64,000 bases of DNA, from NCBI GenBank assembly GCA_000004985.1, contig GG738862.1; one strand, 5' to 3'. Positions 1-64,000 of this stretch are shown here, piece by piece (positions within the stretch are counted from its first letter, which is position 1; every line of letters begins with the position of its first letter). The notes beneath the pieces were generated by a model. The model was given only the letters and a program-made list of their open reading frames with translations. It had not been told where the DNA came from and ran no database searches. This stretch comes from Naegleria gruberi (lineage: Eukaryota). Position numbers and translations under genes: made by a program.

Positions 1-1218
1 TCTTTCAATTCAAGCAAATTCAAAGAAGTTGACAGTATTTATGAGCACCTATTCGACATGGTTACTTGGTTGAACGAATTCAAATCATTTCTTCCAGAAA
101 ATGTGTTTAACCAATTGAAGAATTTCGAACAAGTTGAACGGAAATCTTCTCTATTCGAAAAGAAGGAATCATTTTCCAGAAATTCATCAGAATTTGGATC
201 TTCCAAGGTTGACAAACCGAATACTCTTCAAAACTCATCTGATTCCTCTTTGAAAGCTTCCAAAGTCATTTCTGGAAGTTTATTCAAATTAGGGTTAAAC
301 CATTCCAGATGTAGCGTTGTAAATGTCAAGCTATTTGGTTTCAATGAACAGGTTTCGACAAATGAAATTTCGAATATATTTTCCAAGATCGCTAATGGAC
401 TTTCAACTCTTTGCAAAACCATGCAAGTCTCGGATTTACTCATTTTTGGAATAGACGAATACCAACTCACTTTCGTCGATTCCAATAAGAAATGTGAAAT
501 GGCTTCCATTGAGGCAAGCTTAAAAATTAGCAAAATTCTAGATAATATTCTTGGAAAATCAGAGAAAAAAGTTAGTTATTGCATTGGAATTTTTACTGAC
601 ATGGCGTACATTGGAAATATTGGAAACCATTCTTTACGTTGCTATTCTGTGGTTGGTCCAATTGTTTCAAATGCTAGAAAATTGGCAATTTTTGGGCATA
701 CTCTTGATTGTAAAGTTTTGGTGGATAGTGGAACGTTATCACCTGTAGTAATAAGTCAATTTGTGATTAGACCAATTGACCGAATCGAAATGGAAGTTTT
801 CAATTCGAAAACTAAACAGATTATTTCAGTTCATGAAGTATTGAGGGAAAATTTGGTCAATCCTGATGAATGGCTTTATGAATTGGAACAATCGAATAGT
901 AATTCACAATTTAAAGTTTTACAAAATTCTTTCGTTTCGATATTTGAAGTGGAAACAGAAGAATCAAACTTTGTAGAGAAAGTCAGAGAAACAAGACGAA
1001 TCTTTCAAAGATACATTGATGAAAATCCTTCAGACATCTTGGCTTTCAATCGTTTGATTTATGTACTCAACTTTCTTCTAGATTATTCTGATGATTCGAA
1101 TGCTTCTCTTTTTGAATTGTTGAAAAATTACAAAACAGCACTCCACAGATCAGTCCAAACTCTTTCTCACCATAATTGTGAAGATGTTGAAATAACTCAT
1201 ATAAATTTTAAAGGTTAG
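1..1218 (+). CDS. Adenylate/guanylate cyclase-homology-domain protein, 5'-partial. The reading frame is open from base 1, so the gene starts upstream of the window.
   Basis: Class III cyclase-like motifs VVNVKLFGFN...GIDEYQL...GIFTDMAYIGNIGNHSLRCYSVVGPIVSNARKL, resembling the GIhtGpvvaGvvG...YdvwGdtVNlAsR consensus. The first metal-binding Asp position reads K, so the domain may be catalytically dead. No stop codon between base 1 and the ATG at 58. Confidence 0.5.
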   Translation, partial: SFNSSKFKEVDSIYEHLFDMVTWLNEFKSFLPENVFNQLKNFEQVERKSSLFEKKESFSRNSSEFGSSKVDKPNTLQNSSDSSLKASKVISGSLFKLGLNHSRCSVVNVKLFGFNEQVSTNEISNIFSKIANGLSTLCKTMQVSDLLIFGIDEYQLTFVDSNKKCEMASIEASLKISKILDNILGKSEKKVSYCIGIFTDMAYIGNIGNHSLRCYSVVGPIVSNARKLAIFGHTLDCKVLVDSGTLSPVVISQFVIRPIDRIEMEVFNSKTKQIISVHEVLRENLVNPDEWLYELEQSNSNSQFKVLQNSFVSIFEVETEESNFVEKVRETRRIFQRYIDENPSDILAFNRLIYVLNFLLDYSDDSNASLFELLKNYKTALHRSVQTLSHHNCEDVEITHINFKG

Positions 1219-1378
1219 TTTTTTTATTAGAAACATTAATTAATTCACTTCATTGAAGATCACTCAAAAGTTAATTATTAGAAAGGTTTTGAATCAGACT
1301 AATACAATTCCATCTTCAATGTAATCAACACTTTTCACATTTTCATTTTGGAATAACAAAATTAAAAATTGCTAGATT

Positions 1379-2398
1379 TTATTTCCTTTTTTTGGAATTG
1401 ACAAGATCATTTCCAAACGAGTCAATCATATATTTTTGAATTTCTTCATCGCTTTGTAATTCTTTTGATAGAAATCGAAATACCAAACGTTCCTTCCTGA
1501 CAGCTGTCAGAGCTATTTCTCTATCATTATTAAGGTGGATATCTAGCTGTTGGGTTGAATATTCATTAGGAAAAACTGCTTTCAACACTATTTCCTTATC
1601 CGCTTTAAGATTGTCACTCAAATGTCTTAGAAATTCCAAATTTAAATCATCATTAGATTTAGCAATAATTTTTAAAACGAAATCCTTATCTGATCTTAAT
1701 TCACTTGGAAAGAATTCAAAAGCTTTTGAATCTGCTTCAAATAAATCACTCACAAAATCCTTGTCACTGGTCAAATCAGAAGAAATATATTCAAGAACTA
1801 GTCCAATATCACCAAAACTTCTAGCAAGTAATAATACAAATTCTCTATCTGCTCTCAATTCACTGGAAGCATATTTAAACTGTAAATAATCTTTTTCAAA
1901 AGCTGCCATCACAACTTCCTTGTCATTTCTTAATCTGTTCGAGACAGCTCGCAACGGTTGACGTTTTTCTTTGAAATGAATTGAGAAAATTGCGAGAACA
2001 GCTGGTTTATGATCCCATAAATCGAATATAGAAACCATTTTTAGAATTGGGTTTTCAGTTGCATTGTGTTTGAAATTGGAATTGATCAAGTTGACTAAAA
2101 GTTTTGTAATTTGATTTCTGTTCCTTACAAGATCAAATCCTATAATGTTTAGGTGGTTTTTACCTCCCAAGAGGGAGAAACCTTGCATGGTATGTACAAT
2201 TAAAGTCACTTCATATTTCTTTGGCTTGCCAGATAATTTACGAAACAACATTTCGGATTTAATATTCGAATCCAGGATTAAAATGACAAGAAACCCACCA
2301 GTTAAATTATCAATATTCGACAGCATGGGTTGGTTGTCCTGATGTTGAATTATTTTTTTAAACTGGAAATTGAACAAAACATTGTTAAATAAATTCAT
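1379..2398 (-). CDS. DUF4116-like repeat protein
   Basis: 339-aa ORF with repeated ~35-aa units of the form ELR(A/S)D(R/K)EFVL/DKDFVL/DKEIVL/DREIAL, the pattern typical of DUF4116 repeats. Confidence 0.45.
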   Translation of the reverse strand: MNLFNNVLFNFQFKKIIQHQDNQPMLSNIDNLTGGFLVILILDSNIKSEMLFRKLSGKPKKYEVTLIVHTMQGFSLLGGKNHLNIIGFDLVRNRNQITKLLVNLINSNFKHNATENPILKMVSIFDLWDHKPAVLAIFSIHFKEKRQPLRAVSNRLRNDKEVVMAAFEKDYLQFKYASSELRADREFVLLLARSFGDIGLVLEYISSDLTSDKDFVSDLFEADSKAFEFFPSELRSDKDFVLKIIAKSNDDLNLEFLRHLSDNLKADKEIVLKAVFPNEYSTQQLDIHLNNDREIALTAVRKERLVFRFLSKELQSDEEIQKYMIDSFGNDLVNSKKRK

Positions 2399-2600
2399 TT
2401 GTAAAAAAGGAACAAATTTGAAATTCCACTCGTGTTGCCTAACAACTATTTGGGATTCATCTGAAAATTTATCTGGAGAAATAATGAGTTAACTTCATGT
2501 TAAAATTCTATTCTTCGAACAGCTCTATTAGAAAGTTGATACCATCTGTTCTTTTGAACTTGCACTTGCAGATATAATTAACTTTGAATCGAATAAAAAA

Positions 2601-3062
2601 ATGACTAAAAAGAAACAAGCTACTCCCACACCAACCACTTTTGCACCTCCCCAATTAAACGATTTTCTAATTCATAATTTTTGTATCGGAAGAGAAACCA
2701 CATCAAATGGTGCTTTAAAGTTAATCAGCTACGGAGATTGGGGATTAGCAATTTACCGAACTCCGATTGGTGTAAAATTTGGAGTTCATTCATCAGAGGA
2801 TTTTATTACTCAATTCTTGAATGAAGATTATTTGAGAGAGGACGAAAGAGAAGTATACGAAAGTATCGACCTAATGAGTATGTTAGAAATAATGCCAATT
2901 GAATTGGAAGAATTGAAATCTGCCAAATCAAAGATTAAAACATTTGAAGGTTTACCAGAAAAGTTTGGGAAATGCATTAGAACTTGTTGTAATGGAAATA
3001 ACAAATGTTTTGTTGGAATTGCAAATGCACATGTTTACTGTTTTGATTATGGAACTTCTTAA
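2601..3062 (+). CDS. Hypothetical protein (153 aa), Cys-rich C-terminus
   Basis: Clean ORF with an ATG start in a gene-dense region. No recognisable domain. Confidence 0.3.
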   Translation: MTKKKQATPTPTTFAPPQLNDFLIHNFCIGRETTSNGALKLISYGDWGLAIYRTPIGVKFGVHSSEDFITQFLNEDYLREDEREVYESIDLMSMLEIMPIELEELKSAKSKIKTFEGLPEKFGKCIRTCCNGNNKCFVGIANAHVYCFDYGTS

Positions 3063-3199
3063 ATATTTGTATGAAATTGATGAATAAATTGTAAAGTGCC
3101 TAGTTAACTTATTGATTGTACCCGCCGTGCTATGTTTGTGTTATTCTAAAGATAGATTTACTTCATATTGTTGAAGAGTGAAAGATTAAGGAAGTGAAT

Positions 3200-3318
3200 G
3201 GCTACGGCCATATCACGATGAATGCACCTCATCCCGTCCGATTTGAGAAGTTAAGCATCGTCGAGCCACATCAGTACTGAGGTTGGAGACAACTTGGGAA
3301 CCTGTGGTGCTGTAGTCT
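3200..3318 (+). rRNA. 5S ribosomal RNA gene
   Basis: GGCTACGGCCATATCACG...CATCCCGTCCGATTTGAGAAGTTAAGC...GGGAACCTGTGGTGCTGTAGTC, about 118 nt. The 5' end pairs with the 3' end as helix I. A Pol III T-run terminator (TTTTT) follows immediately. The same unit, including a ~35-bp upstream box, recurs at 20679 and 25039. Confidence 0.85.
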
Positions 3319-3946
3319 TTTTATCTTTTCTTTTACCACAGACTTGCTCCCAATCTTGAGCTTTTGGAATTTTGATGTAGCTTCAGGTTTGCCTTGTATT
3401 GGTTTCAGTTGGCATTGGATCTTCACCGCAGCAAAATTCCAACACACACAAAATTTCTATTATTTAACAGAGCGAGAAATCATACCAGATGATCCTCACA
3501 GGAAAAAATTGAGAAGGAGGGCAACAACCACTTTGATTATTGACCAAATTCTGGCTACTCATCCTCTGAGTGCAAGGAGGAGAGTTTCCAGATTCACAGT
3601 TCAGTCTGCATGATCACTGAAATGTCCTTCAAGGTAAGTATGAAGAAAGAAAAGAGTGTAAATTCGAACAAATCTTATAAGCCTTTCTAGATGTATGGTT
3701 TTTGAGAACTGAATTATGGTCGTTGTTTGTTATTTTATGATTTAACTTCTCTGAGATAGTTGAACATGAAGTAAACACAGAGTTGATAAATTACATTGAA
3801 ATTTAAGTAGGACGTGTATTGAACAAAAGTTCAACGTAGAAAATAAGGGGTCAAAAAAACTCAACTGTGTGCTTTATTGAATATTTACATTTTGATTTTA
3901 TTTACAATGAATGCCTAGGTTTACAAAATTTTGAGTTAAATGGAGA

Positions 3947-4156
3947 TTACCACATTTTGAATTGTTTGTTTCTCATTTCTAAAGTATTATGTGATTGAGA
4001 TTTAGAAGTTTTGCTTGTTTCAATAGAATTCAATGTTTTGTAATCAATTAAATTTCTTCTTCTTGTTCCACCAACAATATTATCCAGAGAAATTTCGGAA
4101 TTAAATTGTGAAGTATTATTGGAGGAATTATACATATTTCTTCTTGTTGAGACCAT
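3947..4156 (-). CDS. Small basic Ser/Asn-rich protein (69 aa); paralog of the 4355 ORF
   Basis: Shares the motif NI(V/I)(G/S)GTR(R/H)RN(L/N)IDY(K/H) and nucleotide-level similarity (ggaacaaga...attgatta) with the divergently oriented ORF at 4355. Confidence 0.3.
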   Translation of the reverse strand: MVSTRRNMYNSSNNTSQFNSEISLDNIVGGTRRRNLIDYKTLNSIETSKTSKSQSHNTLEMRNKQFKMW

Positions 4157-4354
4157 TTTCTTATTGTTATTTTCTTTTGTTGGTTTTCATTAAATTTCTT
4201 TCATCAAAATATTAAATTCTTGTGATGAATGGAAAATCCACTAAAAATCGGAATCACAAAATTAGTGGAAATCATCATGGAAATAAATAGATAATTGTTT
4301 TGGATGATGATATTTCCACAACAAAATAACTAAATAACAAAAACTAAGAGCAAA

Positions 4355-4651
4355 ATGCCAGCTAGAAATACTTCATCAAATTCTTCAAATTCTTCCGGAG
4401 ATAGAATTCCAACAAAAACAGAATGGACAAGATCAAAACCAATTGATTTATCTAAAAGATTACCATTATTTGATATTGATACATCTAATATTATAAGTGG
4501 AACAAGACATCGTAATAATATTGATTATCATCATGCAAATTTAAATGGTAAACAAATTTCAGTGAAAAGATCTTCGAAAAATTCAATTGAAAAGAGAGCT
4601 AAACAATCAAACACCACAAATAAGAAGATTACCAAATCGAAAAAGATGTAA
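4355..4651 (+). CDS. Small basic Ser/Asn-rich protein (98 aa); paralog of the 3947 ORF
   Basis: ATG start. Shares the GTRHRNNIDY motif with the 3947 ORF. Lys-rich tail. Confidence 0.35.
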   Translation: MPARNTSSNSSNSSGDRIPTKTEWTRSKPIDLSKRLPLFDIDTSNIISGTRHRNNIDYHHANLNGKQISVKRSSKNSIEKRAKQSNTTNKKITKSKKM

Positions 4652-5262
4652 ATTACAACTTGTAAATAATTCAGTAAATTGTAATTTGTAAATAAAATGT
4701 TTGAAATTTATGAAGTTTCAATTTCGAATTGATAAGAATAAGAGAAACCAAAATTTGCATCAAGCAATTCAACATGTGGAATGTTCAATAAATACGAAGG
4801 TGATCAACCCTACCAATTTCTTCAACAAACCTTACTGAACCAACAAGATTCGTCTAGTTGCCTTCACTGTTCATACAGTCAAAGACTGTAGCGGGATTGT
4901 CGCCATATTCCTGGCAGGCTTCCCGTCCAAAATTAATAATTGAAATTTCTCTATTAACACAGCTTCTAAGTAGCGATCTTTTATTTGGAGGCATGGTTGT
5001 TGTCTACAATCAACTTTGGGTGGTAATACCACATTGTCAGTTAGTGTTGGTGGTTCAGGAATTGTTAAAGTTATTGATAACTATAAGGATATTGTTCATC
5101 CAATATGATCAAACTCCATTGAAATAGTTAATAATTTAGTTGCAAATTAGATATTTGTTATAAACCTTTTATAATCTCAGGTTTCCAATAAAAAACAAAG
5201 TCCATATGTTGATTAATGATTTTTAATAGCATCTCAATAAAAATCAATAAAACATGCAATAA

Positions 5263-5377
5263 AAGACTACAGCACCACAGGTTCCCACTATCCCTTTTGT
5301 TCAGTTTATTAAGGTAATTGATGGCTATGGCCATATCACGATGAATGCACCTCATCCCGTCCGATTTGAGAAGTTAA
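5263..5377. pseudogene. Rearranged 5S rRNA-derived fragment. The 3'-terminal ~25 nt lie in minus orientation at 5263-5287 and the 5' ~55 nt in plus orientation at 5323-5377.
   Basis: aaaagactacagcaccacaggttccc is the reverse complement of the 5S 3' end. ggctatggccatatcacgatgaatgcacctcatcccgtccgatttgagaagttaa is the 5S 5' half, and homology stops abruptly after gaagttaa. Confidence 0.6.
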
Positions 5378-5539
5378 AAGGCAAACAATAATTTTTCAAT
5401 CTTTGGAAATTCAATTTAATAGTTCTACCACTGAATCGATTATTTGAAAAGTTACTTTGAGGTTTTCTGAATAGGTTTTTGATAATGATTCCTTTTTTTT
5501 CAAATCCAATAGCAACAAAGTATGAATGATTTTTGACTC

Positions 5540-6715
5540 TTATTTGGTTTCTGTTAAATTCCTGTAAGCCCATCTCACAATGGCATTTACAACATTACTA
5601 TCGATTCCTTGTATTTGTTTACATGCATGTTCAATTTTTTCTTCTTTTTCTCCTTTAAAGGATATTAAGGCATCCACAACATTTTCCAAATCATATCCAC
5701 AAACCATTTTTGACTGAAGGTCTTCCTCATTGATCCCAACTCCTACATCATAGTCTATCAAAACCATTCTCATTTGTTCCCTTCTCCACGATTTTGGTTT
5801 GCTTTTATCAAGTTTGAATTCAGAAATTTCTAAAAAACTTGTTGCCCTTTGCAAAGTCCCCTCAACTTTGGTTTGCTCTTCTAGTTGTAATTTCATTAAT
5901 TGTAATTTTGACTCAAGACTTGCAACCCTTATTGATGTGTTGTTTTGGGCACGCTCTTTTCGTTTTCGTTTCGTTTTTGTATATTTAAATTCTTTGCTTG
6001 ATTCAGAAAGACCCTCTGAAGAGGAGGTTAGTGGTTCTGAAAGATAGTCTAGGAGTGCTTCAACATTTGAAGTATATCTTTTAATGGCTTCCCAAGATGA
6101 ATGCCTTGAAATATTGCCCTTACCACCCCAAATTCTTTTATAAAACGAAAGAGGTTTATCATTACAGGAATGGATCTGTTCAATACTTGGTATAGTAATT
6201 ACATCTTCTGTTAATGTGACAGAATTATCCTGTCTGCTTTCTTTGACAATGTTAAATCTGTGATGACCAAAGGTTGCAGGTTCTTTGACACAGAATTCAA
6301 TGGGGTAATCAGCTATCCAGCTATTATACAACAACATTAAAAAGGTTTTAATCTTTCTCCTGCTCCTCGAAAAGCATAATACTTTGATAAACGAAGAGGC
6401 ATCTTGTATTTGAGTTGATGGTGGTGAACAATAAATTCTCGACACCTCACCATAAACATCCGCATGCACAGCTAGTGCTCTAATATATCTCTTAACCTGT
6501 GTTTCCCGAGGAATATGTATAAAAAACGACAAGTGGGTTGGCAATTTATCTATTGCTTCTGTCAATGAAACAAGCGCTTCATTTCCGTTCTCCTCTGTAA
6601 TGGTAACATATTGTTCACTCATTTTCTGTAGTTTTGGATTAATTAGATAAAATGGCGGTAAACTTGTTTGGCATTTTTTTACAAATGAAAGTTTGTTAAG
6701 CTTAAGGTTTTGCAA
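5540..6715 (-). CDS. Hypothetical protein (391 aa), possibly with a UBA/CUE-like C-terminal helix bundle
   Basis: Long intact ORF with an ATG start. Basic KRKRK stretch followed by coiled coil. C-terminal MVCGYDLENVVDALISFKG...VVNAIVRWA looks weakly UBA-like. Confidence 0.45.
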   Translation of the reverse strand: MQNLKLNKLSFVKKCQTSLPPFYLINPKLQKMSEQYVTITEENGNEALVSLTEAIDKLPTHLSFFIHIPRETQVKRYIRALAVHADVYGEVSRIYCSPPSTQIQDASSFIKVLCFSRSRRKIKTFLMLLYNSWIADYPIEFCVKEPATFGHHRFNIVKESRQDNSVTLTEDVITIPSIEQIHSCNDKPLSFYKRIWGGKGNISRHSSWEAIKRYTSNVEALLDYLSEPLTSSSEGLSESSKEFKYTKTKRKRKERAQNNTSIRVASLESKLQLMKLQLEEQTKVEGTLQRATSFLEISEFKLDKSKPKSWRREQMRMVLIDYDVGVGINEEDLQSKMVCGYDLENVVDALISFKGEKEEKIEHACKQIQGIDSNVVNAIVRWAYRNLTETK

Positions 6716-7244
6716 TTCGTAAAATAGAGTTTGGTTAAGGTCTGACTTTTGCTAAATTCACTGCATAATAGCCTATATTTTCAGTAAGGAAATTTACTTT
6801 ATTCTACTCTTCCAAATATTCTATCTTCCCAATCATTAAATAAATTCTCCTTCATCGTAATCACCTAGTCTAGGATGAACCACAAGTGAAAAATCACCAC
6901 AATGATTTCCGTCCACCTGAATTCTCTTTTGAAGTACTTTCCTCACATAAATTGGGGTGATAATTCAAATAATTGGAAACTTTTGATGATCCACCAATTA
7001 CGAAAACGAATGGTAGAGGAGCAATTAATATTTACAGATTGGAGCTCTTAATTCCCCCTTATCAAAAACATGGTGAATTATCCTTCTCTCTGAATGATAC
7101 CATTCAAGTTAATTCTTCATATAATTCAAATTGTTGCTATCATCATTATATTGGTCATAAGGTTCTGGTCTTTTTTTCATCAGCTGAGATTTTGATTAAG
7201 GGGAGATTCCTCAAATCAGCAAACAAATTAAACTCTCAAAAAAA

Positions 7245-10200
7245 ATGCGACCTCTCTTTTCCATTCGCTCTGACATTGTTCGGCACTTTTCTTCTGCTAT
7301 CCGACCTTTCTTTAATTCGGCAGAAAAACTGTTCAGAGAAATAATGAAACCACATTTAACCTTTGAAGAATGCGCAAGTCTGTATGCGAATACGAACACA
7401 AAATCAATGAGTCTTGCAACCCTTATGATTACTTTGTGCTCTAAGCATAAACGGTCCGAAGTGGAAAGAAGGAAATATATTGATGAATTGAAAAATATTA
7501 TTCATCATTTTGATGAAGGCTCTGCCACTATTAGAACCATTGATATTGCCATTTCTACATTAGTGCATGAAGAAGGCTATGATGAAGTTGTAACTCTTGT
7601 TAGAAAACTTGGAAATTCATCACTTGCTTCTCTGAAGAGTTTTAGATTGGATCAAATCTTAAAAGTTCTCTCAAGTTATCCGAATGATTTTGAATTGGAT
7701 ATTGCCAAACATATATTTTCTGTTTTACTTGAAAGAAAACAAGTCAGTTTATACGCCTACAATTACTATGCACAGTGTTTGTTTAAATATAATTTTGAAG
7801 AGGGGATGACATTATTACATGAAATGAATGCTCAAAAAATCAAAATTTTTGATAATCTGTTTATTTCCTCATTGACTTTCTCTTTAAAGAAAAACAAACA
7901 AAAAGAAAGTAGAATGATTTGCTCAATGATTGAACATTCCAAAACTACCAACAAAGTGCTATTAACCACAATGGTGAATTTTTATAACAAATGTGAAGAC
8001 TATGATAAGGCAATTGAAATTACTAGAAACGTTAGCAGTGATGGATTGGATACAACTTCATATAATTGTTTAATTCAATCCTATATTGGAAAAAGTGATT
8101 TAAATAGAGCAATAGAGATGCTTGCTGAAATGCAACAGCAAAATATTTCACCCGACTCGGCCACATTTACAATTATTTTAACTGCTTGTGCTGACAGTAA
8201 GAATTACGAACAAGGGTTGAAAGTACTTTAGTTAGAGAACAAAATCGAGCACATCATCTATGAGATTTGAATCAATGATTAATTTCTATAACAAATGTGA
8301 AAAATATGATAAGGCCATTGAATTATTTGATAGCGTTCCAAAAGATAGAGTAGATACGACATCATATAATTGTGTAATTCAATCCTATATTGGAAAAGGT
8401 GATTTAAATGGAGCAATAGAAATACTTGCTGAAATGCAACATCTAAATATTTTACCTAACTCTACAACATTGCTATTATTTTAACTGCTTGTGCTGACAG
8501 CAAGAATTATGAGCAAGGATTGAGGGTGTTGAATATAGTTGGAGAGAACAAACTTTCAAGTAATCATTAGATAACCTCAATGATTAATTTCTATAACAAA
8601 TGTGAAAAATATGATAAGGCCATTGAATTATTTGATAGCGTTCCAAAAGATAGAGTAGATACGACATTATCACAATTGTGTAATTCAATCCTATATTGGA
8701 AAAGGTGATTTAAATGGAGCAATAGAAATACTTGATGAAATGCAACATCTAAATATTTTACCTAACTCTACAACGATGGCTATTATTTTAACTGCTTGTG
8801 CTGACAGCAAGAATTATGAGCAAGGATTGAGGGCGTTGAATATAGTTGGAGAAAGCAAACTTTCTAGTACTCATTGATGACCTCAATGATTAATTTCTAT
8901 AACAAATGTGAAAAATTTGATAAGGCCATTGAATTATTTGATAGCGTTCCAAAAGATAGAGTAGATACGACATCATATAATTGTGTAATTCAATCCTATA
9001 TTGGAAAAGGTGATTTAAATAGAGCAATAGAAATACTTGATGAAATGCAACATCTAAATATTTTACCTAACTCTACAACGATGACCATTATTTTAACAGC
9101 TTGTGCTGACAGCAAGAATTATGAGCAAGGATTGAGGGTGTTGAATATAGTTGGAGAAAGCAAACTTTCTAGTACTCAGTTGATGACCTCAATGATTAAT
9201 TTCTATAACAAATGTGAAAAATTTGATAAGGCCATTGAATTATTTGATAGCGTTCCAAAAGATAGATTAGATACAAGTTTTCACAACTGTTTAATTCAAT
9301 CCTATATTGGAAAAGGTGATTTGGATAGAGCATTTAGTATTTTTAATCACATGAAGGAATACTGTTCTATTCAACCTATTATCCCTGATACAACTACGTA
9401 TTTGGTGTTATTGACAGGTTGTGCAGACAGAGAATCTCTGAGCAAGGATTGAGGGTGTTGAATATAGTTGGAGAAAGCAAACTTTCTAGTACTCAGTTGA
9501 TGACCTCAATGATTAATTTCTATAACAAATGTGAAAAATTTGATAAGGCCATTGAATTATTTGATAGCGTTCCAAAAGATAGATTAGATACAAGTTTTCA
9601 CAACTGTTTAATTCAATCCTATATTGGAAAAGGTGATTTGGATAGAGCATTTAGTATTTTTAATCACATGAAGGAATACTGTTCTATTCAACCTATTATC
9701 CCTGATACAACTACGTATTTGGTGTTATTGATAGGTTGTGCAGATTTAGTATCTCCAACCAAAGGAAAAACATTAATTAAAGAGATACAAGAAAAACAAC
9801 TAGATAGTTCTGAGATGATCAAATCTGCAATGTTGACATTCTATTCCAAAACTTGCAACCAGAAAAAGACAACCGAAATATTAACAGATATACTAAGCAG
9901 CAACCCCTCCATTATGTCATATAATTGTATTTTAGCAAGTTATGCTCGTCATGGACAGGGTAAAAAAGCTTTGAATTTATTCAAGTCTATGGTTAAAAAC
10001 AGTGTACAACCTAATGGAGATACTATCACAATTATTTTGAATGCCTTGTCACATAGTGGAATGGTTGAAGAGGCCATAAAGATTTACAGCACAATAGAGA
10101 CACTCAAAATAATCCCATCACCATCCCATAAAACAGTAATGGTTGATGTTTTTGCGAGGGCTGGATTATTTAATGAAGCTGAACAGCTCATTGGAGACAG

Positions 10201-10828
10201 TACTGAGGCAATACTATGGCGAACACTCATGGCAGGATGTAGAAAGCATAATAATATAGAGATAGCAGAAAAAATATTCGAAATTTTAACAAAAATAGAA
10301 CCAACCGATCCATCTCCTTACATACTGCTATCAAATATTTACATGTTTAAAGGAAATAATACTAAGGCAAGTGAAATAAGAGGTTTGATGGTACAACAAG
10401 GCATTAAAAAAATTCCTGGAATTGTTTATAGTGAAGATAAAGGTACAACCTATCAATTCATTTCTGGTTCCAGTAATTACCCATTGTTTACAGAAGTGGA
10501 GAATAAGCGAAAAGAGATTTATCAAAAAATTATTGGTGCTGGTTATGTATCAGATACTAGATGGGTTACAAACGCTCAACTAATATCTGAGGAGGAAAAG
10601 ATTGATTCTTTATGCAGACACGCAGAAAAAATAGCAATCTCCCATGCTTTTGTTTTGCAACCAAATAGAAAAAAGATACTTTTAACAAGTAATTTGAGAG
10701 TTTGTAATGACTGTCACAATGCCATAGCTTACATTTCAAAAGAAATGAATGTGGAAATAGTTGTAAGAGATGCAAACAGATATCATCACTTCAAAAATGG
10801 TAAATGTAGCTGCAATGATTATTGGTAA
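7245..10828 (+). CDS. PPR (pentatricopeptide repeat) protein with C-terminal E/DYW deaminase domain. The tandem array is interrupted by stops or frameshifts at three unit junctions; the terminal ORF 9419-10828 is intact.
   Basis: Repeated ~35-aa PPR helices (SYNCVIQSYIGKGDLNRAIEILDEMQ...). C-terminus HAEKIAISHAFVLQPNRKKILLTSNLRVCNDCHNAIAYISKEMNVEIVVRDANRYHHFKNGKCSCNDYW matches the plant DYW consensus HSEKLA...RVCxDCH...RFHHFxxGxCSCxDYW. Confidence 0.85.
7950..9520 (+). repeat. Tandem array of about five near-identical ~300-bp units, each encoding ~3 PPR motifs, inside the PPR-DYW locus
   Basis: Units begin near 7950, 8260, 8570, 8874, 9180 and 9470 (MTSMINFYNKCEKFDKAIELFDSVPKDR...EQGLRVLNIVGESKLSSTQL). 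Lesions sit at the same junction position: TAG at 8230, TAG at ~8565, and a 1-nt deletion at ~8868. Confidence 0.8.
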
Positions 10829-11238
10829 TCTTCTTATTAGTGAGAGATTCTGTTCTATTGAATTTTTCGAAGAGCTTTTGTTTTTTTTTTGTTTATTCAA
10901 TTTCTAACTCAGCAAGTGATCAATCAAAGAATCAATTTCTTGCATCAATTTGTTAGAAAGTTTCATTTTTCTTTCTCCTTTTAAAATCACAATGATAACA
11001 ATACTACAATCGTAAATGCTTTTGTTTCTCTCAAACGAAATGGCAACTGAGAATGGTAGAATAAATCCTTCTGAAACATAATATGCATACACCAACTCCA
11101 ACGACTGAAAACTGATCCATTAATTGAATTGACAAATACTGTTTCTTCGATATTCAATCTATCGAAACAATACAAATCCAAAATCAATGCTCTTCTTCCT
11201 TAATAATCTGTTGCTTCCGCTCTTTTATTTTGTAAGGA

Positions 11239-12370
11239 TCATGTTAAATCTTCATCATCAATATTTGTTTTCATTGTTTGAGAAAACAATTCGTTATTAA
11301 TTTCAGAACGCAACTTTTTTTGATTAATCTCCCAGATGGAAACATTTTGAGGTGATTCAGTAGTTCTTAAATGTTCTAGGCATGCACTATAACATTTGCA
11401 TAGGCAGGTTGAGTGGAAAATGACTTGGTTGAGGGATATTCTGTCTTTCACTTCATTTAGTAGTTCTATTGCTGTGGAAAGAGTTTGTTTTACAATTTCC
11501 AAAGAATGTGAATTTGTTTCTGCAATGTGAATACAGCAATCAGTGAACTCTGCCAATGGAAATTGAATTGTAGCATCCCTTTCGTCAAATGCTGAAACGA
11601 ACGTAACATTTGCACTGTGCTTCCAGTAAACAAATCTAAACATTTTAAAAGCATGTTCCAGAATGGTTGTCATTTGGGATTCAGCACATATTGAGGGATC
11701 ATATGCCCTTGCTAACATAACTAATTTGTAGAGTAGAGCAGGAATATGCGCAGATTGGGGTTGAAGGTGGTTTAAAGAAATAAATATTGCAATGAAGAGC
11801 TGCCAGAAAAAACTCTTGGGTGAGTGAAGGGAAACCAGTGTTGGAAGATGTCATCTCTTCATATAAACGAGAAATAGTATAAAAAACTGAGGTACTGGGA
11901 TGATTCATCTTGAACTTGTTGAGATTTGAAACAAAATTAGTCCATTCCTTGAAAAACTCTGAAGACTTTTTACCACCAGTATCGTGAAAGAAAGCATTGG
12001 AAGTAATGGCCATTGTGACTTTATCAATAACATCCATAGACAAAGGATTTGGATACGTACAAAGAACAGAGCTCGTAGAAACAATGGCTGATTCGATATT
12101 GTCCAAATTGATGAGTGTTTCAATCTTGGATTTTTCTAATTCGCTTAATGGGAAAAAGATGTCTATTTCTCCCTTGATGTGATCCTTATTTTTGTTGGTA
12201 TTAGTTTTTAATAAATTAATAAATTGGCCACCATCAATAGGAGTTCTGCTTAATATTTGTCCGTCTACCCGGTCCTGTCTCAGCATCATGCTTTCATCAT
12301 CATGGACTAACCGTGGTGGTGCTCTTTCATACATTTTTTTCGATTTATTTAAATCAGCACCATGAAACAA
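11239..12370 (-). CDS. Hypothetical protein, about 380 aa. Two adjacent ORFs (11699-12370 and 11239-11718) in different frames overlap by 20 nt.
   Basis: Both ORFs are long and adjacent on the same strand. No clean GT-AG intron at the junction, so a 1-nt frameshift or an unusual intron is implied. Confidence 0.4.
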
Positions 12371-12487
12371 GTTTCTTCTTTTTCAATGATTTTTAATTTG
12401 GTTGAAATAGTATGTAAATTAAGGACCCTCGGAAATAACAGTATTCATCATGAATTTATTTATTTCATTATCTTATCTCAATTTAGA

Positions 12488-13549
12488 TTACAAATTCAAG
12501 ACAATGCTAACAAGTTTGACAGCTTCCTCTGATTGTGGTAAACTAGTTACCAAAGCATTACTTGGTTGCATTTCATGACTCAAATTATAAACACAACTCA
12601 TTCCACAAAAATCAATTCCACATTCATTTCCAATTCGATTGCAAGCCACAAAATATGGAAATTGCTCTTTGGTAGAAATCATGGGTTGTAATCTATCCAA
12701 CCAATACTCGAGACAATCAGTTGAAAACCAATTACACATGAATACCAATACATCAGATCCAATTTCCTTATGGAAAGTGGTCAATTCTCTCAAATTAATG
12801 TCAGTGCAATAATTTGTTCCATTGTCAATATCCATACAAATTCCAACACCAATTCGAATATTTTCTCTATCCATTCCTGTTGGTTTATCCATGGTAGAAG
12901 TGTCGTGTGTGAGAATGCAACGCTCATTCAAGGAATAATCAAATGCTTTGAATGTATCACCTTCCTCTGCCCACACAGTATCCGCCTCAAAAAGGAAATG
13001 TTTTCTGTAGGTCACATAATTACCATTATGTGAAATCACATACATTGAATTATACAATTTACAATTGGATAGCTCATCCTTTCCATCTTGAATCAATTCC
13101 TTTTCTGGAAATCCCAAAAAAACAGTGCAATTGAATTTCTTGGCAAGTGCAAGTCCATATTCGAAATACTCTCCACCAGGACCAGATCTCTCACAGAATG
13201 GAAAGATATCCTCCCTATCTTTGAAAACATAGCCAGAGAGTGTCATTTCTGGAAAGACGAGAAAATCAATTAATTTCGAATCGAGTGGAGAAAGCATGTG
13301 TGAAATGTGTTCCTTGTTAATGTCTATTTGTTTGAATTTTATATCGCATTGACAAATGGCAACGTTTAGTGTGATTTTGCTGTTGCTGTTGGCGTGATGC
13401 AGGGAAGTATCTGATGCTGACATTTTTTTTATTGTGAACTCCGGTTGAAACTCCTTGTTGGATGCTGAAATTGTGTGGAAAAGCATCCACCAATCTGCAT
13501 TTTCAGGTTTTATCGTATTTTGAATGCTGTGGATTACAGTCATATTCAA
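12488..13549 (-). CDS. Carbon-nitrogen hydrolase (nitrilase-superfamily) protein
   Basis: The E-K-C triad is in the expected context: FLVFPEMTLSGY (Glu), YRKHFLF (Lys), IGVGICMDI (Cys nucleophile). 353 aa. Confidence 0.75.
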   Translation of the reverse strand: MNMTVIHSIQNTIKPENADWWMLFHTISASNKEFQPEFTIKKMSASDTSLHHANSNSKITLNVAICQCDIKFKQIDINKEHISHMLSPLDSKLIDFLVFPEMTLSGYVFKDREDIFPFCERSGPGGEYFEYGLALAKKFNCTVFLGFPEKELIQDGKDELSNCKLYNSMYVISHNGNYVTYRKHFLFEADTVWAEEGDTFKAFDYSLNERCILTHDTSTMDKPTGMDRENIRIGVGICMDIDNGTNYCTDINLRELTTFHKEIGSDVLVFMCNWFSTDCLEYWLDRLQPMISTKEQFPYFVACNRIGNECGIDFCGMSCVYNLSHEMQPSNALVTSLPQSEEAVKLVSIVLNL

Positions 13550-14085
13550 TGTTCAATTTTATGATGATGGAAAAATGTATTTCATTCCGAGAGATATTTC
13601 ATTTGAACTGATAGAAATAAATTGATGGGAGGAGGTGTTGCTGAACAAACCATGTGTCAAATAAGAGAAGAGTCAAGAAGAAGAAATTCTGTCAAGTGAA
13701 CACATGTGTTGTAAACTCATGATGGAACCCACTACGATTTTCTGACATGTCCAAATAATTGTAGTTCAATTACAACAGTATAATGCAATTTACAAAAGTG
13801 AGTGACATACCTACCATTTATCTAATTTGTTGCCAATCATGTCCAAATTTATTCTGTCAATTGTCCAAACCTTACTCAACCACCAATGAGATTGAAGTGT
13901 CATGGACAACGATAGTTCCAGCGTTTGTCCTTGTTCTGCAACATTCTATCCATTACAATATGCAGCTCTGGTGAACTTTCCACTGCGCCATTCTCGTGTC
14001 CATCATCGCTTTCGAATAAAAACTGCAGCAAATCTCACAAAATTTCACAACAAAAAAAAACAAAAACCAATCAATCATAAAAAGA

Positions 14086-14483
14086 TGCCACAACAATTCC
14101 TCATTGTCCTCGAAAAATGTGTCGAACAAGATGACGGCAGCAATGAAATCTGGTCTCAATTCAAGTGCAGCGACTCTGTTTTCGAATATGTTTTTGGAAT
14201 CGAATATCCAACAGGAACCACAGCTGGCGAAAGAATTGCCAGAATTCCAACCAGTGGCGCCAATTTAGATTTGTACGCTGGAATTGAGAGAATTTTCAAT
14301 AAGAATGGACAAGTTGTCTCCAAACTTAAGGGAATCATGACAAATGGTTCTTGGACTTTATTCCAATTGTTGAGTGATAAGGGATTCAAGTTGGCTGAAC
14401 AACGTAATTATGATGTTGTGCAATTTTGTTCAACTCTTAATGGAAGAAAGTTGGTTGAGAGAATTTTTGTTAGAGATTTGTAA
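14086..14483 (+). CDS. Small hypothetical protein (about 132 aa)
   Basis: ATG at 14086 (MPQQFLIVLEK...) inside the longer alt-start ORF 13902-14483. No recognisable domain. Confidence 0.35.
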
Positions 14484-14688
14484 ATCAATGATGCAAAGAA
14501 TAAATAGTTTAGTTTCGAATATTCACTACGAGCCAACGAGCTAAGAAATGTCGTCGAGCTGTGAAATATTTTCGCAATTATTAAAAAATAAAAATGGTGA
14601 GACCTTTCAATACTTTCATTCTCAATTTAGAGACATGAAAAACAAATTTAGTCATTATCCGCCAGTATAAAAGCTAACAAAACAACAT

Positions 14689-15357
14689 GTGCAACAATTA
14701 AACAACAAAACAAATATGACCAGGAACAACAACAATAATAAGAGGAAGAGTAGTGATAGTAGTGGAAAACAGAAGAAGAGGAAGATACAAACTGGGGAAT
14801 TACCATCATCAATACCTTTGGATTCAAGAGATGGAGAAGGAGAAGTGGATTTCATTTTGGAATCAGGAGATTTTGAATATAAACCGGAATATGAGGAGTG
14901 GAATCAAGTACCATCGGAAAAGCAATTAGTTTTTAGTGTTATTTGGGGAGTTTTTGCTAAATGTGCAAGATGTAAAATCAATCAACATTTGGATATGAAT
15001 GCTAGTTGTACAATTAATCATGAAACTCTTGGATCATGTGCACATCAAGTATTTTATTTGATGATGAAGGACTCAAAGGGAGAATTTCGTAGATGGTATC
15101 AGGATGTTTGGTGGAATGGTATTAGAAAAAGAAGCAAATGTATTCAATTTATATTCCGAAATTGTTTACCGAATTTTGATAAATATGATGATTGGGGAAT
15201 GGTATTAATATTGCACACCAACAACACATCTCAATTTGGAACACTCAAATGTAGACAACAAATGAATATTACTAGAATGTCAATAACTTGTAATATTGAA
15301 ACAGGAGAGGTTTGGAGTTCTTTTAGATTCAAGAAGTCAATTGAGAAAGTACGATAA
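14689..15357 (+). CDS. Hypothetical nuclear-type protein with KRK-rich N-terminus (NLS-like) and Cys/His-rich core
   Basis: 222-aa ORF with an ATG start. KRKSSDSSGKQKKRK looks like a bipartite NLS. Confidence 0.4.
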   Translation: MQQLNNKTNMTRNNNNNKRKSSDSSGKQKKRKIQTGELPSSIPLDSRDGEGEVDFILESGDFEYKPEYEEWNQVPSEKQLVFSVIWGVFAKCARCKINQHLDMNASCTINHETLGSCAHQVFYLMMKDSKGEFRRWYQDVWWNGIRKRSKCIQFIFRNCLPNFDKYDDWGMVLILHTNNTSQFGTLKCRQQMNITRMSITCNIETGEVWSSFRFKKSIEKVR

Positions 15358-15389
15358 CAACTTGTCAACCAACAATCAACAAATAAAAT

Positions 15390-17123
15390 ATGTCAGCATC
15401 CTTTAAATCTGACGTTCGTAAAATTGCTTTAACAATACCTCCCGAGTTGAACAATGATTCATTTCCTTCCATCCTACTTTTTTGTGTGTGTCAGCTCATG
15501 CTGAAATGTATTACAATAGAAGTACTCGAAAATATTTTGCTAAGTGCTTTTATTAATATTTATTTACCAATGATGACAAACAATAATGAACGCAACAAAC
15601 CTCTTGGCTGGGAAATTATTGATGATGATGATGTTACATCTCAACATAATTCGGAAGCAAGTATTGACATTGTTTCATTGTTAAGACAAGCAAGTGATGA
15701 AGTACAAAATATTGAACAAAGTGAGGATGTAGAGCATTCCCAACAAACAAGAAAACAATCAACAAGCAAGAAACCAAAAGCACCAAAACAGGTGCCAATT
15801 TTATACACTGATATTTTGGATAATTATACTGATTTTTCGTTTTTAAAATATAAATTAACTGGAGATGCAATTATTGAGGATGGAAGAGTTAATAGAACTA
15901 AGAGCAAATCTAAGCCAGTAGCAATTTGTAATATGGATCATTTCGGATTTTCAAAAAAAGATTTGTTTAGAAAATCTTGTAAACATTTCGTTGAATCTAA
16001 GCCCCATCTAAATTTAATATCAGCTAACAATAATTCTATTAAAAGCATCAAACTATTTAATATTAATGAAATGAAACAGAGTAAGGATATAAAATTTAAA
16101 GATAAAGAAGTTCTAGGAAGATTCTTATTTGGAATTGAATTGGCTGGATTAAATCATGGAATTAATGGATTTGAACATTTTATTCATTTGATTGCATATT
16201 TATTTAAGGATGAATTTATTCATGCCATTGGAACATATGATTACAAGGATAAAATTTTAAAAAAAGTAAAAGAATTACCAATTCAGGAACATTTAGAAAG
16301 TCTTAATGAATATATTGAGATGTATGAAAAAAAAACATTTCCAATAATATCTCCACTGAAATATATTGAAGAAGAGCAACATCAGGATTTGGATAGTGAA
16401 GAAGATCAAAATGAAGAACATGAACATTTTAATGAATTTAATACTGGAGTGGTTTCAACAACAAAGAAACATTCAAAGGAAAAACAACAACCACAAAAAG
16501 AAACAAATATTGAAAATGATGATAATGAATGGCATGATATAGATAGCTCAATGGATGACGATGTTGAAGAGGTAGTTAATATTGTTGAACAATCACGTGT
16601 AGATGTAGTCAATAATGAATCAAGTAAATTTACATTTACTAAAAAAATGGTTAGAGATATTTATGGAAAACAAGAATCCAGAATGTCATGTTTGAATTAT
16701 TCTAAATTTTCCAAAATAACTGAATCAGACAACACCAAAGACTCAGTTTTAAGAAAAGCAACAGCTATTTTGAATATACAAACTCTTTTAAAATTTGGAG
16801 TTCAGGTTGATGAAGAAAATTCAATAGTTGTCGCGAGCATGCTCAAGGTGTTGGAAGAATCAATAAGGTACCACATTAATTGGATTAAGGAAGCCGAAAA
16901 AGATGAAACTTTGAGCAAAAAATTGAAAAAAGAGGATTTGGAAATAGATTTAAAAGTATTTTATTTCAAATTAAATCTAGATGAAGCCTCAGGTACTGTT
17001 ACATTCGCTATTCAATTATTGAATGGAAAATCTCATGGAAATCCCGAATCGAGATTAAATGTGACAACACTAGCTGCCTGGCGTGGAGGCGAAGAGAAAA
17101 TGAGATCGAAAGTAGTAATGTAA
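15390..17123 (+). CDS. Hypothetical acidic protein (577 aa)
   Basis: Long intact ORF with an ATG start. Asp/Glu-rich internal segment. No recognisable domain. Confidence 0.5.
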   Translation: MSASFKSDVRKIALTIPPELNNDSFPSILLFCVCQLMLKCITIEVLENILLSAFINIYLPMMTNNNERNKPLGWEIIDDDDVTSQHNSEASIDIVSLLRQASDEVQNIEQSEDVEHSQQTRKQSTSKKPKAPKQVPILYTDILDNYTDFSFLKYKLTGDAIIEDGRVNRTKSKSKPVAICNMDHFGFSKKDLFRKSCKHFVESKPHLNLISANNNSIKSIKLFNINEMKQSKDIKFKDKEVLGRFLFGIELAGLNHGINGFEHFIHLIAYLFKDEFIHAIGTYDYKDKILKKVKELPIQEHLESLNEYIEMYEKKTFPIISPLKYIEEEQHQDLDSEEDQNEEHEHFNEFNTGVVSTTKKHSKEKQQPQKETNIENDDNEWHDIDSSMDDDVEEVVNIVEQSRVDVVNNESSKFTFTKKMVRDIYGKQESRMSCLNYSKFSKITESDNTKDSVLRKATAILNIQTLLKFGVQVDEENSIVVASMLKVLEESIRYHINWIKEAEKDETLSKKLKKEDLEIDLKVFYFKLNLDEASGTVTFAIQLLNGKSHGNPESRLNVTTLAAWRGGEEKMRSKVVM

Positions 17124-17135
17124 TATTTTAAATTT

Positions 17136-18526
17136 ATGATTGAGGCTACTAGAGCTAACGGAGTAATTGTTGATGGGAAAACATACAAAGTTGACTATTT
17201 AATGACAACTGATTTATTATCCTTGAAAAATATTAGTAGATTAATGTTTAAAAGAATGTGCCCATATTGTTTGAGTCTTTCAACATTATGTGATAGAAGA
17301 CATGTATTGAGAGCAAAAGAAGAACTTTCATGTATTTTATCTATTCCTCCCTCAAAGATAGTAATTTGTTTCCTCCATTTAAGGGAACGAATCATGGAAA
17401 GACTGTTAATAGATTCAATATTGACAATGAGTAGTACGAGAAAATTTTTGAAGACGTTGAAATCAATTAAGAATTTTCAGAACTTTTCATTGCGTCAACT
17501 TAACACCAAAAAAGGAATATTATATAGATGTTACTTGATAGGAAATATGGTTAAATCATTGTTAAAAAGTCTTATTGTTATCAAGAAATTTATCAATCCA
17601 ATGCAATATGAATTGATGACCAAATTTAAACGAGTAGTGGATTTGTTGAACGTAAAGGAACGAATGGATGATGAACAGTATGAAACTTTTATGAAAGCTC
17701 TCAAAGATATGCAACAATCATATTGCAGATTATATGTTAATGGTCCTAAAAGTTGGTACATGCACATATTGTTTCATCATGTTCCAAGTTTATTGAAAAT
17801 GTACGGCTCCTTAAAGCCATTTGAAACTCAGGGTTTTGAAGGTAAGTAATCATTAACTTTAATATTAATTGTAAACAGGAGCTCACATTGACGATAAAGA
17901 TCTATTGGAAAAAACCTCTCATAATGGAGGAAGAAAATCATATTTGCACTTTATGTTTCCAAACTTTAAAGATATAATGTTAATCCAATTTATTTTACCT
18001 AGATTAAGGAAATTGTTAATTTGTAACGAGTATGGTTTTAAATTTGACTGTAGTAAAAGAGATTCTAAATTGGTAAGGCAATTTCTTGATGAGCCCTATC
18101 CTGATATACTTTGTGAATATTCTCATTTATTGGAAAGAAATGATGATCAAATGTGTGATGACGAATGTTGTCAAAATAATTGATTCACATAGAATTATTA
18201 AAGCTCATAGGGATAATCTTGATGTAGGAGTTAGTATATTGTTTTATTTCGGATCGTATCTTGAAAATGAAGGTTATTTGGAGTTAACTGATAAAAATTG
18301 CAAAATATATTGCAGACCTGGAGATGTAGTGATATTTAAAGGAAATATTTATAAACACAAAGTTAATAATATTTCAACAGGATTTAGGATAGGAATTGTT
18401 TATTTCACACATAAGGGAAACAAGTCAAAACCATACTATGAAACAACGCAACGAGCCTCTTTGAAGCAACACAGAGAGTTGTTTCCTAACGAGAAGCCAA
18501 AGAAAAAGAAGAAGACAAATAAATAA
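17136..18526 (+). CDS. TET/JBP-family 2OG-Fe(II) dioxygenase (Naegleria Tet-like 5-methylcytosine oxygenase). Exon 1 is 17136-17841, a 37-nt intron follows at 17842-17878, exon 2 runs to ~18160, then an apparent frameshift leads into the catalytic frame, which ends at 18526.
   Basis: Catalytic-frame sequence IDSHRIIKAHRDNLDVGVSILFYFGSYLENEGYLELTDKNCKIYCRPGDVVIFKGNIYKHKVNNISTGFRIGIVYFTHKGNKSKPYYETT contains the HxD motif (HRD), a distal His (YKH) and an Arg (GFRIG) of the double-stranded beta-helix fold. It strongly resembles the published Naegleria gruberi Tet1 core as I remember it. The intron is GTAAGT...ACAG and splicing keeps the frame. Confidence 0.7.
17842..17878 (+). other. Spliceosomal intron (37 nt) in the Tet-like gene
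   Basis: gtaagtaatcattaactttaatattaattgtaaacag. Splicing joins ...ETQGFEG to AHIDDKDLLEKTSHNGG in frame. Confidence 0.7.
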
Positions 18527-18683
18527 ACGAACTTCATTCCTATCAATGTCAAAAATTTATTTGTTGTTTACATTCTAAAGAGAACATCCCTTCCAAAAAA
18601 AATTTACCTTCTACTTGTATTCTAATGTACAGCTCGACGACCGCTTGGCTCGTAGTGTTGTGTTTTGAAAACTTGATCACAAT

Positions 18684-20606
18684 TTGGATAAAAAAATGTC
18701 ATTAGAGGATGATGGAGAGAAGCAGATTTATTCTGTGTTTAATTTACCGGAAGTGGTTTCTAATGTTTTATTAAATTTATCTGCAAGGGAAAGAGCAAAG
18801 TTTCGTCTCATCAATTCGAATTGTGATCAAGTATACAAAATTGAAGAGGAATTATTATTTATTAAATTATGGACAAGATATAGAGATGGACATTCGTTCG
18901 GATATCAAGAAGAAACACTTTCTAATGAAGAATTGGAGCATTATCAAGAAATTTATGGAAATTTACAATTTCATTTGCGTGTTTGGTTGACTAAATGTTC
19001 AAATGGAAGATATGAGAGGGAAAATTCATTGTTATTGAGTATTTGCAATATTGGCGATTGGAGATTTATTCAAGATTGTCCATTTGTGAATGAAGATTTT
19101 CTTGAAGAATATTTAGATTCGAATTTGGTAAAGAGTTTAGTTTGTGTTCACATGGCGAAAGAAGTTTCGTATTTTATGGACATGAGAAGTGGAATATTCT
19201 ACCAAAATGTTAATATTAAATCTACTTTGAATTGGAAAAGACTTGGAACTATTCAAGAATGGTTAGAAAATATGCCCTTCGATATATTAGGAAAATTATC
19301 AATGACTAATAAGGGAAGAAAAGTTAATTATCTTGCAAAACTTATGAAAGCAATGGAAGGAAATAATATTGAGGCGATTATTTCTTTATTGAAACAGAAT
19401 TTATGTTTATTTCCCTATTTAAAGGATCAATTTAAAAGAAGGGAAGAAATTTTACAATTTTTATTGGAAAATAACGTTTATGGAACATCAATTATTGGTA
19501 TACACAGTTATTTACCTGCATTTATACCGTATGATTTGAGATGTGATCCAGATTTTGTATTGAAATATTGTAAAATTATTGATTTTTATTATTATTTACC
19601 AACTAAATTAAGAAATGATACTGAATTGATCATTAAAATATTGGAAATTCACAAAGATGTCACTATTCATCTCAGTTCAGTACCAAAAGAATTATTTTCT
19701 GATATTAGGGTTTTGAAAATATTAAGAAAACCAATTATGGAAGAATTACAATACAAAGATTTCCCACATTTGGAAATTGACACTATTGAAAAATTAATGA
19801 TATTTGGAGATTGTAATATTCTATATCCATACATATCTGACAAGTTACTCAATGATCAAGATTTTATCAGGAAATTTTTAATTGCTCAATATGGAGAGGA
19901 GTATAATGTAAATCCTACAAATTTGGAATCTGTTAAACATCCATTACAAATGGTGTTTATTGACCAATCATTGAGAAGTAACAAATCAATCATGGAAAAC
20001 CTCTCACAATACCATCTTTTATATTTATGTGGCGACTTGAAAAGAGATTTTGACATTTTATCAAAAATTGAAAAAACAAGTATTCTAAAGAAGGTCAATC
20101 CACTTTTAACATTGGAAGATTATCTTGAAATATTTAGAAAATTCATACAAAGATCTCCAACGAAAACTTTTACATTTTACTATTATATTTCAAATTTACC
20201 AACAAAATTATTCAATTGTAAAGAGGTTGTTCTGACAACAGCAAAATTATACAAAAAGTATCTTGTGGTTTTAAGTAAGATTGGAAGTGAATTATGTAAG
20301 GATGTGCAGTTTTGGAGGGAATTGTTAGAGGAAACTTCGTATGTTGATATTGGAAGTTTCGTCCCACATGAAATTCGAAACGATCCAAAAGTTTTCCTCA
20401 AACAATTGAAATATCCTGAATTGCAAATGTGTTCAAAAGAGTTGTTGGAAAATGTTGAATTTGTGGAGGAGTTTTTGGTTGCCAATAATCATTTCGAATA
20501 CATTTACCTTTCACCTAAAATGAGATCAAATAAGGAATTATTCATGACATTAAGTGAGAAAGATATGGAACTATTTCAATTTGCATCCCCTGATTTATTT
20601 GCCTAA
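18684..20606 (+). CDS. F-box-like / DUF4116-repeat protein (640 aa)
   Basis: N-terminal IYSVFNLPEVVSNVLLNLSARERAKFRLINSNC looks F-box-like. C-terminal repeats LRCDPDFVLKY, LRNDTELIIKIL and IRNDPKVFLKQL resemble DUF4116 units, as in the ORF at 1379. Confidence 0.5.
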   Translation: MDKKMSLEDDGEKQIYSVFNLPEVVSNVLLNLSARERAKFRLINSNCDQVYKIEEELLFIKLWTRYRDGHSFGYQEETLSNEELEHYQEIYGNLQFHLRVWLTKCSNGRYERENSLLLSICNIGDWRFIQDCPFVNEDFLEEYLDSNLVKSLVCVHMAKEVSYFMDMRSGIFYQNVNIKSTLNWKRLGTIQEWLENMPFDILGKLSMTNKGRKVNYLAKLMKAMEGNNIEAIISLLKQNLCLFPYLKDQFKRREEILQFLLENNVYGTSIIGIHSYLPAFIPYDLRCDPDFVLKYCKIIDFYYYLPTKLRNDTELIIKILEIHKDVTIHLSSVPKELFSDIRVLKILRKPIMEELQYKDFPHLEIDTIEKLMIFGDCNILYPYISDKLLNDQDFIRKFLIAQYGEEYNVNPTNLESVKHPLQMVFIDQSLRSNKSIMENLSQYHLLYLCGDLKRDFDILSKIEKTSILKKVNPLLTLEDYLEIFRKFIQRSPTKTFTFYYYISNLPTKLFNCKEVVLTTAKLYKKYLVVLSKIGSELCKDVQFWRELLEETSYVDIGSFVPHEIRNDPKVFLKQLKYPELQMCSKELLENVEFVEEFLVANNHFEYIYLSPKMRSNKELFMTLSEKDMELFQFASPDLFA

Positions 20607-20678
20607 ATTTATTGTTGAAAAGTGAATCTGGTGTCATTCAAATTATTAATTGAAGAGTGAAAGATTAAGGAATTGAAT

Positions 20679-20797
20679 GGCTACGGCCATATCACGATGA
20701 ATGCACCTCATCCCGTCCGATTTGAGAAGTTAAGCATCGTCGAGCCACATCAGTACTGAGGTTGGAGACAACTTGGGAACCTGTGGTGCTGTAGTCT
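20679..20797 (+). rRNA. 5S ribosomal RNA gene (copy 2)
   Basis: Identical to copy 1 across ~118 nt. The upstream box ttgaagagtgaaagattaaggaattgaa and a downstream T6 run are conserved. Confidence 0.85.
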
Positions 20798-21959
20798 TTT
20801 TTATTCCCGTTCCTACTTAAACATCTTTTTCATTCTCCTTTAAACCTTCTTCCTTAATTAATTTTGGCTTTTGACATTTTTTACCTTGCAACTTGATTTC
20901 ACTGCATCTTGCATGGCTCCTTAAGAGGATAAAAAAAGAATAAAAATTAGCTGACATGAATTCAATATTAATAAATTAGTATATTTCAAAATTTAACGTA
21001 ACGAAATTTCTATTTCAATTTCGAAAAGCATTTAATTTGCTTTAAAATTACAACTCAAATCTTTCATTCCTTCAATAATTCCAACAATTTTGAAACATTC
21101 TATTGGTATATGATTTTGTGTGAAACTTGGGGATGATTATCCCACAAATAACACATGTAATTCTCCCACATTCATATTACCAATGACATGCACACGATAG
21201 TTGACAATGAGACAGGGCAAATACTGCCAATATCTATGTGTGTAATTCGTATCAATACGGATATGCCTATTACAGCGAGTGCTGGGCAACAGTATCAGAG
21301 ATAGGTAACATTACGTGACAGATTAAGCAGGAATGATAATAGCTCTTCCTACGAAACCAAATAGGGACTTGAGAAAATTTAAATGTTGTCCTCCTCTCGG
21401 TATTAAACTTGTTAAGAATCATGAGGTGTTGGCTTGTTGAGGTTCTTGGACCAGATGTTAGAATGTTGTCCGAGATTCAAGTCGCATTGAGCACAATGTC
21501 AGTGATGTGGGAAAGATGTTTGATTAATACTACTACCAACTCATGTCTTTGAGATTTTGCTCCCTTGATTACTAGCATGAGGAATTATAATGAATGTGTC
21601 CTTAATATTTCTCATGTTCATGTTTACATGTATTCAAGATGTGTTGAATGCATCCAACATGTGTTGTAACATAGCAATTATCACATATTTCCGTCAAGAT
21701 AGAGAGGACTGTACAACGCAACATCTTTTATCTCTGTGTGAAATACCCACTGATCTCCTTACCAAGCTTGTTTTTTTTAAAACTGAAATCGATGCTAGAA
21801 AAGGAAAGCAGTAATTTTGATATTACTGTTGGTAACAAGTAAGCCATTCACATTGAATATTATTACTTTGAGTACAAATATTATGAACTCTCAATTGCAA
21901 TCTTCTCTAATAGATTGTAGATTGGAAGAGCAGTCGTTGTTCTATCAGTAATTTATCGA

Positions 21960-22175
21960 GCAGATGACGAACATTCAACAAACAATCCAAAACTGGGATA
22001 TTCATATCTAAAATTGATATCCATTATTTTTGTACTGGACTCTATATCCCTCCTTTATTAATTTGAACATCTGTATATCACTGTATATATCTTTGTATTA
22101 CAATAGCTTTTTTAGTCCACACAACAATGTTTTCTCGTTTTCTCTCTTGTCCTTAGAAAAGCAAAAAAAAACAAA
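21960..22175 (+). repeat. Upstream/promoter block duplicated at 50190-50390
   Basis: About 200 bp (aaactgggatattcatatctaaaattg...ggactctatatccctcc...aatttgaacatctgta...) are near-identical ahead of both Cys-rich/TLDc paralogs. Confidence 0.7.
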
Positions 22176-24035
22176 ATGTATCAAAGGAAAGCATTGATAA
22201 CTAACCAATCAATCCTTAGTGTCAGTTTGCTGCTAGTTTGTTTACTGGCATTAAGTATTTTGCATGTTCCATCATCTGTTTTGTGTGCTTCCTCAAGTAG
22301 CTCATCAAGTAATGGAACTGTGAGAGAATGGCTCAATGACTTGAATGATCAAGCTGCTAATCTACAATCCTCTGCTTCAAGATTGCAAAAAGCTATTGCA
22401 ATTTTGAGTATGGCCAACAATACAGCATCCATCATCAGCATGAGAAATGCCCAGCTAAAGAAGATTAATTCTGCACTTGACATGATTAATCAAGAAATTT
22501 CAATCTTTAAAATCACCTGCAGTAATAATGATGGTCCTGATTGTAGCATTCCAGTATGTGTATCAAAGTGTTTGAACTGCTCTGGACCTGGAAAGTGTGG
22601 TGTTTGTTCTGGTAATTTTGATGGAAGTGATTGCTCTGCATGTAAATCTGGATGGAGTAATTACAATAGCAATTGTACTGTTCCAATTTGTGATTCTAAA
22701 TGTATTATTTGTCAATCACCTGGAAACTGTACCAATTGCTCTGGTAATTATGATGGTTCTGTATGTTCATCATGCAAATCAGGATGGAATGGTTCTAATT
22801 GTTCAACACCTATTTGTGATTCTAAATGTGTAACTTGTCTCTCACCAGGAAACTGTACTAATTGCTCTGGTAATTGGACTGGATCTGCCTGTTCTATTCC
22901 TGTATGTGATTCCAAATGTTTGAATTGTTCAGCACCTAGTGTTTGTTCTCAATGTTCTGGTAATTGGGTTGGTTTAACTTGTTCAGTATGTCAGACAGGA
23001 TGGACAGGAGCAACTTGTTCAACACCAGTATGTGATTCCAAATGTACAACCTGTGCATCTCCTGGTGTTTGCTCAGTTTGTTCTGGTAATTGGCAAGGAT
23101 CTACATGTTCCACATGTAAGACAGGATGGACAGGAGCAACTTGTTCAACACCAATTTGTGATTCCAAATGTACAACCTGTGCATCTCCTGGTCAGTGTTC
23201 TGTGTGTTCTGCTGGTTGGACAGGAGCAACTTGTTCAACACCAGTTTGTGATTCTAAATGTACAACATGTGCATCTCCTGGTCAGTGTTCTGTGTGTTCT
23301 TCTGGTTGGACAGGAGCAACTTGTTCAACACCAGTTTGTGATTCCAAATGTACAACATGTACATCTCCTGGTGTTTGCTCAGTTTGTTCTGGTAACTGGG
23401 ATGGTCCTTCATGTTCTGTGTGTAAAACTAGTTGGACAGGTTCATCTTGCAATCTCGCTCTTGGTGATTTTGCAAACTCACCATTATTCTCCGCTAGTTA
23501 TGGAGCTAGGTTGATCACATCTATTTTGAGTGGCGTTATGAAGAAAACACCAACCAGACTCTATAGAGCCATGGCAACTTATGGTATGGGAATTGGTTAT
23601 GGCTATCATCCTTACGCTTTCCATAATGCCTGCAATGGTTATTCTTCAACAGTTACAATTGTGAAAACATCAGCAGGGGCTGTATTTGGTGCCTATCTAA
23701 GCATTCCATGGGAAGATTATAATGCTGGGGATACAACAACTCGTAAGACATTTTCAGATCCTAATGCATTTCTATTTAGTATGGTAACATCGAGCGGTGT
23801 GGAGAGATTTGTGAAATTGGGTTATTCTGGAGCTGTTGGACAAACTGTTACATACAATTTTATAACACATCCATTGTTTGGAGCGTCGGATATTTATTTG
23901 GGACAAGGGATGAGCTATCAGCCAGCACCTGATGCTTATTCGAAACCAGCAACTTTTCAACCTTTGGAACCTAACTGGAGTTATGGAACTACATATTCAT
24001 TCACTGTTTCTGATTATGAAGTGTATAGTATTTAA
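22176..24035 (+). CDS. Secreted Cys-rich (EGF/laminin-EGF-like repeat) protein with C-terminal TLDc domain
   Basis: Signal peptide (LLLVCLLALSILHV). At least 10 repeats of CxSKCxxCxSPGxCxxCSGNWxGxxCSxCKxGWxGxxCSTPxCD. The C-terminal region LYRAMATYG...AFHNACNG...VTIVKTSAGAVFGAYLSIPW...AFLFSM...SFTVSDYEVYSI fits the TLDc pattern. Confidence 0.75.
   Translation: MYQRKALITNQSILSVSLLLVCLLALSILHVPSSVLCASSSSSSSNGTVREWLNDLNDQAANLQSSASRLQKAIAILSMANNTASIISMRNAQLKKINSALDMINQEISIFKITCSNNDGPDCSIPVCVSKCLNCSGPGKCGVCSGNFDGSDCSACKSGWSNYNSNCTVPICDSKCIICQSPGNCTNCSGNYDGSVCSSCKSGWNGSNCSTPICDSKCVTCLSPGNCTNCSGNWTGSACSIPVCDSKCLNCSAPSVCSQCSGNWVGLTCSVCQTGWTGATCSTPVCDSKCTTCASPGVCSVCSGNWQGSTCSTCKTGWTGATCSTPICDSKCTTCASPGQCSVCSAGWTGATCSTPVCDSKCTTCASPGQCSVCSSGWTGATCSTPVCDSKCTTCTSPGVCSVCSGNWDGPSCSVCKTSWTGSSCNLALGDFANSPLFSASYGARLITSILSGVMKKTPTRLYRAMATYGMGIGYGYHPYAFHNACNGYSSTVTIVKTSAGAVFGAYLSIPWEDYNAGDTTTRKTFSDPNAFLFSMVTSSGVERFVKLGYSGAVGQTVTYNFITHPLFGASDIYLGQGMSYQPAPDAYSKPATFQPLEPNWSYGTTYSFTVSDYEVYSI
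23030..23400 (+). repeat. Near-identical in-frame 87-nt tandem repeats inside the Cys-rich gene
   Basis: gcaacttgttcaacaccagtttgtgattc(c/t)aaatgtacaac(a/c)tgtgcatctcctggtcagtgttctgtgtgttct repeats about four times, encoding ATCSTPVCDSKCTTCASPGQCSVCS(A/S)GWTG. Confidence 0.8.
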
Positions 24036-24214
24036 ATTCAAACAATAAAAGATTCTTCATGAGCCATTAAAATAATGTGATGAAATTCCAACTTGGAAAT
24101 CTTGCTGATTTTCAACTGCATTTATTTATTTTTGATGTGTTTCAAACGAAACGACATCACTTCTACCAAGTTTATTATTTATAAAACAATAATGATGTAA
24201 ACTAACAAATCAAT

Positions 24215-24946
24215 TTATTGAGACAAACATTGATTAATGGATGGACATTGAGATGGAAGAATAAAATTAGCATTATCCACCTTTTCAATCATGTCATAAA
24301 AAACTTGTTCTTGAGAAGCATTCGAAACTACAACATACGAGCTCAATAACCAACACTTATTGGAGGTCATTTGTGGTTCTCTGAATGTCCACATGGTTCC
24401 AGTGGATCCGTTTTGAGAAGAAACAACTTTCAATGCATCATAATTACCAATCTTTCCTTTTGTAATCTTTCCATTGGATGCTGGAATGCAAATTGAATTC
24501 CATTGATTGAAATCTGAAACCTTTCTACAAACACATTGACCATCTCTTAAACCATACAAAACAGTTACTGTAGAACTAATCTTGATATCCCAATTGGTGT
24601 AATTGAAAACAACTCCATCAACTGTATAACTGATATCTTGTCTCATCTTTCCAGTATTGTAATCTGCTGAAACTTTAAAGTTTCCATCGTAATGTTGTAA
24701 AGTGTTATTGGACAAGACAGCAATTTGATTGAAACTTCCTTTCAAAGAAAAGACATTTGGCAAACAACAAATATTTGAATCAGATGGAGCTCTCTTATTG
24801 AAAGCAGAACTTTCGAATAATTGATTGAAAACAAACATTGGAGAAGCAGCGTGGCACATTGAAGCCATGGTTGCAACAACAAGTAAGAATGAAAGAATTG
24901 TTAGTTTCAACATTTTTTTTGGTATGAGAAATTGTAAGATATTCAA
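24215..24946 (-). CDS. Secreted hypothetical protein (243 aa)
   Basis: N-terminal signal peptide (LTILSFLLVVATMASMCHA), several Cys and N-glycosylation sequons. No recognisable domain. Confidence 0.5.
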   Translation of the reverse strand: MNILQFLIPKKMLKLTILSFLLVVATMASMCHAASPMFVFNQLFESSAFNKRAPSDSNICCLPNVFSLKGSFNQIAVLSNNTLQHYDGNFKVSADYNTGKMRQDISYTVDGVVFNYTNWDIKISSTVTVLYGLRDGQCVCRKVSDFNQWNSICIPASNGKITKGKIGNYDALKVVSSQNGSTGTMWTFREPQMTSNKCWLLSSYVVVSNASQEQVFYDMIEKVDNANFILPSQCPSINQCLSQ

Positions 24947-25038
24947 ATTATTTTACTAATTTATACATTTTCAAATTGGAAACTCAATCGAAACAATTTA
25001 ATTGATCAATCTTGAAACTTTAGTTGAAAGAATAAAAA

Positions 25039-25156
25039 GACTACAGCACCACAGGTTCCCAAGTTGTCTCCAACCTCAGTACTGATGTGGCTCGACGATG
25101 CTTAACTTCTCAAATCGGACGGGATGAGGTGCATTCATCGTGATATGGCCGTAGCC
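25039..25156 (-). rRNA. 5S ribosomal RNA gene (copy 3, minus strand)
   Basis: Exact reverse complement of the 5S sequence. The upstream box is present but carries a ~20-nt insertion (tgatgaaagattattataaa) between box and gene. A T-run terminator follows on the minus strand. Confidence 0.85.
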
Positions 25157-26085
25157 ATTCTTTATAATAATCTTTCATCATTCAATTCCTTAATCTTTTA
25201 CTCTTCAATTAATAATTTTACTAAAATTGCAAAAGGAAAAAGAGTACGTGACAAATTGTTGCCAAAAGGTTTGTTGTTCTTTCTGGATAGGATTTGAAAT
25301 TGAAAGAACAAGAAGAACATCACTGCTAGATAACATCACGGAGATGTATTTATTGGTGTCTTGATGAAGATTGATGAAGTAGATGATGAATAATTATTGT
25401 TGGGAAGACATGTGAAAATTCAACTTTCCAATCTTTGGAAAATTGCTGAAAAACATTGCAAATCTACCTTTCCTGTTGTGATTTAATAACAAATCTTGTT
25501 CGTCCTGTTGAAATTGAACAAGTTTTCCAGTGCTGTTTTTGGCTGTGAAAATTAACGGTCAAACTTTCATCTTCTCCAACTCTACATCTGCTTGAAGGAA
25601 AATTTTGAAACTTTCTGGTATGATGCTAATTAACATTTAGAACAAGCCTAGGATGTTCTTGTTGCTTTTGATGATGTTCTTCATGATGAAAATATTAAAA
25701 TTATTAATTTGATGAAAATATTCTTAAAGTAATACAATCGCACCCATTTGATTGTTATATCATTGCTGTATACTAATGGATGATGTGGGTTTTACTTCTC
25801 CAACTCGACAAAATGTTCCATCAATTTAATCGGTGCCTTTTAAAATTTGTAATTCATGTTGAAATACAACAAAATTAATTCCCACATGTTCCATATTATC
25901 CTATCCTCTTGTTCTGAAAATATTTTCCGCAGTGTCGAAGAATTGCCTTTGAAAATCAGCAATGATGAAAACTGTAGCAGAGTGATGAAATTTTTTCCTC
26001 TTTTTTTTTGCTTGCACTTTCTTTCATCAAACTTCATTTAATGCAAAAACTCGGCAAAGATTTTCATTTACATATGTAACGGTTT

Positions 26086-27129
26086 TTGAAGAATAAAAAA
26101 AAGATTTTAATAATTTTCGAAAAAATGAGTAGGATCGGGAAAGTGTGGTCATTGTTCGATCATTTTTGCGATTTATTAGCATCTCATCACGCAATACTAA
26201 ATGAGGAACCATTTGTAAATTTCCCTACTACTTCACTATCGGTCAGCCAAAAGCTTTTTGAAGATTTTAAACAATACACCACCCACCATAGAGATTATAA
26301 AGGGTTTCCTACAAGAAAAGGACATAAAAAGAACAAGTCTCTTCTTCCGAAGAACACAACAATGCCAAAGAATCACGAAGGTATTGTTAAAATGTTCAAT
26401 AATTTCTTCAATGCAAAGAAATCTTACATTCAAGAAAAACTCGAGGAAGATAAAAAGAACGGCCCTACCATTGCAGGTGTTGTTGAAGTTGTTGAGTGTG
26501 ATAAAGATGACAATGAGCAAGAATTATCAGATGACGAGGTTGTTGTGGATCCCAATGACGAAGATGTTGAAAAGAAATCATATTCTGTCTCGAACGAATC
26601 AGTAACAAGTATAATTAAGAAAGATATGAATGAATTAAAATCCAAACAGAGGAAAATATCTGACATTCAAGACTATGAAATTGAAGAAAAGCCCTTAAAG
26701 ATTAAAAAGAAAGAACTTGTTAAACAACAAGACCAGCAGGCCAATCTATGCAGAGGTGCTATTATAACATTAAAGAAAGAGGCAAAGCAAGCTATTGATA
26801 TTGATACAGAATCTCAAGATAAGAATATGACACAAACAAAGCTGTGTGTTCAAAAGATAGAACAAGTGTTAGAAGAAACTGTACCTATAATTGAAAAAGA
26901 AGCAAAAGAACTTCAACAAAGAAAAGAAAAAGTATTGGCTGAATTACAAAAAGAAGAAGAACGTATCAAATTAAGCATGGGACTTGTAACTACTGCTTCT
27001 CAATTCAAAGAACATTTGGTTGGTTTTATTCATGAGAAGGAAATAGAGTTTGCTAAATTGGAACAACAAGAGGAGGAGAACTTGAACGATTTTTATGCAA
27101 ATCTGTTCAAAAACTCAAACAATAAATGA
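26086..27129 (+). CDS. Hypothetical Lys/Glu-rich coiled-coil protein
   Basis: 347-aa ORF. The C-terminal half, EKEAKELQQRKEKVLAELQKEEERIKLS, is predicted coiled coil. Confidence 0.45.
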   Translation: MKNKKKILIIFEKMSRIGKVWSLFDHFCDLLASHHAILNEEPFVNFPTTSLSVSQKLFEDFKQYTTHHRDYKGFPTRKGHKKNKSLLPKNTTMPKNHEGIVKMFNNFFNAKKSYIQEKLEEDKKNGPTIAGVVEVVECDKDDNEQELSDDEVVVDPNDEDVEKKSYSVSNESVTSIIKKDMNELKSKQRKISDIQDYEIEEKPLKIKKKELVKQQDQQANLCRGAIITLKKEAKQAIDIDTESQDKNMTQTKLCVQKIEQVLEETVPIIEKEAKELQQRKEKVLAELQKEEERIKLSMGLVTTASQFKEHLVGFIHEKEIEFAKLEQQEEENLNDFYANLFKNSNNK

Positions 27130-27187
27130 AAGCGAGTAATGGCCTAAAATTGGTGTAAATTTCCAAAAACGTTTGGCTAATGGACTT

Positions 27188-30100
27188 TTATTTAAAAACA
27201 ATTTTCTGATTGTTAATTAAAACATTGTAAAGATGAGAAAGTTCAAAGAGACACGACTTGTCACGAATGTTAATAATTGTCCTCAAATATTTCACTGCAT
27301 CCCTATTAAATATTCTACACTTGTACAAGAGTGGAAGTCCTTCAAGAGATTCTCTTGAAATAAGTCCAAATTCATCAATAATTGATTGTTGGAATAATTC
27401 CTCTTCCTTAGAGTTTGGTGCATAGGGTTTTGGAGCTATTCCCAAGAATTTACAGAACTCATCTTGTTCTAATTGATTGGCAAAATAGAGAGATCCAGCA
27501 AATATGTGAATGTCAGTCAACAAGTTCAGTAATACCTTGTCAGCAATTTCAAAGTTATTATTTGGTACACTCCATGCTGGTTCATCAATCATGATACGAG
27601 AGGTAGGACTTGTTCGTGAGCAGAACATGAGTATACGAGTTGGTGAAAATTTGTCCAACTTTTGAATATAATGATTAGCCTCTTCTGGACTCAAAATGAT
27701 AATTGTTTGTGAGTATTCACTGTAGGCCAGCCAAGTGACGGGTTTGAAGAATGGACTATTCTTGGAAGCATTCGAAACAGTTTTGAGGTAATTGTCAGTG
27801 GCATAAATGTTGTGATTCCAATTGATTGGAGAGGCCAATAGAGTTTCTTCCAAAGATTCAGATAATGGACGGGCTTTAAGTGGTTGAATGGAGACATCAT
27901 ATTCCTCTTGGAGAATGCCCTTCTTCATGAATAACTCCAAGGTATCGTCAATTACAGTAGCTGCAGGATCACATTTTTGAGGTCTCTCTACAATTCTTTG
28001 CTCTTCCAATTCATTTTCCAATTCTCTTTCCTGTTCCTCGTTGAGTATTTGTGAAAAGATAGTTTTAGAGTGAGCTCTCTTATTAATATTTGCTCTAATT
28101 AATTCCAAAGAAGGAGAAATATCTATGGAAAAGAGTTTTGAAATGTGAAGGGCTCTCTTTTCAAAGATACTGAGAAGGTATTGTTCATATCTTTCCTGTC
28201 CATAAAAATCACTAATTTTGAATAATTCATTTTCAGTGCACTGCTCTGCATATTCATCCATTTTAAGCTTGGCATCATATTCGGTTTTGGCAATTTTTTT
28301 AGAGTAGAAGAGCAATCCACTAGTTGACCATTGTAGATAGTGATCATTTTCCATTTGTACTCTATTGTGAATGGACCATTTCAATATTCTTTCTTGGATT
28401 GTAAGCTGTTGTGAAAAATTGTCATTAATAAAACGATCAACTTCTTGACTTGCCCAGAAGGCAACAGAGTGTCCTTTTCCTAATAATCTCATTCTCATAC
28501 AGGCTTGGCATAGTCTCTCAAATGTAAGACCATTACCCAGTGTTACGGCTGCTTTCATTCCAGTAGGGAATTTGAGATCTGTACCTCTTGTGTGAATATC
28601 ATCAAGATAAATCAAACATCTTTCCAATTTGTTCTTATAGGGAGATATTTCGAATGGAATTATCAAACCATTTCTATCCAAAACAACCAATTGATCTTGG
28701 GTGTTGAAAAATACAGCTGCATCTGCAACTTGTTCAGTCACAGAGTTTAACCAGTATTTGCAAAGATTCATATTACTCATTTCAAGCATGAGCGCTCCCA
28801 CATCAATTAATACTCGTTGGTTATTAGCATTCAATTCAGATATAAAGTTAGTAATCTCTGCTTGTTTGACAACATGATATTCTTCATTCTCTTTAGAGAG
28901 GAGAATTTTCAATAATTCTCCAGTAGTTCCCCTAAGGGAAGGAAGCTCATTTTCCTTAATGGTGATTGGCAAAAGGAATGCCTTCGTTCCAGAGAATCCA
29001 CAAGTAGGGAATTTACTTTCCTTACAAAGATTCCAAGCTGATGCTGAAATCTTTCTATCAAACTGTTTACATTCTCTTGAGAATACAGCTCGATTGAGGA
29101 AAAAGTCAATCACTGCCATGTTATTTCTTAAAGCTGGGTATAAAACTTGTGTCTTTTGAATAAAGTCTTCCAAGTTAATGCTCTTGTAATGTTTGATTGA
29201 TTCGGGAATATTTTTCATTTCATAGACCCATTTCTCATATTCCACATCGGGAGATTCTATTCTTTGAAGGAATTGGAAAACCACATCTAATTGTTCATTA
29301 GTCAATCCAGAATAATAATAACTCAATAATGTTAAAAGAATTGCAATATCTGGATGCCCAAACTCGGCTCTATCAGAAGGGCAATCCTTAGCTCTGTAAG
29401 GAACAGCCACCAATCTCTTGATATTAGGATTGACTCCATAATTAACTCTCCATCTCTTATTGAGCGAGTGATACAATAATCCAAAAGCAAATATACCTCT
29501 CATTAATAAAATTTCCGATTTTAAAATATCATTTGACATGGTAGAAAGAATATCCAACTCAGTTTGTGAAATGGTTTCTGCTGTTAATATCTTCTTAATA
29601 TTTTCTCGGTCGTTCAATTTGTAAGGAATGAAAATTTCACTTGCCCTTCCTTCTAAAATATCATCTACAATTAAATCAACTAATTGATTGTAAGATGTCT
29701 TATCTAAAACTCTAAAATAAGGGAAAGTATGAGAATCTCCTCTAGTAAAGAATTCAACATGTGAAGCGCCAAGTTTGTTGAATAAACTTTCAGCATGCTT
29801 TCTAACAATTCTCATAATTTTTTGAGGTAATATCCATCTCAGATTTCCCATATCCAAATCTTTTTGTTCTCCCACAGTATAAATTAATTGATATCTAACA
29901 TGAAGAATTTCATCACTTTCATCGAGAATATCTCTGCAGTGTTTTTCGAAATAGTCTTGTAATCTCAAATAATCGTGAGCAATTGATTCCTTAGCAATTG
30001 CTTTTTCAATTCCTTTCAATTCAAATGACAATCTATATTCTGGAACAGTGATAAGAATGCTCCTTTCCTTTTCCATTACTTCCAATACACTTCTAATAGT

Positions 30101-33100
30101 CTTTAAATCTGTTGCAGTAATTTTCAAATCTCTGCTAAATGGTAGATAGATTACCTTTCTATTAAGAATTCCACCAAGTTTAAATGAAAGATATGTATAA
30201 TTGGTCTGGAGTAATTGTTTTAGTACAGTCAATCGAGGAATTTGTGCTTCGTTAAATGCAAGGACTAACATTGGAATAATTACCGATGTTTTGCCTTCTC
30301 CCATATTGAATTGGAGAACCATGTTTGTACTTGAGGAAAGCATGTGATTTGCAACTTCATATTGTCTTGGTCTAATCATCAAATCGAGTTCAATTTCCAA
30401 TAATAACCATTGGGGGAACTTTTTAGGGCTCCAATTAACATGTCCACTATTTTCAAGTTCTCTATCAAATTGTACCTTCTTATTTGGATCATTGTTCATA
30501 AGTTTCAATCTGTTGTATCGTTGTTCCAAAGTTGTTAATACAGCAAGAGCTCCAATCAAGTCTTTACAACCACAATACTGTTCAGTATCTGATATCAAAT
30601 CCTGGAATAACAGATATGGGCATAAACGATTTGAAATTCCACATTCTGCTATTGCTGATTTTGCAGTATCGGAAAAATTAGAAAGTTTACATTCCAGAGC
30701 TTTCCAAATTTTTTCTTTCAATTCCAATATGACAGAAATATTAGGCAGTTGTGCTGAGGTTACTTGGTTTGGGTTATTGGCTGTCAAATAACTGCCCTCC
30801 AGGTCTAGAATGTACTCGTTGTAAAGAGGGTCATGAGAGTCATGTGAAAATAATTGAACATCATGCTCCAAGGTTTTGATTACATCCTTCTCACAATATG
30901 GTGATATGTCACCTTTTTCAAAAATGTATTTAGCCATTTCTGGAACATCAGCTAATCCAAAAACAAGCTTATTTCCATCTTCTTGTACCTTGGTAAAATT
31001 CTGAATATCAAATGTTTGATTTGTTTCGTTTGGCTGTAAATTCTCCATTGTAATGTTGACTATTGTTATGTCACCTTTAGCATTATTCATCATATTTTGG
31101 AGAACTGATTTAATACCTTGTAAAAATTTTTGAACTCGTTCTCTATTGTAAAGTGTAGATAAATAGTTATTGATATGATCGACAGCTTCACTCTTATCAA
31201 TAAAATTTAATCTTCCAAATTTGTTTTTCTCCATTAATTGCTCCTTATTGAATGCTATTTCAGCAAACCTTAGGCATGTTCTAATATCATTATTAAACGT
31301 TTCATGGTCATCCTCATCATCAAATGTTAGTCTACTATTTGCCGCTTTCAATAAATTTATAACGTCATCTTCATCAAAATCAGTACATTCCAAATCATCA
31401 ACACTTGAAAAAATTAAAGGTGAATGTTGATTTCTAAAAGAATTGGCAAATAAATTAATAATCATGAAACAAGCCAACATTTTCTTTTTTTCTGGGAATA
31501 CATAACCGAGATAAGATATGAAAACTTTGAAATCGGCAGGTGTTTGAGTTTTGGCTGCTTCATAGAGTGTGAGGAAATCATCTTCGAGGTCAATATTTTT
31601 CCAATCATACAGGAAGTTCTCCACTTTTTTTTCTGGATTGAACGAGGACACTGAATTGATAAGTTCAACTGCTGAAATTTTCTGAAAATTATTTTTTGAA
31701 ATAGATGCCAAGTACTTGCAAGCAACATAGGATGTCATTGAAGAGATCTTGATTGTTTCAACATAATTGACATCTTTTTGAGAACTAATTCTTAAACGTA
31801 CAATAGGATTGTAATAATTAAGGTAGGCTTTGTAATACCTTCTTGCCAAGAAGAGAGGATCTTCCTCGTCACTCTTTTTAACACTACTGCCACTTTCCCC
31901 GTCTAGGAAAATTGTCTCCTCTGACTTTTTAACAATAGAGTCCACAATTAGTTTGTAAGCATCCAAAAGACATAAACTTGATAAATTTGTTTTAGGCCAT
32001 GTTATCTTCTCATTGACTTTCATTTTTGGTGGATGGAAGCTTCTGTCAGGAGAAATAGATGAAATGGCCTCTAGTAGAGAGGTTTCCAATTTTGAGAGAG
32101 GTCTCATTGGCCAACATCTTGCAGATTTCAAAATTTTGAGAGCTGATTCATAACCTGTTAATTTTGTGAATGGATCGACTATTACAGAGCTGGTGATACC
32201 ATGAAGAAGTGCCAAAAAAAGCCAGGACGATAAGCTATCATTAGCTTCTAATTGCCACATGTACTCATTAACAGAATAGGTGAAATAAGGAGTATCTATT
32301 GATTTAGTCATATCGATACGTGTTAAATGGTGATGTTTGAATTTTTCTGTTGAAATTTCACCATTTGGTACAAGCACAATCTTTTTAGAAGAGTTTGGAT
32401 TTTCGTCCTTCAGCATTATGGCATTAGAAAGTCCAATTAATGTACCACAATAAAATGAATCGCAAACTATCATTGAAAACTCCTTTGATCGTAAATAGCT
32501 GTTGTTCACCAATTCAAAGTGAAGTCCCAAACGTGGAAGTTCCACTAACACTTCATCATTATTTGCAAATATATGAATATTATGTTTGAGTTCAATTCTT
32601 GAAATTGATTTCAATACTTCTGTATACGTTTCTCCAAAATAATTCATGAGTACTCTTTCAGTACCAACTTCTTTCAATTTCTTTTCTGTGACATCGAGTT
32701 TGTAAGCAATGCTACTTTTAAATTTTGGAGAAAAGAAAGAAATAGGTCTGAAAAGCACACAATTAGTTGTAACATCATACCAATGACTGTAGTTTTCCAC
32801 AAATTGAGCTGGAAGATCATATTCAAAAATTTTGTGAGACAATAAAATAGATGTTTCAGAGCCATGCTTCAGAATGAATTGCATACTTTTTCTAAACTCC
32901 AGTTGACAGCCGTCAATATCGTACGATGTCACAAAAGCATCTGGACGTGTGGCTTGTTGCACATCAAACACAAAATTACCAAACACTCTCTTATACTTTG
33001 CATCTGCTGTGATAGGATCAGGAAGTCTTCCAATTGGATTTCCATTGACAAGGAATGTTCCTCTAACAATATTGAAGGCAATTGCTGTAAATCCCGAATC

Positions 33101-36100
33101 GGTAAGAAGTGCTGCCTTAACCCATCCATTGGCTACCTTTTCCCATTTTGCATATGGATCAGTGTATCCAGACCAATAGAACTCAGCAAATATATTCAGT
33201 GCAATAGATGGTAATCCAATATATTTTTCAATTAAACAAGCAGTTTGGTAATAGCGTCTCAATAGGAAAACTTTGAGAGTGTTTTTAGGAAATGTGAATT
33301 GTTTGCTCAACACAGTGTTGTCATGAATTCTAGAAACACATTTACACCAAATTTCTACGTTTGTGTGAATAGCTAATTGAGGTTTTAGTACTGAAGGTTC
33401 CAAATTGAATGTAAGAACTGCACAACAATTAATGTCAATCAGATTTTGTCTAATTTTGGCTATTTCTAGAGGTGGAGAATCAGTCATTGTAACAATAAGC
33501 GTTTCAATGTCTTTGGACCACTTCAATATCAAGTTTCTGATTTTGGTCAAAAATTCAATGTACTTGTCAATAATTGATTGAGTAATATGAATATTGATAA
33601 CCCTCAGAGCAGCAACTATTAAAACTAGTACAACTTGGTATGATTTCCAGTTTTCCTTATACTTTTCCAATATAGATTCGAGCAATTCCAAAAGTTTTGA
33701 GCAAAACATTGAATTTTGTAATGGCTCATTAACTTCTCTGTACCACACATCAGAATCGTTTGGGCAATTTTGAAGCATGGATTGAAGCAGTAGAACAGTA
33801 ACATCTGGCCTCTGAATGGAAAGTTTTTCATTGGCCAAACATCTCACTATATTGTGCCACTGTAGTCTAAATCCTGCCCGTAGTGAACCATATTCTACAA
33901 ACTCGGCCAAACTTAGATTTGGATGACAGAGTGCTTGGTTGGCTATTACTTGATTTTGAGAGTGATCGAAACCACTAATAGCCCATTCCAGATTGGCATA
34001 TTCAGGTGATTCAATTTTAAAGGTAAAATTACTTTCCTTCATTGATGAATGAGTCATTGTGTATGTGTGGTCGTTACCAACTGTTGCCACTAGGTCACAT
34101 CCATTTGGTTTTAAAAAGCTATCCTCTGAACTCTGTACATGCTGCCGTGAGTAGTGAGTGTCAGAAAATCCTTTCACAGTACTACCAATAGTTGAGCAAG
34201 GTGGACGTCCAGATGTGAAATTCTCAAGGTAGCCTTGTTCTCTCCAAGTGCTTGGAATTTTATCTGTTTTCTGAACTCGGCATTGAAGCTGAGCCATACA
34301 GAAGAATGCATCTCTATAATTCATATAATAATTCGGAATTAATAATTCAAAAACAATTGCATATTGTTCCACATATCCTGAAGGTAAAAAATCTTCAAAA
34401 ATTGAAACATAAGTATTGTCCAAACTTCTTTTCAATGAGCATTTGGAGCAATATTTGGAATGCCTTGTATAGCCATGAACATTAATGAAATATTCACATT
34501 CCATATTATTGTATCTGTTATAGTTTCTTTGATAATCATTCTTTCCTCTCCTTACTTCTTCAAGCTTTTGTTTTTTTCTTTCTTCATTCTCTTTTAGAAT
34601 TTGATCCAATGTTTGTCTCATTGTCTTGTCGTGTCTCACAAAAAGGACACAATAGGAGTTAGCACTGAGTTTGTTTGTCAAAAAATCACATGGGCGTTTG
34701 GTTGTCTTATCGAAACGTGTGAAATATTGTTCCAATTCGAGAGCAAATTTCATATCACTCGGAGAATCGAGTAATAAATATTTAAATGTAGATACATCCA
34801 CTCCTGTTGAATATTCTTCTAACAGTTTGGAGCATGAAATGGCTATAATGTGCATAGCTTTCAAGAAGCCAAATAATGTCAGTATGAATCTGCTCTTTCC
34901 TATTGGATCGTTTTCATAGAATTTCGAACCTAAATTGTAATAGGCATCCATTTTCTTATATACTGTATCAGAGAATGATTTTCCCTTCTTACTTTCATCA
35001 ATGATTGTGAATAGCTCGTCTCTAACCCATGATTCATACTCCATTAATTGTCTTGTTGTGTAAATGTTATCATGTTCTTCCTTAGGAAGTGATGAATTCA
35101 AAAGACTGATTTCCCTTTGTTCAAAAAGGGTTTTGTTGTCCTTAATCTTTTGCAGAGAGTTACTTAAATTTTGAGAGCAAGAATCGGTATTCTTTGGAAA
35201 ATTAGTGTTAAATGTATCATTCTTTTTGATTTCCTGAATTGTTACATCCATTCTTTTTTGGATGAATTCCTTTGTGTCTCTAGTTGTAAATAATGCTGAT
35301 GACTTGGATACGTGAAGCATATCCTTTAACTTTTGATTATTCACCTCTTTGCTTAAGGTACTTTTAAGGTTTTCTAACTTGGTCGCTCTCAATGAAATTT
35401 TGATTATCATTTGCATTAGATAATCATTACTCATATTAATATACGTTCTCGCTTTTTTGCATAAATAGCTCATAAAATCCAGCATGAAAAGTTTGTAAAG
35501 AAACTTCCCCTGAATAGGTCCATATATTTTGTTGAATTTGTAATGCAGTGATGCTTTCAGGGAAATCCAGAAAGGAGATCTTCTTGTGCCATCCTGTTTA
35601 GGCCTCACAAAACTTCTCACTTTCTTTTTAATATTATTAGCTACAATATTAGTAGGACCACCAGAGAGTAGTGAAAGCATCCATTCTGTTATTAAAATTG
35701 GAGAAGAAACTTCTCTATCTTCCGAAACAACTGTTCCTTTCCTCTTTGTTTTTGCTGAACTCATTTCCTGACTTTCAGTCAAATAAGTTAATTGATTTAA
35801 AAATGATTGACTTTCTAATACTGGAATATTATCATCCAGTACTGAAACTGATAACTCGGGATAAGTCATGCAACAAATGTCACATTTATAAATATTTGCA
35901 TTCTTTGGATGACAAGTAAATGCTGACGCAATATACTTTGGTGTACTATCACTCGAATATTCGAACATTAACAAACAATTATTTCCAGTTAAATAGAACG
36001 AAATGCAATCATTACTTTCAGTCAGGTAAGATGTAATTGTTTTTCCCTTAGGAATGTCAATATCATTCAAATTAGATTGCACTGCAGCAATATTTGCAAA

Positions 36101-36415
36101 ATATTTATCCAACCACTTTAAGGAAATACCAGATAGTAAATTATCCGAATGTTCCTTTCTAAATTCCATCAAATGGTGCAAAACTTCCATATTTTCATCC
36201 AATCCACTTTGTTTTATCGTGTAAAACACATCGGAATACATTCTAAACATTGACTCTGATGCCGTCTTACTCCTCTGTGATGACGATAACGTACCAGAAG
36301 CCTTTGTTGGCTGATTATTGTTTGCATTATTTGCCGTTGTGTTAGTATTTGCTGTTGTTGAAGTTTGTTGCGAAGAAGAATTCGCTGATGGAACAAAAAC
36401 CATTTTTTTTTTCAA
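27188..36415 (-). CDS. Giant intronless protein (3075 aa) with an internal P-loop-like GEGKT motif. Resembles the DUF3638/DUF3645 family of giant proteins.
   Basis: Single uninterrupted 9.2-kb ORF. FNMGEGKTSVIIPMLVLAFN is Walker-A-like. About 90 aa downstream lies DILDESDEILHV, an acidic Walker-B/DEAD-like patch. The N-terminus is low-complexity and Asn/Thr-rich. Confidence 0.6.
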   Translation of the reverse strand: MKKKMVFVPSANSSSQQTSTTANTNTTANNANNNQPTKASGTLSSSQRSKTASESMFRMYSDVFYTIKQSGLDENMEVLHHLMEFRKEHSDNLLSGISLKWLDKYFANIAAVQSNLNDIDIPKGKTITSYLTESNDCISFYLTGNNCLLMFEYSSDSTPKYIASAFTCHPKNANIYKCDICCMTYPELSVSVLDDNIPVLESQSFLNQLTYLTESQEMSSAKTKRKGTVVSEDREVSSPILITEWMLSLLSGGPTNIVANNIKKKVRSFVRPKQDGTRRSPFWISLKASLHYKFNKIYGPIQGKFLYKLFMLDFMSYLCKKARTYINMSNDYLMQMIIKISLRATKLENLKSTLSKEVNNQKLKDMLHVSKSSALFTTRDTKEFIQKRMDVTIQEIKKNDTFNTNFPKNTDSCSQNLSNSLQKIKDNKTLFEQREISLLNSSLPKEEHDNIYTTRQLMEYESWVRDELFTIIDESKKGKSFSDTVYKKMDAYYNLGSKFYENDPIGKSRFILTLFGFLKAMHIIAISCSKLLEEYSTGVDVSTFKYLLLDSPSDMKFALELEQYFTRFDKTTKRPCDFLTNKLSANSYCVLFVRHDKTMRQTLDQILKENEERKKQKLEEVRRGKNDYQRNYNRYNNMECEYFINVHGYTRHSKYCSKCSLKRSLDNTYVSIFEDFLPSGYVEQYAIVFELLIPNYYMNYRDAFFCMAQLQCRVQKTDKIPSTWREQGYLENFTSGRPPCSTIGSTVKGFSDTHYSRQHVQSSEDSFLKPNGCDLVATVGNDHTYTMTHSSMKESNFTFKIESPEYANLEWAISGFDHSQNQVIANQALCHPNLSLAEFVEYGSLRAGFRLQWHNIVRCLANEKLSIQRPDVTVLLLQSMLQNCPNDSDVWYREVNEPLQNSMFCSKLLELLESILEKYKENWKSYQVVLVLIVAALRVINIHITQSIIDKYIEFLTKIRNLILKWSKDIETLIVTMTDSPPLEIAKIRQNLIDINCCAVLTFNLEPSVLKPQLAIHTNVEIWCKCVSRIHDNTVLSKQFTFPKNTLKVFLLRRYYQTACLIEKYIGLPSIALNIFAEFYWSGYTDPYAKWEKVANGWVKAALLTDSGFTAIAFNIVRGTFLVNGNPIGRLPDPITADAKYKRVFGNFVFDVQQATRPDAFVTSYDIDGCQLEFRKSMQFILKHGSETSILLSHKIFEYDLPAQFVENYSHWYDVTTNCVLFRPISFFSPKFKSSIAYKLDVTEKKLKEVGTERVLMNYFGETYTEVLKSISRIELKHNIHIFANNDEVLVELPRLGLHFELVNNSYLRSKEFSMIVCDSFYCGTLIGLSNAIMLKDENPNSSKKIVLVPNGEISTEKFKHHHLTRIDMTKSIDTPYFTYSVNEYMWQLEANDSLSSWLFLALLHGITSSVIVDPFTKLTGYESALKILKSARCWPMRPLSKLETSLLEAISSISPDRSFHPPKMKVNEKITWPKTNLSSLCLLDAYKLIVDSIVKKSEETIFLDGESGSSVKKSDEEDPLFLARRYYKAYLNYYNPIVRLRISSQKDVNYVETIKISSMTSYVACKYLASISKNNFQKISAVELINSVSSFNPEKKVENFLYDWKNIDLEDDFLTLYEAAKTQTPADFKVFISYLGYVFPEKKKMLACFMIINLFANSFRNQHSPLIFSSVDDLECTDFDEDDVINLLKAANSRLTFDDEDDHETFNNDIRTCLRFAEIAFNKEQLMEKNKFGRLNFIDKSEAVDHINNYLSTLYNRERVQKFLQGIKSVLQNMMNNAKGDITIVNITMENLQPNETNQTFDIQNFTKVQEDGNKLVFGLADVPEMAKYIFEKGDISPYCEKDVIKTLEHDVQLFSHDSHDPLYNEYILDLEGSYLTANNPNQVTSAQLPNISVILELKEKIWKALECKLSNFSDTAKSAIAECGISNRLCPYLLFQDLISDTEQYCGCKDLIGALAVLTTLEQRYNRLKLMNNDPNKKVQFDRELENSGHVNWSPKKFPQWLLLEIELDLMIRPRQYEVANHMLSSSTNMVLQFNMGEGKTSVIIPMLVLAFNEAQIPRLTVLKQLLQTNYTYLSFKLGGILNRKVIYLPFSRDLKITATDLKTIRSVLEVMEKERSILITVPEYRLSFELKGIEKAIAKESIAHDYLRLQDYFEKHCRDILDESDEILHVRYQLIYTVGEQKDLDMGNLRWILPQKIMRIVRKHAESLFNKLGASHVEFFTRGDSHTFPYFRVLDKTSYNQLVDLIVDDILEGRASEIFIPYKLNDRENIKKILTAETISQTELDILSTMSNDILKSEILLMRGIFAFGLLYHSLNKRWRVNYGVNPNIKRLVAVPYRAKDCPSDRAEFGHPDIAILLTLLSYYYSGLTNEQLDVVFQFLQRIESPDVEYEKWVYEMKNIPESIKHYKSINLEDFIQKTQVLYPALRNNMAVIDFFLNRAVFSRECKQFDRKISASAWNLCKESKFPTCGFSGTKAFLLPITIKENELPSLRGTTGELLKILLSKENEEYHVVKQAEITNFISELNANNQRVLIDVGALMLEMSNMNLCKYWLNSVTEQVADAAVFFNTQDQLVVLDRNGLIIPFEISPYKNKLERCLIYLDDIHTRGTDLKFPTGMKAAVTLGNGLTFERLCQACMRMRLLGKGHSVAFWASQEVDRFINDNFSQQLTIQERILKWSIHNRVQMENDHYLQWSTSGLLFYSKKIAKTEYDAKLKMDEYAEQCTENELFKISDFYGQERYEQYLLSIFEKRALHISKLFSIDISPSLELIRANINKRAHSKTIFSQILNEEQERELENELEEQRIVERPQKCDPAATVIDDTLELFMKKGILQEEYDVSIQPLKARPLSESLEETLLASPINWNHNIYATDNYLKTVSNASKNSPFFKPVTWLAYSEYSQTIIILSPEEANHYIQKLDKFSPTRILMFCSRTSPTSRIMIDEPAWSVPNNNFEIADKVLLNLLTDIHIFAGSLYFANQLEQDEFCKFLGIAPKPYAPNSKEEELFQQSIIDEFGLISRESLEGLPLLYKCRIFNRDAVKYLRTIINIRDKSCLFELSHLYNVLINNQKIVFK

Positions 36416-36583
36416 GCAATTTTATGAAATTTTTTCCATCACGTGATGAGAATATAAATTTATTTAATTTTGCGCAATCGGAATGAATTTTCGGAATTAA
36501 TTGAAAGTAAACAAGATAACAATAATAATATTGTTTTTACAGCAGCAACTTGTATTCAATTTGGTGAAAGTTATTAAAAAACT

Positions 36584-37150
36584 CTATTTCCTTAAATGTC
36601 TAATCAATTTTTGAATTTTTGGAGCATACTTGTAAGTGGCAATTAATCTAAAAGGTTCCAACAGACGATTCACAATGTAAGCCACTGCAAAATTAGCATA
36701 CTTTTCCGATTGATCGATTTTTGTGGCATCAATGAGATTCAACTGAATTAAATATTCCATCACTGCTCTTGTTGGCAATAATCCATTCTGGAATAACAAG
36801 TACAAACAACCCAATGTTGCAAAGTATTGAGAAAAGTAAAAGATTAAACCTGTAGCTCCGTAATTCTTGATGAATTCTTTGATTTTTTCGAGGAGAGTCT
36901 TTTTGATTGGTGGATTCTCCTTAGTTTCGGTTGAGGAAGAGGTTGGGTTGATGGTTAGAGGAGTTTGTTGGAAGGATTTCTCTTGAGTTTGTTCGTGATT
37001 TTGCTTGACAATGTTTTGGTAGAAAGTTCGAGAGCAGACAATGAGCGGTTCCATGAGGAAACTGTTTACGAAAGGTTTCGAATTGGATTTGGAGAGAATA
37101 ACAGTGGATCCTTTTGAGAGGACAAAAGATCTTCTTGTAGATGTAATCAT
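36584..37150 (-). CDS. FAM210/DUF1279-family protein, probably mitochondrial
   Basis: KEFIKNYGATGLIFYFSQYFATLGCLYLLFQNGLL fits the DUF1279 pattern ([KR]xYGxxxhxxxhxxSxxxhxxxYhhh). N-terminal MITSTRRSFVLSKGS is rich in hydroxylated and basic residues, like a mitochondrial presequence. Confidence 0.55.
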   Translation of the reverse strand: MITSTRRSFVLSKGSTVILSKSNSKPFVNSFLMEPLIVCSRTFYQNIVKQNHEQTQEKSFQQTPLTINPTSSSTETKENPPIKKTLLEKIKEFIKNYGATGLIFYFSQYFATLGCLYLLFQNGLLPTRAVMEYLIQLNLIDATKIDQSEKYANFAVAYIVNRLLEPFRLIATYKYAPKIQKLIRHLRK

Positions 37151-37306
37151 GTTGTTGTTTTTTTGTGTTTTGGAATGTGAAATTCAAAGCTGGAGTAGTG
37201 ACACTTGATTGTAAATCTATGTTCCACTGTGTAAAATAGAAATCCTTCCATTAGAATAAAGATCATCCACAAATCATTACGGAGAAGATAATTGTAAATG
37301 TTTATT

Positions 37307-40300
37307 TTACAATTCCACAATTTCAATTTCATCACTCTTATCTTTGAGTTGAATGACTGGATAAATATCATTCAAGAGTTGAGGATCATTGCTCACTGAG
37401 AGTTTCTTGAGAAGAATGAAAGGTTTCTTATTATTGACCGAAACCCAAATTGTTCCATTCTTATCTAGATTCATTTCAACAGTTGTTCCACTTCTTTCAT
37501 TTACAACCACTTCTCTCACTCCAGATTCTGGCATTTTAATTCCCTCCTGTCCACAGAAAAATCCATCATTCAAATAATAATACCATCCACATGTTTCATG
37601 ATTTGAAAAATTGTATTTCAATTTGCTTTTTGGTGCAAAGCCAAACATGATGCTTGAACTGATAGTGGAGAGGACTTTGATTTTGTATCTGAAAGTTTTG
37701 GTTAATACAACTGTGCAATTCCATTCACTTTGTGACATGCCAATCTTTTTGGCACGTTTTGGATTGGTGAGTTGAGCTGTGAGACTCTTTGCTTCTGAAT
37801 CGAATGTAATATCCACAATGGCTTGATCAAAGTTTGATCCACAAATGTTAATATTCGAACCAGCAAAATCATGTCCATTTAAATTACATTTAGATAAATT
37901 GGCACCAAACATATTAGAGTTGGTAATGAGAGTTTGTGAGAGGTTACATTGAGAGAAATCTGCCTCTGTAAGATTACAATTGGTAAAGACAGCTCCTTGT
38001 AAATTGGCATGTTTGAATACTGCTCTGGAAAGGTCGAGTTTTGTAAACTGAAATCCTTCCAAATTACAATCAGTAAAGTCCACTCCTGTGACACTTAATG
38101 AACTTTGCAACACATCCGTATCAAAGAAGGCAGAACAGAGTTTGGCTCCGCTGAGACTGAGTCCATCATTGAGGATTGACTTGATATTACATCCAAAAAG
38201 GATAGCCTTATTGAGCGAGCTGTTTCTCAATAGAGCTGAATCTAAATTACAATAGGTAAAGTTTGCTCCCTCAAAATTACAATTGGATAGATTAGTTTTG
38301 GAAAGGTTGCAATTGGACAAGTTGGCCAAACTGAAATCAGAGCCAAAGAAATCTAAGGATGACAAGTCGAAACCAATCAATGAAGATCTTGACCAATTGG
38401 TGGATCTTAGACTTGTAGATTTTCTCAATAATCTTTCATTAACCATAGAACCACTAAATTGTGAGCTACTCAAATCATATCCAGTACTCGTAGATGCTAC
38501 TTGTGTCAAGTCACACAAATTAAAGTTTACATTTCTACATATTGCCTTTTCAATGTTACAACCAAATAATTTAGAGATTTTGAGTGTAACTCCATTCAAA
38601 GAGGCTCCAACGAACTTGGAATTACTCAAATCACATCCAATCATTTCACAATTACTGAGAGTGCATCCACTGAAATCACAATACTTGAAATTGCAATTGT
38701 GGAATTTGGCCTTGGAAATTTGAATTCCAGATAAATCACAATCAACAATTTCAGCATCCATAATAGTGATATTACTCAAATCCAATTGTTTGAGATCCTT
38801 CTTGGTGAGAATGAGTGGTTTCTTTTGATATTTGGAAGTACTCAATAAGAAGGTGAAATCATTTTGAGAGAGAACAGTTGAATCAGTTGTCAATTCAGCA
38901 GTTTCCTCATCAATTTCATTGACAATTTCATCCTTGAGAGATGCTTTCATCTTGTTCAATCCGAAATATTCCGCAACATGACTCAATCTTTCCTTTAAAT
39001 ATTCACAATCAATACTAATATTACCATATCTGAGCCAATGCAATATATATTTGAACAATGCAGGATCACAATCAATAAAGTAAGAACCATCCTCACATTT
39101 TCTCAATGGATATTCACCATCAAACATTTTAGCCAACACTGAATTCTTTTCCAAACTCGTATCAGTAAGTGTTTGAAGAGTTGCCTTCATCTTTTTACCT
39201 CCAACGTTCAAAGTAATTGGTTGATTAGATTTTGGAAGCTTGACACGATATTTAGCTGTCTGATCCCATTTTTTAGTTTCACTCTCCAACTTTTCTTTAA
39301 GAGTTTCAATTTTTTCCTGTAACATTTTACAATCATTTTCCAATTTGGCTTGCAAATCTGCCTTATCCGCAATTTCCTTCTCAAACTTGTCCTTCTTTGT
39401 GAGATATTCCTTTTCCCAATCCTGTTCAGTTTTAATCTTTGATTGGAGACGTGAGAGAGATCTAGATTTGGAAGGACTAAATGCTGGATTATAGGCATTC
39501 GATGCTGGACTTGGCATTTCCTTCTCAGCATCCAAAGCAATTGCCTCTTTCACCAATGCAGCAATTGGTGAATTCTTAATCGATGCACGATAAGCAAGAG
39601 CTACTGAATTAGCAGATGGAGTTGTCTTTCCATGTTGATAGAGAGGATTGATGAATTCAATTTCTTCCTCATCTTGATCTTGTGTTGGTTGTTCTTGTTG
39701 GAAATTGAGAGAAACTTGACTTGCTTCTTGAGCAAAGAAATTCAAGTTGACAGCACTTGCGAATGGATTTGCTTTCTTGACACGGACAACTTTGACTTTT
39801 TTGACATTTGGTGCTGATGATGATTGTTGAAGATTTGTTGATGGATTTGATGATGATGGTGATGGTGATGAATTTTGATTATTATTATTCTTAATGATGA
39901 AAAATAATTATTATTCGAAAGTTGGTGAATGTAAATTTTACATACATTGATAAAGACACTTTGACTTCTATAAATTGTATTAGATGACAAGGCTCCCATA
40001 GAATTAAAATCCGTAATTACATGTTGTGAATCCGCATCCAATAAAGTAGACGAAACTTGTGGAGATTCCAAAGAACAAGGAGAAACCACAGAAGGTGATT
40101 CGTCCACAAATGATGATACTGGCGAAGGTTGTATATCCAAACTTCCACGTAATTCTTCAGCTTCATCAGGAAAATCCGAAATTTGTGGCTTTCGTGTAGA
40201 TTTCGAATTCTTTGGAGGAGTAGACGAATCTCCTTCGCCACCACCACTTGTTTGATTGGAACCTAAACCAATTCTGTCCTTGAAAGTGCCCAAGTTTAGT

Positions 40301-40308
40301 CTTCTCAT
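37307..40308 (-). CDS. KCTD9-like protein: BTB/T1 tetramerisation domain plus pentapeptide repeats. Two exons; the intron is 39890-39945.
   Basis: ITLNVGGKKMKATLQTLTD...YFIDCDPALFKYILHWLRYGNI is a T1-type BTB. Many A(N/D)LxG/CNLxx pentapeptide repeats follow. Exon 1 (40308-39946, 121 codons) joins exon 2 through GTATGT...TTAAG, keeping frame. N-terminal Ser/Pro-rich region and poly-His. Confidence 0.65.
39890..39945 (-). other. Spliceosomal intron (56 nt) in the KCTD9-like gene
   Basis: Minus strand: gtatgtaaaatttacattcaccaactttcgaataataattatttttcatcattaag. Confidence 0.6.
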
Positions 40309-40492
40309 TTTTTTTTGTATGGTTTTTGGGTGATTTTGTAAGGTTTCGAATTTTCTTGTCGAGATTCGAATAAAAATGTGAAAGGTGAATTTGGGTCGAT
40401 ATTTGTCGAATTACCAAAAAGAATAGTTTTACCAAATGATATCTTTACCATTGTATTAAAAGAGTAAAATACAATAATTAAAAAAAACAATA

Positions 40493-41242
40493 ATGAAAAA
40501 CAGTTATTCGAAACATTTGAATCGTCTAGTTTCCAAACACTGGACAAAAACCAATCAAAATTACCTTTCCTCTCATTCCAATACACCAATTCCATTCTCC
40601 TCCCAATCCTACAGTCTCATTTTCAATTCCAAATCTACCAAAGTTTCGTCTCCTTTCTTCCCAACCAATTCCTTCCAATCCTTTCTCTATTCCTCAACCT
40701 CAACCTCCAAACCAACTTCCACTCCAAACTCCAATCTTTCCAATCAAGTTTCAAGTGGTCGCGTTTTCGATAATTTAAATTCCTCGTCAATTTTATTTAT
40801 CGATCCAACGAGTGGAATTCCAATTGTTTTTCGAAAGGAAAAATTAGAAACTTTTCCAATGAATAGTGAGAAGGAAGCTTCTGAAGAGGTTATTTATCAT
40901 AATTTAAAGTTTCTGGTGAATAATTCGATTTTGGAAGAAAGTGATTTGGTTATTCGATTGTGTGAATTGTGGATTTCTAATTTTGGAGATCCTGAGGATG
41001 AACAACATTCAATGGTGTTGTTGGGACAATATTTGAGAAAATGTGGAATTAAGAATAAGAACATTGATCAAATAATGAAGCAAGTGAATAGTTTCGGTTC
41101 GCATTATTCGAATTCGTTCAAAACCAATCATTCTTTATTCAATAGGGGAAATGAAGAGGTGGAACATCAAGATGAAGTGAACATTGACCGATTATTGACA
41201 ACACACAAAGCATTTCCCTACATTCAACTCGAAGAAGAATAA
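40493..41242 (+). CDS. Hypothetical Ser-rich protein (249 aa)
   Basis: ORF with an ATG start. Low-complexity S/T/P-rich N-terminal half and an ordered-looking C-terminal half. Confidence 0.4.
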   Translation: MKNSYSKHLNRLVSKHWTKTNQNYLSSHSNTPIPFSSQSYSLIFNSKSTKVSSPFFPTNSFQSFLYSSTSTSKPTSTPNSNLSNQVSSGRVFDNLNSSSILFIDPTSGIPIVFRKEKLETFPMNSEKEASEEVIYHNLKFLVNNSILEESDLVIRLCELWISNFGDPEDEQHSMVLLGQYLRKCGIKNKNIDQIMKQVNSFGSHYSNSFKTNHSLFNRGNEEVEHQDEVNIDRLLTTHKAFPYIQLEEE

Positions 41243-41283
41243 AACCAAAATTTATCTTTTTAATTCCACAAAATGTGTGAAAT

Positions 41284-42963
41284 TTAAATTGAATTCATAA
41301 AATATTCATCATCGTCATGCTCAATTGTAGTTCCCATCGATTCTAGATAAGTTTTGGCATCACCTTTTATCCAGCCAAACCAAGTTGGAAATTTAGAGCA
41401 CCAAAATAATGCCTTCTCATAATCAACAGGAATTCCACATTCACCCCTCATGTATAATTGTCCCAATGATATTAAGACTTCTTTTCTCGATAAAAAGGAA
41501 CACGATTTGGAAAGTTGTACGAGCTCTGCAAATCCACGCTGTTTATCTTGTGCAAGAAATCCTTGAATTCCTGTAATGTGTTTCCTTGCTATCCATGGTG
41601 AATACCAGTCAATATCGTCTCGTTTCTGTAAGAATGTGTAGATTTGGAAAATTGTGGAAATAGGTAATTGAGAATTACAAGCCCAACAAAGTGAATGAAT
41701 TGTCGATTGTTTCATGTTTCCAACAAAATATTGGAAAAATTCATTACAAATCGTACTTCCTTTCTTTGATAGAATTGTGGCATTGAAAAATAGTTCACAA
41801 GATATTCCATGCCCGATTTGACTGGGAGAGGTTGCTATACGAGAAAGACGCAAATTATCAAAAGTGGACAAAGCAGAGTCGTTACAATAATTGGATTCTT
41901 CATAGTTGTTATCGTACAGAGGAAGAAACAAGGAAAAACATGTCATTGACGAAAGTACATTGGAAATTTCGTTGTGTATCAGTTCTCTCTCTGATTCATC
42001 AAATAGGTTTTCCTTATTTTGATTGATAATGCTTAATTCACCAAGAAAGCGCATGATATTCGAATAGACATCTTTGGAATTAAAACAATCACTTAAATTT
42101 GTTAAGGCAAGATTAGAAATCAGACTAATATCCTCTCTTCCAATTAATTTTACCAGAAATCTATTACACAAATCCATAGCACTCTGGTTTCCGTTATAAG
42201 CAAGACGACACAAGGCCAAAAAACCACATTCTTTCGTTTTTTCAAATAAGGTGACTCTCTTTAGTCCCAAATTCATTTCACTCAATTTTGTTTCAAGTTC
42301 AGTAGTAAACTTTTGGCTTATCTGACAAATCTTTTCAGAATTTCCCTCCTTTAAATATTCTAATAGTGATGAAATACAATTTTCTAAACTAGGTAAATTA
42401 TCATAACTCTGTTTCACATCTATCAAGCTCAGTTTCTTTGCAAACTCAACATCTCCATTCAACAATGAAGAAACATACCAAGCCAAACTTGTGGGCATAT
42501 ACCTTCTAAAATCACCAACAAACATGCAGAGTTCTGGATATTGGTCGATTATGAATATAATCTTTTTCAATAATTCACACATTTCTAATAGTGGTTCAGT
42601 GATATTGTCGTCTTTGTTGCTGTCCACTAAAAAACGACACAAAACAATGGACGGATCATCCCAACACAATTCATAAATTGTTGCTTCACTACCAATTTCA
42701 AACCTCACTCTCCAACTGACATCATTTTCTTGATATTCAACATGAAACGGAGCAATCTTTCTCCATAAAAAACCATTAATAAACAATCGTCCGATTACAT
42801 CTTGACTTGTTAAATTATGAAATGAAGAAGTACTTGAAGAACTCAAGGGAAATAAGGCAAATTCGACAAGGTATTTAAACGAAGAGGTTTTCCTCTTGAT
42901 GAAATACAGCAATCCGCCTCTTTCTTCTGCCTTTATCCCTTTGAAATAAAAGAACGTGGACAT
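41284..42963 (-). CDS. Sel1-like repeat (TPR-like) protein
   Basis: C-terminal FAELVQLSKSCSFLSRKEVLISLGQLYMRGECGIPVDYEKALFWCSK fits the Sel1 consensus (A...LG.xY..G.GV..D...A..W). 559 aa. Confidence 0.5.
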   Translation of the reverse strand: MSTFFYFKGIKAEERGGLLYFIKRKTSSFKYLVEFALFPLSSSSTSSFHNLTSQDVIGRLFINGFLWRKIAPFHVEYQENDVSWRVRFEIGSEATIYELCWDDPSIVLCRFLVDSNKDDNITEPLLEMCELLKKIIFIIDQYPELCMFVGDFRRYMPTSLAWYVSSLLNGDVEFAKKLSLIDVKQSYDNLPSLENCISSLLEYLKEGNSEKICQISQKFTTELETKLSEMNLGLKRVTLFEKTKECGFLALCRLAYNGNQSAMDLCNRFLVKLIGREDISLISNLALTNLSDCFNSKDVYSNIMRFLGELSIINQNKENLFDESERELIHNEISNVLSSMTCFSLFLPLYDNNYEESNYCNDSALSTFDNLRLSRIATSPSQIGHGISCELFFNATILSKKGSTICNEFFQYFVGNMKQSTIHSLCWACNSQLPISTIFQIYTFLQKRDDIDWYSPWIARKHITGIQGFLAQDKQRGFAELVQLSKSCSFLSRKEVLISLGQLYMRGECGIPVDYEKALFWCSKFPTWFGWIKGDAKTYLESMGTTIEHDDDEYFMNSI

Positions 42964-43174
42964 TTTTTTATATTAAGGATGTGATGAACTAACTCTCTGT
43001 TGGTTTTTCAACGATCGTGTGTGTAGTTTCCACCTTAATATTAATAATGTTAATAATATAAGTGTTAATTAAAAAATTAATGTCACACCTTAAATATCTA
43101 CGCAACACTAAGCATTCGTATACTAATTGAAATATTTTACAAATTATTTGGGTTTAATTTCCAAACTGGAAACA

Positions 43175-45350
43175 TTAAATGTTATTAGTTTTTTTCAAAT
43201 TTTGAACGGATAACCATTTAGAATAGGTTGAGGTTTGTTGTAAACGATTGAAAGTATCCTGGAGGTTCAACAGCAAATCAGTTTCAACACATCTCCAAAC
43301 TAAATCAAATTCAATCTGAGATTCAGCTTCACACTTTTCTAAAAGTGAATAAAACTTCCTCCTGCAAGTGAAAGGAAGGTTCACTTCATATTTTGAATAG
43401 TTTCTAATAAATTCAGCTTCAATTTCTTGTAATTCTTTGAACTTGACAAACTTTCTACCCTGTAGCGATTTCAACTTGATGTAAAATTCATAATTCTCTG
43501 AACTAAACTCCTTTTCACAGTATTCCTTTAAAAGTACAAGTAAATCTGCATTTTTCAATTCTTGATCCCAATCCAGTTTTGACATTTCCTTTCGTTTTGT
43601 TATCATTTTGTAAATTTCAATCAATAAAACATTTCCTCCACTAATTTGGACGAAACTCAAACAAAGTAAAGTGTTGAAAATTCCTGTAAATATTGATAAA
43701 TTTTGAATAGTTTCCACATTTGACGAGCTCACTACTGAATTTTCAATTCCAGTTAGAATTCCAATGAAAAGTGGTATAAAAGTCGAAATTAAATCAACTC
43801 TAAAATAGAAAGGATCGTCGAAAAAGAAGAACTTTCGAATACCTCCTCCCTTTAGCATGTTTTTTCTTTGCAAGAACAAATCTAATAGCAAACAAAGTCC
43901 ACAAAAAATCCACAAAATAAGAATAGCAGCTAATAAAATAATAGGTCTATAAACATCGGCTGCTATCTTGCTTTCATTCACAAAATAGTAAACGCTTGTC
44001 AAGTTCAGTAAATGTGAAATTGGGAAGGTAAGAACTACGGTCACTAGCAATCCTGCCTTTTGAGAAGCGAGCATTTTCAATAACTTTTCTCTCTTTGGAA
44101 ACATTACAATGAGAGAGTATAAATTTCGCAAATAATAGAACCGAACAATGGTGGTTCCATAAATGGTAACCCACCAAAAAAAGCAAAATAAAGAAACGCT
44201 ATACCAAAATCCAACACAAGTTCTGGATAGTCCAGTGAATGTAAGCATGATACCCAATATTAGAAGTGATGTGTATGGAATTCCAATTCTTCTTTTGATT
44301 GATGGTTTTTTGTAAACTTTCAAACCGAATAACAATAAAAAATAAATTACTATAATTAGGAATTGAGGAATGATAAAGTAATCCAAAATTGGTACGAAAT
44401 CCTCGCCATAACACCCATCAGTTTGGCACATATAGCACGTAGAAGGAAGTAAATTTTGCCAAGTTTCATTCAAGGAAAGATCACCAGACATGTTCAAATT
44501 AATCTTATCATTAACGAGAGTCCAATTTCCATTAATTTGTGTCTTTCCAGTAATGTTACTAATGATATCAATATCTAGTTGAGAAAAATTAGCATAACCA
44601 GTCATCCTTCTAAAAAATTGAGCATCCGAAATGTCAGGTCTGTTATCACAATTTGTAACTTCAAAATCAAACATGTTAGCAACTAACTGTATTGGTAGTA
44701 GATTGTGTGTAGACTTCATACGGGATGAGAGGTATCGCAACAAAGTCGGCAGTGTTCATGTAGATGCCAGATGCCATGTCAACATCGCGATAAAATCTCA
44801 GATAAAACGAAAAGTAATAGGGATCCAACAAGATGGCATCATATTTTGCAAAGTAATTTCTTCTCTGACACATGTCCACCTGTGGATAAATAGGAAAGTA
44901 GCTGGAAGAATCTAAACTATTTGATGACCCGACAGAAAGTGACAGATTTACACAGGTGAAAAATCTTGCCAAGTAATCATAAAAATCTGGAATAGGGCCG
45001 ATGGTTAAACCCTTCTCCTTGACCGATTCTATCAAATACTTTCGTCTAGAATCGTTATTATTTGTGGTGATTAGTTTAGTCAAAGTTTCATTAGAAAATT
45101 TACTTTTCCACACGAATAGTATTAGAAATGTTCTTACTCCAACCACAGAATCTCCGGTTTTAACTTGTGTAAGAAGTGGAGAAGTTGTAGTAACCAAGTC
45201 TAAAGCATTCTTTCTTTCACAAGTTGTGTGTGAAATGAGAAAAAACCAAGTGAATGTCAATAGAAGGAGAAAAGCTGATTTTTTCATGGTTGTCAAACGC
45301 AAATTTCGAAATTTCATGCACTCTAGTTCTACTTGTTTCCAAAATAACAT
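43175..45350 (-). CDS. 7TM receptor fused to a C-terminal RGS domain (plant AtRGS1-like architecture), with a signal peptide and extracellular N-terminal domain. The two ORFs (44676-45350 and 43175-44743) are in different frames, so a frameshift or tiny intron is needed near 44690-44740.
   Basis: RGS box LKEYCEKEFSSENYEFYIKLKSLQG...AEFIRNYSKYEVNLPFTCRRKFYSLLEKCE. About seven hydrophobic helices precede it. The upstream ORF opens with a signal peptide (KSAFLLLLTFTWFFLISHT). The ORFs overlap by 68 nt. Confidence 0.6.
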
Positions 45351-46160
45351 TTACTTACTGGTTTTGGGGCACAACTGGGCACTTTAGGCAAGTTTCACAT
45401 TTACCTTAGCTTAGGAACTCGTCATGTATGATTTTGAAAACATAATATGAAACCAACACATCATCATCTTAAGATCATCATTGGTCTATCTAAAATGTAT
45501 AGGAACTTGGTAAATTGACAACATGATGAAAATCTGATAATAAATATGATTTTAATCTGATAATAAATAGTAGTTACTAAAGACATGATTCAAGTTGGTG
45601 AAGTACATGTTGAGTTATGGTCCAAATACTTTTTCAAAATTAGAATGTACCTATCCCTATAATAACTTGACCAAAATTGATTAGAGAAAGTTCTTCTACT
45701 ATTGACCATTCCGAACAATACTACATTAACATGATTTTTCCAACTTGTCCAGTAGATATTTAAAATTAAATTACTAAAAATTAATTTCCACAAATACAAA
45801 TGGCATTATATTGATGATGGAACACAATAATGATGATGGTTGGTGAATGATCGAATGATGGAACACCAACTTGTGATTTTCCATCATGAAAAATAAATTC
45901 CAATTTCATGATGATAATCCACCAATAAAAATTACTATTATTATTACTATTTAGATCATGTTGAGATGATGTTGTGAAGGTTTGGTAGCTTCAAGATGTG
46001 AAACCACTCCGAAAATCATTAAAGTACATCACATACTCGATGTTGAAATATTTTTTATTGTTTTTTGTTATTTACATATTACATATTTATTTTTATTGTT
46101 TTTTTGTTTTATTTAAATCTGAGAAAAGATGAAGAACAGTTTATTCCAATAATCATTCAC

Positions 46161-47306
46161 TTATTGAAGAGAAAAAACTTCATAATCTTCAATTTGGAAA
46201 TATTGTGATCCTGTCAAGTATGATTGTGCGGTTGAACCTGGTGTCAATATTCCATCACCATAGCTGTGACCTAGATTAGCATAATTGTAATTATCTGCAA
46301 TATGTAAATCATGTCCTGCTCCAAATGCTGGTCCATATTGAGGATTGTGATAAATTGAGTATTGAGAAGAGTTGTCTCCAATCTTGAAGTAATATCCATA
46401 TTGTTGAGTCAATTTTGTAAATCTTTCAACTTTGTCAGCTGAAACTAAACTAAATAGAAATGCTGATTTGTCTGGAAAGAATGCTCCAGTAGTTGAGGTC
46501 CATGAAATACTTGTATAACCTCCAAATACAGCACCTGTTTTTGCCTTGACAATTACAACGGTTGAACCTTTGTTATCACATTTCGAATGGAATGCTTGAG
46601 CTGAGAAACCATCTCTTGATGCCTTAAATATTAATTTGAGTCCATTTGGTGTTGGAATGCCATTCAATATTTCTGTTGCTAATCTTTCTGATTGTTTTTG
46701 AGATAATAGTGTTGAATCTTTCAATCCACTTATTTTGGATTCGAGTTCTTTCTTTACTTGTTCTTCCTTATTCTTCTTTTCTTGTTCTTCTTTCAATTTC
46801 TTTTGATATTTGAGTTTCTTCTCTTGTTCTTCTTTCATCTTTGTTTCCAGTTCCTGCGAGGATTCAGATTTGAGCTGTTTGTTATCTTTGAGTTTATTCT
46901 TTTGGTTTTCTTTAGATTTAGATTCATGTCTTTCATGTAATGGTCTTGTTTGATATAATAGTTCAAGATTTTCAATTTCAATTTCCAAAATAGATTTCAA
47001 TTCATTCAATTCATTTCTTGTTGTTGATTTATCAGATGTGTAAGATTTAAACAAAGATGATTTCTTTCCACTCACTTCAAATGCATCCAATAAAATGTTA
47101 ATTTCCTTCAATGCATTTGATGTGTCTTTCAAATATTGCTTTTTATCTTTCAATACTTTGAACACATCTCTTGTTGAATATGTTGATGATGAAGAATTGT
47201 TGCTTGTTCCTTTACTAAGTAATGTTACTGTTGATGATTGTGCATGTGTAGCCATTACTAATGCACTCATCAATATTATTAAGGCAAATAAACAACAACG
47301 CAACAC
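46161..47306 (-). CDS. Secreted coiled-coil protein with C-terminal TLDc domain
   Basis: Signal peptide, K/E-rich coiled coil, then LKLIFKASRDGFSAQAFHSKCDNKGSTVVIVKAKTGAVFGGYTSISW...AFLFSL...YFQIEDYEVFSL, a canonical TLDc. Confidence 0.75.
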   Translation of the reverse strand: MLRCCLFALIILMSALVMATHAQSSTVTLLSKGTSNNSSSSTYSTRDVFKVLKDKKQYLKDTSNALKEINILLDAFEVSGKKSSLFKSYTSDKSTTRNELNELKSILEIEIENLELLYQTRPLHERHESKSKENQKNKLKDNKQLKSESSQELETKMKEEQEKKLKYQKKLKEEQEKKNKEEQVKKELESKISGLKDSTLLSQKQSERLATEILNGIPTPNGLKLIFKASRDGFSAQAFHSKCDNKGSTVVIVKAKTGAVFGGYTSISWTSTTGAFFPDKSAFLFSLVSADKVERFTKLTQQYGYYFKIGDNSSQYSIYHNPQYGPAFGAGHDLHIADNYNYANLGHSYGDGILTPGSTAQSYLTGSQYFQIEDYEVFSLQ

Positions 47307-47751
47307 AATTGTGACGATTGTTGGTACAGATATTACTGTTAATCTGTTTCATTCAACAGATCCACAACTATTAAATGTTGGTTATCTTTTTGTGGGCCTG
47401 AAAATAGAAGTACAACACAATATGGTAATTGAATGTGATTACAACTATTACAATTGGACAATTAAAGAAATATTGAAAGTTCAATAATAATTATCACAGT
47501 TACTCCATTAAAAGGACAATTAACTTGACTCTCATCCAATTTTTAACCATACCAGTGATATTTAAATAATCTTAAATAACCCATTCTGGGCCCAAAATGA
47601 TATTTACTTTTAAAGAAACTTTACTTTGTAAATTTGGAAGTTTGACAAAAAAGATATGTAATTTGTTTGGAGAAACACTTGCTTTGGGTTATTCAAAAAA
47701 CACTATAAAACACCACCTATTCACACCTTACTTGAAACAATCGAAAAAGAA

Positions 47752-48501
47752 ATGGAAAAATCATCAAATAACTCCAATTTGGTTTTCATTACAGGTGTAA
47801 CTGGTCATTTGGGAAGTGTTCTTTGTAAGAAACTGTGTGAATGTGGCTACAAGTGTAAAGGTTTGGTTAGAGATGAAGATTCCAAAACCTTGGCCATGAA
47901 GGAGATGGGTTGTTCTGATGTAATTGTTGGTGATTTGGTAGATTGCAATCCAAGTGACATGGTTGACTGGTTGAAAGATTGTGATTTTGTCATTGATGCT
48001 GCAGGAGCTTCAATGCAATCAGAAATTGAACAGGTTGAATTCATTGCAGGAAAGAAACTATTCGATGCTGCTGTCAAATCCAATGTGAAAAAGTATATTT
48101 GCATGTCTGCGCTAGGTTGCGATATCATTGCCTCTGGACAAACTGGAAAGGAACAACAATTGGTTTGTAAAACATGTAGTGAGAATCCAAAGTATGCTAA
48201 ATCTCAATACAAGTTGGATAAGTACATTCAAGATCAAGCTCCAAGAAATTTGGACTATCTCATTGTCAGATGTGGAGATTTAACTCAAGAGAGTGGATGT
48301 AATAAGATTATGGTGGCTCCCAATTTGAGTAAGAAGTATCATGAAAAGAATTGTTGCGTGTCCAGGCAAGATTTGGCAAACTTTATCGTGGCTGCCATGA
48401 AGAGCAATAACTTGACAAGAACTACTCTCGAGGTGATTAATAGTGAAAGAGATGGAGTAGCACCAGAGGAAGCTCTTAAACAAATTAATGTTGCCATCTA
48501 A
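47752..48501 (+). CDS. NAD(P)-binding Rossmann-fold protein (atypical SDR, NmrA/NAD(P)H-binding family)
   Basis: N-terminal VFITGVTGHLGSVLCKKL matches the TGxxGxxG dinucleotide-binding motif. 249 aa. Its 3' end lies 4 nt from the convergent RCC1-repeat gene. Confidence 0.65.
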   Translation: MEKSSNNSNLVFITGVTGHLGSVLCKKLCECGYKCKGLVRDEDSKTLAMKEMGCSDVIVGDLVDCNPSDMVDWLKDCDFVIDAAGASMQSEIEQVEFIAGKKLFDAAVKSNVKKYICMSALGCDIIASGQTGKEQQLVCKTCSENPKYAKSQYKLDKYIQDQAPRNLDYLIVRCGDLTQESGCNKIMVAPNLSKKYHEKNCCVSRQDLANFIVAAMKSNNLTRTTLEVINSERDGVAPEEALKQINVAI

Positions 48502-50006
48502 TCATGAATAATCAACACATCGTGGAAAGGAACTGTCTCTGAAGAGTGAGTCAATTCGTGAGTTGCATACCTTTTCATTTTCAATAAATTATTGATCAGT
48601 AAAGTGTTATTTCTAATAACATCCATCATGACTGCAATCAAACTGCTTCCACAAGCCACATCAATCACTGTATGGCTATCAATGTAATTAGCAAGCTCAA
48701 CGTTTTCAGCATACTGCACCTTTAATTTTTCCATAATATTGTAAGGAGTATTAGGAGCATTCGTTGCTGAACCACATGACATTAATTCCCTGGTTCTAGG
48801 ATTGAACGAAACAATACTTGTGAAACCTCCAAACATTCTCAAATCATGAGCATAATCCACATGCTTTGAAAATTGATATGATTTCACAGTCTCGAATCCA
48901 CCTATATTATCATGCCCCACGTATCCATTAATCATAAATAAATTATTGGTTGTGTAACAAGTGAGATGGCTCAATCTTAATGCATTAATATTTACAACTC
49001 CAGGAATACTTGGTAATTTCTCTAATACATTGGATGATGTGACTGAAAGAGTTTGTCCATAATTATTCATTCCCATCACATAAATATCTCCATTCACTGT
49101 TTGAACAATCATGTGTCCATAACCTGCTGTAATATTTCTAATAATTGGATAACCAGTTCCAACTGTAAATGGAGTAAAATCAGTCAATTGTTGTTCCACT
49201 CTTCCTGCAATGTAAATGTATCGATTATCCAAAACTACAATGGTGCTATACGTTCCACAAACTGCATGTGTAATTCGTTGTCCATCCATAATAATGTGTT
49301 TTGTGGCAACCAAACTGAATGGTTCCACTCCAGAAGTAGTTGGTTTCTCCAATTTACCATATTGACTATTTTCAGAAAGGACATCTTTAGAATCATCATT
49401 TGGTGTAATGAATACAATTTGAAATCAAATGTACTTACGAACATAAATCTTGTTACTCTCCTTAATGGCAATCACATGATAATAGCCAGCCAATAAAAAC
49501 TAATGATCATCATATTATGTTAAAATACACACAAAATGATATGAAACTTACCTTTACTTTTGTCTTATCATTGGCAAAATCCTCAGATGTTGGTACAATT
49601 ATTGTTTCTATTGTATTATTCTCTGCAGCATCACTTCTCAAAATGAGTCCTTTCGCTGTGTGCCCATATTTAATAAATAAATAAATTAAAATCATGATCA
49701 ATAATATATTTAAATATAATATTAGAGATGATCACAAAACATACCTGTAGAACAAAAGAATTGTGATCCGGGTGCAGTGATCATATGAATCTGATCATTT
49801 CCGACCTCTTTGGGCATTTTGATCTTCAAATAAAGTTGATCTTTGAATGCAATAAAGACCTTCCTCTCTACACATGGCAAATCACTCAAATTAGAAGGAT
49901 CAAAAGATGAATTTTGTTGTTGATGTCTCTTTTCTGCTATATTACTGTGATTATTATTGCTGCTGATCATTTTTCTGTTTTTTCTAGAGCTTGTTTTGTT
50001 GCCCAT
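48498..50006 (-). CDS. RCC1-repeat (beta-propeller) protein. Four exons: 50006-49745, 49655-49552, 49499-49439 and 49384-48498. N-terminal MGNKTSS looks like a myristoylation signal.
   Basis: Three introns (49656-49744, 49500-49551, 49385-49438) with donors GTATGT, GTAAGT, GTAAGT and AG acceptors. The exon sum is 1314 nt (438 codons) and stays in frame. RCC1-like blades GYGHMIVQTVNGDIYVMGMNNYGQ. Confidence 0.65.
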
Positions 50007-50315
50007 TTATTTTTAGGTTGTGTTTGATGAACTTTTGTTCATGATCACCGATCAAGTGTAAGCATGTCCATCTAATGAGCCAAGCAAGGAGTGAATAAGT
50101 TTTTTAAAACATGCTCATTGTTAAAGAAGCAATGAATACATTGAGATGATTACCACCATTCAATGAACACTCATTTAACACTAAATAATGAATGTTCAAT
50201 AACAAACAATCTAAAACTGGGATATTCATATCTAAAATTGTTCCCATTATTATTGTACTGGACTCTATATCCCTCCTTAATTAATTTGAACATCTGTAAA
50301 TCACTGTAAATATCT

Positions 50316-51536
50316 ATGTATTACAATAACTGTTTTAGTCATCCACACAATAATCCCTTGGAAAAGCAAACAAAAAAAATGTATCAATATAAAGCATTGC
50401 TTAGTGTCACTTTGCTGATAGTTTGTTTACTGGCATTAAGTATTTTGCATGTTCCATCATCTGTTTTGTGTGCTTCCTCAAGTAGCTCATCAAGTAATGG
50501 AACTGTGAGAGAATGGCTGAGTGACTTGAATGATCAAGCTGCTAACTTACAATCCTCTGCTTCTAGATTGCAAAAAGCTATTGCAATTTTGAGTATGGCC
50601 AACAATACAGCATCCATCATCAGCATGAGGAGTGCTCAACTCAAGAAGATTAATTATGCTCTTGACATGATTAATCAAGAAATTTCAATCTTTAAAACCA
50701 CATGCAGTAATAATGATGGTCCTGATTGTACCATTCCTATATGTGTATCAAAGTGTTTGAATTGTACTGCACCTGGCATATGCTCACAATGTTATGGCAA
50801 TTGGAATGGTACTGACTGTTCCTATTGTAAGATGGGATGGAAAGGCATTGATTGTAACACTTCTCAATGTGATTCAAAGTGTTTGATATGCACTGGACCC
50901 TCTCAATGTTCAGTTTGTTCTGGTAACTGGGATGGTGCTAACTGTACTACTTGTAAGGCAGGATGGGCAGGAACTAATTGTGCTACCCAAGTTCCTGTGG
51001 GAGATTTATCATCTTCTTCCATATTGACACCAGTTAATGCCACAAGATTTGTTTCTGAAATAGTTAATAGTGTAAGATCCAAACCAATTACACTATTGTA
51101 TAGATCTTCAAGAGATAGTTATAATCCTTCAATCTTCCATAGTTTATGTGATAATAAGGGGCCAACTATTACAATTGTTAAGGCTAATACGGGAGCCATA
51201 TTTGGAGGTTATACTTCAATTAGTTGGAATTCAGGTGGTGTCAATTTTATAGTGACCCAAATGCTTTCTTATTTAGTATTATTTCTTCAACAGGAGAGCA
51301 AAGATTTACAAAGATACTCCAACAACCACCATACGCCTATAGTATTTATACATCTTACCACCATTTCCCTGTATTTGGTGCCGGGAATGATCTTTATATT
51401 GGCACAAGTTATTGCAGCACTACCCCTTCCTCATACATATATCAATCCAGAGCTTATTTCGCTTGTCTCCCAAATGTTAATTGTGATACTTGGGTTCTTT
51501 CAGATTTCGAGGTTTACTCGTTGTAAGCAAATTTAA
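50316..51536 (+). pseudogene. Paralog of the 22176 Cys-rich/TLDc gene, disrupted by a 1-nt deletion in a T homopolymer (~51243). The TLDc C-terminal part continues in frame +2 (51224-51526).
   Basis: N-terminal 120 aa are near-identical to the 22176 gene. The frame breaks between ISWNSGGVNF and (Y)SDPNAFLFSI...SDFEVYSL; restoring one T in caattttatag gives GGVNFYSDPNAF. This could be a sequencing error rather than a true pseudogene. Confidence 0.6.
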
Positions 51537-52079
51537 TCTGACGAAAACAACATGTGGATACTCAATACTGTTGAAACCTTTCAAATAGGGACTGTGGCAA
51601 GATAAATGATCTGGTGGTTCCAAAACACTGCTGTGATAGCAGCATTCCCAATATTTCTTATTGTGCCATCCAAAAGAGATAATTTACTAGTAAATGATTG
51701 CATATCCTTTCACTTCAGCCTCACAAACAACTCTACAGTATCCAAAGGAAGCCTTCTCGTTTTTCCTTTCTATTCTTGATATCCACCAGTGGCTGTATCC
51801 TTGTTCATTTCGGTTTTTCCTTCCATGAATTGTTTAATTAAGTCCACTGTTTGATTTTTCCTTCCATGTATTGTTTAATGAAGTCCACTGTTATTGATTC
51901 TTGTTGATGGTTATTCTGTTATTATTGTTGATGATGATGCAGTTTGTTGCCAAGAGTCAGAATTTTATGAATCATCAGACTAGGATGATACCTCCTTTCT
52001 CTTTCTTGCCATTTTTTTTAAACATTAAATTAAACTTTGTTACAAAGGCGGGAACAAGTTCATAGTCTTACAAAAAAAA

Positions 52080-53229
52080 ATGCCTTCAAGTGATTATGTT
52101 GTTCCCTATGGTTTTGATTTTGGAAGTTACATGACACAGGCTGGAAATACCGATCACTACAATTCTTCAGCAGATTTTCGAACAATCATGGGATTTCCAA
52201 AGGAAAAACCAATCATGGCCTTATTATTGGATTCGGAGAGAAATTATGGATCAAGTAGAATGAAGGAAGGCTGGATTGGAGATGAAGTATTTTGGAAGAG
52301 TGGAATTGCTCGTTTGGAATATCCTATTCGGAGAGGAATTGTTAAGGATTGGAATTTATTTGAGTTGTTTCTAGAGTTTGCCTTTTCGAATGCTTGTAGA
52401 ATATCGAGTGCTGAACATCCAATAATTGTTACTGATTCTCCTTTTGTTCCGAATCAGCAGATCGAAAATGACTGAATTGATGTTTGAGAGATTTAATGTT
52501 CCTGCTTTTGCAATGATCAATTGTGCAATGGCCAGTTGTATGCATTATGGAAGAACAACTGGAACAATTGTAACTTCTGGAGAGGGAAAAACTTTCGTAC
52601 AATCATTTTATGAAGGCTATTTGTTGAAGGAATCTATTGTAAAGATGGAAGTTGGAGGTTGGGATATTACTGAAAATCTTCAAAGAATGCTCAATCAAAA
52701 AGGACATTCTTTCAAGACTTCAAGTGACTTTGAAGTTGTGAGATTGATTAAGGAAAAGCTATCCTTTTTAAAGATGAGTGAAGCTGAAATGATGGTAGAG
52801 AAAGAATATGAGCTACCAGATGGAAATATTATCAATTTGGGAGAGGAATTGCACGAATGTGTCGAGCCATTATTTAACCCACATTTGGCTGGACTTGATT
52901 GTTTGGGCGTTCATGAGCTTGTTACCAAATCAATTCAAGATTGTACTATTGATGTGAGGATGGATCTGTATAGAAATATATTACCTGCTGGCGGTAATAC
53001 AATGATTTCTAATTTTACTGGTCGATTGAAATGTGAAGTTGAAGCATTGGCTCCACCTAATGCCAAAGTCAAAGTTATAGATGATGCATCGAGAAAGTAT
53101 TCGGCTTGGAATGGAATGGCAACTCTTTCTAACATGTCAAGCTTTCAAGATAAGTGGTACACAAAAGAATACTATGAGGAGAATGGGTCGTCTTCTTTAC
53201 TGAGGAGTTGTGTTAATTTTTCTGGGTAG
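52080..53229 (+). CDS. Divergent actin / actin-related protein, with an apparent 1-nt insertion frameshift at ~52455
   Basis: Aligns along the full length of actin: GDEVFWKSGIARLEYPIRRGIVKDWNLFE matches [44 protein letters not shown] matches KMTQIMFETFNVPAM, and YELPDGNIINLGEE matches YELPDGQVITIGNE. The phosphate-1 loop is degenerate (VVPYGFDFGS where actin has VVDNGSG). The frame switches between PFVPNQ and [10 protein letters not shown]. Confidence 0.8.
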
Positions 53230-53398
53230 TGATTTAAATTATTCCAGTAATTTTGGACGATTCTTCTTTCCTTATTGAAGCAATAAGGTAAAAAAAAGCA
53301 CCCAACAACATTGGAAAGCCACAAATGGCTGTCTGAACACAAAAGAATGTGTAAACAGATGTTCTTTCATAACAGGAATAATTATTGAAGATGAAAAC

Positions 53399-53827
53399 CT
53401 ACATGATACAAAATACACACTGCACTGGATTCAAATTAAAGGTTGACAAGGTGATACAAACCACTTGTGGCCATCCTCGTGGTCGTAAGATTGAATCAAC
53501 ACTTTTGTCCTGCTTTGTGAATTCACCCACAAAATGCCCAATGTAGATAAAGATTGCCAACACAATACAGTAAATTCCAGGAGCTGTTGTAAATGCCATA
53601 GATGACGACCTATCCTGTGCCATCAGAATTGCTACCAACCCAAATATGAACAGAAAGTAAATATTACTATTAACAAGAACACGAGCGAGTGGGGCAAACT
53701 CTAATCCTTTCGACAGGGTGACTGCCATACTTTCAGGAGGTTTATATTTGCTTTGTCTTCGCTGTTTAATGCTATCAGATTCTGAATGGGTTGTTTCGAG
53801 GAGTGGTACTTTTAGAGTTCTTGACAT
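53399..53827 (-). CDS. Small membrane protein (142 aa, about 2-3 TM helices)
   Basis: ORF with an ATG start. Hydrophobic segments IYFLFIFGLVAILMA and GIYCIVLAIFIYIGHFV. Confidence 0.35.
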   Translation of the reverse strand: MSRTLKVPLLETTHSESDSIKQRRQSKYKPPESMAVTLSKGLEFAPLARVLVNSNIYFLFIFGLVAILMAQDRSSSMAFTTAPGIYCIVLAIFIYIGHFVGEFTKQDKSVDSILRPRGWPQVVCITLSTFNLNPVQCVFCIM

Positions 53828-53976
53828 TGTTTTGATTTGTTTTTTTATCTTCTTAATAAGTCCGTGAAATCTTCTATTTTCTCTTGTTTGTTCTGTTTGG
53901 AGTTCGTAAGTGCAAACAATGTTCTGAATTTAACAATTTAAAAAGCTGTAAACATGGGGTGAAATAAACTCTTTAT

Positions 53977-55005
53977 TTAATCAATACGAATGACAACCTT
54001 ACCAACATGCTTTTGAGATTCCATATGCTTGAATGCTTCTTGAGCTTGATCAAAACTAAAGACCTTATCAACAACTGGATGAATATCATTATTTTCAATA
54101 GTCTTGACCATATCTTCAAACATGGCACGAGAACCAACAATGAATCCTCTCAAAATTGCTCCAGAAAATAAAACACTCATTCCAACATCAAAATTATCAT
54201 TTGGATCCTTTTGAGCTAATAAACCAATCATGTGAACTTGACCTCCTCTCTTGACAGATTGTAAAGAACGTTGCAAAGTGCCAGCACCTCCAACTTCAAT
54301 AACATGATCAACACCATTTGGCACAATTTCTCTAACTTTTTCTTGCCAATTTGGAGTTTTAGAATAATTAATTAAATGTTGAGCTCCCAAAGATTTGGCC
54401 TTTTCCAATTTTTCATCACTTGAAGAAACAACAATGACCTTTGCACCAGCAGCAACTGCAAATTGAGCAGCAAAGATGGAAACACCACCAGTTCCAATAA
54501 CCAAAACTGATTGAGATGGTCCAACATGTTTAATTCCATTTTGTGCAAGTGCATGATAAGCAGTCAATCCAGCACATGGCAAAGTAGCTGCCTCTTCAAA
54601 TGTCAAATTGGATGGCATCTTGATAATTCCATGCTTTTCAAAAACTCTATATTGACTCAAAACTCCATGACTCGATCCACCCAAATCATTGGCCATATGT
54701 TCATCCTTCATATCTCCAGCAATCCAATCCTGATGAAACAATCCACATACTCTATCTCCAACAACAAATTCCGAAACATCCTCTCCAACACTCACAACTT
54801 CACCTGCTCCATCCGAGCAAGGAATTAATTGTGATGGAAATGGTCCCGGATACAAACCCTTAACCACCAATAAATCACGAAAATTCAAGGAAGCAGCACG
54901 CATACGAACGAGTACTTGTCCTCTTTTTGGTTGCGGAATGGTGGCTTCCTGGGTGAGAGCCAAATTTTCAATGCCTTCGTGTTTGGCAATGTGGTAGGAT
55001 TGCAT
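53977..55005 (-). CDS. NADPH:quinone oxidoreductase / zinc-type alcohol dehydrogenase-like (MDR superfamily)
   Basis: PQPKRGQVLVRMRAASLNFRDLLVVKGLYPG...VLVIGTGGVSIFAAQFAVAAGAKVIVVSSSDEKL is the GxGxxG Rossmann motif, and ...HVGKVVI ends the fold. Typical Qor/zeta-crystallin-like layout, 342 aa. Confidence 0.85.
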   Translation of the reverse strand: MQSYHIAKHEGIENLALTQEATIPQPKRGQVLVRMRAASLNFRDLLVVKGLYPGPFPSQLIPCSDGAGEVVSVGEDVSEFVVGDRVCGLFHQDWIAGDMKDEHMANDLGGSSHGVLSQYRVFEKHGIIKMPSNLTFEEAATLPCAGLTAYHALAQNGIKHVGPSQSVLVIGTGGVSIFAAQFAVAAGAKVIVVSSSDEKLEKAKSLGAQHLINYSKTPNWQEKVREIVPNGVDHVIEVGGAGTLQRSLQSVKRGGQVHMIGLLAQKDPNDNFDVGMSVLFSGAILRGFIVGSRAMFEDMVKTIENNDIHPVVDKVFSFDQAQEAFKHMESQKHVGKVVIRID

Positions 55006-55293
55006 TTTGCACAGTTTTCGAGTTTTTTGATTTTTTTTTTATTTTTTTTAAATTTGTTTTTGGCGCGAGATTCTTGTGAGAATTAATTTTTTTGAGATTT
55101 GTGATGAATTTGATAAAATTGGAAGGTTGTGAGAGTGGATTGTTTTAAGATATTTGTTAAGCTTTGATGTTCTTTGGATTGTTTTCATCAAGATAAACAC
55201 TTTTGAAAAGAAACTGAAAGAGAACAGAAAAGATTAAGGATGACAAGAGATGAAAGTACTTTAAAAAGAGTGAGAAACAAATGATTCTTACAT

Positions 55294-56741
55294 TTATTTA
55301 GAAAATTCTATGAATTTGTTAATGGCATCAACTTCTTGTTGCATTGTTTCGTCTCTAATTTCATTAATTTCATTTGTGAAATAATTCAAGAGTTGACCAA
55401 ATTTGGAATTCCATTCTTCTGAGCTAGTTGAAGGTTTTGTATTTGTTGTATAATCATGGCTTTGTTGTACAGTATCCATTTCTTGTAAGTAACCTTTCAC
55501 ATTCTCAACATATCTCACCAAAGCAATTGCCTTTCGAATACCATTAGTTTCGAAATAATTTTCAAGATTTGAGTCAACATTGACATGTTTTTCCTCTCTA
55601 ACCTTCTTACCCTCAACAGTTTCATATGAAAGTGTCAATTTCACATTCGAAACTCCCTTAAAATTATTCTTTGCTTTCAACCTTAATAAAATTATTCCAC
55701 CCTTAACTCCTCTTTCGTCCAATTGACCAGCTGAACAAGTATCCACTTTCATAATTTCTCCAGTCGATTCTCCAGCAAAATTTGTCCCAAAACATTTTTC
55801 AATTTCATAATTTTCACATTCCATAGTCAACTTGACATTGTAACAAATTGGCGTTACAATATAATTGAAATCCTCATTCAAAATCTTCTTAAATTCTTCG
55901 GTAGATTTGACTGAGAAATAATTACAACCACGAACTCGAGTCAATTCGTCCACAATTTTCGAATTAAAGTCCAAACCAATTCCAACAAAAGTGGAAAAGA
56001 TAGAATATGGACCAGAATTCGCATCTTTTGTGAGAATATCGAGAGTGGCAGTACCACCAACATTTGGACAAGCATCTGTCAAGTAAATGATTCGATTAGA
56101 GTTGGATAAATCAGACGAATCTAAACTGGAAAATAGATCAATTCCTCTTTGCATGCCAGCTTCGAAATTTGTACTTCCTTTCTCTTTAATGTTTAGAACA
56201 GTTTCCTTGAGTGATTTCTTATCTAAATCCTGAACTATTGTTAGAGGAAGCAAAGTTTCGGCCTTATCATCGAATAAAACAATTCCCAATCTTTCGAATT
56301 CTCTCAAATTTTCAATTATTTCACAAATTACTTCATTAGCAACTTGCATTTTAGTTTTTTCCTTGCTGGACATGGCAGATCCCATCGATCCACTAATATC
56401 CAATACAATCTTTACAATAAAGTTTACAATAAATGTTAAATTAATAAACATACGACGAGATTCAAATCTTTTCTTTCATTGAGTCCATCTTTACAGCTGT
56501 GTAATCCTAAAGCCAAGTGAAGTTGCTTTTCCAAAGTGATCGGATCGTGATCAATAGCAATCGAATAGGCAGCTTCCAATAACTTATCCGAAACTTTCAA
56601 ACCAGTTTGATAAAAGTATTCTTTCATAATTCCTTCAAATGTAATAGAAGAAGGCAAAGGCAATCCTGCTCCATTACTATTAAACAAGACATCTCTAAAT
56701 GCTCCAATATTGAATGCTCCCGAAGAGTGTGATGCTCCCAT
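55294..56741 (-). CDS. von Willebrand factor A (vWA) domain protein with an N-terminal myristoylation-like MGASHSS. Two exons; the intron is 56410-56453.
   Basis: The 44-nt intron has a GTATGT donor. Splicing joins ...KDLNLV to IVLDISGSMGSAMSS, reconstituting the MIDAS motif DxSxS. Exon 1 is 96 codons and exon 2 is 372 codons, in frame. Confidence 0.7.
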
Positions 56742-57064
56742 TATGACAAAATTATTCGAATAAAACTTGCAAACTGCTTTTGATCTATTGATATTTTTTT
56801 GATTGAATGAAACTGCTGTTTCTGGTGGAGTTTAAAGAAATTTGAAATGTTACAAAGTTCAGAGATAAAAGGAGCGCTGATGTTAATCATGACGTGGAGA
56901 TTTGTTGTAAACAATTCAATATCTATGTAAAGCATTATACAATGAACCAAATTTTCATTTCCAATTTTATATTAGAATAAGCCAAGAATTTTGTTGTAAA
57001 TTTCCAATTTATTTTGTGAATATGTTACATTGAAACAGTAAACTGTGCGCTCAAAATATAGAGC

Positions 57065-58369
57065 TTAGTAATGTTTCTTGTGATGTTTCTTTGGTTTCTT
57101 GTGGTGTCTCTTTCCTCTCTTCTTTTCCTTCTTTTCATTCTTATCACATTCTTCCTTCTTCTTGCAAAATTCAGAATCTTTGTGATAAACCTTGAAAATG
57201 TCAACCATACCATCCATGTGATGGTTATCAATGTGACAATGGAATAACCAGTTACCAGTATTGTCAACTTCAACATCCAAAGCTCTGGCAATACCTGGAG
57301 CTACGAAAACTGTATCTACTCTTCTGATACCATCTTCCAATCCAACAATACCATGCCAGTGAACTGGATGCAAATCAAAGTTACCAATAGTTCCTGCATA
57401 CCATCTGACTCTTTCACCTTCACACATAGAGAATCCACCAATATTGTTAATACTCATGTATCCATTGATTGAATCCTTTTGATTACTGGCAGTTAATGAA
57501 CCAGCTTTGAATGCCTTGTATTGAGCTTCTGTCAATGTACCAGTTGCATTCAAATACTTTTGAATGTTTTGATCCAAGTAGAAACTGGTTTGTTCGTTGA
57601 AAATCTTTGGAAGAACAAAGAATTCTCTATCAACATCCTTTGGAGAACCATCCTTTCTAGCATAACCTTTTTTAGTAATAACAATGAAACCAATCAAACC
57701 AGCTTGAGTTTCTGCTGGTTCATCCAAAGCATGTGAGTGATACATCCAAGGAATTGAACTCAATGGACTGTCTTCAAGTGGACCTGCACGATCAGGAACA
57801 TTGAAAATATATTCGAAACTAGCACCAGCAGGTACAGCATCACCAGTTCCAGGACTAGCAAATGACATATCCTTATCATTATCTACGTAGGCAGCTCCTT
57901 CTGATAACTTATCATATTGAACACCATGAGGATGGATACCAGCTGGGAATTCCAACTTGTTTCTAAACAAAACTCTAATTTGTTCACCAACTTCTCCTCT
58001 AATAATTGGACCAACAATTCCCAAATGTGGAGCTTGTTCCTTCTTTGTGGTAAAAGTCTTGTCAGTATACTCGATATACTTTGCCTTCAAATATTTAAGA
58101 CCAATGGTTGTGGCAGATGGACGATGATTGACTCCAAATTCCATTCCCATGAACATATCCTTTCCATAAGGTCCATAATTCCACTCAACTCTTTCAGCTT
58201 GAATGTAATAACGTCTAATACGAGTTGGCTTGAAAGGTTTCTTTGAAGGAATATTGTTTTCTGCTGGAAGATTTGGTTTTGGCAATGAATGGTCTTCACC
58301 ATTATGTGCCAAAACAAGTGCAGCAAAGAAGAGAGAGATTACCAAGAGACAAGTAAGTGTCTTGTGCAT
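57065..58369 (-). CDS. Multicopper oxidase (ceruloplasmin/hephaestin-like cupredoxin domains), secreted, with a His/Lys-rich C-terminal tail
   Basis: Signal peptide (LLVISLFFAALVLA). Copper-site motifs HPHGVQY, HSHALDEP, HPVHWHG, LFHCHIDNHHMDGM (compare ceruloplasmin LLHCHVTDHIHAGM). Tail KRHHKKPKKHHKKHY. Confidence 0.75.
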   Translation of the reverse strand: MHKTLTCLLVISLFFAALVLAHNGEDHSLPKPNLPAENNIPSKKPFKPTRIRRYYIQAERVEWNYGPYGKDMFMGMEFGVNHRPSATTIGLKYLKAKYIEYTDKTFTTKKEQAPHLGIVGPIIRGEVGEQIRVLFRNKLEFPAGIHPHGVQYDKLSEGAAYVDNDKDMSFASPGTGDAVPAGASFEYIFNVPDRAGPLEDSPLSSIPWMYHSHALDEPAETQAGLIGFIVITKKGYARKDGSPKDVDREFFVLPKIFNEQTSFYLDQNIQKYLNATGTLTEAQYKAFKAGSLTASNQKDSINGYMSINNIGGFSMCEGERVRWYAGTIGNFDLHPVHWHGIVGLEDGIRRVDTVFVAPGIARALDVEVDNTGNWLFHCHIDNHHMDGMVDIFKVYHKDSEFCKKKEECDKNEKKEKKRGKRHHKKPKKHHKKHY

Positions 58370-59461
58370 TTCTTTCGTTTTTTTGATTGTTTTGATGATA
58401 AAGTTGTTCAGTCCATTAGGCTTATAAAGGAATGGTATATGAAATGCCTGGTTACTAATTAATAGTGAAAGTTGAACGCTAAAAACTTAAGTAAATCCTT
58501 TTATGTACTTTGAGATGAGGAGAGGTCATTTCCAATCTAATTGATGAAGTCTTTTCGGGTGTAGGACATTGTTGTAATTTTAAACATTGGTGTTCTGTAT
58601 TATTTTTCCTCCTTAATCTTAATGTTGATTTGATATGTTCATATATTACTATGAGGAATTAATAATTATTTGTGTGGTTGTGATGATGAGGGAATTCATA
58701 GTCATTGTGTTGTTTGATGTCTGGCGAATATTTTTTTAAAAAGATTTTTTTGTTAAATATTTTTTGGTGATTACAATAATTATTTAATAAATATTATTTA
58801 AAAAAATGTGCCATCATCAAATTGTCATTGATAGCTAGCGGATTCGATCCAGATTGATCGCGATCAATATATTTTGGCTTAACAACAATAAATAGTAATA
58901 ACACCATCAAGCAATTCATATTATTACCTTCATCAAAAAGTATAATAGTTGATAGTAGAAACAATGGCAGAACAAGAAGTACCAATATTGATACACAAAA
59001 TCTCATGAGCAGAATATTCGTTACTTTTGGTCATTCCAAATTCTCCTCCAATCATACAAAACAATTAAAAGTTGTGCGTCCGACACTATTACATCAACAC
59101 TGGTTATTTCCAAGCAAATTTATATTAATATAATAACATGATCATTAGCAAACCATATGATAATTATAATTATAATTTTCCATCGATATCAAGGAGTGTA
59201 GTTGTTGCTGGCTTGTTGTTGATATCAACAACCTTTGCAGATTGCGTGTCCAAATTCGAAGCCTATCTTCGGAAAGATCCCAAATAGCAGGTTGCCTTCT
59301 CTGGACTCAACGAGTAAGCACAAGCCAACAACAGGGATGGCTTGACTATTTTGCACCATTTAGAATAATTATTTGATGGACAAAACACAAACTTTTGAAG
59401 GTTTGATATGCTTGCTCGTTAATCGAAAGGTTTCAATTTTGTTAACAATAGAAAAAACAAG

Positions 59462-61679
59462 ATGAAGATTCCCCTGCCGACACAAAGTTATGAACAACAA
59501 GAACATTTAGTTAGTACTGACGAGGAAGAGGAAGATGATTTTTCATCATCTCTTTCGTATTGTTCCTCTTCGTATGTGATGGACCAAATTATGATGAAAA
59601 GGAAGAATTCGTTTAGTGGTGGTAGTTATGGAGCAGCACATCAACAATTGTATGGTAATGAAGAGGAGGAAAGGAATCATGTCATTTGGTGTGATGTGTG
59701 TAAACAGGAAGGATTTGAAGAAGCTGCCACTCATTACTGTTCAACATGTTTCAAGGAAAATCAGAAAGATAAGAGTAATCGAGTGATTGTTGTTCAACAA
59801 AATGATGAAAGGGAGAGTTTGGAAGAAGAGGAAGACGAATCGAATGTAACAATATGTCACTATTGTCAATATCATGCCAATAGACATAATAGGAGAGATC
59901 CACTGCATCAAATAGTGTCCATTAGACAGGAAAGGATATTTGCATCATCGAGCTTGTTACGTTCTGGTTCATTCATGTCGAGTGCTTCATCTTTTGATTC
60001 GAACATGTCCAATTCATCACCAATTCCTTTTTTCACAACTGGTAGTACATCAACTGGACCACTGTTCAATTATGGTTGTAATGGTAATAACAGCAGTAGT
60101 AATAACATGTTGGCGAGTAGTAATATTGTCAGATATTGTTTTAAACATGAAGAGGCCATTCCACTTAATACCTACTGCAGAACTTGTGAATTGGTAATTT
60201 GTTCTCAGTGTGCCTTGTCCAAAGCACATAAAGGACACTTGATTGAGTTAATCAAGGATGTAGAAAATAGTGAAAGAATGCAATTGGGTGAACATGTTAA
60301 GGTTCTTAAACAATCATTCGAAGAATGGGAAGAGGAGTTCAGTGTCCATGATGAAGACTTGGAGGAAGAACTGACACTAATTGATGAACGAGAAGAATCA
60401 CTCACATATCAGATTAATTTAGCATTTGATGAAATGAAGGAATGTCTAGAAAAGAGAAGAAATGTTCTCATAGAACAAGTGGAACAATCATCTCATGAAA
60501 ACAAACAATCTGTTCATAACATTCTCAAAATGAAGAAGGAATCCAAAGAGTTACTTGGAGAGTTTGACAATTTGGAAGAGATGAGTGGATTTGATGTAAT
60601 TGATAAAAAGTTGAATAGACTCAATCTTATCATTGTACTATACGAAAAGATGCAAAAAGAATTCAAGACGAGAAAACTCTCTGACCTTCATAGAATATCT
60701 CTGGACAAGTTTGCAAGTAGGAAGAATATTATTCAACATCACATTGATGAGCTAGGTCAAGTTGTCAAGAAGACAAATGATGATTCTGGTCCATCATCGA
60801 CTTCTGTACCTATCAATTTCAAACATATAGAAACTATTGGATCAGCTAGCAATTCAAATAATAAGCATGTGCAGTTTAGCTTTCCATCCGATGTTAAAAT
60901 TTCTCATCAACATGCATGTATTGTTGTAGCAGATTTTGGCAACAAGAAGATTCGTGTTTTGGATTTGATAACTAGGCAGTTCAAGTACGATATTGATACT
61001 GCGTCAGCTCCAAGAAACATTTCAATAGATCACACAGATGACGACTCTATTATTGTATCATGTGCAGATCACTGTGTTTACAAGTATTCATTACTTAATC
61101 AGGGAAAGTCAATAGTTTGGAGGAGCGGATCGCCAAATGAGAGTGGAAATTCTCAACATCTTTTCAAATATCCAAGAGCAAGTATTGTGGATATAGATGG
61201 CAATGTATACGTGTGTGATCATGGTAATCACCGAATCAAGGTATTAACATCTAGCAATGGCCAATTTGTGAAAATTATTGGAATAGATCAAAATTCAATT
61301 TAAACGGCCTTGGGGTGTTTGTATTGATAAGGATGGAAATTTAGTTATTAGTGAGAAGAAGAATAATAGAATACAAAGAATATCAAAGGAAGGAGATATT
61401 TCACTCTTTATGTTAGGAAAGAAAGGATCATCTCAATACGAATTTAACAAACCGAGAGGTATATTAATTGACAATCACACTGAGCATATGTTTATTTGCG
61501 ATGGAGCTAATCATAGAATACAGGTATTTTCCAAAGCAGGAAAATTAATCAAAACCTTTGGTTCTGAAGGTTCCAAATCAAGCCAATTATTTCAACCTCA
61601 TAGTTTATGTTTTGATTCAGTGAGTGGTCAATTATTTGTAGCGGATTGTGGAAATCACCGAGTACAGATATTCCAATAA
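59462..61679 (+). CDS. TRIM-like protein with B-box zinc fingers, coiled coil and C-terminal NHL repeats. The frame is disrupted near 61285-61300.
   Basis: B-boxes CDVCKQEG...HYCSTCF and CFKHEEAIPLNTYCRTCELVICSQCALSKAHKGH, then a long coiled coil. NHL blades FSFPSDVKISHQHACIVVADFGNKKIRVLD, YVCDHGNHRIKVL, RPWGVCIDKDGNLVISEKKNNRIQ, FNKPRGILID...ICDGANHRIQVF and VADCGNHRVQIF. The stop at 61301 is bypassed by a 1-nt frame change into ORF 61410-61679. Confidence 0.7.
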
Positions 61680-61732
61680 ACTTTTAATCGCTTTCACTGC
61701 TGCTTGAATTGTCTTGCTTAGAGCTTAGAAAC

Positions 61733-63996
61733 TTAATTGCCTTGTTTGGTGAATTCCATGTAACCCAATCTTTTTCCTTGTGAATTGAATGGAAAGGAGT
61801 TCTTTTTTGAACTATCGTGTTCGTAAAGTGTAGAATCTGAAAAGTTAGCAGTAAATTTCTTTGTTCCGACTGTAAGTTCCATATATCTTGGATACCTGTC
61901 TCTATGGTACTTTCGTTTTCCTCTCAGCAACTTGGCGCTTGTTTTGGCGTCGAAAATTATAAACTCCTTTCCCGAATTATAAACTGTGACCTTATATTTT
62001 GAAGCTTTCTTTTGCTTAAATGGAGCGTAGGCATGTTCAAGGAAATTATTCTTTGTAGGATTGAAAGAGCCAATATGTTGTTGTCCTGGATCTATTTGAA
62101 TGAATTCAATTTGTGGAGAGAGGTTACTATTCATCTTTTTTGGTCTCAGAATTTCCTGAATGTCATTAAGGGAGTACTCAAAGAATGTTGATAATTTGAG
62201 GTTATTGGTAATGTATTTTACACGTTGATCTATTTTTCTAAATCCCTCACTTGCAGTGTCATATGCAAAAGTAATGTCCACTTGTGAATAGTCATGCTTC
62301 TTTGATGGTTCTGTTAGTGATAAATCTCTTTCTGTACTCTCTATTGTTCTTCTTCCTTTAATCGACACAAGAGCGTCAAATTCGTGAAGTTTTTTAAACG
62401 AGTTGATAATCATTAAAATTCTTGCAAGACCATTAAATTGAGTGATGGTTGGCTTTAGATCACCTAATAAAATAGGATTTACCACCTTCTTAATATCGTA
62501 GCCACAAATACCTATCCTAAACCCTCTCATTGCATACTTTATCAATCTAGTTTCAAAAGTTGTTGATTGTCTATCCACATCCACAATATTACATCTAGTT
62601 CTTATTGCTTCTCTAGCTCTTGGTACGCAAAATACTTGATTTCCATCAAAACCAATGCTGCAACAGGCAATATCAAATCCCATCAACACTTCAGCCTTTT
62701 GTTTATCAAAAGATTTGTAAATTCTCAAAATTACTTAAACTTACTGGTGATTTGTAAATTCTCAATACTATTTGTACAGATTTTTTGTGATATCCTGAAC
62801 ATTTGAAGGTGATAGCATGTTGTGTTCTGATAATTAGTAATTCTCCATCCTTAGTATTTTTCTTGAAAGTGTTAAAAATACTAACAATCTTCTTTTCAGC
62901 ATCTGTTTCTGAAAGACCATACAAAAATAAATCAATATCACTCTTTCTCCAAGGCTTATTTTGGAAATACTGTCTAATGGTATATTCTTCTGATGAAGTA
63001 TTTTGACTCGGGCTAAATTTAGTATGCATATCATTTTCTTCATCTGTCACGTAATCATCATCTGATGAATCATTAGTATTTGGAGCTTCTCCATCACTTG
63101 CATCGTTATTACCCCAAAATTTGGAAAGACTTTTTTGTTGTTTCCATAGCTCAGTATTATATAACCTGCCACGTGAAAATTGTGTATCGCTACGAACTTT
63201 AACTTTCAAACAGGAAGCTAAAACTGATCCTCCAGCCACAAAAACATTAGACCAATCCATCTCCTTAAATATTCCATCTGTGAAAATGTCAAATTGTTTC
63301 AGAAATTGTTCTCTTGACTCTACAAGTTCAGGAGGTGTAGGAATTGTTAAGGATGACTTTTTGGCTAGCTCAAAAGCTTCACAAGGATCCTCAAAGTTGA
63401 AAAGTAACTTGCTTGGTTCCAAAACTGGATCTTTGCACCTGAAAGATTTCCTAATACTGTTGCTAGATCCAAAAATATTAATCAAGTTGATATATGGATC
63501 ATTGAGGATTACATTTTCTCTATCAGCAACAAATAAATTTCTCAAAAAGTCCTCATATCTTTTGTATTTCAAATTCTTTTCTCCGATTTCTTCTATTGGA
63601 TATCTACAAATATCAAAATATTCTAGAATACCGTTCAATCTGAAATATTTAGCCTCACTATAGACTTGTTTCTTTGTTTCTGTTAGAGTTGGGAAATTAT
63701 CAATCTTTCCATTCAAAAGATATTCATGAATAAATTTGAAAATTTCTGGATCTCTATCAATAAATATTTCGATTCAATTTGGTAGAATTCTTTACAATGG
63801 TATAGAGCAAACTGTCAGGTTCTCTCAAAAGCTTGGATTTGGTTAAACTAAACTTGACTCCTCTAACATTGAAAGTGATATCCGTCATGTTCTTGGACAT
63901 TTCCATTTCTTTCAAGTCTTCGAATTCCCTGGTTAGTTTTTCTTTTTGGTCCTTGATATATTTCTCAACTTTTTCCTTTTCTTCAAGAGTGATCAT
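61733..63996 (-). CDS. KCTD-type BTB/T1 domain protein fused to a large domain of unknown function. There is a 49-nt intron at 62696-62744 and an apparent 1-nt frame disruption at ~63735-63750 inside the BTB domain.
   Basis: ITFNVRGVKFSLTKSKLLREPDSLLYTIV...(frame change)...FIDRDPEIFKFIHEYLLNGKI is the T1 BTB signature (I.lNVGG..F.t...TL...YFIDRDp..F..IL.flR.G). A GTAAGT donor sits exactly where ORFs 62706-63716 and 61733-62728 change frame. GGS...SDIDLF motifs in the downstream domain may indicate a nucleotidyltransferase-like fold; I have low confidence in that. Confidence 0.55.
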
Positions 63997-64000
63997 GGCA

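Follow-up and report, generated by a model that had tools for sequence, protein, structure and literature searches.

A giant intronless gene of Naegleria gruberi encodes an intact DUF6606-DUF3638-DUF3645 protein with a predicted SecA-like SF2 ATPase core

The 64,000-nucleotide stretch of Naegleria gruberi contig GG738862.1 analyzed here (the window) contains an intact giant gene, an ordinary representative of a family that Pfam already lists. The best explanation overall, to which we assign a probability of roughly three in four, is that this family member carries a SecA-like SF2 ATPase core whose lobe movements would drive the remodeling of macromolecules. The family is among the larger blocks of eukaryotic sequence without assigned function, with about 3,900 clusters at 50% identity and proteins of about 3,000 aa; the literature holds only passing mentions of DUF6606/DUF3638/DUF3645 proteins and gives no function for any member. 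New here are a confident model of the core as a putative SF2 ATPase, with SecA as its apparent nearest solved relative, the finding that the database name 'ubiquitinyl hydrolase 1' is unsupported and the observation that the core also occurs in giant proteins encoded by amoeba-associated bacteria. These results give concrete, testable starting points for the family, and the intronless protist copy and related Naegleria genes provide convenient experimental material.

An ORF scan of the window revealed a single unbroken frame on the minus strand (27188..36415), with an in-frame stop just upstream. An earlier sequence-only reading had given this span correctly, with no strand, and a length of 3,075 aa, which holds as a count of codons from an upstream TTG; from the first ATG, at 36403, the protein has 3,071 aa plus a stop codon. 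That reading was right to call this the largest gene in the window (the next-largest ORF has 812 aa) and an uninterrupted, intronless one: a single frame is kept throughout and no intron is required, since the alignment to full-length fungal homologues runs collinearly between aa 68 and aa 3062. At the base composition of the window, 7.4% of random codons are stops and the chance of 3,075 stop-free codons is P ~1e-103. The upstream ORF (36584-37150, minus strand), described earlier as FAM210-like, does have a FAM210A/B domain (Pfam, 3.5e-15). Its stop had been placed ~170 bp from the giant gene's ATG, which fits the first codon of the ORF (168 bp), while the ATG itself is 180 bp away; the giant gene is separated from its ordinary neighbors by 180 bp and 58 bp. 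The source protist genome is AT-rich.

The Pfam search that the sequence-only reading had proposed for its DUF3638/DUF3645 assignment returned both profiles above their gathering cut-offs: DUF3638 (PF12340) at 271.9 bits (cut-off, 31 bits; model positions 1-224 of 225) and DUF3645 (PF12359) at 56.1 bits (cut-off, 25 bits). DUF6606 (PF20255) matched at 87.9 bits (cut-off, 27 bits), with only model positions 45-267 of 267 aligned. Because this domain and a conserved 1,500-aa N-terminal half are also recognizable, the GEGKT/DESDE pair is not the sole signature that it had been taken to be. Suillus paluster XP_041181650, Cucurbitaria berberidis XP_040791523 and N. gruberi XP_002672799 carry these three Pfam domains in the order of the query, and relatives are collinear with the query over aa 68-3062 at 22-40% identity with all conserved motor motifs present. 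Proteins of this architecture are giant, eukaryotic and probably cytosolic. The query is a divergent member, with a best full-length match that is just 34% identical, and several N-terminal positions that are nearly invariant in the mostly fungal consensus are changed in it (D775 to V, H892 to N, G880 to C, Y1457 to H and W273 to T).

Table 1. Positions of the gene, its domains and its motifs in the window, with the basis for each
Feature	Residues (aa)	Window position	Strand	Basis
Complete CDS, 3,071 aa + stop	1-3071	27188..36403	-	ATG 36403-36401, TAA 27190-27188; collinear with fungal ~3,000-aa homologues and Naegleria lovaniensis locus
DUF6606 domain	94-316	35456..36124	-	Pfam 9e-25, family alignments
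Alpha/beta region	634-889	33737..34504	-	AF2 model; conservation in 140 sequences and 15 full-length
All-helical repeat region (alpha-solenoid-like)	889-1079	33167..33739	-	AF2 model, conservation
Alpha/beta region	1390-1500	31904..32236	-	AF2 model, conservation
Predicted SF2/SecA-like ATPase core (modeled region)	1930-2800	28004..30616	-	
DUF3638, predicted RecA-like lobe 1	1988-2207	29783..30442	-	Pfam 4.5e-81
Walker A/motif I, NMGEGKTS	2033-2040	30284..30307	-	Strand-loop-helix in model; conserved in 131 homologues
Walker B/motif II, LDESDEIL	2160-2167	29903..29926	-	Homologue and SecA motif comparison
~260-aa mostly helical insertion between motifs II and III	2183-2445	29069..29857	-	AF2 secondary structure
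DUF3645, hairpin inside insertion	2330-2358	29330..29416	-	Pfam 2.3e-15, invariant columns
Motif III, GFSGT	2469-2473	28985..28999	-	Alignment, E. coli SecA comparison
Motif VI, HTRGTD	2604-2609	28577..28594	-	Alignment, E. coli SecA comparison
43-residue helix past lobe 2	2669-2711	28271..28399	-	AF2 model (H740-782, model numbering)
Invariant acidic motif EEQERELENELEE	2789-2801	28001..28039	-	Family alignment
Conserved C-terminal tail	2801-3071	27191..28003	-	Fungal homologues to aa 3062, N. lovaniensis to aa 3068

The C-terminal third of the protein is, as modeled, a two-lobe SF2 (DEAD-like) P-loop ATPase. The AF2 model of the core (pLDDT 90.5) places GEGKT in the loop joining strand 99-102 to helix 109-120 and DESD at the end of strand 227-232 (model numbering), which in the prediction is canonical Walker A/B geometry. 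Structure prediction had been proposed as a test for a P-loop NTPase or helicase-like fold around GEGKT, and the predicted structure matched SF2 helicase/SecA motors. The segment containing GEGKT, NMGEGKTSVIIPML, occupies aa 2033-2046 (window 30266-30307) and DESDE aa 2161-2165 (window 29909-29923), a measured spacing of 126 aa instead of the ~90 aa first given. The modeled core has two RecA-like lobes in tandem; lobe 1 contains motif III and lobe 2 the arginine-bearing motif VI. Every motif expected to handle nucleotide is intact, namely Walker A (K2038), Walker B (D2161/E2162), motif III (GFSGT) and motif VI (R2606, a candidate arginine finger). Across the family, 561 core homologues have conserved NMGEGK[ST] and LDESDEIL, and the DUF3645 hairpin corresponds to an invariant AVPYRAKDxPSxRAEFGHPD in family alignments. 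Profile searches of PDB sequences returned nothing.

Among solved structures, SecA appears closest to the query motor in its motifs, insertion and long helix. In a Foldseek search with the core model, SecA structures took all of the first ten places (E 3e-9 to 2e-5), ahead of MDA5, SNF2 and DinG. The motifs of E. coli SecA (GEGKT105, DEVD209, GMTGT389 and GRGTD508) follow in the same order as those of the query with similar spacing, and they compare closely in motif II (LDESDEIL in the query, VDEVDSIL in E. coli SecA), motif III (GFSGT and GMTGT) and motif VI (HTRGTD and GRGTD). Topologically, the query insertion between motifs II and III sits where SecA has its PPXD, although its length is greater, its structure is mainly helical and it contains the unrelated DUF3645 motif; the 43-residue helix occupies the place of the scaffold helix in SecA. 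SecA is found in bacteria and plastids, whereas the query motor is the C-terminal part of a 3,071-aa eukaryotic protein for which no SecY, membrane or signal-peptide setting is apparent. The apparent likeness is one of structure and short motifs only, with no profile-level sequence similarity: the SecA Pfam families (SecA_DEAD, SecA_PP_bind and SecA_SW) gave no match at E ≤ 1 in 30 core or 15 full-length homologues, and the family profile, compared with E. coli SecA in hhalign, gave nothing (probability 0.3%).

In the mechanism we infer, the two lobes would move apart and together as ATP is bound and hydrolyzed at their interface; the DUF3645 insertion and the scaffold helix would receive this motion and use it to remodel or translocate a macromolecule that the N-terminal scaffold holds. 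Given the SecA-like features, a non-duplex substrate (a polypeptide or protein-nucleic-acid complex) would be no less likely than classical helicase action. It is possible, if on balance doubtful, that the motor instead acts on nucleic acid as a conventional helicase, translocase or sensor of the RIG-I-like, Dicer-related, SNF2 or NS3 kind, with the basic DUF6606 aiding RNA or DNA binding. Weak Pfam matches to DEAD (PF00270; 16 of 30 homologues) and ResIII recur across homologues, the conserved residues of DUF6606 are mostly Lys/Arg, and the GxGKT and GTxx motifs also resemble those of SNF2. However, the ten SecA structures outrank every helicase, and the RGTD motif VI and DExDxIL motif II are of the SecA and not the helicase type in the comparison with E. 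coli SecA. Compared with RIG-I-like/Dicer-related, SNF2 and NS3/DEAH SF2 helicases, the query has motifs II and VI of another type and a different insertion topology; the insertion and the long helix past lobe 2 parallel SecA and not RIG-I/SNF2. Helicase_C, SNF2 and RIG-I C-terminal-domain families gave no Pfam signal in the query, and no nucleic-acid-binding Pfam domain was found anywhere in the 3,071 aa.

The distribution of the family was assessed with a profile of the N-terminal half, which recovered 3,887 clusters at 50% identity from fungi, rotifers and Naegleria; members also occur in a springtail, a fungus gnat and oomycetes. The range first proposed, amoebae and fungi, was therefore right for both groups but too narrow; the core is also present in amoeba-associated bacteria. 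Core-only relatives lie within ORFs of 2,463 aa and 3,237 aa in Gammaproteobacteria and Parachlamydiaceae MAGs, with others on Coxiellaceae and Parachlamydiales contigs. Neither the query nor the two bacterial giant relatives matched the PADLOC HMMs of known anti-phage defense proteins or the NCBIfam HMMs of bacterial families at E ≤ 0.1. 'SecA-like helicase-related domains' have been mentioned once in passing, without sequences, for effectors of Amoebophilus asiaticus (Zhang et al. 2012, PMC3482391). As described, these would be a SecA-like SF2 module in an amoeba endosymbiont, parallel to the bacterial core-only relatives; our pattern scan recovered no Amoebophilus locus.

The huge paralogue number, patchy distribution and capture by amoeba-associated intracellular bacteria suggest, speculatively and from distribution alone, that the family may act in a pathway specific to eukaryotes that is a target in host-symbiont conflict. 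A bolder version, which we regard as a long shot, is that DUF3638/DUF3645 is a non-secretory sister or descendant of the SecA motor in eukaryotes that acts on polypeptides and not on nucleic acids, clamping and threading or unfolding proteins presented by the 1,500-aa N-terminal scaffold, with paralogy and symbiont transfer marking a host-symbiont or self/non-self conflict system. If true, the family would be a previously unrecognized class of giant cytosolic protein-remodeling machines, and Chlamydiae- and Coxiella-like amoeba symbionts would be recipients of transferred family modules.

The N-terminal 1,500 aa are a multi-domain region conserved across the family (22-27% identity to fungal proteins from aa 70 to 1500), made up of the basic DUF6606, an alpha/beta region with CxxC...H...C, an alpha-solenoid, a beta-rich part and a second alpha/beta region that carries an H...D motif; we found no recognizable enzyme fold in it. 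Conserved residues of DUF6606 (E228, R230, K260, R274, R275 and K304) include no Cys/His. The first alpha/beta region contains family-conserved C652-x2-C655, E670, E686, R697, S741, K744, H750, Q823 and C826, of which the Cys/His set is possibly a structural CCHC metal site. The strongest motif of this half, LLHGITSSVIVDPFTKLTGYE, lies in the second alpha/beta region (H1401, T1404, D1410 and G1417).

Many homologues are called 'ubiquitinyl hydrolase 1' in UniRef, an automatic name that would imply a deubiquitinase, with a cysteine-protease site somewhere in the protein cleaving ubiquitin conjugates. The fairly conserved Q823...C826 of the mid region, the conserved H1401...D1410 and the query string 'TGNNCLL', which recalls the OTU Cys loop, could be read this way. 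However, core-only fragments from N. gruberi (966 aa), a rotifer and a springtail, made up of DUF3638/DUF3645 and nothing else, bear the same label, and no Cys is conserved in the core alignment. Family members do not share Cys143 of 'GNNC' as a conserved residue, and no peptidase or DUB Pfam family matched at E ≤ 1 in 15 full-length members. Furthermore, C826 is modeled as coil, six residues ahead of a helix, and H1401 as part of a helix, a geometry that is not papain-like. We consider a deubiquitinase highly improbable and find no support for the name in sequence or structure. The VTD deubiquitinase family is unrelated.

Finally, a decaying or selfish-element gene without host function (a pseudogene or mobile-element cargo) is barely credible: the family is extremely paralogue-rich, with tandem copies on one fungal metagenome contig, a related metagenome contig has a 1,283-bp discontinuity within the ORF, and the collinear full-length homologue of N. 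lovaniensis is broken across frames, but against this stand 9.2 kb of stop-free sequence, ATPase motifs that are all intact, ordinary neighbors with no transposase or repeat context noted, and a synonymous excess with an in-frame indel relative to a sister strain. Over 496 codons, the query and this 98.4%-identical metagenome strain differ by eight synonymous and six non-synonymous changes and one in-frame codon indel, a pattern consistent with purifying selection on the giant gene.

The giant gene is a new, divergent and intact member of a known, uncharacterized family. Profiles for DUF6606, DUF3638 and DUF3645 all matched above their Pfam cut-offs, so the DUF3638/DUF3645 assignment made in the sequence-only reading was correct. 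The literature holds only passing mentions of this family, with the domain termed undefined as late as 2025. Full-length relatives were fungal, about 3000 aa long and 30–34% identical, while a search with the core (aa 1930–2800) recovered 561 proteins from Naegleria (47–52% identity), bdelloid rotifers, a springtail, a fungus gnat and many basidiomycetes and lichen fungi, among which NMGEGK[ST]SVI and [IV]LDESDEIL[HS] were near-invariant. Metagenomic homologues of 1500 aa that appeared to be bacterial proved to be fragments of fungal giant genes split by introns, with a DUF6606 ORF immediately upstream.

The gene is a single uninterrupted frame and, as first proposed, by far the longest in the window (next longest ORF, 812 aa). 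Given a composition of 33% GC, stops make up 7.4% of random codons, so an open frame of 3075 codons has P ~1e-103. That codon count, originally reported as the protein size, holds from an upstream TTG; the first ATG (36403), which is preceded by an in-frame stop, gives 3071 aa. No intron is required, because full-length fungal homologues are collinear from aa 68 to aa 3062. The motif segment NMGEGKTSVIIPML lies at aa 2033–2046, and GEGKT is separated from DESDE (aa 2161–2165) by 126 aa rather than the roughly 90 aa first estimated. The upstream ORF does carry a FAM210A/B domain, and its stop is 180 bp from the giant-gene ATG, close to the claimed ~170 bp. On the other side, a convergent ORF stops 58 bp from the giant-gene stop.

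Coordinates of the giant gene, its domains and motifs, its relatives and neighbouring genes (motif positions in model numbering, starting at aa 1930)
Feature	Sequence	Position	Strand	Detail
Giant ORF	window	27188–36415	-	
DUF6606	giant protein	aa 94–316		Pfam E 9e-25, 87.9 bits (cut-off 27)
DUF3638	giant protein	aa 1988–2207		Pfam E 4.5e-81, 271.9 bits (cut-off 31)
DUF3645	giant protein	aa 2330–2358		Pfam E 2.3e-15, 56.1 bits (cut-off 25)
Motif I (Walker A)	core model	106		GEGKT; E. coli SecA GEGKT, 105
Motif II (Walker B)	core model	231		LDESDEIL; E. coli SecA VDEVDSIL, 209
Motif III	core model	540		GFSGT; E. coli SecA GMTGT, 389
Motif VI	core model	676		TRGTD; E. coli SecA GRGTD, 508
FAM210-like ORF	window	36584–37150	-	
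Convergent ORF	window	26086–27129	+	
BTB_2/pentapeptide ORF	window	37307–39745	-	812 aa
DUF4116 ORF	window	18684–20606	+	Pfam 2e-16
TLDc ORF	window	22176–24035	+	
5S rRNA	window	3200–3318	+	Rfam 105.4 bits
5S rRNA	window	20679–20797	+	Rfam 105.4 bits
5S rRNA	window	25038–25156	-	Rfam 105.4 bits
N. lovaniensis homologue	PYSW02000012.1	4788–14102		covers aa 91–3068
Tandem giant-gene copies	L004, fungal-type metagenome contig	3–9053; 11489–15778		
Core relative	L008, Parachlamydiaceae MAG	1578–11291		3237-aa ORF with DUF3638 core
Core relative	L006, Gammaproteobacteria MAG	4314–11705		2463-aa ORF with DUF3638 core
Core-relative fragments	L007, L009, Coxiellaceae and Parachlamydiales MAGs			

An AlphaFold2 model of the core, built from 71 homologues (mean pLDDT 90.5, pTM 0.88), established its fold and the placement of its motifs. 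The P-loop suspected at GEGKT has textbook Walker A/B geometry, with GEGKT in the loop joining a strand to a helix and DESD at a strand end. Foldseek comparison with the PDB returned SecA or SecA2 at all of ranks 1–10 (E = 3.4e-9 to 1.6e-5), followed by MDA5, SRCAP/INO80 and DinG. Motif VI takes the RGTD form of SecA, whereas DEAD, DEAH and SNF2 enzymes carry HRxGR or QRxGR types. Like SecA, the query has a large insertion between motifs II and III (aa 2183–2445), mostly helical in the model, which contains the invariant DUF3645 hairpin AVPYRAKDxPSxRAEFGHPD; a predicted 43-residue helix also follows lobe 2, where SecA has its scaffold helix. From the model, the DUF3638/DUF3645 core is an SF2 ATPase that most resembles the SecA DEAD motor and would work like one, an assignment added here. 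No profile-level link to SecA emerged from hhalign of the family profile against E. coli SecA or when PDB sequences were searched with profiles of the whole core and of lobe 2 alone, and a Pfam scan of 30 homologues at E ≤ 1 gave no SecA families, only weak DEAD matches in 16 and ResIII in a few. For these reasons, we do not place the core in the SecA family.

We propose that the protein is a giant scaffold bearing an active SF2 ATPase, in which ATP would drive lobe closure through K2038 of Walker A, D2161/E2162 of Walker B and motif VI R2606. Closure would be passed on to the scaffold helix and to the insertion that contains DUF3645, and both may act upon a macromolecule that the N-terminal half would recruit; this coupling and the substrate are inferred. 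The best-surviving alternative, a conventional RNA/DNA helicase or sensor, would suit the weak DEAD and ResIII hits and the mainly basic conserved residues of DUF6606, but sits poorly with the SecA form of motif VI, and we think it rather unlikely. Less probable again is a SecA-like polypeptide motor.

The N-terminal half is conserved with fungal giants at 22–25% identity over aa 70–1500 (BLAST) and more weakly over aa 1500–1900. A profile of aa 590–1500 matched 3887 clusters at 50% identity among 1.84 billion representatives (2194 at E ≤ 1e-30), so the family is very large and rich in paralogues. On the fungal-type contig L004, two giant-gene copies lie in tandem within 16 kb, consistent with local duplication as a driver of family size. 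Residues conserved in at least 95% of 140 sequences include C652, E670, E686, R697, S741, K744, H750, E834, W849, N918/W919, R956, H1207/W1208, H1401, T1404, D1410, G1417 and R1454, with Q823 and C826 at 85–95%. The conserved residues of DUF6606 are mainly Lys and Arg (blocks KAG..E.RDT..P, PWRRSP.WL, YK.FM and K..RR..KL), and its family alignments contain no conserved Cys or His. The AlphaFold2 model of aa 590–1500 (pLDDT 82.8, pTM 0.59) runs from a long helix through an alpha/beta region with the CxxC/H/C residues, all-helical repeats and a beta-rich region to an alpha/beta region with H1401...D1410. At positions at least 90–95% conserved in the mostly fungal family, the query carries D775V, G880C, H892N, Y1457H, H58D and W273T; either these residues are non-essential or part of the N-terminal function has been altered in the protist lineage.

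Many members are named 'ubiquitinyl hydrolase 1' in UniRef, even fragments with DUF3638/DUF3645 alone (for example, D2VSX9_NAEGR and A0A815Z9V2). Apart from this name, which looks like an over-propagated annotation, evidence runs against a deubiquitinase, and we judge that reading highly improbable. The core lacks a conserved cysteine, none of 15 full-length members matched a peptidase or deubiquitinase Pfam family even at E ≤ 1, and C826 and H1401 appear in the model outside papain-like secondary-structure contexts. An OTU-like loop in the query, TGNNCLL (aa 138–144), resembles the A20-type DGNCL motif, but neither its Cys nor the GNNC string is kept in the family. VTD deubiquitinases, considered in case they were connected with the fungal giants, are unrelated, and the VTD paper shows no such connection. 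The label is thus unsupported, a further point added here, and could misdirect genome annotators.

That the gene is a pseudogene or the remnant of a selfish element is barely credible: its motor motifs are all intact, and a metagenome contig (ENA ERZ929261, run ERR1078381) with 98.4% DNA identity to window 34912–41382 and the same neighbours differs over the first 496 codons by eight synonymous and six non-synonymous codons and one in-frame CAA indel. The resulting dN/dS of roughly 0.2–0.3 indicates constraint, and the changes are consistent with purifying selection. The same contig aligns with window positions 41382 to 34912 and then with 33629–33420, leaving out 1283 bp of the giant ORF; the jump (contig position 6489) corresponds to window 33630–34911. 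The skip would shift the frame and accounts for a 516-aa predicted protein (P0132). It may reflect either chimeric assembly where the contig ends or a genuine deletion allele.

Naegleria lovaniensis has a collinear homologue (34–44% identity), annotated as four genes of 666, 634, 681 and 609 aa. It is broken across frames, with eight frame switches along the tblastn matches that may be short introns or long-read or assembly indel errors, and the public models probably fragment one gene of ~3100 aa. No synteny was found between the window and N. lovaniensis.

Four relatives, of the core only, turned up in 185,579 scanned prokaryotic genomes; their N-terminal regions are unrelated to the query. 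In the gammaproteobacterial copy, motif VI reads HNTGVD, its arginine replaced. The chlamydial and Coxiella-like lineages represented here are typically amoeba-associated, and this link between DUF3638/DUF3645 and amoeba-associated bacteria is added here. The bacterial giant ORFs may be eukaryote-derived effectors. No relatives were found in viral contigs, and defence-system and NCBIfam HMM scans gave no matches. The 'SecA-like helicase-related domains' that a 2012 survey mentions in effectors of Amoebophilus, a symbiont of amoebae (PMC3482391), may be the same module.

Two genes upstream of the giant gene, an ORF has the architecture of KCTD9-like proteins: a BTB_2 domain and, after it, long arrays of pentapeptide repeats (Pfam 1e-38). 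Among the other neighbours, one ORF carries DUF4116 and another TLDc with a weak, below-cut-off teneurin-type EGF match, while several of 190–580 aa had no Pfam match. The 64-kb window contains no tRNA genes. Its three dispersed 5S rRNA genes are mutually 100% identical over 119 nt, with unrelated flanks.
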